Under the pieces are notes generated by a model. That model ran no database searches. It saw only the letters and a list, made by a program, of their open reading frames with translations, and was not told where the DNA came from. Positions 1-32,000 of a stretch of DNA of 32,000 nt are shown here, piece after piece. The stretch's first letter is position 1. Every line of letters begins with the position of its first letter. The DNA comes from Haloferax volcanii DS2 (lineage in GTDB: Archaea > Halobacteriota > Halobacteria > Halobacteriales > Haloferacaceae). A program made the translations under genes and the position numbers. The stretch covers positions 1,890,001-1,922,000 of the forward strand of contig NC_013967.1 of NCBI RefSeq assembly GCF_000025685.1, given 5' to 3'.

Positions 1-203
1 TCACCCCATGCCGATATCGAAAGAACAGATGAAGTCATGGGGGGAGGGAGGACCGGATCGGACCGTTCTGTGTGGCTCGTTCGACGGCGCGGTTACGGTG
101 ATACGACGGACACAATCAACTAACTACATCGATGCTCGCACCGCTATTCGCGTCTCGCACTCTCCCCCCGTGGTCTGGCGTGTCGCTCGGTCCCCAACGA
201 ACA

Positions 204-875
204 TCACCACCGACCGTCGATAGCGCGCTCGTACGCCTTCTCCGCTTGGTCGGCGACGCTGTCCCAATCGTACCGCTCGGCGCGTTTCGTCGGTTCGGTC
301 GGCGGCGTCTCGCCCCCGAGCGCTCGGGCTAACGACTCTGCGACCGAATCGACAGTCGGCTCAGCGAGATAGCCCGCGTCACCGATGACCTCACTCGCCG
401 CCGATTCGGGGTGTTGAACGCCGATAACCGTACAGTCGGCGGCCATCGCCTCGGCGTAGGTGATGCCGAATCCCTCTCGTGTGCTCGGAGAGGCGAACAC
501 GTCCGCGGCGCGCATCTGGCCCAACACGTCCTCGTACTCGTCGAGGAATCCAAGCAGGCTCACGCGGTCGGCGTGGTCCAACGAGTCGGCCTGTCGTTCG
601 AGGCGGTCGGCCTCCGGGCCGTCGCCGACGACGCCCAGCGTCACGTCGTCGTAGTCGTCGGCCACGCGGTCGAACGCGTCGAGGAGGACGGAGACGTTCT
701 TGTCGGCGATGAGTCGCCCGGCGAACAGCACGTCGAACGAGTCGCCCTCGTCGGGGAGCGGCGCGTTGCGAATCTGGTCGACGTCGATGCCGTTCGGGAC
801 GACCTCGATCGTGTCCCTGTCCCGGCCGGTATCGGCGAGGCGGTCGGTGTTTTTGTGAACTCGCGGTGTTTCCAC
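204..875 (-). CDS. Glycosyltransferase family 4 (GT-B), C-terminal Glycos_transf_1 half only; truncated or split gene
   Basis: 223-aa ORF (GTG start) begins at the VVPNGID start of a GT4 C-domain. It has FAGRLIADKN and the E-x7-E motif REGFGITYAEAMA. The frame is closed upstream by TAA at 903-905, so no N-terminal Rossmann half is present. Confidence 0.6.
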   Translation of the reverse strand: METPRVHKNTDRLADTGRDRDTIEVVPNGIDVDQIRNAPLPDEGDSFDVLFAGRLIADKNVSVLLDAFDRVADDYDDVTLGVVGDGPEADRLERQADSLDHADRVSLLGFLDEYEDVLGQMRAADVFASPSTREGFGITYAEAMAADCTVIGVQHPESAASEVIGDAGYLAEPTVDSVAESLARALGGETPPTEPTKRAERYDWDSVADQAEKAYERAIDGRW

Positions 876-934
876 GTCGCCTGAATCGCCTCTCAGTAGT
901 CGTTACCTACACGACTACTGTCGAAGTGCCGTAC

Positions 935-1897
935 TCATCCGTCTTTCACGGGGACGGGGAATTTGTAGTCGTACGCCATGAGCGTATTCGAGCGTCGGAG
1001 GTCGTCGAGGAACGTTCGTGCATCGTAGTCACGAAGACGAATATACAGACCCGAGCCGTCTTCGATGCCCTTCTGTCTGACTGCGTAGTTGTCGTAGCCC
1101 AGTCGGTCGACCTCTGACTGGAGATGTTCGACGCACGACTCGGGAAAGCCGTGGGTCGCAAAGGAAACGCGCGGTGCGCCGCTGTCACGGATTGAGCAGT
1201 TCCCGTCGCCCCAGTACCAATGTAGGAGTGCTGTCTTGTCGAGGTGGAAGTCCTCCGGGACGATTTTTCGATTGTTCTTTTCGTCCCTGACTTCGTACCA
1301 CTCCTCGTACATTCGTTGGAGACGTGGTTGCGGTCGTGACGTGACTATCCACGAAGTGTAGTCTTCGTCGGTAAACTGATTCAGCCGAGTGAACGAGTTC
1401 GGCTGGGACTCCGGGAAGAACCCATCGGGAAGCTTTGTGATTAGTCGACGTGCGTGCTCCTCCGTCGTCGTCGAGAGTTGGAAGAAACACGACCCATCAT
1501 ACCGTGAGTGCAAGCACCCATCGCCGAGTAGTTCGCCTTGAATAACCGACACCTGGGATGGACTCAGTCCGATATCAGTAGTTTTCGGGAGTGAGATGGG
1601 ATCGGCACCCGCTTTTTCAAGGTGGAATCGGATTGCGACTGGGGAGGTGTCGTATCGGTCCGCAAGCGTCTGGAGGGAACTCCGACGCTCGTACGCTTCA
1701 ACCAGTTCCTCTCTTCGGTTCGCTAACTGCGTGTACGCCGGACCACCATTTCGCATTGTGACATCGTGGTCCTGTAGACGGCGGTGAATCGTCGGTGCAG
1801 AGACATCGAAGACCTCCGCAATCTCACGGAGCGACTGTCCCGCTTCATAGCGCTCAATGAGTTCGTCAACTCGCTCGTCGAGCCACTCGTACCGCAT
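935..1897 (-). CDS. Free-standing double-motif LAGLIDADG homing-endonuclease-like protein with two N-terminal HTH modules
   Basis: 320-aa ORF. Two LAGLIDADG-type motifs, VIQGELLGDGCL (aa 118-129) and LLHWYWGDGNC (aa 224-234), lie ~105 aa apart, as in monomeric double-motif enzymes. Two repeated HTH-like modules sit at the N-terminus (SLREIAEVFDVSAPTIHRRL; SLQTLADRYDTSPVAIRFHL). Confidence 0.7.
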   Translation of the reverse strand: MRYEWLDERVDELIERYEAGQSLREIAEVFDVSAPTIHRRLQDHDVTMRNGGPAYTQLANRREELVEAYERRSSLQTLADRYDTSPVAIRFHLEKAGADPISLPKTTDIGLSPSQVSVIQGELLGDGCLHSRYDGSCFFQLSTTTEEHARRLITKLPDGFFPESQPNSFTRLNQFTDEDYTSWIVTSRPQPRLQRMYEEWYEVRDEKNNRKIVPEDFHLDKTALLHWYWGDGNCSIRDSGAPRVSFATHGFPESCVEHLQSEVDRLGYDNYAVRQKGIEDGSGLYIRLRDYDARTFLDDLRRSNTLMAYDYKFPVPVKDG

Positions 1898-2175
1898 CCG
1901 TCAGGCCCCCACCGAGGACGTTTGGTAGTCGTAATTCTGTTCAACAGACTCTTGTCGATCTCTATCTGAGTTGCTCATGCTTCGTCTTGGGCGAAGCACG
2001 GGGCGGTGTCTCCAGCACCGTCCTCTCCGTTGAGGCGACCCGTGCTTCTCGAGAGATGCTACGGATGGCGGCTATTTAGAAGTTTTGCTTAGCAAAATGC
2101 TTGGCAAACAGTTGGGCTATGTGCTTGGTGAATTGCTGGGTATTATGGGTACGGAGTCAGAACTGCGCACCATAC

Positions 2176-2412
2176 ATGGTCAACGAACGCTACGAACCGA
2201 ACGAACGGGAGGAAGTCGTCCTCGAGTTATTCAAACAGGGGCGACGTTCTGGATCACCGTGGGGTCGTGTTAATCCGCTCTATCTGCGTGAGCACTCGGA
2301 TTTGGAAAAGGGTCAGGTCGAGTACGCGCTTCGAAATCTGACGAATGCCGGTTGGATTACGCAATTGAATCAGGGTGGGTTGTATGAGTTGGTGGAAGAT
2401 CCGCGGGATTGA
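2176..2412 (+). CDS. Small winged-helix DNA-binding protein (hypothetical; plasmid/provirus-type)
   Basis: ORF 2101..2412 starts with TTG and has an implausible Cys/Trp-rich N-terminus. The internal ATG at 2176 gives a 78-aa acidic protein whose wHTH-like core is EKGQVEYALRNLTNAGWITQLNQGGLYELV. Confidence 0.5.
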   Translation: MVNERYEPNEREEVVLELFKQGRRSGSPWGRVNPLYLREHSDLEKGQVEYALRNLTNAGWITQLNQGGLYELVEDPRD

Positions 2413-2436
2413 TTTTTGTTGGCCGCGTTGATTACC

Positions 2437-3654
2437 TCACACGTAACCTAAGGCTTCTAGGTGCTCTGTCTGTTCCTCAGAAAGTTCGACAGAGTCCTCA
2501 CTCCGGACGAGTTCATCGCTTAATTCTTTTTGAGCTTCTTGAAGCGAGATTGTCGTATTCCCAAATTTCTCCCAATCTCTTCCCCAGAATTTAAGCCCAG
2601 AAACCAGCTCACTAATTCCAGTTGTGCTCCGAGCGGGTGGTGCGTAGTCGCCGAGGAATACGTCATAACCGTAGTATGCCATCCTAAGTAACTTAGATCG
2701 TCGATGCTTCACCCAGCCCCCATCATTATCCCATAAACCGGAAGCAACGTAGACGGGAAGTTCTCTACCGAATGCATTGTACCGCTGCCAAACATCACTC
2801 CTAACACGTCGATCTTCATCCGGCGTCTCTGCCCAGAGGTCAATGCCATCTACGTGGCCAATCTCTCGTCCAACCGCTGAAAGACAAGTCGGTGCTAAAT
2901 CAACTCCTGATGCGACCCCGCTAAGTGTCTCTCCCTTTGGGATTCCTTTGCCAATGAAGGTCATTGGGACTTCGAGTAGTTCAGGGCAAAGAGGCGTTGA
3001 GTGGCCCCACTTTCCTCCCAATCGACCACCTTCACCTAACAACTCCCCATGATCCGACGTGAATACACAGAGTGTATCTTCACGAAGTCCCAGATTTTCT
3101 AACTTGTCTAATATCTCTAAGAAATAATTTGCTGACTTTTCAGCATCGTTTTGGTACTTCTGCTGTAGATCTTTTGGATCGTTGTAATCCCTAAAATAGG
3201 GGCCAGTTTCGTATTCGTCGTTTTCGAAGCCGTAGGGTGCGTGGGGACCGAGATCATGGACAACATGAACAAATGGCGGTTCAATATCAGCGAGCTTCTG
3301 TTCCCCATCTAGTCGAAGCATTTTGACCGGGGGCTTCTCACTTGATTCAAATTTCAACCAGTGTTTCTCAGAGTCAAACCCAGCATCCCAGTCTTCCTGT
3401 TCAGATAATAGGGGTGGACGTTGCGGAAGTCGGTCTTCGAACATCCAAACATTGTGACTTGATGGATACTTCCCGGACATCAACGATGGAATTGAAGATG
3501 CTGTCCAAGGTGCTGCAGCGATTGTTTTTATCGTTAGACCCTTTGAGCGGATTCTTTCAGGGAGTGCATCATACCTGAGTGAGTCAGAAATAAATATAAA
3601 TACATTTTCAAAACCCGATTCGCCTGACAGATTTGAAATTGGCCCCGTAATCAT
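2437..3654 (-). CDS. Alkaline-phosphatase-superfamily (sulfatase-like) protein lacking the C/S-x-P-x-R formylglycine motif
   Basis: 405 aa, AT-rich codons. N-terminal metal-site strand VFIFISDSLRYD, nucleophile region WTASSIPSLMSGKYP, then GPHAPY and TSDHGELLGEGG...WGH, typical of the sulfatase/phosphotransferase fold. Confidence 0.8.
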   Translation of the reverse strand: MITGPISNLSGESGFENVFIFISDSLRYDALPERIRSKGLTIKTIAAAPWTASSIPSLMSGKYPSSHNVWMFEDRLPQRPPLLSEQEDWDAGFDSEKHWLKFESSEKPPVKMLRLDGEQKLADIEPPFVHVVHDLGPHAPYGFENDEYETGPYFRDYNDPKDLQQKYQNDAEKSANYFLEILDKLENLGLREDTLCVFTSDHGELLGEGGRLGGKWGHSTPLCPELLEVPMTFIGKGIPKGETLSGVASGVDLAPTCLSAVGREIGHVDGIDLWAETPDEDRRVRSDVWQRYNAFGRELPVYVASGLWDNDGGWVKHRRSKLLRMAYYGYDVFLGDYAPPARSTTGISELVSGLKFWGRDWEKFGNTTISLQEAQKELSDELVRSEDSVELSEEQTEHLEALGYV

Positions 3655-3836
3655 ATGTATTCGCTTATCTGGAGATGTGAAAAGCTTGATGGGAATCAGT
3701 AGTTGTTTGTTTGATACCTATTATTCATTAGTTAATATAATGTACATCACCGCATCAATTGCCCTTGGTTAGTCCTCTGACTTGAACAGGAGTCACAGTT
3801 AGATTGTTATGGGTGAACATTAATTGAATAGATGAT
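3655..3836. promoter_or_regulatory. AT-rich divergent promoter region between the two sulfatase-like paralogs
   Basis: 182-bp very AT-rich spacer between two divergently oriented start codons, with several TATA-like runs (ttagttaatataatg, cattaattgaata). Confidence 0.4.
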
Positions 3837-4727
3837 ATGATTGGGATATCAAGGGAGAACGTCAGTACACTTTGGCAGCGCCCAAGACGGATAATTCCAT
3901 TCCTGATTCGGAAATATAACTACGCAACTAACGACGTCACATACAATGAAGATGGTGTCGACATATTTGAAGAAGACTGGGATAACTTGGTGATTCTTGA
4001 TGCGTGCCGGTATGACTATTTTCAGTCTGAGTCTAAGTTAAGCGGTGATACCTCTTTTCGATTCTCGAGGGGTGCTATGAGTTCGGAATTTATCACGGGT
4101 AACTTTGCGAATAAAAAGGTTCATGACACAATCTACGTCTCAGCAAATGGCTTTTACCCTACATTGAAAGATGAGATAAACACAGAAGTATACCAATATA
4201 TTGACTTACCACGGGATGCAGCAGACAATATTACTACACATCCAGAGACAGTAACTAAAGCTGCAATTGAAGCAAATGACGACAATCCAAATAAGAGGCT
4301 CATCATTCACTATCTCCAACCCCACCAACCATACATAGGTGAGTTTGGACGCTCCAAATTTGAGTTCGAGGGAAATTTGAAAGATTCAATGAGAAAAAGT
4401 CAGGTGACCAAAGAAGATGTGCGAACGGCATATACTGAGAATCTGAATATAGTTCTTGACGAAGTCGCTATATTAAACGAATCCCTTGATGGGAAAACAG
4501 TTGTAACTGCGGATCATGGCGAAATGTTAGGTGAAAAAATCGGGCCATTTGAGCTATATGGTCATTTCCAGGGAGTATACCGAGACGAATTAGTTAAAGT
4601 TCCATGGCATGTGTTAGAATATGACTCCAGAAGAGATATCATCGCTGAGGAGCCAGTTTCGGATATGGTGGATTTAGATGACAAAGAACTCAATCAACGC
4701 TTGAAAGACTTAGGATACAAAGTATAG
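3837..4727 (+). CDS. Alkaline-phosphatase-superfamily (sulfatase-like) protein, shorter paralog
   Basis: 296 aa with [34 protein letters not shown] and [11 protein letters not shown]...YGH. The C-terminal tail [11 protein letters not shown] parallels EHLEALGYV of the 2437..3654 protein. Confidence 0.75.
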
Positions 4728-4728
4728 T

Positions 4729-5808
4729 ATGTCTAGTGACTACTCGAACATCTCTGAACTCATAGAGGAGGAGTACAATAATAGCAAAAGTGTTGGAATC
4801 TTTGTATCAAGATTTGACAAATCTGAAGGGGTGGGAACAGTAGTGAATCGACATATTAGTGAGTTGAATGATGCAGGGATTGATGTTACTCTCTTTGCGT
4901 ATGAACAGGTGGACGAGATTGCTGAAAAGAAGGTTGTTAATGTGAGTTCTAGTCTAACCGGCAATAATACACTAAATAAACTCATATCTTCGATGAATCC
5001 GCTAAAGTGGTTGAGTTTATCTAGCGAATTGAAGAAACTAGATTTGTTGATCGTACACCAACCAATTCTTTGTTCAATAGCTTATTACGCACAAAAAATC
5101 CATGACATAGACACCATCTATTACAATCATGAAGTAACCCGTCCCGAAGATAAAGTTGGGACTATTCAAAGAATATATGGATACACATTGTTTCAAATCT
5201 ATCTTCACATTAGTTCAAGACTCGATCAAATTGTTTCAGTTAGTAAATACAGTCAACAGGAATACTCCCGGAGGTTTGACCGTCAAGGAATGGTTATTCA
5301 TAATTCGATAGACCATGAGATGTATAACCAATCCGTAGACGGCTCTAGAATTCGTGAGAAATATGATCTTGAAGATGACCCATTGGTGTTATTTGTTGGT
5401 CGGATCGCAAAGTCAAAAGGAATCCATAGATTAATTTCTGTGTTCGAGGACGTTTCAAAGACAATTCCCGATGCTACCTTAGTCATTGTTGGACGCCCAG
5501 ATAATCAGGGATATTATCAACGTGTCAAAGTCCTAAGCAAAAGCGTCGATCAACAAATAATTTTTGCGGGAATTGTTCCAGAAGAAGATCTACCTGCTTA
5601 CTATTCCGCTGCTGACTTGTACGCGACATGTTCAATCAAAGAAGGATACAACCTCACAATCGCGGAAGCTGAGGCATGTGGAACACCGACAATCGCATTC
5701 GATATCGGTGCTCACTCCGAAGTCATGAATGATGGCGTTTTAGTTCCAAAGGACAACACTAGCTTATTTAAAGAGGAGATGGTTAGCCAACTCACTAAAC
5801 AAAGGTAG
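4729..5808 (+). CDS. Glycosyltransferase family 4
   Basis: 359 aa with [12 protein letters not shown], a VIVGRPD block and the E-x7-E motif [17 protein letters not shown]. The ATG lies 1 nt after the upstream stop (TAG at 4725-4727), suggesting an operon. Confidence 0.85.
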
Positions 5809-5896
5809 TGGTTCTGCTCACGTTGCTATATTTTAAATATCCCAGATCTTGATGCCCTATTGTTTATATGATAACACCTGTAAGGTGCAACAGACA

Positions 5897-6775
5897 ATGC
5901 TGGATGACCTATCAATTATAATTGTTAATTACAAGTCCGAGGAAGATATCAAAAATTTATACTCAAGAATTTCAGGTGTGGCTGAATTTGTAGTTGTTGA
6001 TAATAGTTCGTCTAGTGAATTGAGGCAGTGGTGTAGTCACGACGACATACATTATATTGATTCAGGAGGAAATCATGGATATTCTGGTGGGAATAATATG
6101 GGGATTAGATATTCACTTGATGAACTCAATCGTGAATCAGTCTTGGTCCTAAACCCTGATCTTGAGATTAATAAAGAAGATATTCGGGAACTATACACCA
6201 TACATCAAAGTACAAACTATTCAATCATCTCACCAAGAATTCTAAATCGAGAGGGCATACCAGTCAATGAGTCTCCAACTCCAGAGGGAACTCTCTTCCG
6301 CTCTATTGGTCTTCTTCCAGCTTTACCGGGAAAGGAACACAACCTCAAACCAGTTGATCACGCACATGGTTCCTGTATGATGATAAGCGAATCAGTTTTC
6401 GAACAGATTGGATATCTGAATGAGTCATTTTTTATGTACTATGAAGAAATTGAGTTTTGTTACAGAGCTCGGCGAGAGAATATCAACATAGGACAGTGCC
6501 AAGTGGTAGATGCAATCCACAATCAACCAGTAGACCAAACGAGGTTTGAATCATCTTACCAAGTCTACCTTGACTTCAGAAATCGATTCTTGGCTTCAAA
6601 TTCTATATTTTCAAAAAGCATTGACCGCATTCAATACACTACTCTTTCAATACTAATCTCAGGTTGGATGGTCGTAAGAATGCTATTTGAAAAGAAGATC
6701 GAATACATAGCTCCTGCAATATTCGGAGCCCTGCACGGTATCCAAAACAGAACAGGGAAACCAGAACGGATGTGA
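5897..6775 (+). CDS. Glycosyltransferase family 2 (rhamnosyltransferase-like)
   Basis: The ORF track starts at TTG 5849. The ATG at 5897 gives MLDDLSIIIVNYKS, followed by VVVDNSS, LVLNPD and GSCMMISESVFEQIGYLNESFFMYYEEIEFCYRA, typical GT2 (WbbL-like) blocks. Confidence 0.85.
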   Translation: MLDDLSIIIVNYKSEEDIKNLYSRISGVAEFVVVDNSSSSELRQWCSHDDIHYIDSGGNHGYSGGNNMGIRYSLDELNRESVLVLNPDLEINKEDIRELYTIHQSTNYSIISPRILNREGIPVNESPTPEGTLFRSIGLLPALPGKEHNLKPVDHAHGSCMMISESVFEQIGYLNESFFMYYEEIEFCYRARRENINIGQCQVVDAIHNQPVDQTRFESSYQVYLDFRNRFLASNSIFSKSIDRIQYTTLSILISGWMVVRMLFEKKIEYIAPAIFGALHGIQNRTGKPERM

Positions 6776-6790
6776 CCTTCAGACAAGTAT

Positions 6791-7792
6791 CAGTACCTCA
6801 CAAAGCATCCTCGGCTAGCTGTTTCTGAAGCCTGAGTTCTGTGTCGGAGCGGTTGCATTGACGGTCTCGACGGGAGAATCATGGACGAATCGGTGGAGAG
6901 CTGTCGCTGTCGGCGGCGGTCAGCCGCTGACGCGACAGCGTCGCCACTCACACCGCTGGCTAGCCCGGTCAAGAGTTACCGGCTAAACCGGTCGTCTGGT
7001 GGCCGGTTCGCGGGGACGGCCCGACGCACCGCGAGGGCCGTCCACGCTGCCCGTCGAATCATGTTGGTGAATTCCTTGTACGACCACTCCCAGAGGCGAC
7101 GCCCGCCTCGGCGGGGCGTCGCCACGTACTCCCAGTGCAGATACCGCCACACGTTCTGTAACAGCAAACTCACCACGACGTACAACAGCCGTACGACCGG
7201 ATTCTGTGTCGTAGTCGTCGCAATCGTTTGCTCGGAGAGTCGGTAGCTCGCCTCGATACCGAAGCGTTTCGCGTAGTGGTATCGAGCGTCTCGTGGTGAG
7301 TTGATGAACGGCGCGTCAGCGGCGTAGCCGTGACGCGCCACGCCATGTTCGTCGTACCGTCCGTTCTGGTAGGTACAGTCGATGTAGACGGGAAACTCGA
7401 CGGTCCAGCTGTGACCGTCGAGTTTCGCTGTCAGACTGTGCTGAATCACGCGACTCCACCCTTCTGAGAGTTCTCGCTTGATCGTTCGTCCCCAGCGGAC
7501 GATCGGCATGACGTACGCGTGGTTGTGCGCCTGAAGCAGCGTCAAACACTTGCTGTCGTAGAATTCGCGGTCAAGATAGACGGCCTTGACACCGAGGTCA
7601 AGGCCGTCGAGAATACCGAGGAACTCTGCGAGGACACTGCTGGCGGTGTCGCCGTCTTCGAGACGGCGCACCGCCAGCGTGTAGCGTTTGTTCTTCACGC
7701 GTGCGTACAGTGTCGCGTACGCGTGGAACGCGGTGGTTCCACGCTTTGCTTGGGAGTGATAGAGACCGTCCGTGTCGTCTTCGTCACCATAG
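6791..7792 (-). mobile_element. Truncated ISH3/ISH51-like insertion sequence (left IR plus transposase 3' two-thirds)
   Basis: Starts with the terminal repeat CAGTACCTCACAAAGC also found at both ends of the full copy at 12354..13776. It is colinear and near-identical to 12377..13378 and ends abruptly at the left IR of the IS4-like element. Confidence 0.85.
6976..7791 (-). pseudogene. DDE transposase, N-terminally truncated (ISH3/ISH51-like)
   Basis: The 240-aa ORF-track product differs at 9 positions from residues 149-388 of the 12561..13727 transposase. The frame stays open up to base 7791 (YGDEDDTDGLYHSQAKRG...), but the first ~120 codons and the start are missing. Confidence 0.8.
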
Positions 7793-9234
7793 CATGCGTT
7801 CTAGTTTAGCAGAGAATGCGGTCGCTGTTTGTTGATTAGATATCGTCGCAACTACCCGGTTGAAGAACCCGGTGGATGATGTGTACTCACCACCGGACTC
7901 GGTAGTTGTTGACCGGATTCAAAGAGCGTTTCCCTCTGATGAGTTGCGCGAGCGCGCTCGCGCAACGAATCTCGTCCAACGAGAGCGGAAATTCGACATC
8001 GTTGCGCTGTTCTACACACTCTCGTTTGGCTTCGCTGCTGGCTCAGACCGCTCTCTCCAAGCATTTCTCGAACGCTACGTCGAGATGGCTGACTGTGACG
8101 AACTCTCCTACGCATCGTTCCACGACTGGTTCGAACCAGGATTCGTTGCACTCCTTCGAGAGATTCTCGATGACGCAATCGAGAATCTCGATACCGGACG
8201 AGAAGATTTGAACGGCCGTCTCGAACGCTTTCGAGACGTCCTCATTGCTGACGCAACCATCGTTTCGCTGTACCAGGACGCCGCTGATATCTACACAGCA
8301 ACCGGCGACCATCAAGCCGAACTGAAACTTCACCTCACCGAATCTCTCTCGACTGGGCTCCCGACACGATTCCGGACAACCGATGGGACGACTCATGAAC
8401 GGAGTCAGCTACCCACCGGTGAGTGGGTAGCTGACGCCCTCATCTTGCTCGATTTAGGCTTCTACGACTTCTGGTTGTTCGACCGAATCGACCAGAACGG
8501 CGGGTGGTTCGTCTCCCGGGTGAAGGACAACGCGAACTTCGAGATCGTCGAAGAACTGCGAACGTGGCGAGGCAACAGCATTCCGCTGGAAGGAGAGTCA
8601 CTGCAGGCCGTCCTTGAGGACCTGCAGCGACAGGAAATCGACGTACGCATCACGCTTTCATTCGAGCGCAAACGAGGGTCGGGCGCCAGCGCGACCCGGT
8701 CGTTCCGATTGGTCGGCCTGCGTAACAAGGAGAGCGAAGAGTACCATCTGTATCTGACGAATCTGGCGAGAGAAAGCTACAGCGCGCCCGATATCGCGCA
8801 GCTCTATCGGGCGCGCTGGGAGGTCGAACTGCTGTTCAAGGAGTTGAAGTCGCGGTTCGGCTTGGACGAGATCAAGACGACCGACGGCTACATCATCGAG
8901 GCGCTGATCATCATGGCCGCAATTTCGTTGATGATGAGTCGTGTAATCGTGGATGAGTTACGGTCGCTCGAGGCAAGACAGCGAGAGGGCGAAGCCGCCG
9001 CAGACGCCGACTCGTCGGCGTCGCGGCTCCCTCGGCGTCGCTGTTCGCTCGCCGTGGAACGCCACGGTCATCTGATCCAGTTGTATCTCATGATCGAGTT
9101 GGGCTACGAACTGCCGGATTTGGACGAGCTGTTGCTGTGGGCGTCACGAAATCCAAATCCACACAGAGATCGGTTACGTGAGCAGGTTGAACGAGGTGAG
9201 TTCGGCTTTGATCGCTACTAAACTAGAACGCATG
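7793..9234 (+). mobile_element. IS4-superfamily insertion sequence with 17-bp perfect terminal inverted repeats
   Basis: CATGCGTTCTAGTTTAG at 7793-7809 is the exact reverse complement of 9218-9234. The 1442-bp element carries one transposase ORF. No flanking direct repeat is visible. Confidence 0.85.
7860..9221 (+). CDS. IS4-family DDE transposase
   Basis: 453 aa with the C-terminal Y-x2-R-x3-E-x6-K signature in LYRARWEVELLFKELKS, plus LLDLGFYDF and VSRVKDNANFEI blocks. The start is ambiguous (TTG 7860, GTG 7872 or 7881). Confidence 0.85.
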   Translation: MKNPVDDVYSPPDSVVVDRIQRAFPSDELRERARATNLVQRERKFDIVALFYTLSFGFAAGSDRSLQAFLERYVEMADCDELSYASFHDWFEPGFVALLREILDDAIENLDTGREDLNGRLERFRDVLIADATIVSLYQDAADIYTATGDHQAELKLHLTESLSTGLPTRFRTTDGTTHERSQLPTGEWVADALILLDLGFYDFWLFDRIDQNGGWFVSRVKDNANFEIVEELRTWRGNSIPLEGESLQAVLEDLQRQEIDVRITLSFERKRGSGASATRSFRLVGLRNKESEEYHLYLTNLARESYSAPDIAQLYRARWEVELLFKELKSRFGLDEIKTTDGYIIEALIIMAAISLMMSRVIVDELRSLEARQREGEAAADADSSASRLPRRRCSLAVERHGHLIQLYLMIELGYELPDLDELLLWASRNPNPHRDRLREQVERGEFGFDRY

Positions 9235-9298
9235 AGGCTACAACAAGATTAATGTTGCCTTGTTGATCACCTGATGATAGGCGATCGTATTGAGGACA

Positions 9299-11059
9299 AT
9301 GAATCTCACTAACGGCTCCACTCACACCCGTTTGATAAAATCGGTTGACCCTCGACTTCGTCTCTCAATCTCGTTTCTACTATTCTTCTCTCTGGTAGTG
9401 TATTTTCGGTATTTTCCAACAATCATTTCCGACATCGTTTCTGATTCTATTGTACTCTTTTCATTACTCTGTCTGTTTGTAATGATAATTGTTGGCTCAG
9501 TCCTTGATCAGGGGGTTTTCAGATATTTATCCATACTCTTAGCGGTATTACTGGTATTCTTCGCGCGATCAATCCGATACATTCGAACGCCTTTCCCAAT
9601 GCTGTGGGATCCATATACACATATGGCCGCTGCAACCAATATTCTACGTACAAATCAAATTCTCCCGGCAACTCCTGAGTGGACTACTGTCTTGTACAAG
9701 ACATCTTTTTGGCCGATGCTGTACACACTAAGTGCCGAGATAACCCGAATCACCAGTATAGACACACAGATCGTGCATAACTACCTCCTCCCGTTTACGG
9801 GAGTTGTGTTTTTCTTAGTTATTTATATTTTTTCCAGACGGATTGCTGGATTGGGATATTACTCACTTGTTGGTGCACTTGTTTCGTCGTTTGCGTCTAA
9901 CGTCATCTTCTACCAATCAGAATTTCATCCGCAGGGATTTTCATTGTTATTCCTGGCAATGTTCTTATACTTTTACTCACTTAACTCAGATCAGCCGCAG
10001 CCCAGATTAAAACTTCTAGAAGCAGTCACATTAGTTGGGTTTCTGTTCTCCCACTATTTTTCGCCTTTATTTTTGTCAATGGTGGGTGCCGGTGCAGTTT
10101 GTTTGCTGATTCTACGAACCTCTCTCGGTCAATACTTTGGTATGCGCTCAATTAACTCATCAAATTTAGTCCGGTATGAACCACTACTACTACTTGGAGT
10201 GGTAATACTATTCTATCACCTTTGGTCCCCTGCACCTCATTTGGAGTATTACCTGCAGTTAGCACTAACTGCATCGCCGGATAGTACCAGTCTCACGACT
10301 ACGGACAAGTTATTCATTTCAGACATGGTACGGAGAGTTAAGTGGGTCATCTTAGCGATCTCCTTGCCAGGGCTGGCTTATTCAATTTGGAAAGGTGAAA
10401 AGAGCCAGCTAATCGTAGCCGCATTCATCTTCTCTTTACTTGGAATCGGTGTGCTAGGCAGATTTGGTATCTTCTTAGAAGTTGGCAGGACTGTCACATT
10501 TTATTCATCTATTGTGGGAGTGATGTGTGCTCTCAGTCTCAAATACATTCACACGCTTGAAATTGATATTAATCTTCCAGTCTCACTATCGGCCCTGATC
10601 TCTCTTGGTATTTCAATTCTTCTTGTCATCTCCTTTATTGGTGGACACTTTGTTCCGGCATATTACTTCCATTCCGTAGATGAGCATGAAGGATATTACA
10701 ATAACAACCAAGTTGCATCAATGGAACAATACCAACCTGCAGGTTACTGGTTTAAAGAATATTCAACCTCCGAATATCAAGCGATTTCAGATACTAGGAG
10801 CTTTACTGGTACTATTCCATTTTATTGGGGTGAGACACCAGTAAGACCTGGGATCTTCCCATGGTACGATGGTGAACCATCTCGCCAAGTAACTCGGTGG
10901 GGTGGAATAAATTATCATATCGATAGAAGTAGCGCTGAGAATCGCTATTTCTTTGTGAATGTGAACGATCAGACGACAGTCTCAAAGGCGGATCGGAAAA
11001 ATGGGATCTATGCAAATGGGGAAATATCAATTTATTTTGATTTCCCCCGATCTGAGTAA
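9299..11059 (+). CDS. Polytopic (~13-14 TM) membrane protein with ~125-aa C-terminal soluble domain; GT-C/Wzy/ligase-like candidate of unknown function
   Basis: The ORF track starts at TTG 9290; the first ATG is at 9299. Many hydrophobic spans (LSISFLLFFSLVVYF ... VSLSALISLGISILLVISFIGG) are followed by an aromatic-rich tail (YYFHSVDEHEGYY...FPWYDGEPS...). AT-rich codon usage matches the neighbouring GT genes. Confidence 0.75.
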   Translation: MNLTNGSTHTRLIKSVDPRLRLSISFLLFFSLVVYFRYFPTIISDIVSDSIVLFSLLCLFVMIIVGSVLDQGVFRYLSILLAVLLVFFARSIRYIRTPFPMLWDPYTHMAAATNILRTNQILPATPEWTTVLYKTSFWPMLYTLSAEITRITSIDTQIVHNYLLPFTGVVFFLVIYIFSRRIAGLGYYSLVGALVSSFASNVIFYQSEFHPQGFSLLFLAMFLYFYSLNSDQPQPRLKLLEAVTLVGFLFSHYFSPLFLSMVGAGAVCLLILRTSLGQYFGMRSINSSNLVRYEPLLLLGVVILFYHLWSPAPHLEYYLQLALTASPDSTSLTTTDKLFISDMVRRVKWVILAISLPGLAYSIWKGEKSQLIVAAFIFSLLGIGVLGRFGIFLEVGRTVTFYSSIVGVMCALSLKYIHTLEIDINLPVSLSALISLGISILLVISFIGGHFVPAYYFHSVDEHEGYYNNNQVASMEQYQPAGYWFKEYSTSEYQAISDTRSFTGTIPFYWGETPVRPGIFPWYDGEPSRQVTRWGGINYHIDRSSAENRYFFVNVNDQTTVSKADRKNGIYANGEISIYFDFPRSE

Positions 11060-11183
11060 TCTAAATTCGAATTACCTCTCAAATAAAAATAGTAGAAAGC
11101 TATTACTGTGTAGAAAGCCGCATGTTAGGCAGGATTGTGTTTATGTTAGATGGCTCAGTCATGAAACTCAAGGTGATTAGCTA

Positions 11184-12320
11184 ATGCACGTATTGTATAT
11201 CATGGGTCAAGATAGTGGTGGATTACCACACTATACCGCAGAACTTGCGAATTCTATGTCAGAATATGCAAGGGTTACAGTTCTAAAGCCTAATGAGACT
11301 TCTGCTGATGAGGTGCTACGAGACGAAATCACGGTGATAAATGCGTTTAAGCCAACGGACATCTCAATGCAGAATCTCTTCGATTTAAAACTAGATGTAC
11401 TAGATAGTATTCGTGGATTATTTTCTTTTTGGAATATCAAACTGATAAATCAGATTGACCCAGATATAGTTCATGATCCAACCGATGAATTCCCCCAAGT
11501 GAATCTATTTTCATGGGTTCACTCTGTTTATGAGGACCGGCCATACGTCGTTACATCCCATGAAACGAAACATGGTGGCGCAGGTGGGGTCCTGAGAGTC
11601 GTTAACCCACTATTGTCGCTCGTTCCTGACTTTGAGAAATCTGCAGCAATTGTACACTCTGCTGACCAACGGGAATTATTACTCAATAACCACAAAGCTG
11701 TTGACGAAGTTCATGTAATTCCACATGGGGTATATTCATTTTTCAGGGAGCTTGACTATGACGAGCAAAAAGAAGAAGATAAACACGCATTATTTTTTGG
11801 TAGTCTCATCCCCCCCAAAGGCATAGAATATCTAATCGATGCAGTCCCTAAAGTGTCTGAAGAAGTTCCGGGGTTCTCACTCACAATTGCTGGAAGTGGA
11901 TCTATACCAGACGAGTGTGCTGACGTGGTCGAACAATATTCTGATGTAATCAACATCAGAAATGAGTTTATACCGAATGAGGAGGTTGGGACATTATTTT
12001 CTCGAGCACAGGTGGTGGTCCTTCCCTACCGACGTGGTTGGCAGACAGGCCATAGTGGTACTCTCTCAATTGCCTTTGCTTTTGGAAAACCAATTATCAC
12101 CTCAGAGGTCGGTGATTTCCCTGAACTTGTTGGTGAGTCAGGAGCAGGAATCGTAGTAGAGCCTGAATCCCCCGAGGCTATTGCTGACGGACTAATTGAG
12201 GTGTTTTCATCAGATTCTGCTTTAGATCAGATGTCGAACGCGAGTTCAAGGGTGGCAGATCGATTATCTTGGGAGAAAATCGCGGAACAGCATTTCGAAG
12301 TATATCAAAATTTATTATAA
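11184..12320 (+). CDS. Glycosyltransferase family 4
   Basis: 378 aa. N-terminus [18 protein letters not shown] is typical of a GT4 N-domain; the C-domain has [22 protein letters not shown] and [17 protein letters not shown]. Confidence 0.85.
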
Positions 12321-12353
12321 CCCATAAGTGGGATTGGACCATCTAGAGATAGG

Positions 12354-12395
12354 CTCAGTACCTCACAAAGCATCCTCAGTACCTCACAAAGCATC
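12354..12395. repeat. Perfect 21-bp tandem duplication of the IS terminus (2 copies)
   Basis: CTCAGTACCTCACAAAGCATC occurs at 12354-12374 and again at 12375-12395. The truncated copy at 6791 has this end only once. Confidence 0.9.
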
Positions 12396-12560
12396 CTCGC
12401 CTAGCTGTCTCTGAAGCCTGAGTTCTGTGGCGGAGCGGTTGGACTGGCGGTTTCGACGAGAGAATCATGGACGGATCGGCGGAGAGCCGTCGCTGTCGGC
12501 GGCGGCTGCCGCCGACGCGACAGCGTCGCCACTCCCACCGTTGGCTAGCCCGGACGGGAG

Positions 12561-13727
12561 TTACCGGTGGAACCGGTCGTCCGGTGGCCGGTTCGCGGGG
12601 ACGGCCCGACGCGTCGCGAGGGCCGTCCACGCTGCCCGTCGGATCATGTTGATGAACTCCTTGAATGGCCACTGCCAGAGGCGACGCCCGCCTCGGCGGG
12701 GCGTCGCCACGTACTCCCAGTGCAGATACCGCCACACGTTCTGTAACAGCAAGCTCACCACGACGTACAGCAGCCGTACAACCGGATTTTGTGTCGAGGT
12801 CGTCGCAATCGTTTGCTCGGAGAGTCGGTAGCTCGCCTCGATACCGAAGCGTTTCGCGTAGTGGTATCGAGCGTCTCGTGGTGAGTCGATGAAGGGCGCG
12901 TCAGCGGCGTAGCCGTGACGCGCCACGCCATGTTCGTCGTACCGTCCGTTCTGGTAGGTACAGTCGATGTAGACGGGAAACTCGACGGTCCAGCTGTGAC
13001 CGTCGAGTTTCGCTGTCAGACTGTGCTGAATCACGCGACTCCACCCTTCCGAGAGTTCTCGCTTGATCGCCCGTCCCCAGCGGACGATCGGCATGACGTA
13101 GGCGTGGTTGTGCGCCTGAAGCAGCGTCAAACACTTGCTGTCGTAGAATTCGCGGTCAAGATAGACGGCCTTGACACCGAGGTCAAGGCCGTCGAGAATA
13201 CCGAGGAACTCTGCGAGGACACTGCTGGCGGTGTCGCCGTCTTCGAGACGGCGCACCGCCAGCGTGTAGCGTTTGTTCTTCACGCGTGCGTACAGTGTCG
13301 CGTACGCGTGAAACGCGGTGGTTCCACGCTTCGCTTGTGAGTGATACAGGCCGTCTGTATCGTCTTCGTCGCCGTAGTAGGGCCGCAGGTGGAGGTCTGC
13401 GCAGACCTCCACCTGCTGGGGAAGGACGTCGAGAACGTCTTTCTGGAGGAGCGTGTTCCCGATTTGTTCGAGCGTCTCGAGGTCGAACTTGGTGCGGAGA
13501 TGGTAGAGAACCGAGTTTTCGTGAGGTGCATCTTCGCTTCTCTTGCAGAGTGTAGAGACCGAGGTCCCGTCGGCGCAGGCGCCGACGAGGACCTCGTAGA
13601 TGTCTTCAGCATCGAGTTCAGCGTTTTCAGCGAGTGAGAGAGCAACTTCCTCGTCAAGAGAGTTGACGAGGAAGTTAAGGAGCTGGTCCTCGTGGATTTC
13701 ATCGTCTGTTTGCTGGTTGTTGGACAC
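12561..13727 (-). CDS. DDE transposase (ISH3/ISH51-like)
   Basis: 388 aa with a GTG start. Candidate catalytic blocks are VCADLHLRPYYGD, AVYLDREFYD and the Y-x2-R-x3-E motif in HYAKRFGIEASYRL. It has a paralog at 6976..7791. Confidence 0.85.
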   Translation of the reverse strand: MSNNQQTDDEIHEDQLLNFLVNSLDEEVALSLAENAELDAEDIYEVLVGACADGTSVSTLCKRSEDAPHENSVLYHLRTKFDLETLEQIGNTLLQKDVLDVLPQQVEVCADLHLRPYYGDEDDTDGLYHSQAKRGTTAFHAYATLYARVKNKRYTLAVRRLEDGDTASSVLAEFLGILDGLDLGVKAVYLDREFYDSKCLTLLQAHNHAYVMPIVRWGRAIKRELSEGWSRVIQHSLTAKLDGHSWTVEFPVYIDCTYQNGRYDEHGVARHGYAADAPFIDSPRDARYHYAKRFGIEASYRLSEQTIATTSTQNPVVRLLYVVVSLLLQNVWRYLHWEYVATPRRGGRRLWQWPFKEFINMIRRAAWTALATRRAVPANRPPDDRFHR

Positions 13728-13777
13728 ATCTTCAGCAAGCAGACCTTCTAACTAAACGGCTTTGTGAGGTACTGAGA

Positions 13778-15196
13778 CTAAATTGGTACCAAGCGAATGA
13801 GATTTTTGAATGCTGTCTCGCGGATTGGTTGATACAATAGTGTGATTGTGGTATATACTAGCATGCCAAAGAATATTCCAATAAATAATTGAATTAATGA
13901 ATTTACACCAACTAGTGTTTTAAATCCGAATAATACGCCTGCCATGATTAGTGAAGAGACTGTACACCAGCCGATTTGAGAGTATTGGAATTTAATAGAT
14001 ACAAATGATGACAAATAATGTGCATGGAGTACTGTGTTTACTGCAAATGAAAGGGCAGTAGCAACAGCTGCTCCAACAATACCGAATGATAGAATTAGAA
14101 TTACATTTAGAATCAGGTTTAGAACCACAGAGATTACCGTTGCCCTTGCAGCTAATCCAGGTTGGTTAAGTGCTTGAAGTGATCGACCAATAATAACATG
14201 GACCGATTGAAGTATCTTTTCGCCTGCAAGTATAATCAACACATATGAAGCAATAGTGAACTCCGAACCAAATACGATCCCCATAATTTCGTCTGAGAAA
14301 ACTAAAATCCCGAAGAAGGCAGGTATGACAAGAAGCATGGACGGAGTGATTGAGTTGCTAATTACTGACTCAATCTGTTGCTGTTCATTCTTTGAACTCC
14401 ATTGGCTTACCTGTGGGAATATCGTTGATGCAACTGCTTGACTGAATAGCATCGTGATCGCGGTAACCCGCCAGGCAGTCTCATACGCACCAACATGTGA
14501 TTGAGTTAGAAATATCCCAATAATCGCAACATCCATCCAACTATAAAAGTAGCCACCAATTGACGAGACTACGCTATATTTACTGTAGTTGAATAATGAT
14601 CGTGCGTTTTTGAATGATGGTTTCTTCAAAGAGGTTGATATTTTTGATAAGCCCCAAGCTAGAGTCACCACCATGCCTGCTAACAGACTGTAGATTAATG
14701 CTTCAGCATCAAGTCCAGAACTTACTAGCAGGAAGCCACCACCCACCCAAGTAATTCGTCGGATAATATTCAACTCGGCTGTTTCACCTACGCGAAGTTC
14801 CCCTTTCAATACAGAGACAGCTAACTGGGCAGTTTCTTGTAAGATAATTGCAAGGGCCAGATAAACAGCAAAATCACCGCCAAGATAACCATTAATTCGC
14901 TGTTCAAAAACAACAATCGACAATATGATTAAAGAGATTGGAATGAGTTTGAGGATGATTGCACTCGATAAGTACTCACCGGGCTGAATTCCTTCACTAA
15001 TTCGTTTTTCAACAGCACCACGTAATCCGAAATCAGCCGGTATAGCAACTATACCGAGTAAAGCTTGGAACAAAAAGAACACACCCATCTGTGATGCGCC
15101 CAATTCTCGGGCAAAAAAAGTGATTCCCAAGAATTGGAGACCTGCTCCGAAAATATTGGCTATGAATAATTTGATACTTGAACGAGCAAGATCCAT
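13778..15196 (-). CDS. Wzx/RfbX-type MOP-family oligosaccharide flippase
   Basis: 472 aa and ~12-14 TM. The N-terminus MDLARSSIKLFIANIFGAGLQFLGITFFARELG is typical of the polysaccharide biosynthesis protein family. Low GC. The stop codon lies 2 nt from the IS right end. It may correspond to Agl15 of the Hfx. volcanii low-salt pathway (from memory). Confidence 0.85.
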   Translation of the reverse strand: MDLARSSIKLFIANIFGAGLQFLGITFFARELGASQMGVFFLFQALLGIVAIPADFGLRGAVEKRISEGIQPGEYLSSAIILKLIPISLIILSIVVFEQRINGYLGGDFAVYLALAIILQETAQLAVSVLKGELRVGETAELNIIRRITWVGGGFLLVSSGLDAEALIYSLLAGMVVTLAWGLSKISTSLKKPSFKNARSLFNYSKYSVVSSIGGYFYSWMDVAIIGIFLTQSHVGAYETAWRVTAITMLFSQAVASTIFPQVSQWSSKNEQQQIESVISNSITPSMLLVIPAFFGILVFSDEIMGIVFGSEFTIASYVLIILAGEKILQSVHVIIGRSLQALNQPGLAARATVISVVLNLILNVILILSFGIVGAAVATALSFAVNTVLHAHYLSSFVSIKFQYSQIGWCTVSSLIMAGVLFGFKTLVGVNSLIQLFIGIFFGMLVYTTITLLYQPIRETAFKNLIRLVPI

Positions 15197-15449
15197 CGGT
15201 TAGCCTCCATTAGTAATCTTACTGGATTCATGTGGATAAAAATGCATTGGAGATTGACTTTATTATTAATAATTGAATTTATTATTCGTTACAATCCTTA
15301 GGTGCTCCGTGTGATAGTGAACTGGCTCTTGTCTAAGTCTAGTAGCTCTTGACTGACCCCACAACCAAGTCGTTACTCAACCTGATAATGATTAGATAGT
15401 TAACGTTAACCACTACATCTATCACGTGCGAATTGTATCCCTAGGAAAG

Positions 15450-15920
15450 ATGCCAAACATCCACGATGTCGAAGTCCGTGACCTCCAAGTCAACGCCGAC
15501 CAGCGAGGCCACTTGGTCGAAGTGTTCCGTAGCGACTGGGACGAATACGAAATTGACCCGGAGATGTCCTACTACTCGATGACGTATCCCGGAGTCGTGC
15601 GGGCCTGGCATCGCCATCTCGAAGGCCAGATCGACCACTTCGTCTGCCCGAAGGGTCGTATCACGGTGGGCATCTACGACGACCGCGAAGACTCGCCCAC
15701 GCAAGGAGAACTCGACACGTTCGTCATCGGCGAGCACAACCAACAAGTCATCCGCATCCCAGGTGACTGCTGGCACGGATTCAAGGCTATCGGCGACGAG
15801 CCGTCGCTGCTCATCAACTACCCGACGAACCTCTACGACTACGAAGATCCCGACGAAGAGCGCATTCCGTACGATGACGACCGGATTCCGTACGACTGGA
15901 ACGCGGAAATCCACGGCTAA
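15450..15920 (+). CDS. rmlC: dTDP-4-dehydrorhamnose 3,5-epimerase (cupin, RmlC-like)
   Basis: The ORF track starts at GTG 15426; ATG 15450 gives MPNIHDVEVRDLQVNADQRGHLVEVF. Cupin His residues appear in WHRHLEGQIDHF and CWHGF. Adjacent to rmlA/D/B. Possibly Agl13 (from memory). Confidence 0.85.
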   Translation: MPNIHDVEVRDLQVNADQRGHLVEVFRSDWDEYEIDPEMSYYSMTYPGVVRAWHRHLEGQIDHFVCPKGRITVGIYDDREDSPTQGELDTFVIGEHNQQVIRIPGDCWHGFKAIGDEPSLLINYPTNLYDYEDPDEERIPYDDDRIPYDWNAEIHG

Positions 15921-15982
15921 ACAGCAACCTGCCAGCAGGGCACAAACTTATTTAGTACCGTGTCAGGTATCGTCTCATATCG

Positions 15983-17056
15983 ATGAAAGGCGTACTTCTC
16001 TCAGGAGGCACGGGCTCCCGTCTCCGACCCATTACCCACACCGGGCCGAAGCAACTCGTTCCGGTCGCGAATAAACCCGTCCTCGAATACGCGGTCGAGG
16101 ACCTCAAAGAAGCGGGAATCACCGAAATCGGCGTCATTCTCGGCCACAAGGGCCGCGAGGAGATTCAGAACCTCCTCGGCGATGGTTCGGACTACGGCGT
16201 CGAGATTACCTACATCGTCCAAGGGAACCCCCTCGGCCTCGCCCACGCGGCGGGCTGTGCGAAGGACTTCGTCGGCGACGACGACTTCGTGATGTACCTC
16301 GGCGACAACATCCTCAAAGAGGGCGTCGTCGACCTCGTCGAAAGCTTCGAGTCGGGCGACTTCGGTGCGGGCATCGCCCTACAGGAAGTCGAGAACCCAC
16401 AGCAGTTCGGGATTGCGGACGTCGACGACCAGGGTAACGTCACCCAACTCATCGAGAAGCCGGACGAGCCGCCGACGAATCTCGCACTCATCGGGATGTA
16501 CGTCTTCTCGCCCGCGGTCTTCGACGCCATCGAGCAACTCGAACCCTCGTGGCGCGGCGAACTCGAAATCACGGACGCGATTCAGTCACTCCTCGAAGAC
16601 GGCTACGCCATCGACTCGCACGTCGTCGAAGGCTGGTGGAAAGACACCGGCAAGCCCGAAGACATCCTCGAGGCGAACCAACTCGTCCTCGAAGACAAGT
16701 CGCTCAAAAAGCGGGGCACCGTCAGCGACGATGCGACCGTCGATGGACGTATCGAACTCGCGGAGTCAGCGACCATCGAAGACGGCGCAGTCGTCCGTGG
16801 CCCGGTCTCTATCGCGGATGGCGCGGTCATCAAATCGGGCACCTACGTCGGCCCGTACACGTCTGTCGGTCCGAACTCGACACTCGAAGGCGTCCACATC
16901 GAGAACTCGGTCGTCATCGGTGAGTCGAGCATCAACACCTCCGGCCGCATCGTTGACAGCCTCCTCGGGAAGGGCGCGAACATCGGCAGTGCGGACGACT
17001 TCCTCCCGGAGGGTCGTCGCCTCGTCGTTGGCGAGAACTCCCAACTGAAACTCTAA
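15983..17056 (+). CDS. rmlA: Glucose-1-phosphate thymidylyltransferase (long archaeal form with C-terminal left-handed beta-helix)
   Basis: The N-terminus MKGVLLSGGTGSRLRPITHTGPKQLVPVANKPVL carries the sugar nucleotidyltransferase signature. C-terminal hexapeptide-like repeats (IEDGAVVRGPVSIADGAVIKSGTYVG). Possibly Agl11 (from memory). Confidence 0.9.
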   Translation: MKGVLLSGGTGSRLRPITHTGPKQLVPVANKPVLEYAVEDLKEAGITEIGVILGHKGREEIQNLLGDGSDYGVEITYIVQGNPLGLAHAAGCAKDFVGDDDFVMYLGDNILKEGVVDLVESFESGDFGAGIALQEVENPQQFGIADVDDQGNVTQLIEKPDEPPTNLALIGMYVFSPAVFDAIEQLEPSWRGELEITDAIQSLLEDGYAIDSHVVEGWWKDTGKPEDILEANQLVLEDKSLKKRGTVSDDATVDGRIELAESATIEDGAVVRGPVSIADGAVIKSGTYVGPYTSVGPNSTLEGVHIENSVVIGESSINTSGRIVDSLLGKGANIGSADDFLPEGRRLVVGENSQLKL

Positions 17057-17058
17057 CC

Positions 17059-17238
17059 ATGCACATCATCACCCACGCCTGTACGCAGTGCGGAACCGTC
17101 GTCTCCGCGAACGAACTCGAATCGAACCGCGTGATGAAGTGCCCCGGACTGGGCTGTGAGAACGTCCTCCGCTTTACGGACCTCGACCAGGCCGACCAGG
17201 AGCACTTCCTCGACAACAAAGCCAGCTACGAGCTGTAA
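17059..17238 (+). CDS. 59-aa zinc-ribbon micro-protein (C-x2-C ... C-x4-C)
   Basis: My own translation: MHIITHACTQCGTVVSANELESNRVMKCPGLGCENVLRFTDLDQADQEHFLDNKASYEL. The ATG is 2 nt after the rmlA stop, the tail is acidic, and the ORF is below the 60-aa cutoff of the track. Its 3' end overlaps the rmlD 3' end by 13 nt. Confidence 0.5.
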   Translation: MHIITHACTQCGTVVSANELESNRVMKCPGLGCENVLRFTDLDQADQEHFLDNKASYEL

Positions 17239-18128
17239 TCGCTGAACGCTGCCTCAAGCGCTGCAAGGTCGTCTTCCAACGTCGGTTGGGAGCAACCGAG
17301 TTCGCCTTCTACGTTCGACACATCGAGACACGAGCGTCGCGGCCTCGCCGCCGGGCGGTCGAGGTCGGCCATGACCGACGACTCGATGAGTGTCGCATCG
17401 CCACCAATCACCTCGCAAATCTTCTCGCCGAAGTCGGAGGGCGTGACGGCCGACTGACTCGCAACATGAAACGTCCCCGACACGCCGGCATCGAGGAGTT
17501 CCAGCGTCGTCGTGGCGACGTTGCCGGCCCGACTGGGCGTCATCGTCTGGTCGGTGAACAGCGGGACCGTGTCACCGGCGGCGAGCGTCGAGGCGACCCA
17601 CTGAGGAAAGCCGACGAGGTCGCTTGTGTCACCGCGTGCACCGTAGACGAACGACAAGCGGAGAATGAGCGCATCGGGGTTCACGTCACGAACGGCGTGC
17701 TCGCCGGTGAGCTTCGAGCGGCCGTACTCCTGAATCGGTGCTGGCTCGTCACCTTCTTCGTAAAAACCGTCTGTCTCGCCGTCGAAGACGTAGTCAGTCG
17801 AGTAGTGAATGAACGGAATCTCGCGGTCGTCACACACCGCCGCGAGATCGCCTGGCGCGGTTCCGTTTACTGCAGTCGCCACCTCGGGATTTGATTCACA
17901 GCCGTCCACGTCAGTATAGGCGGCGCAGTTAATCACCAGATCAACGTCGTACTCATCAAGCAACTCTACAACCCGCTCAGTATCTGTGATATCGACTTGG
18001 TGGAGCGGACAGTCGAAGGTGGGCTCCTCGGAGTGATAGCTGCCGACAACCGCGTGACCCTGCTCGCGGAGCGTTCGGACGACGACACTCCCGAGCAAGC
18101 CGTTAGCGCCGGTGACGAATGCGTACAT
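17226..18128 (-). CDS. rmlD: dTDP-4-dehydrorhamnose reductase
   Basis: 300 aa with MYAFVTGANGLLGS (NAD(P)-binding), INCAAYTDVDGCE, STDYVFDG and YGRSKLTGE (YxxxK). Possibly Agl14 (from memory). Confidence 0.9.
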   Translation of the reverse strand: MYAFVTGANGLLGSVVVRTLREQGHAVVGSYHSEEPTFDCPLHQVDITDTERVVELLDEYDVDLVINCAAYTDVDGCESNPEVATAVNGTAPGDLAAVCDDREIPFIHYSTDYVFDGETDGFYEEGDEPAPIQEYGRSKLTGEHAVRDVNPDALILRLSFVYGARGDTSDLVGFPQWVASTLAAGDTVPLFTDQTMTPSRAGNVATTTLELLDAGVSGTFHVASQSAVTPSDFGEKICEVIGGDATLIESSVMADLDRPAARPRRSCLDVSNVEGELGCSQPTLEDDLAALEAAFSDYSS

Positions 18129-18181
18129 GTACTCGTTGTGTCGATGAAAATGTAAATATATGCTGCCTCTGTTGGTGGCAT
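18129..18181. promoter_or_regulatory. Compact divergent promoter region between rmlD and rmlB
   Basis: Only 53 bp separate the two divergent start codons. The spacer contains the AT-rich core gaaaatgtaaatatatg within otherwise GC-rich DNA, implying very short or leaderless transcripts. Confidence 0.4.
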
Positions 18182-19114
18182 ATGGACGTACTCGTTACTG
18201 GTGGTGCCGGATTCATCGGTTCGAACTTCGTGCGGTATCTGCTCGACAACAGCGACGATTCCGTCGTCACGCTTGACGCGCTCACCTACGCCGGGTCGCG
18301 TGACAATCTCGCCGGCTATCTCGACCACCCGAACCATCGGTTCGTCGAGGGTGACATCCGAGACCGCGAGCTTGTTGACGACCTCGTGGCCGATGCCGAT
18401 GTCATCGTGAACTTTGCTGCGGAGTCGCACGTCGACCGCTCCATCGGTGGGGCCGAGCCGTTCGTCTCGACGAACGTCCAGGGGACTCAGACGCTCCTCG
18501 ACGCCGCCCTCGATGCGGATATCGACCGGTTCCTCCAGATTTCGACCGACGAGGTGTACGGCGAGATTCACGACGGGAAGTTCACGGAAGACGACCCACT
18601 CGCGCCGCGAAATCCCTACTCGGCGACGAAAGCCGGTGCGGACCTGCTCGTTCGGAGCTACCGAGAAACCCACGACCTGCCGACGCTCATCACGCGGACC
18701 TGCAACAACTTCGGTCCGCGCCAGCACCCGGAAAAACTCATTCCGAAGTTCATCCAGCGCGCCGCGAACGGCGAGACGCTCCCGGTCTACGGCGACGGCT
18801 CGAACGTCCGCGAGTGGATTTACGTCGAAGACAACTGTGCAGCGCTCGATGTCGTCCTCCGAGAGGGCGATATCGGCGAGGTGTACAACATCGGCAGCGG
18901 CGTCGAACTGTCGAACCTCGAAACGACGGAGAAGATTCTTGAGGCAGTTGGCGGCTCAGAAGACCAAATCGAATTCGTTGAGGACCGCGCGGGCCACGAC
19001 CAGCGCTATGCCATCGACGCGACAAAGACGAAGGCGCTCGGCTGGGAGCCCGAGTGGAGCTTCGAAGACGGCCTTGAGGCGTGTGTCGACTACTACCTCG
19101 GTGACGACGAATAG
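18182..19114 (+). CDS. rmlB: dTDP-glucose 4,6-dehydratase
   Basis: The ORF track starts at 18119; ATG 18182 gives MDVLVTGGAGFIGSNF. It also has YSATKAGADLLV (YxxxK) and the extended-SDR block NNFGPRQHPEKLIP. Possibly Agl12 (from memory). Confidence 0.9.
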   Translation: MDVLVTGGAGFIGSNFVRYLLDNSDDSVVTLDALTYAGSRDNLAGYLDHPNHRFVEGDIRDRELVDDLVADADVIVNFAAESHVDRSIGGAEPFVSTNVQGTQTLLDAALDADIDRFLQISTDEVYGEIHDGKFTEDDPLAPRNPYSATKAGADLLVRSYRETHDLPTLITRTCNNFGPRQHPEKLIPKFIQRAANGETLPVYGDGSNVREWIYVEDNCAALDVVLREGDIGEVYNIGSGVELSNLETTEKILEAVGGSEDQIEFVEDRAGHDQRYAIDATKTKALGWEPEWSFEDGLEACVDYYLGDDE

Positions 19115-19585
19115 ATGGCTGACCAGCGCAACCAGGCGGATAAGCCGACCACGAGGATTCCCGACGACGAGTGGGAAGCAATCGTCGCGAACGTTCCGCT
19201 GGTCTCCGTCGACCTCGTGATTCGCCACGAGGGCGGTGTTCTCCTCGGGTTCCGTGAGAACGAACCCGCACGCGGTGAGTGGTTCGTCCCCGGTGGGACC
19301 GTATTCAAAAACGAGACGCTGACGGATGCCCTCTACCGGGTCGCCGACGAAGAGCTAGGCGTGGACGTGACGATCGAGTCACGACTCGGTACGTTCGAAC
19401 ACTTCTACGACACGTCGGACGTAGAGGGCATCGACTCAAAGCATTATCTTGCGACCGCGTTTGAGGTGACGCTTGACGACGACAACCTCGAAATGGACAC
19501 TCAGCACAGCCAACTGAAGGTCTTCGAACCACCGTACGAAGGTCTCCACCCCTACGTCGAGCGGTATCTAGACGCGCTCGACTGA
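19115..19585 (+). CDS. Nudix hydrolase (GDP-mannose mannosyl hydrolase/NudD-like subfamily)
   Basis: Nudix box GTVFKNETLTDALYRVADEELGV, preceded by EWFVPGG. The ATG directly abuts the rmlB stop (TAGATG). Confidence 0.8.
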   Translation: MADQRNQADKPTTRIPDDEWEAIVANVPLVSVDLVIRHEGGVLLGFRENEPARGEWFVPGGTVFKNETLTDALYRVADEELGVDVTIESRLGTFEHFYDTSDVEGIDSKHYLATAFEVTLDDDNLEMDTQHSQLKVFEPPYEGLHPYVERYLDALD

Positions 19586-19650
19586 GGTTGAAAAACAATT
19601 CTTTGTCAGATCGGAGCGATAGCGTGAGAGAATCGAGAGTCGGAGGTGAG

Positions 19651-20892
19651 TTATTCCCCAAGAGAGCCCAACAGGAACGACCCAAAGACCATCTGCAACC
19701 CGATCACCACAGCCACGGTCGCCACAACATCAGCAACCGCGATAGGCAACGCACTGAACCCACTCGTCACCCACGTGAACGCAAGGAGCCCACCGTAGGC
19801 CAGCCCGCAGAGCAACACCACAGACCCGATCGTCGCCCCTCGCTCCAAGGAAATGCGCTCCGTAAACCAGGTCGTAAACGGATCGGAAGCCCCGCGAACC
19901 GGATCCGAAGACACCGTCGAGAAGGCCCCGAACAGCATCAACTGGAAGCCGGCGAGCGTCAGCAGGCCACCACCAATCCCGGTGTGAATCCCGAACTGCG
20001 CCCCACCGACCTCCACACCGCTCCAGGCCAACACCAGCGCCAACACGCCAATCACAGACAACCCGAACCCAGGCGCGGAAAACAGATACCCCGGCGCGTT
20101 CACGAGCATGAACCGGACGTGTCGCCAGCCGTCGGGGAAGCTCTCCAGGTTGGCCTCGCCCTCGCGGGGGTGGTAGGTAATCGGCTTTTCTTTAATCTCC
20201 AAGTCCTTCGCGCCGGCCTCCATAATCATCTCGCTGGCGAACTCCATGCCCGTCGACGAACAGTCCATGGTCTCCCAGGCGTCGCGGCTAAACACGCGCA
20301 TCCCACTATGCGCGTCACTGACGCCAGCGCCGTAGAAGACGTTCAAGAACTTCGTCAACAGTGGATTCCCGACGTGTTCGTGCAGCGGCGGCATCGACCC
20401 GGGGAGAATCTCGCCCTCCAGTCGCGACCCCATGGCCATGTCGGCGTCGCCGGAGCGAACCATGTTCAACAGCTTGGGAAGCTCCTCGAAGTCGTAGGTG
20501 CAGTCGGCGTCGCCCATGGCGATGTAGTCGCCGCGGACGCGCTCGAACGCGTACAGATACGCGTAGCCGTAGCCCTTGCCGTCGGGCTCGATGACAATCG
20601 CCCCGTTTTCCGCCGCAATCTCGGGCGTGCGGTCGGTCGAGCTGTCCGCGACGACGACCTCGCCGTAAATCTGCATGTCTTCGAGGGCGGCTTTGACCCA
20701 CTCGATACACTGGGCGATGCCACCTTCTTCGTTGAGGGTGGGCATCACGACCGAGAGGGTGGGTGCGATATCACTGTCTGCGGACAGCAGTAGCTCGTCA
20801 CCGCTGTGGTGGATGTCCGAGGCAGACTGCCCGTTCGTCGCTCCCTGCTGTGGAGCGTCTACGGGGGATTCTGATTGGGATCTCGTGCTCAT
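19651..20892 (-). CDS. GT2 dolichyl-phosphate-sugar synthase-like glycosyltransferase with C-terminal TM domain
   Basis: 413 aa with LSVVMPTLNEE, VVVADSSTDRT, the DxD motif in GDADCTYD and GMRVFSRDAW, then ~4 C-terminal TM spans (YLFSAPGFGLSVIGVLALVLAW ...). Confidence 0.85.
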   Translation of the reverse strand: MSTRSQSESPVDAPQQGATNGQSASDIHHSGDELLLSADSDIAPTLSVVMPTLNEEGGIAQCIEWVKAALEDMQIYGEVVVADSSTDRTPEIAAENGAIVIEPDGKGYGYAYLYAFERVRGDYIAMGDADCTYDFEELPKLLNMVRSGDADMAMGSRLEGEILPGSMPPLHEHVGNPLLTKFLNVFYGAGVSDAHSGMRVFSRDAWETMDCSSTGMEFASEMIMEAGAKDLEIKEKPITYHPREGEANLESFPDGWRHVRFMLVNAPGYLFSAPGFGLSVIGVLALVLAWSGVEVGGAQFGIHTGIGGGLLTLAGFQLMLFGAFSTVSSDPVRGASDPFTTWFTERISLERGATIGSVVLLCGLAYGGLLAFTWVTSGFSALPIAVADVVATVAVVIGLQMVFGSFLLGSLGE

Positions 20893-21355
20893 GTACTGGA
20901 TTCCTCCGTGTCACTAGTGGGTGTGCCTGCGAGGGGCTGCGAGCGTACACACTCCGAGTTGACGCGTACTATCAGATAGACGAAAGCACACCTATAAAGA
21001 ATTTGGCCTCTTACGACTTCCAGGATATCCTAGGACTTACGAGACCTCTATAGTGAGAACCACGGACCGAGGAGTTCAACCGCAAAACCCACAGGTATGT
21101 CGTCAAAAAATCTCTGTATTTCCACGACTGTTCAGGCCGGTTCGAGGATGGACACGCGCTGTGACGCCGAGGCTGAGCGGTCGCCGCGGCCGAACTCGAA
21201 CCGAGTCGTCGGTGTGCGTCGAGCGCGGCACAACCCCCTGACGACGGCGTGTCGCTCGCGGTCTCCCGCGGCGTACCGGTGCGTTTGGGACCACAGCACT
21301 AACGGACGTATGGCTGTTTTATCTAGCTGCTGTTACTGCTCGTCGACACGCTCGC

Positions 21356-21361
21356 AAAAAA
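21356..21361 (-). terminator. Oligo-T (T6 on minus strand) putative archaeal terminator of the pilin gene
   Basis: A6 on the plus strand (ctcgcAAAAAAgtc) lies 18 nt downstream of the pilin stop codon. Archaeal termination typically uses oligo-T tracts. Confidence 0.4.
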
Positions 21362-21378
21362 GTCGGTCAGTGGTTCGT

Positions 21379-21816
21379 TCAGCCGTTGTACGTCCAGCTC
21401 TGGAGCGTCGAAGAGCTGGAGCCGGAGTCGGAGGTCCAGATTACGCGGACCGTTTCGCCGGAGTCGAACGAGCTGCCGTTCGCAGTGACGGTAATCGAGC
21501 TCCCTGCGGTGATTTCGGTCGCTGAACCGTCGATGTCCGCCCAGGTTTTGCCGTCGTCACCCACGGGTCCCGAGATAGAGACGCTGTCTGCATCAATCGA
21601 GGTTCCGCTTTCGTGGGTAATCGTGAGGTTTCCTGACGTGTTGGTGTAGTCGAAGTCGAAACTCGCTTGCGGCGACGTTTCGCTGACTTGGTCGCCGAGA
21701 CCGAGGACGAACGTGCCGATGACGGCCGCGAGAATGACCGTAATCGCGACCATGAGAATCACACCGATAACCGGTGAGACGGCGGAATCGTCGTTGAAGA
21801 GAGTTGTGAGTTGCAT
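21379..21816 (-). CDS. pilA: Type IV pilin-like protein (class III signal peptide, PilA-type H-domain)
   Basis: The internal ATG at 21816 gives MQLTTLFNDDSAVSPVIGVILMVAITVILAAVIGTFVLGLG, the conserved haloarchaeal pilin N-terminus. It is followed by a Ser/Thr-rich secreted domain. The 135-aa upstream extension in the ORF track is R/C-rich and implausible. Confidence 0.85.
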   Translation of the reverse strand: MQLTTLFNDDSAVSPVIGVILMVAITVILAAVIGTFVLGLGDQVSETSPQASFDFDYTNTSGNLTITHESGTSIDADSVSISGPVGDDGKTWADIDGSATEITAGSSITVTANGSSFDSGETVRVIWTSDSGSSSSTLQSWTYNG

Positions 21817-22043
21817 TGGATACTCCTGCGCCCGGACAGGGAGTGGTCGACGCGCGATGCCGACAGTCGAAGCGACGTTCCGTTCGGCGCTCGTCGACGA
21901 CGTGACCCACCTGCGGGGCTTAGATAGCCATTCGAACGGCTTGCTATTAAAAGCAGAGTGAGCAATCGTAACATAGCACGGGCGGTCTGCACCGGAGTCG
22001 TCGCGGGTCGGCCGACGCGCGCGCGGCCGCCCATCAACGTCAA

Positions 22044-22095
22044 TCGGCGGCGGTCCATCCGTTGTCGCATCGGCGGCGGTCCATCCGTTGTCGCA
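22044..22095. repeat. Perfect 26-bp tandem duplication (2 copies)
   Basis: TCGGCGGCGGTCCATCCGTTGTCGCA occurs at 22044-22069 and again at 22070-22095, about 230 bp upstream of the pilin ATG. Confidence 0.9.
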
Positions 22096-22160
22096 GTCAC
22101 CACGCACGCGACCGCATCGGCAACGAGCGAACGCTGTGTGAGGACACTTCGACGACCAAA

Positions 22161-22354
22161 TTCTCAGATATAGATATGTTATATGTTTCTGATAAATAAA
22201 ATCGAACTCCAAATCCGGCATCTAAATATATATGAAAATGCGAATTTAATCACGAATACTCTCTGAAAACACACTTTATATGGAGGAATATGTAATTAAA
22301 CTCGAATATCTGAGCATATACTCATGATCTCCTGCTGTGAATTATATCTGAGAA
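22161..22354. repeat. 194-bp AT-rich segment bounded by 12-bp perfect inverted repeats (MITE-like or regulatory)
   Basis: TTCTCAGATATA at 22161-22172 is the exact reverse complement of TATATCTGAGAA at 22343-22354. The interior is strongly AT-rich inside GC-rich DNA, with a third partial copy AATATCTGAG at 22305-22314. No target duplication is seen. Confidence 0.35.
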
Positions 22355-22501
22355 GCGATTAGATTCAAAATTAACCCGAATATTTACTATTTCTATCACG
22401 GCCGGCGTGCGACGCGAGATGACTCGTCGGTCGCCTAGCCAGTCGTCTCGGCGGGAGACCCACAACACGCGGAACCGATTCCGACTGCGGTGAGAAGAGC
22501 G

Positions 22502-22663
22502 TCAGTCGGCGTCGTTCTGTTCCGTTCGGTCAGCCACTCCGTCCCACGCACAGAGTTGCAGCGCGTTCCGGAGGTGGAAGTCTTTCTCGTCGGGATCGTC
22601 CGTTTCGAGTGCTTTGTAGAGGTGATCTTTGGTCTGCTCGACGAACCGGGACGGCCCACTCAT
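22502..22663 (-). CDS. 53-aa acidic hypothetical protein
   Basis: My own translation: MSGPSRFVEQTKDHLYKALETDDPDEKDFHLRNALQLCAWDGVADRTEQNDAD. It has haloarchaeal-type acidic composition, unlike the three overlapping R-rich ORFs of the track. It is below the track length cutoff. Confidence 0.4.
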   Translation of the reverse strand: MSGPSRFVEQTKDHLYKALETDDPDEKDFHLRNALQLCAWDGVADRTEQNDAD

Positions 22664-22945
22664 CGCTGTGACGCCCCCATATCAGTCGTTCCCTGCCCAG
22701 GGACATCCCGAGTACCGCGACGTACCAAATTGTACAACCCAACCATCATGTCCAGTAGCTAATCTAATCTAAAAAGTGTTTCTAGACCGTCTACCTCTTA
22801 TGTGGTGGCTTCCTGGTGCGTCCTGATTCAAGCCGGGACACCGACAATTCTGCGACACGAAGACGCGAAGACCTGACCCCCAGTCGGCTTGAGACGGTTG
22901 AACTGAGATTCGGCCCGAGTTGGCCGAGGAAACCGGACCGTAGTA

Positions 22946-23443
22946 CTAGTCTCGGGCGAACCCGACCTGGTAGTAATCGGGCGTTTCGGGGCAGTCTTTT
23001 TTCTTTCGCGTCCAGCGGTACGTGCTGTCCGTGTCGATGCTGTTGTCTCGCGTGTAGATTCGGAGCAGTTCCCCTTCGAGCGGGCCGCTCTCGTATTTGA
23101 AGTTCCACCACGGGAACGGGAGCGCGCCGCCTTTCCCCGGGGGGAACCGTCCGCCTTGGCCGTTACACCGGAACGGAAGCGAGTCATCGCGACAGGAGCC
23201 GTCGGGCGTCCGGTTGTCGCACGTTTCGGCTTCGAGAATGACGAACGACTCCTCTGGGTAGTACTCGTCTTCCTTGACGACCGCTTGGCCGCCTTTGCCG
23301 TTGGCGGCTGCTGTCCCCGTGGCGAGGAAGAGCGCCCCCGCACCGGCTGACGCTTGCAGCACCCGTCGGCGCGAGACTCCCTCGGAGCCAGACGTCTCCC
23401 GGTCGGCCGCCGACGTACCCGGCGAATTTGACAGTGGCATCAT
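22946..23443 (-). CDS. Tat-secreted small Cys-containing protein (hypothetical)
   Basis: The start at the MM pair (23443) gives MMPLSNSPG...SRRRVLQASAGAGALFLATG, a twin-arginine signal. The mature part has 4 Cys and an aromatic PFPWWNFKY block. Confidence 0.7.
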   Translation of the reverse strand: MMPLSNSPGTSAADRETSGSEGVSRRRVLQASAGAGALFLATGTAAANGKGGQAVVKEDEYYPEESFVILEAETCDNRTPDGSCRDDSLPFRCNGQGGRFPPGKGGALPFPWWNFKYESGPLEGELLRIYTRDNSIDTDSTYRWTRKKKDCPETPDYYQVGFARD

Positions 23444-23565
23444 ACAGCCCACTCGGACGACGCTAATCAAGATTCCGTCAGACAGCTGTTCGCTGGCTGT
23501 CGTGTCGGGCCCGACGCCATATTTATAATGATTGTTGATGAATTATATGGTGGAGGTCGCTACGG

Positions 23566-23850
23566 ATGTACAATCAACACGGGGGAGTGCCCGACGATGA
23601 CCAATCAACACAGCGAGTAATCCAACCGGCGGAGATTAACGCGACTGAGCACTACGTTTGTAGCCTCATCGGTCTCGTCACCATGGTCGGAGTGGTCGTT
23701 TTCTTTACCCCGCTTTTGGTCGCACTCACGCGACCCTTCCAGCAACTGTCGGCTACCGCCTTCGTCTTCGTCCTCGCGACGGTCTGGTTGCTCGTCTGGC
23801 TGGGGACGGAACTGGTATGGGAATGGCAAACCGGACGACTCTTCCCCTGA
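23566..23850 (+). CDS. Small 2-TM membrane protein (hypothetical)
   Basis: 94 aa with an acidic N-terminus followed by two hydrophobic spans (LIGLVTMVGVVVFFTPLLVAL; AFVFVLATVWLLVWLG). The TATA-like ATTTATAAT at 23521-23529 lies ~40 nt upstream. Confidence 0.5.
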   Translation: MYNQHGGVPDDDQSTQRVIQPAEINATEHYVCSLIGLVTMVGVVVFFTPLLVALTRPFQQLSATAFVFVLATVWLLVWLGTELVWEWQTGRLFP

Positions 23851-23953
23851 GCCGCTTTTCGGCTAATCTCGGTCGTGAGCGACGGGAAAGCACGCCGACA
23901 TCGGTGACTTGTCAATTATTCATCGAATCTACCGATTCCTCCCTCACCTAGTA

Positions 23954-24003
23954 TTAGGCCGGCCTAAAAACCGATGGCTTTTTATTTATTTAGGTAAGCC
24001 TAA
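23954..24003. promoter_or_regulatory. Two TTAGG-N4-CCTAA palindromes flanking a TATA-like box (operator-like promoter)
   Basis: TTAGGCCGGCCTAA (23954-23967) and TTAGGTAAGCCTAA (23990-24003) bracket ggcTTTTTATTTAT (23977-23989). The ATG at 24011 is ~26 nt from the TATA centre, consistent with a leaderless transcript. Confidence 0.45.
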
Positions 24004-24010
24004 AGTCTGC

Positions 24011-25219
24011 ATGACCGCGAAAATCGACCGCGAAACGGGCGGAATAGTTGGATTAGTAATGCTTCTTTGTTTACTCACGGTTGGGAGTGTGGTGGGTGCT
24101 GCGGCAGCGGCACCCGCGCATACCGCCGTTACCGGAGTGAGTGTCTCCGAGGAGGACCCCGAAACGGGCGACCGTATTATAATTACACCGACAATTAGTC
24201 ATTCTGGGTCGGGGAGCGGCAGTTTCGAAGTCACGGAGGTAACGGTGGAGGACAGCTCTGGAACGAAACATAGCGAAGCGAACCAAATCGGCGTGCTCGG
24301 CGCTGGCGACACCGCCGAAGTGCCGGTGAGCGCGCGCTTCGACACTGCCGGTGATAAGCGACTGACGGTGCACGTCCGCGGTCGCTATTACGACTCCGAC
24401 GGTGCGACCTCGGAAATCGTCCACCTCAAGCGTCCGGTGTTCGTCACGGTCTCGGAACCGAGCACGTCGACGACGGTTCCGCCCCGCGTCCACATCGAGA
24501 CGCACAACGCAGTCGCCGAGACTGACACCACCGTGACCGTCAAGGTGTCGAACGGTGACGACGAGGCGCTGACGGACCTGTCGCTTCGACTCGACTCGGT
24601 CGACGGCGAAATGCAGAGTCGGACCGCGATCACGCCGGTTCTCGCCGCGGAGAACTCGACGACCTACGACTTCACGGTCGAACCGTCCGAGGCGGGCGAA
24701 ACCGCGCTCAAGGCGACGCTCCGCTACAACGACGGCGAATCCGTCGAAGCGTTCGACACCGTCCAGGTCGAGCCGCTTCGGGACGACGTGTCGGTCTACG
24801 CGACCGCCTTCGAGGAAAACGACACGGTCTCCGTTCGGTACCGCGTCACCAACCACGGGAACGCACCCATCGACGACGTCGTCATCTCGGGCGTGTCGAA
24901 CGAGTCGCTGCTGCCGACGACCTCGCTCCAGTCGGTCGATGCCGCGACTTCGAAGACGGTCGTCGTCGACGTGAACGAGCGCCCGTCGAGCACCGCAACG
25001 GTCGCGGCAACCTACGACATCGGCGAGACGACTGGTCAGGCGACGCAGTCGGTGCAGTTCGATTCGTCGGCAGCTTCGACAGGTACGAACGCGCTCACCG
25101 TGAACCTCGGCAGCGCAGACCCGTCGAACACGTCGACGTTCCTCCTGAGCGGCTTCTTCGGCGGGCTCGTGGTGACCGCGCTGTTGTTCACTGGCCGCCG
25201 GTGGGTCCGAGACGACTGA
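24011..25219 (+). CDS. Secreted CARDB/COG1361-like repeat surface protein with C-terminal TM anchor
   Basis: The internal ATG at 24011 gives MTAKIDRETGGIVGLVMLLCLLTVGSVVGAAAAAP (signal peptide). Repeated Ig-like segments follow (VTVKVSNGDDEALTDL, VRYRVTNHGNAPIDDV). The C-terminus is STFLLSGFFGGLVVTALLFTGRRWVRDD. Confidence 0.75.
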   Translation: MTAKIDRETGGIVGLVMLLCLLTVGSVVGAAAAAPAHTAVTGVSVSEEDPETGDRIIITPTISHSGSGSGSFEVTEVTVEDSSGTKHSEANQIGVLGAGDTAEVPVSARFDTAGDKRLTVHVRGRYYDSDGATSEIVHLKRPVFVTVSEPSTSTTVPPRVHIETHNAVAETDTTVTVKVSNGDDEALTDLSLRLDSVDGEMQSRTAITPVLAAENSTTYDFTVEPSEAGETALKATLRYNDGESVEAFDTVQVEPLRDDVSVYATAFEENDTVSVRYRVTNHGNAPIDDVVISGVSNESLLPTTSLQSVDAATSKTVVVDVNERPSSTATVAATYDIGETTGQATQSVQFDSSAASTGTNALTVNLGSADPSNTSTFLLSGFFGGLVVTALLFTGRRWVRDD

Positions 25220-25382
25220 GAGCTGAGCACTGAGCCCGCACACTCCCGTCGGTCGGTCCCCGCTGTCCCTCCCGTCGCCGTGACGACCCTTCTTTCCGAC
25301 ATTCGACAGCAAGCGACCCGCGACTGTCACCTCGCGTAACGCACTCGCACGACGCCTCCCAGCGCCGCGTGTGCCGTCGAAC

Positions 25383-26003
25383 TCAGCGGTAAATCCGATC
25401 AGCGAGGTGCTCTTGAATCTCGCTGTGCAGCAGTTCGCTATCGATTGACTCTGTCGTTGCTTGCCGAAACAGGACCCCATCGACGAATGTGATGATGTGC
25501 TCGCTCGTCCGCTCCGGATTCACCGGCTTGAACTCGCCTTGGTCGATTCCTGCTTCGATTGTTTCGGTGAGCCGCCGTTTGATGTCTTCCTCTGAGTCGG
25601 TGAAAATGGCTCGATAATCCGGATTCGAAATCGATTGCGTCCGTAGTTCGACGTACGTCTTTGCGAGCTGTGTCAGCTCCGTCTCCGACTCACACCCCAC
25701 CGGCGGAATCGTGATAAACAGCGTCAAAAAGTGTTCGAGCTCGTCACGGGGTGTTGTCTCTTCCTGCCCGAATATCTGCTCAAGAAACCGCTCGTGAGCG
25801 ACATCGAGGAACTCTGCCAGCAATGACTCCTTGTCGTCGTAGTAGTGGTAGATAACCGATTTGCTGATGCCGACCCGGTCAGCGATTTGCGAGATGGAGA
25901 TTCCGTTGTATCCGGACTCGAGCAATATCTGGTGGGTCGCTTCGAGGATCGCCTGCTGTGTCTGATGGCGATCGGAGTCTGCTGAATCCGAGAAGTAGGT
26001 CAT
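25383..26003 (-). CDS. TetR/AcrR-family transcriptional regulator
   Basis: 206 aa. The N-terminal HTH ILEATHQILLESGYNGISISQIADRVGISKSVIYHYYDDKESLL is a classic TetR_N domain. Confidence 0.9.
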   Translation of the reverse strand: MTYFSDSADSDRHQTQQAILEATHQILLESGYNGISISQIADRVGISKSVIYHYYDDKESLLAEFLDVAHERFLEQIFGQEETTPRDELEHFLTLFITIPPVGCESETELTQLAKTYVELRTQSISNPDYRAIFTDSEEDIKRRLTETIEAGIDQGEFKPVNPERTSEHIITFVDGVLFRQATTESIDSELLHSEIQEHLADRIYR

Positions 26004-26181
26004 AAATTCCGTTATCGTCAGTACGAGGCTAACGAAGCTAGCGCCGATTCGAAGTTAAACGTGTCGTTAGCTGGGACAGCAGTCCGAGAAATCGCGCAAC
26101 TCCGCGCGGTCGTGGGGCGACCCCCAGTGCTCGCCACCGCTCTGTGGCGTCGTCTCGCGACGTTTATCGACCCCCGTGCGT

Positions 26182-27294
26182 TCACGCGTCGCCCGAGTCA
26201 CCTGCGTCCGCAACGGCTTGGAGCGCGGTCAACTGTGCGGTCGGGTTAATCCCGCCGAGGAGGACTAACACGCTGAGGGCGTCCGCATCCGGCCGGGGGT
26301 CGTCGCCGTTCCGAACCTCCAGGCTCCCCGTCTGCTCTTCGATCCAGCCTTGGTTCTGACTAATCGCGTCTCGGTTGAGCCATGCCGGTCGCCCGGTGAT
26401 AACGAGCAGGCCGCGGGACGCAGAGCCGATATCGCAGGAGAGCGTCAGCTGTCCGCGGACGGCTTCCCGCGTCTGTGTCGTGATTCGGTTGAGCGAGTCG
26501 ATCTGGTCGACGGACTCGGCGTCGTCACCCACGAGTCGCTTGAGACGCCCCACCACGCTCGTATCGCGCGGCGGGAGCGGGCGCTCGGAGTACCCCAGCG
26601 TTGCGAGTCCGCCGCCGCGAAGCGTGTTCATAATCTCCGAGGCGTCGACGACGCTCGCGCCGACGTCGTCGGCGGTCGTGACCTCGCCCGCTGCGAAGAG
26701 CGTGCCGAGACGGCGTGCGAGCTCCGCGTTGAGCGTGTCGTACGCCTCGTCGGAGATCGGTTCGTCTTCGTTTTTGACCCACGCCGCCGTGTCGAAGCCG
26801 AAGACGTGGTCGGTCTTCGACACGAGTTGGCGGAGCGACCGCAACGTGTTCGACGCGTGCTGTTGGTCCGTCGTCGCCGTCGAGAAGATGCCGACGCCGT
26901 ACACCGGCTGGTCGTACACCTCCGAGAGCCGCTCGGCGAGCACCGCGGCGGTCGGGCCGCCGGTCCCGCCGCCGAGACCGGCACAGACGACGAAGGCGTC
27001 GCTCGCTGCAATCGGCGCGTCGTCGGTCGGTTCGAGGAGTTTTCGATGCTCGTCTGCGGCGGCGGCAGCGCCGCGCTCGGCGTCACCGTCGAAGCCCTGT
27101 CCGTTGGTTTCGGTCGCACCGAACAGCGCGCGTGCGTCTTCGGGAATCAGCTCTAAGGCGTCGAGGTCGGCCGCGGTCGTATCGCAGGCGGCCGCGCCGC
27201 TGATGAAATCCGGGTTGCGCTGTCGTTCGTACTCCAGCAGTTGTTCGACGACTCTCCCTCCTGCCTTCCCTGCTCCAAAGCAGAACACGTTCAT
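26182..27294 (-). CDS. cetZ: CetZ-family tubulin/FtsZ-superfamily GTPase (divergent paralog)
   Basis: 370 aa with [22 protein letters not shown] (T1 loop) and [22 protein letters not shown] (tubulin signature region). [45 protein letters not shown] and [17 protein letters not shown] match my memory of haloarchaeal CetZ proteins. Confidence 0.8.
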
Positions 27295-27321
27295 GTTGTC
27301 TGCTCTGCGACGTACCGAGCG

Positions 27322-27329
27322 AAAAAAAT
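27322..27329 (-). promoter_or_regulatory. ATTTTTTT tract (minus strand): TATA-like box for cetZ and/or oligo-T terminator of the RND gene
   Basis: The plus-strand aaaaaaat at 27322-27329 lies 28-35 nt upstream of the cetZ ATG (27294) and ~86 nt downstream of the RND stop (27415). Confidence 0.35.
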
Positions 27330-27414
27330 CCCGGTCTCTCGCGGCTTCGCGCGACGCCCCGTTGGACTCCGGGACGTGCCGGCGGTTCGGCTTTCAGCGT
27401 GAGCGTCGTCGGGG

Positions 27415-29934
27415 TTACACCGCACCGCCGGCGCCGTCCGGGCCGCTCGCCGCGTCGGTCGACTCGGCGTCTTCGCCGTGGACGAGTCGCGCCCAGACGA
27501 CGAGTGCCGGCGGTAAGACGACGAGCGAGGCCACGTACGAGTACAGAATCGAGACCCCGGTCAGGAGTCCGAACTGGCCGAGAATCGGCGTAATCGCGAT
27601 GACGAGCACGCCGATTCCGGTCACCGTCGTCAGCATACTGCCGGTGAGCGCGCCACCGGTCCCGCGCACCGAATCGGTCAGCGCAGCGAAGACGTCCGTG
27701 CCCTCGTCGTACTCCTCGGCGAACCGGTGGACGAGGTGCGCCGAGTAGTCGATACCGAGGCCGATCCCGATCGACAGGATCGTTCCGGTCATCACGTTGA
27801 ACGGGATATCGAGATAGCGCATCGTCGCGGCGATCCCGGCGACGGTCACCATGATCGGGACCAGATTCACAATCCCGAGCGAGGGCCGGCCTTCGAGCAG
27901 GGTATAGATGATGATGAGGAAGACCGCGGAGCCGCCGAGCGCGAGCACGAGGCTGATGAACGCCGACTGCGCGATGACGTCCGAGACGGCCTTCAGTATC
28001 ACGACGTTGCCGGTGGCCGTCGCCTTGACGCGGTAGCGGTCGGCGACCGCGCGCGTGTCTTCGGTCACGTCGGCCTGACTGGCGTCGGATTCGACCGCGT
28101 ACTCGACGCGTGCGGAGGTGTAATCGTCGGTGATGTAGTTGAGCGCCTGACCGCGCGCAGGCGAGTCAAGGAGCTCGTCGTAGATCTGCTTGAGGTTGTC
28201 GTCGGGGATGCCGTTCGCGTCGCGGTCGTTCCGAGCGACGAGCGCCGCGAACTCGGGGTCCCGCTCCGCGTAGCTCTGGATGACGGTGATGATACTCGTC
28301 TCCCGCGCGTGGCCGTCGTCGACGACGAAGCTGTCGGGGGGGCTGTCTCCCGCCCGCCAGATGGATTCTAAGGTACCACCGTCCGTAAGCGACCCCTCGA
28401 CGTACACCGTCGTGACGTCTTCCTCGCCGGTCTGGAAGTTGTCTTCGAGGAAGTTCGTCGTCTCGGTCACGGTGTAGTCACGCGGTTGTAGCTGTTGGGG
28501 GAACAGTTCGAGATACTCCGGGTTGTCCTCCGGCGGGAGGAACGAATCCTGCGTGAAGCGACTGTCGACGCCCGACCCGTAGTACCCCATCCACACGGTA
28601 CTCACGACCAGCAGGACGAGGAACGCCTTCGGGGCGAGGCGCGCGATGTGAATCCCGACCGGGAGAATCTTCCCGAGGACCGAGTCTTCCGCACCGAGTG
28701 GTTCGGACCCGAACTCGGGGAAGCCGACCCGCTCTCGGAGGCTGTCGAGATACACCTTCGCCGCCGGCAGGAAGATGCCGAAGATGAAGAAGGTAAACAC
28801 GATGCCGACAGCCGCGACGATACCGAAGTCGCGGATGGGCCCGAGTTCGCTCGACGCGTTGGCCGCGAAGCCGATGACCGTCGTTCCCGTCACGATAGTG
28901 AACGCGACGAGAAGTTGGTCGGTCGCCGTCCGCATCGACTCGTGGATGCCGAAGCCCTCGGTCCGCTCTTCGCGGTAGCGATTGATGGCGTGAATCCCGA
29001 AGTCGATGCCGACCGCGAGGAGAAGCGGCGGAACCGCGATGAGCATCTGTGAGAACGCGATTCCGGCCAAGCCCATGAAGCCGAACGTCCAGAGGACGGC
29101 CATCGCCAGCGAGATGACCCCGATCAGGAGGTCGATTGGGTCGCGGTACGCGAACACCAAGAAAAACAGGATCAAGACGACCGCCGCCGGCACGACGAGT
29201 GCGAGCGAATCGCCGATGACCGAGGAGAACTCCTCGGAGAGGATTCCGCTGCCGAACACCCGGATATCCCCGCCGACGGAGCCGACGATGAACTCGGCGT
29301 GGCGTTGAATCTCCGTCAGCGGGCTGTCGCCGCCCGTCCCGGCCGAGTCGGACACCTCCGTCGTGAGCGAGTGCGTGACGATGCCGATCGTCGCGGACGC
29401 CGACGCGGAACGCGCGTTGAAGTCCTCGCTCAGACTCGACCGAACCGACGGGTTTTGTTCGACGGCGACTTGGACTGCGCGGTCGATTTCCGTCGGCGTC
29501 GCCTGTTCGACGGCGTCGATCTCTTCGTCGATGGTTGTCGCCGAGGGGTCTATGGCTCTGGCGACGGCGCGGGCGACGCTCGTCGTCTGTACGACAGATA
29601 GCTCGGGATTGGCCTGCAACCGCTGTTGAGCCTTGAGCATCCTGAGTAGCTCGGGCTTCGACAGGACGTTCGATCCCGATTGGATGAGCTGTGTCGTACC
29701 GGTGTCTTCCTCGAACGTCACCCGCTCGAAGTTGTCGTTGACCTCTTCGAACGCTTGGTACGCGGCGACATCTTCGGTAAACTGACTGGTTCCAGACGAG
29801 GTTCCAGACTGTCCGAGTCCGGCGGAAAACCCCGCCGAAAGCAGTAAGAAGACGAGGAGCACCGTCTTCGGCTGGTCGACTATCCAGCCGTCGACGACGT
29901 CGATGTAGTGCTGGTAATCGATCTGGAGGTCCAT
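27415..29934 (-). CDS. RND-superfamily (MMPL/COG1033-type) exporter
   Basis: 839 aa with two 6-TM bundles, each preceded by a large extracytoplasmic domain. MMPL/SSD-like blocks include FSQMLIAVPPLLLAVGIDFGIH and MTGTILSIGIGLGIDYSAHLVHRF. The ATG is 3 nt after the upstream gene's stop. Confidence 0.85.
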   Translation of the reverse strand: MDLQIDYQHYIDVVDGWIVDQPKTVLLVFLLLSAGFSAGLGQSGTSSGTSQFTEDVAAYQAFEEVNDNFERVTFEEDTGTTQLIQSGSNVLSKPELLRMLKAQQRLQANPELSVVQTTSVARAVARAIDPSATTIDEEIDAVEQATPTEIDRAVQVAVEQNPSVRSSLSEDFNARSASASATIGIVTHSLTTEVSDSAGTGGDSPLTEIQRHAEFIVGSVGGDIRVFGSGILSEEFSSVIGDSLALVVPAAVVLILFFLVFAYRDPIDLLIGVISLAMAVLWTFGFMGLAGIAFSQMLIAVPPLLLAVGIDFGIHAINRYREERTEGFGIHESMRTATDQLLVAFTIVTGTTVIGFAANASSELGPIRDFGIVAAVGIVFTFFIFGIFLPAAKVYLDSLRERVGFPEFGSEPLGAEDSVLGKILPVGIHIARLAPKAFLVLLVVSTVWMGYYGSGVDSRFTQDSFLPPEDNPEYLELFPQQLQPRDYTVTETTNFLEDNFQTGEEDVTTVYVEGSLTDGGTLESIWRAGDSPPDSFVVDDGHARETSIITVIQSYAERDPEFAALVARNDRDANGIPDDNLKQIYDELLDSPARGQALNYITDDYTSARVEYAVESDASQADVTEDTRAVADRYRVKATATGNVVILKAVSDVIAQSAFISLVLALGGSAVFLIIIYTLLEGRPSLGIVNLVPIMVTVAGIAATMRYLDIPFNVMTGTILSIGIGLGIDYSAHLVHRFAEEYDEGTDVFAALTDSVRGTGGALTGSMLTTVTGIGVLVIAITPILGQFGLLTGVSILYSYVASLVVLPPALVVWARLVHGEDAESTDAASGPDGAGGAV

Positions 29935-29937
29935 TAG

Positions 29938-31572
29938 TTACTCGTCCGTGTTGAAGCGCCGCCAGCCGAACACACCGAGCACGCCGATAACGATGACTGC
30001 ACCGACGATTAGCCCGACCGGGAGGCCGCCGCCCTCTGACTCGATTACTTCGATGGGCGTGGTGTACGTCTGGGAGACTTCCGTGTCACCGTCCGGCATC
30101 TCGTACTGGAAGTCGAACGAGACCGGGTAGCGCTTCGGCAGCGCGTTGGCCCCGGCGCTCAGCGCAATCGTGAACTCTTCGGATTCTCCCGGCGGGAGTT
30201 CGCTGATGATTCCCTCGTCGTTGCCGCTACTGAGCGGGTCGCTGACGAACGCCTTCGCTTCGATGTTCGTGAGCGGCTCGTCGCCGTTGTTGGTGACCCG
30301 AACGCGGAGCGCTCTCTCACTGCCCGCTTCGATGGTGTTGTTGGCGACCTCGACGACGAAGCGGTCCCGATGCGGCGCGATTTCGGCGTTGGTCGTGAGA
30401 CTGTCGCTGACCCGCGTGTTGCCGCGGCTGTTGCGGTACGCCACCGAGAGGTTGAGCTGTTGGACGTTCGCGTTCGCGGCGTCACTCACGCCGACCTCGT
30501 ACGAGAAGTCGGCGCTGTCGCCGGGTTCGAGGTCCGGCAGCGCGTACTCGGACGTCTCGACGTTGATGTTCGGGTTGTTCGAACTGAACCGGAGCACCGG
30601 GTCGTCGACGCGTTTCGGCCCGTTGTTGATGACCGTCCCCGAGACCGTTCCGTCCGCGCCGACACGGAGGTTCGTAGAGACGTTTTCGAGGGCGAAGCTC
30701 TGTTCTTCAGCGGCGGTGACGCCGATGTTCAGCGTTCGCGACGTTCGAGCGATGCCGTCCGTATCGGTGTAGTCGACGTCGAGATTAACGGTGTAGCCGC
30801 GAACCGTTGCGTCCTCGGCGAGCGATACCGTGTAGTTGACCGTCCGACGTTCGCCGACGGCCCAGCGGCCGACCTGCGCGGTCGAACTCGCCGAGCCCGT
30901 CCCGAACGTGAGTTCGTCGCTCCGCGAGGTCGCCGTGACGCTCGCTTCGGTCGCGGCGCGGGTGCCGGTGTTTTCGATCGTCACGGAGAGGTCGCCGGTG
31001 TTCCCGACCTGCGCCGTCGACGACGTCTCGACGACTTCGAACCGTGGCTGGTCGCGCACGCGAACCGTCACGTAGTGGGTTCTCGTCCGCGTGTTGTCCG
31101 TGTACTCGGCCCCCGACGGGTCGTAATCGACGAGTCGGGTGTACGTGTACGACACCTCGACCGGGATTCGATACGTCCCGGGGGTCGCGTTCTCGGAGAC
31201 CGTGATATCTATCGGCGAGAGGTCGACGGTCCCCATCGGGACGTTTCCAGCGCCGATTGTGCCGGTGTTAATCTCGACCGGGGCGTCCCCCGGGCGTGCC
31301 TCGACCGTGACGCCACGGGCCGTTGTCACGCGACTCTCGTATCGTTCCGGACCCGATTGGTCGATCTCACCGTTGTTTTGGAGCGTGAGCCTGAGCTGGG
31401 ACTGCGTTCCGGGCTCGAACTCACTCGTCGACGTGAAGACGTCGATGTCGGGAGAGCCGTACACTTGCCCCGAACTCGCGGTCTGGGCGACGACTGGAGC
31501 GACCATCGAGGTAGTCAGCAGGGAGACGAGACAGAGAGCGAGTAGCGTAGAACGAACTGTGTTCCTGTACAT
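29938..31572 (-). CDS. COG1361-type S-layer-domain/CARDB-repeat surface protein with signal peptide and C-terminal TM anchor
   Basis: 544 aa with signal peptide MYRNTVRSTLLALCLVSLLTTSMVAPVVA and four or more repeats of the pattern x-V-x-V-x-N-x-G (LRLTLQNNGEI, LSVTIENTGTRAA, VSGTVINNGPKRV, LRVRVTNNGDEPL). The C-terminus is GLIVGAVIVIGVLGVFGWRRF. Confidence 0.8.
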   Translation of the reverse strand: MYRNTVRSTLLALCLVSLLTTSMVAPVVAQTASSGQVYGSPDIDVFTSTSEFEPGTQSQLRLTLQNNGEIDQSGPERYESRVTTARGVTVEARPGDAPVEINTGTIGAGNVPMGTVDLSPIDITVSENATPGTYRIPVEVSYTYTRLVDYDPSGAEYTDNTRTRTHYVTVRVRDQPRFEVVETSSTAQVGNTGDLSVTIENTGTRAATEASVTATSRSDELTFGTGSASSTAQVGRWAVGERRTVNYTVSLAEDATVRGYTVNLDVDYTDTDGIARTSRTLNIGVTAAEEQSFALENVSTNLRVGADGTVSGTVINNGPKRVDDPVLRFSSNNPNINVETSEYALPDLEPGDSADFSYEVGVSDAANANVQQLNLSVAYRNSRGNTRVSDSLTTNAEIAPHRDRFVVEVANNTIEAGSERALRVRVTNNGDEPLTNIEAKAFVSDPLSSGNDEGIISELPPGESEEFTIALSAGANALPKRYPVSFDFQYEMPDGDTEVSQTYTTPIEVIESEGGGLPVGLIVGAVIVIGVLGVFGWRRFNTDE

Positions 31573-31887
31573 CAGTACGTTTCAGACGTGTGATGGAGGG
31601 AAGTGATTTGACAAGACGCTCTGAGTAAAACCTGTGTATACATCTCTACTAACAGTAGAGACACACAACTAATATCTTTTGTGGACACCGGTCGGTGAAT
31701 CAACAAGAAGCCCCTCGTTTGACGGGGTCAATCACGTCAAACGAGCGGTTATCGGGGACCCGTACTGACCGATGACGGAATCCAAACGAAAAACTAGATT
31801 CTCAACTGACCTGTGGGCCGCCTGCAGGCGTTTGAGGATGGTGACTGTGACAGAAAGTACTTACTGCCGGACCAGATAGTCAGGGGT

Positions 31888-32000
31888 ATGTGTCCACGGA
31901 CCCGCTCGATACGAACATTATCTGTTATTTTCTTGTTGATTCTCGGCCTCATGGTGATTCCCGGCGGTGCAATCGCGGTGTCTGCGTCGGAATCGACAGA
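31888..32000 (+). CDS. 5' end of a secreted/membrane protein gene (partial, runs off window)
   Basis: My own translation: MCPRTRSIRTLSVIFLLILGLMVIPGGAIAVSASEST..., a signal-peptide-like N-terminus. Only 37 codons are visible. Confidence 0.3.
   Translation, partial: MCPRTRSIRTLSVIFLLILGLMVIPGGAIAVSASEST

Follow-up and report, generated by a model that had tools for sequence, protein, structure and literature searches.

We show here that HVO_2052, which lies within the agl5-agl15 "low-salt" N-glycosylation island of Haloferax volcanii DS2, encodes a polytopic protein that is, as judged from its structural model, a glycosyltransferase of the GT-C(A) fold. The protein is very probably an outward-acting, lipid-linked-sugar-dependent GT-C enzyme of the low-salt pathway, and it is the leading candidate for the AglB-independent oligosaccharyltransferase that the Agl15-dependent pathway still lacks, a role to which we give a probability of about 0.45. 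Slightly more tentatively, HVO_2052 and the DUF2206-type proteins might constitute a second class of N-oligosaccharyltransferase, independent of STT3/AglB/PglB and built on a GT-C(A) core with a loop-1 Asp and no WWDYG motif, which would transfer a sulfated glycan linked to dolichol phosphate (Dol-P) onto the Asn of N-X-S/T sites. To our knowledge, all known transferases that move lipid-linked oligosaccharides to Asn belong to the single STT3/AglB/PglB family and read the sequon through WWDYG. This motif opens the outer C-terminal domain, where it binds the sequon's +2 Ser/Thr.

The low-salt glycan of H. volcanii, a sulfated-hexose-hexose-hexose-rhamnose tetrasaccharide, reaches Asn-498 without AglB (PMC3892788, 2013), and beyond AglB no second STT3 homolog was found in the genome. 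According to deletion data, the complete tetrasaccharide is built on Dol-P, and in cells without Agl15 only its appearance on Asn-498 is blocked (PMC3892788); no extra sugar has been reported on the protein-bound glycan (PMC3892788, PMC8241124). An earlier, sequence-only reading of this DNA had stated that AglB is dispensable and that the transferase had not been found, and the literature agrees: a 2021 glycoproteomics paper still calls the transferase unidentified (PMC8241124), and no later assignment was found in the literature searched. In our own reading, Agl6, Agl5, Agl9 and Agl10 would provide one transferase per sugar; Agl5 and Agl6 are both grouped at the first hexose in PMC3892788. 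Given that every one of the four sugars has a matching cytoplasmic transferase, that AglB is dispensable, and that transfer to Asn is the sole outside step left unassigned, HVO_2052 comes to the fore as the candidate for this step. According to the text of Kaminski et al. 2013 (PMC3892788), all sequences of the cluster were deleted, yet no result is given there for HVO_2052; an unreported negative for this deletion may exist, and we have counted this against an oligosaccharyltransferase role.

The window analysed here is a stretch of 32,000 nucleotides of contig NC_013967.1 (positions 1,890,001 to 1,922,000), and its relevant features are collected in Table 1. The polytopic protein gene perceived in the sequence-only reading is real: it is an intact open reading frame of 586 codons with 13 transmembrane (TM) helices in the model, whose product is 100% identical to ADE05119.1 / D4GU65. 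The frame opens with an ATG at 9299, with an in-frame TTG at 9290, and its stop codon ends at 11059. The RefSeq version has 478 aa, begins at M109 and would lose the proposed catalytic loop; however, alignments of homologs to HVO_2052 start at residues 14-24, supporting the longer start. HVO_2052 is not a chance reading frame: its homologs reach E=7e-125, and Supplementary Data 3 of a published proteome data set (PMC10869688) lists it under 'All_quantified_proteins'; it is absent from the text versions of the ArcPP and glycoproteomics supplements. Sequence searches returned no match in Pfam, NCBIfam or the PDB, the last at E<=10 with both the sequence and the family profile. The gene, described earlier as uncharacterised, had been picked out by Makarova et al. 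2015 (arCOG00563) as coding for a PMT/STT3-like protein without an assigned function.

Table 1. Features of the low-salt island and of HVO_2052 (positions in the window)
Feature	Position	Strand	Basis
agl7 (HVO_2046), sulfatase family, required for sulfation of Dol-P-hexose	2437..3654	-	profile match; PMC3892788
HVO_2047, soluble, weak sub-threshold sulfatase/PglZ (alkaline-phosphatase superfamily) matches, co-conserved with cluster	3837..4727	+	
agl9 (HVO_2048), GT4	4729..5808	+	
agl10 (HVO_2049), GT2, rhamnosyltransferase-like profile	5849..6775	+	
Truncated ISH3 copy, interrupted by IS4-type element, 92% identical to the 12350-13780 copy	6786..7792	-	
IS4-type element, DDE_Tnp_1 transposase 7860-9221, 23-nt terminal inverted repeats	7793..9234	+	
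HVO_2052 CDS, 586 aa, 13 TM and extracellular C-terminal domain, GT-C(A) fold	9299..11059	+	ORF, model, fold search
Additional pair of TM helices at the N-terminal end (18-37, 45-69), ahead of canonical GT-C TM1 (73-96)	9350..9505	+	AF2 helices, topology count
MLWD104PYTH, residues 101-108, first outer loop; family consensus PPLxDPYxY; proposed catalytic Asp	9599..9622	+	alignment, hhalign
FYQSE208FH210PQ212G, second outer loop, between core TM3 and TM4	9908..9937	+	alignment, hhalign
SH252YFS, short outer loop, H252 invariant in 61 sequences	10049..10063	+	family alignment
Arg397, outer end of TM12, invariant in family alignment; proposed dolichol phosphate ligand	10487..10489	+	alignment, topology
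C-terminal extracellular domain, residues 448-586; P453, N470, G482, W484, Y571, G574 conserved	10640..11056	+	model, family alignment
WYDGE, residues 522-526, not a conserved motif	10862..10876	+	homolog alignment, pLDDT 55-70
agl5 (HVO_2053), GT4, directly downstream of HVO_2052	11184..12320	+	profile; PMC3892788 Table 1
Complete ISH3, between agl5 and agl15, 22-nt inverted repeats	12350..13780	-	
agl15 (HVO_2055), pathway flippase of the MOP/Wzx type	13778..15196	-	
dTDP-rhamnose/NUDIX block (agl13, agl11, agl14, agl12, agl8)	15426..19585		
agl13, in the block	15426..15920	+	
agl11, in the block	15983..17056	+	
agl14, in the block	17226..18128	-	
agl12, in the block	18119..19114	+	
agl8, in the block	19115..19585	+	
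agl6 (HVO_2061), AglJ-like GT2, Dol-P-hexose synthase type	19651..20892	-	

The AlphaFold2 (AF2) model of HVO_2052 (pLDDT 89.4, pTM 0.92) places a mixed alpha/beta domain after the 13 membrane helices, with the N-terminus predicted inside and this small C-terminal domain outside. The soluble tail had been described as aromatic-rich and about 125 aa long; the composition is as described (9.9% Tyr, 6.9% Phe, 3.1% Trp), but the length is 139 aa. GT-C architecture, which the sequence-only reading had suggested checking by modelling and Foldseek, is upheld by both. The 30 best matches in the PDB are all GT-C(A) enzymes (probability 0.99-1.00), and the top 12 are without exception STT3A/B, yeast Stt3 or PglB (E 5e-8 to 3e-6). 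Behind them rank ArnT, AftA, DPY19, ALG12/9, AftD, Emb and Pmt4; the 50 matches listed do not include A. fulgidus AglB. STT3, ArnT and AftA score alike (TM-score about 0.5 for each, 0.51 for ArnT), so that fold rank alone cannot separate functions, and the structural alignments with STT3/AglB/PglB carry 11-14% sequence identity. HVO_2052 resembles the STT3/AglB/PglB family (GT66, PF02516) in its GT-C(A) fold, its 13 TM helices and its outer C-terminal domain, yet differs from STT3 in its two extra N-terminal helices, hhalign setting TM1 of STT3A onto residues 76-96, and in a C-terminal domain that is not detectably related. Modelled alone (pLDDT 68.5), this domain gave no match at E<0.5 in a fold search, and its weak TMq values were best for the periplasmic domain of ArnT (0.43), which is of similar size, and lower for the soluble domain of P. 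furiosus STT3 (0.32).

The conserved polar residues of HVO_2052 (R90, D104, E208/H210/Q212, H252, K348 and R397) all lie on the outer membrane face; residue conservation and Pfam counts given here rest on 61 family members. D104, located in the outer loop 97-155, is kept in 98% of them. When the family profile was aligned with human STT3A by hhalign, using an STT3A sequence checked against 6s7o_A, the match extended over the catalytic N-terminal region (Prob 76%, E 2.3e-5, 155 columns) and set D104-P-Y106 on D49-P-Y51 (EFDPYFNYR) and, in the same register, H210-x-Q212-G on D167-x-E169-G, while the controls (E. coli ArnT, Agl15, an MMPL protein, and reversed and shuffled STT3A) all scored <=0.6%. 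The MLWDPYTH loop, offered earlier as a loose hint of a GT-C motif, is the signature of the family and aligns with the catalytic Asp of STT3A, in a D-P-Y context like that of eukaryotic STT3. At low probability, H210-P-Q212 also falls in register with D154-T-D156 of PglB. In contrast to the D-x-D/E of STT3, however, the positions aligned to its second acidic, metal-binding motif, H210 and Q212, are not acidic, and the conserved glutamate lies two residues earlier, giving an E-x-H-x-Q loop (E208 89%, H210 93%, Q212 98%, G213 92%). A conserved Arg of PglB binds phosphate, and by analogy we propose Arg397 as a putative dolichol phosphate ligand.

The other earlier hint, W-Y-D-G-E, fared differently. 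As an analogue of WWDYG it was rejected, for it sits in a low-confidence insertion confined to four haloarchaeal close homologs, and its Asp is replaced among them (PWIDG, PWYSG; P0011). The statement that no WWDYG motif occurs in the window agrees with our six-frame check, which found no WWDYG-like string in any frame, the nearest being WYDG (522-525) of HVO_2052 itself. Further unlike STT3, HVO_2052 has no TIXE/SVSE-type Glu (EL5): loop 310-338 holds no conserved acidic residue, and E317 varies (T, E, N). After TM13 the family conserves PAY(Y/F)F, YW(Y/N)SN and G-x-W instead. An E-x-x-A-x-W...GNYGG stretch of DUF2206 proteins was considered as the counterpart of REAYYW...WWDYG of STT3A and discarded, as hhalign gave Prob 1.3% and the haloarchaeal subgroup does not conserve the corresponding positions.

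The HVO_2052 family is very small and comprises 89 representatives among 1.84 billion proteins; a word-index homolog search had returned one other cluster only, and the wider family came from an exhaustive HMMER search. Neither HVO_2052 nor any of the 61 members hits Pfam STT3 (PF02516) at E<=0.01 or matches the DUF2206 model (PF09971). HVO_2052 likewise has no match to PMT_2 (PF13231) or PMT (PF02366), whereas PMT_2 is hit by 5/61 relatives (best P0080, 33.9 bits, gathering cut-off 26.1) and PMT by 1/61. Matches to PMT_2, DUF6541 or PMT are restricted to distant members, one of which is named 'glycosyltransferase family 39'. More distant members of the family come from Methanosarcinales, Methanomassiliicoccaceae, Clostridia and Dehalococcoidia and lie inside multi-glycosyltransferase (GT) clusters with Wzx, some of which hold further polytopic proteins. 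N-oligosaccharyltransferases are accordingly unlikely to make up the whole family.

Although the Pfam model is not reached, the HVO_2052 family is homologous to the DUF2206-bearing archaeal membrane proteins over 451 columns (hhalign Prob 99%, E 2.9e-18; 95.5% in a separate alignment), a stretch that begins at the first outer loop and reaches the C-terminal I-Y-x-N-G. Common to both are the Asp of the loop, the YQ...Q/H loop, the S-H-Y of SH252YFS, which is kept in the DUF2206 cluster proteins, and D/G-R, where Arg397 corresponds to an invariant D-R. They differ in that HVO_2052 has an N-terminus about 130 aa shorter and reads D-P-Y where DUF2206 proteins read G-x-D-I/V-Q. A profile search from six DUF2206 proteins gave 12 relatives. 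Among plasmids, tblastn found no match to HVO_2052, and two unannotated DUF2206 genes with the Natronosalvus protein as query. No mention of DUF2206 was found in the literature searched, so that the relation by itself gives HVO_2052 no function.

The neighbours named in the sequence-only reading (GT2/GT4 transferases, a Wzx flippase, a Dol-P-sugar-synthase-like GT2 and rml genes) are all present as stated, and HVO_2052 is, besides the flippase Agl15, the sole polytopic protein of the island. Co-occurrence with neighbouring transferases, proposed earlier as a test, is positive in sister clusters. In 7/8 Agl5-orthologous clusters examined, HVO_2052, an ortholog or a DUF2206 homolog is present along with the sulfatase genes of the pathway, usually with the flippase as well; the eighth cluster lies on a short contig. 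Two metagenomic contigs (L007 and L008) carry an HVO_2052 ortholog (37-40% identity) together with Agl5 (60-65%), Agl7, Agl9, Agl15 and HVO_2047; in L007 the HVO_2047 homolog overlaps the stop codon of the HVO_2052 counterpart, and L008 additionally retains Agl8. In a third locus (L011), a 39% homolog adjoins two GT4 genes and a flippase. Four further Agl5-ortholog clusters, that of Natronosalvus (L016) and L017, L018 and L019, lack HVO_2052 and have a DUF2206 membrane protein in the same slot instead. Deletion of HVO_2047 had no visible effect (PMC3892788).

In the mechanism that we propose, the tetrasaccharide would be assembled on dolichol phosphate by the cytoplasmic enzymes and flipped by Agl15, a pathway position shared with STT3/AglB, whose glycan is likewise built on dolichol phosphate and then flipped. 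HVO_2052 would bind the dolichol phosphate by means of conserved basic residues on its outer face; the fold, these residues (R90, K348 and R397) and the Dol-P-linked pathway suggest a polyprenyl-phosphate-linked donor at that face. Asp104, aided by the E-x-H-x-Q loop, may then activate the acceptor, and the whole glycan would be moved en bloc to Asn of N-X-S/T sites in the S-layer glycoprotein. In assessing the oligosaccharyltransferase role we counted for it the fold rank, the hhalign result with STT3A, the topology, the pathway logic, the co-conservation and the proteome listing. Counted against it were the lack of WWDYG, of the EL5 Glu and of any Pfam STT3 match in the family, the C-terminal domain whose weak best TM-score is to the ArnT periplasmic domain and not to an AglB domain, the distant relatives in polysaccharide-type clusters, and the flanking insertion sequence (IS) elements with the 64-bp upstream region.

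The majority of GT-C(A) enzymes transfer single sugars, and HVO_2052 might do the same, acting outside like AglS or PMT/ArnT while another protein carries out transfer to Asn. Its donor would be a Dol-P-monosaccharide, e.g. Dol-P-hexose from the AglJ-like Agl6, and its acceptor the already attached glycan, Ser/Thr of a surface protein (O-glycosylation) or a lipid. Confident fold matches include ArnT, AftA, DPY19, ALG9/12 and Pmt4, and the PMT_2/PMT scores of distant members, the family 39 name and the 'RgtA/B/C/D-like' name that UniRef gives HVO_2052 point the same way, as do the C-terminal domain's leaning to ArnT and the missing WWDYG. Second-tier haloarchaeal clusters moreover hold a DUF2206 gene in a triad with a GT2 and a flippase, which resembles three-component extracytoplasmic glycosylation systems. 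Nevertheless, we consider a single-sugar transferase rather unlikely. With the full tetrasaccharide already on Dol-P and no sugar added on the protein, the pathway needs no outside sugar-adding step. In this the low-salt pathway is unlike that of AglS, which by its described role (PMC3892788) would resemble HVO_2052 as an outward polytopic transferase of H. volcanii N-glycosylation with a Dol-P-linked donor, but which adds one mannose from Dol-P-mannose to a protein-bound tetrasaccharide after AglB. The PMT_2/ArnT/PMT enzymes (GT83, GT39; arCOG00563) share the GT-C(A) fold, but the family profile resembles STT3A and not E. coli ArnT (Prob 0.3%, no similarity), and loop 1 carries D-P-Y like STT3, unlike the D-E of PMT/ArnT. 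An unrelated O-glycan as target would also leave the tight co-conservation with Agl5, Agl7, Agl9 and Agl15 unaccounted for.

Quite improbable is a second island product apart from N-glycosylation, with HVO_2052 passing the flipped glycan to a lipid or surface polysaccharide or elongating a polymer. The wider family and its DUF2206 relatives do occur in Wzx multi-GT clusters resembling polysaccharide loci, including those of bacteria in which we know of no N-glycosylation of this type; some haloarchaeal DUF2206 loci carry GH16, deacetylase and acetyltransferase genes, and additional polytopic proteins appear at some distant loci. However, the island's transferases are just sufficient for the tetrasaccharide, no Wzy-, WaaL- or SEDS-type structure is among the matches listed, and PMC3892788 and PMC8241124 describe neither a polymer nor a lipid made by the agl5-agl15 island. 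A further reading takes the island as acquired horizontally and riddled with IS elements, and HVO_2052 might then be a decaying or silent passenger of it with no current function: G+C content is low (42-45% against 60-66% in the flanks), the IS4-type element inside the truncated ISH3 leaves only 64 bp of native sequence upstream of the gene, a second ISH3 lies downstream, no deletion phenotype has been reported, and its composition (D+E 37, K+R 39) is not acidic as in typical haloarchaeal proteins. Yet a 586-codon frame has stayed intact in AT-rich DNA, all family-conserved residues are kept, the model is confident, the protein is among those quantified (PMC10869688), and the adjacent low-G+C agl genes are functional (PMC3892788), making a passenger very improbable. 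Hardly credible, finally, is the identity of a transporter or of a GT-C(B)-type enzyme, whether Wzy-type polymerase or WaaL-type ligase, although Wzy is usually located beside Wzx in a glycan locus and HVO_2052 is a polytopic protein near a Wzx-type flippase. Foldseek matches with probability >=0.96 are exclusively GT-C(A) enzymes, transporters reach probability <=0.3 and TM-score <=0.14, and WaaL, Wzy, SEDS, RodA and FtsW chains do not appear among the matches listed; nor do HVO_2052 or the 61 members match Wzy_C, the O-antigen polymerase (O-ag_pol_Wzy) or EpsG in Pfam. The ligase or polymerase that the sequence-only reading had entertained as alternatives accordingly find no support, and the Wzy/EpsG-type or transporter identity that it had named as contrary to its proposal is absent among confident matches.

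Our analysis narrows the question of the low-salt transferase to one gene with mutable residues (D104, E208/H210, H252 and R397), and shows that sister clusters hold a homologous protein in the slot of HVO_2052. Should its role be refuted, the search for the transferase would shift outside the island, which would also be useful. If the proposal is true, it would show how N-X-S/T sites can be recognized by a GT-C enzyme without WWDYG and would give the first functional lead for DUF2206, and HVO_2052 would provide a second, orthogonal glycan-attachment enzyme for archaeal glycoengineering.

The genes around HVO_2052 correspond to the published agl5-agl15 'low-salt' N-glycosylation island (gene names from PMC3892788), whose tetrasaccharide, built from one sulfated hexose, a pair of hexoses and one rhamnose, is fully assembled on dolichol phosphate (Kaminski et al. 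2013, PMC3892788). Upon loss of Agl15 the lipid-linked glycan stays while Asn-498 is left without its glycan, and AglB is dispensable for attachment of the tetrasaccharide (PMC3892788). In the parts of that paper covered here, the reported deletions comprise HVO_2046-2049, HVO_2053 and HVO_2055-2061, and HVO_2052 is not mentioned. Schulze et al. 2021 (PMC8241124), who found the Agl15 pathway to operate at optimal salt too and on several sequons, still described the transferase as one that 'remains to be identified', and we found no later assignment of this step in the literature searched. A second N-glycan is also present in Halobacterium salinarum. Makarova, Galperin and Koonin 2015 (PMC5898192) placed HVO_2052 in the neighbourhood of this second pathway, its function being given there as unknown; no other paper in the literature searched names HVO_2052 in its text.

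The island, with a G+C content of 38-45% against 60-66% in its flanks, is interrupted by three insertion sequences, and the 64 bp between the end of the IS4-type element and the start codon of HVO_2052 are the sole upstream DNA left. It is worth noting that the 23-nt string TCAGTACCTCACAAAGCATCCTC is present three times, at ISH3 ends. HVO_2052 itself is non-acidic (37 D+E and 39 K+R; 17 and 11, respectively, in the outer tail), an atypical composition for a haloarchaeal protein that exposes a domain, and one consistent with a recent acquisition of the low-G+C island. Two genes of sister clusters, one for a second sulfatase and one for a pyruvyl transferase, are absent from H. volcanii and were possibly lost in the insertion sequence events. 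Just outside the island, a free-standing ORF (window 935-1897, minus strand) encodes an N-terminal helix-turn-helix and a LAGLIDADG_2 endonuclease domain, a gene already noted in Haloferax alternative glycosylation clusters (Shalev et al. 2018). A 223-aa ORF (window 204-875, minus strand) with the C-terminal GT4 half (Glycos_transf_1) only is a fragment or else a gene with a misplaced start; it could correspond to the HVO_2043-like glycosyltransferase that Shalev et al. 2018 mention.

Features of the glycosylation island and its insertion sequences (positions in the window)
Feature	Position	Strand	Description
agl7	2437-3654	-	sulfatase family
HVO_2047	3837-4727	+	~300-aa soluble protein; weak sulfatase/PglZ/EptA-like matches
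agl9	4729-5808		GT4
agl10	5849-6775		GT2, rhamnosyltransferase-like
truncated ISH3 copy	6786-7792		final ~400 bp absent
IS4-type element	7793-9234		nested in truncated ISH3; 23-nt inverted repeats
HVO_2052	9299-11059	+	candidate gene
agl5	11184-12320		GT4
complete ISH3	12350-13780		between agl5 and agl15; 22-nt inverted repeats
agl15	13778-15196	-	flippase
agl13, agl11, agl14, agl12	15426-19114		dTDP-rhamnose genes
agl8	19115-19585		NUDIX
agl6	19651-20892	-	AglJ-like GT2
pilin gene	21379-22221	-	type IV pilin

The candidate ORF runs from an ATG at 9299 to a stop at 11059 (586 aa), with a TTG three codons 5' of the ATG, and its product is 100% identical to HVO_2052 of Haloferax volcanii DS2 (ADE05119.1, UniProt D4GU65), which is named 'Glycosyltransferase RgtA/B/C/D-like domain-containing protein' in UniRef and hypothetical at NCBI. 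An alternative RefSeq model of 478 aa starts at Met109 (WP_236995463.1). Homolog alignments start at residue 14-24, and the conserved D104 is located upstream of Met109; both points identify the 586-aa model as the right one, and the shorter model, which loses three membrane helices and the LWD104PY loop (residues 1-108, window 9299-9622), is ruled out.

HVO_2052 had no match in Pfam, in NCBIfam or in a PDB sequence search, and when 1.84 billion representatives were scanned exhaustively with HMMER, only 89 relatives were found at E<=1e-3, 36 of them at E<=1e-30. Across an alignment of 61 family members, H252 and R397 are invariant, D104, P139, P165, H210, Q212, G213, P453, G482, W484 and Y571 are at least 90% conserved, and R90, E208 and K348 about 89%. 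A confident AlphaFold2 model built on this alignment (pLDDT 89.4, pTM 0.92) has helices that predict a topology of 13 membrane spans, with the N-terminus inside and a C-terminal domain (448-586) outside; the inner loops bear the Lys/Arg clusters, and every conserved polar residue falls on the outer face. Pfam matches within the family are confined to distant members, namely PMT_2 in 5/61 (best in the distant member P0080, E 4.5e-8), DUF6541 in three and PMT in one, and none of the 61 matches Pfam STT3.

When the model was compared with the PDB by Foldseek, human STT3A/B, yeast Stt3 and C. lari PglB took places 1-12 (E 5e-8 to 3e-6), followed by ArnT, AftA, DPY19, ALG12, AftD, ALG9, Emb proteins and Pmt4, all of which are GT-C(A) enzymes; A. 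fulgidus AglB was absent among the 50 matches listed. This ranking rests on the 3Di/sequence score, since TM-scores are about 0.5 to STT3, ArnT and AftA alike. Modelled alone, the C-terminal domain (pLDDT 68.5) reached TMq 0.43 to the ArnT periplasmic domain and 0.32 to the P. furiosus STT3 soluble domain, neither being a significant fold match (both E>0.5).

A link to the STT3 core is also found at the residue level. By hhalign, the family profile matched human STT3A (query essentially identical to 6s7o_A) with Prob 76% and E 2.3e-5 over 155 columns, aligning STT3A TM1 with residues 76-96 of HVO_2052, L-W-D104-P-Y with the catalytic-Asp loop E-F-D49-P-Y, and S-E-F-H210-P-Q212-G with the second metal-site motif G-S-Y-D167-N-E169-G. 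With C. lari PglB (checked against 3rce_A), Prob was just 1.9% in the same register, H210 falling on D154 and Q212 on D156; the controls (E. coli ArnT, Agl15, an MMPL protein of the window, reversed STT3A and shuffled STT3A) gave 0.1-0.6%. The catalytic loops of HVO_2052 are thus nearer to those of STT3 than to those of ArnT, and HVO_2052 is a divergent GT-C(A) enzyme. By the criteria of the STT3 family it is nonetheless not a member, because WWDYG is absent, the long outer loop (310-338) has no conserved Glu, and the C-terminal domain is without a significant match. The W-Y-D-G-E string, in which the sequence-only reading had seen a loose echo of GT-C motifs, does not hold up as a motif: it sits in an insertion limited to the four closest homologs, reads PWIDG, PWYSG or GWYDG there, and is modelled with low confidence.

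The nearest homologs of HVO_2052 (37-40% identity) lie on metagenomic contigs. Two of these, L007 and L008, replicate the island (Agl5 60-65%, Agl7 41-69%, HVO_2047 51%, Agl9 45% and Agl15 32-35% identity), L008 additionally carrying an Agl8 homolog (57%); in L007 the genes for the HVO_2052 and HVO_2047 homologs overlap at the stop codon of the former. In a third version (L011/L012), an HVO_2052 homolog stands beside two GT4 genes and a flippase, amid IS elements. As a reverse check, we read the neighbourhoods of Agl5 orthologs of 55-65% identity. Four such clusters (L016 from Natronosalvus caseinilyticus CP071596, L017, L018 and L019), which carry an Agl7-like or second sulfatase and usually a flippase, contain no HVO_2052 ortholog (4/4), and each instead encodes a DUF2206 protein of 708-726 aa; a short contig of 8.9 kb (L020) has neither. 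Profile comparison of the HVO_2052 family gave Prob 95.5% with one cluster DUF2206 protein and Prob 99.0% (E 2.9e-18, 451 columns) with six, the latter alignment spanning the loop Asp, the YQ...Q/H loop, the S-H-Y motif, the D-R motif and the C-terminal I-Y-x-N-G. On this comparison the DUF2206 proteins of Agl5 clusters are homologs of the HVO_2052 family, and thus 7/8 Agl5-type clusters encode one outward-facing GT-C protein of the HVO_2052/DUF2206 superfamily.

In the L016 DUF2206 protein (17299-19449, residues ~623-655) and its relatives, the conserved E-x-x-x-A-x-W ... (Y/F)-x-G-N-x-G falls on human STT3A REAYYWLRHN ... SWWDYG, a lead rather than evidence given an hhalign Prob of just 1.3% for six DUF2206 proteins. 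More remote contexts show less regularity. Where Agl5 identity is about 45%, in a Haloferax species (L021 1086-5914) and Haloglomus (L022 17086-21179), DUF2206, GT2 and MOP flippase genes are adjacent; these loci also contain GH16, polysaccharide deacetylase and FemAB-like acetyltransferase genes. HVO_2047 is kept in nearly all sister clusters (L007 8173-9060, L008 8719-9528, L016 15389-16279, L017 19688-20608, L020 2522-3448) and may be functionally linked to the HVO_2052 GT-C protein; deleting HVO_2047 left the glycan without visible change (Kaminski et al. 2013, PMC3892788). Remoter relatives of HVO_2052 occur in GT4/GT2 and Wzx clusters of Methanosarcinales, Methanomassiliicoccaceae, Christensenellaceae and other Clostridia, some with an additional polytopic protein alongside. 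In L002 (11847-13247, Methanomassiliicoccaceae) and L004 (12542-13924, a Clostridia MAG) a protein of ~460 aa and ~8 TM helices comes after the family member, sharing its strand in L002 but not in L004; it has no Pfam match, shows W-(I/V)-G-K-D-(T/S)-F-Y-H in its N-terminus after the first helix, and is possibly a polymerase or a further GT-C-like enzyme.

In our own matching of genes to steps, Agl6 would add the first hexose, Agl5 the second, Agl9 the third and Agl10 the rhamnose; Kaminski et al. (PMC3892788) put Agl5 with Agl6 at the first hexose. The completed lipid-linked glycan is flipped by Agl15. The remaining step takes place outside the membrane, the side on which the active site of HVO_2052 is predicted. 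Given one leftover outside step and one leftover GT-fold protein with an outward active site, together with its likeness to the oligosaccharyltransferase catalytic core and the gene being kept or replaced by a homolog in 7/8 clusters, we consider the AglB-independent oligosaccharyltransferase to be the single most likely function of HVO_2052, with a probability of about 0.45. The main rival, an AglS- or PMT-like transferase of single sugars whose target would be a glycan, Ser/Thr or a lipid, is less likely: the missing WWDYG, the affinity that distant relatives show to PMT_2 and a C-terminal domain of ArnT size speak for it, but no such step is required by the pathway.

Transfer to a non-protein acceptor or a polymer is a more improbable reading still. 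That HVO_2052 is a silent relic seems very improbable; Schiller et al. 2024 list the protein, under the annotation 'conserved hypothetical protein', among those they quantified (PMC10869688, Supplementary Data 3). Least credible of all is a Wzy, WaaL or transporter function, with Foldseek matching transporters solely at probability <=0.3 and TM-score <=0.14, and no WaaL, Wzy or SEDS protein among the 50 PDB matches listed.

The GT-C fold class is already known and the PMT/STT3-like nature of HVO_2052 had been pointed out in 2015; the system is not novel in kind. New in this analysis are a residue-level case for its catalytic core, the finding that sister clusters hold a DUF2206 homolog in its slot, and an explicit, testable assignment of HVO_2052 to a step open since 2013. 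If the oligosaccharyltransferase assignment is true, HVO_2052 would become the first example of an N-oligosaccharyltransferase that does not belong to the STT3 family and lacks WWDYG.
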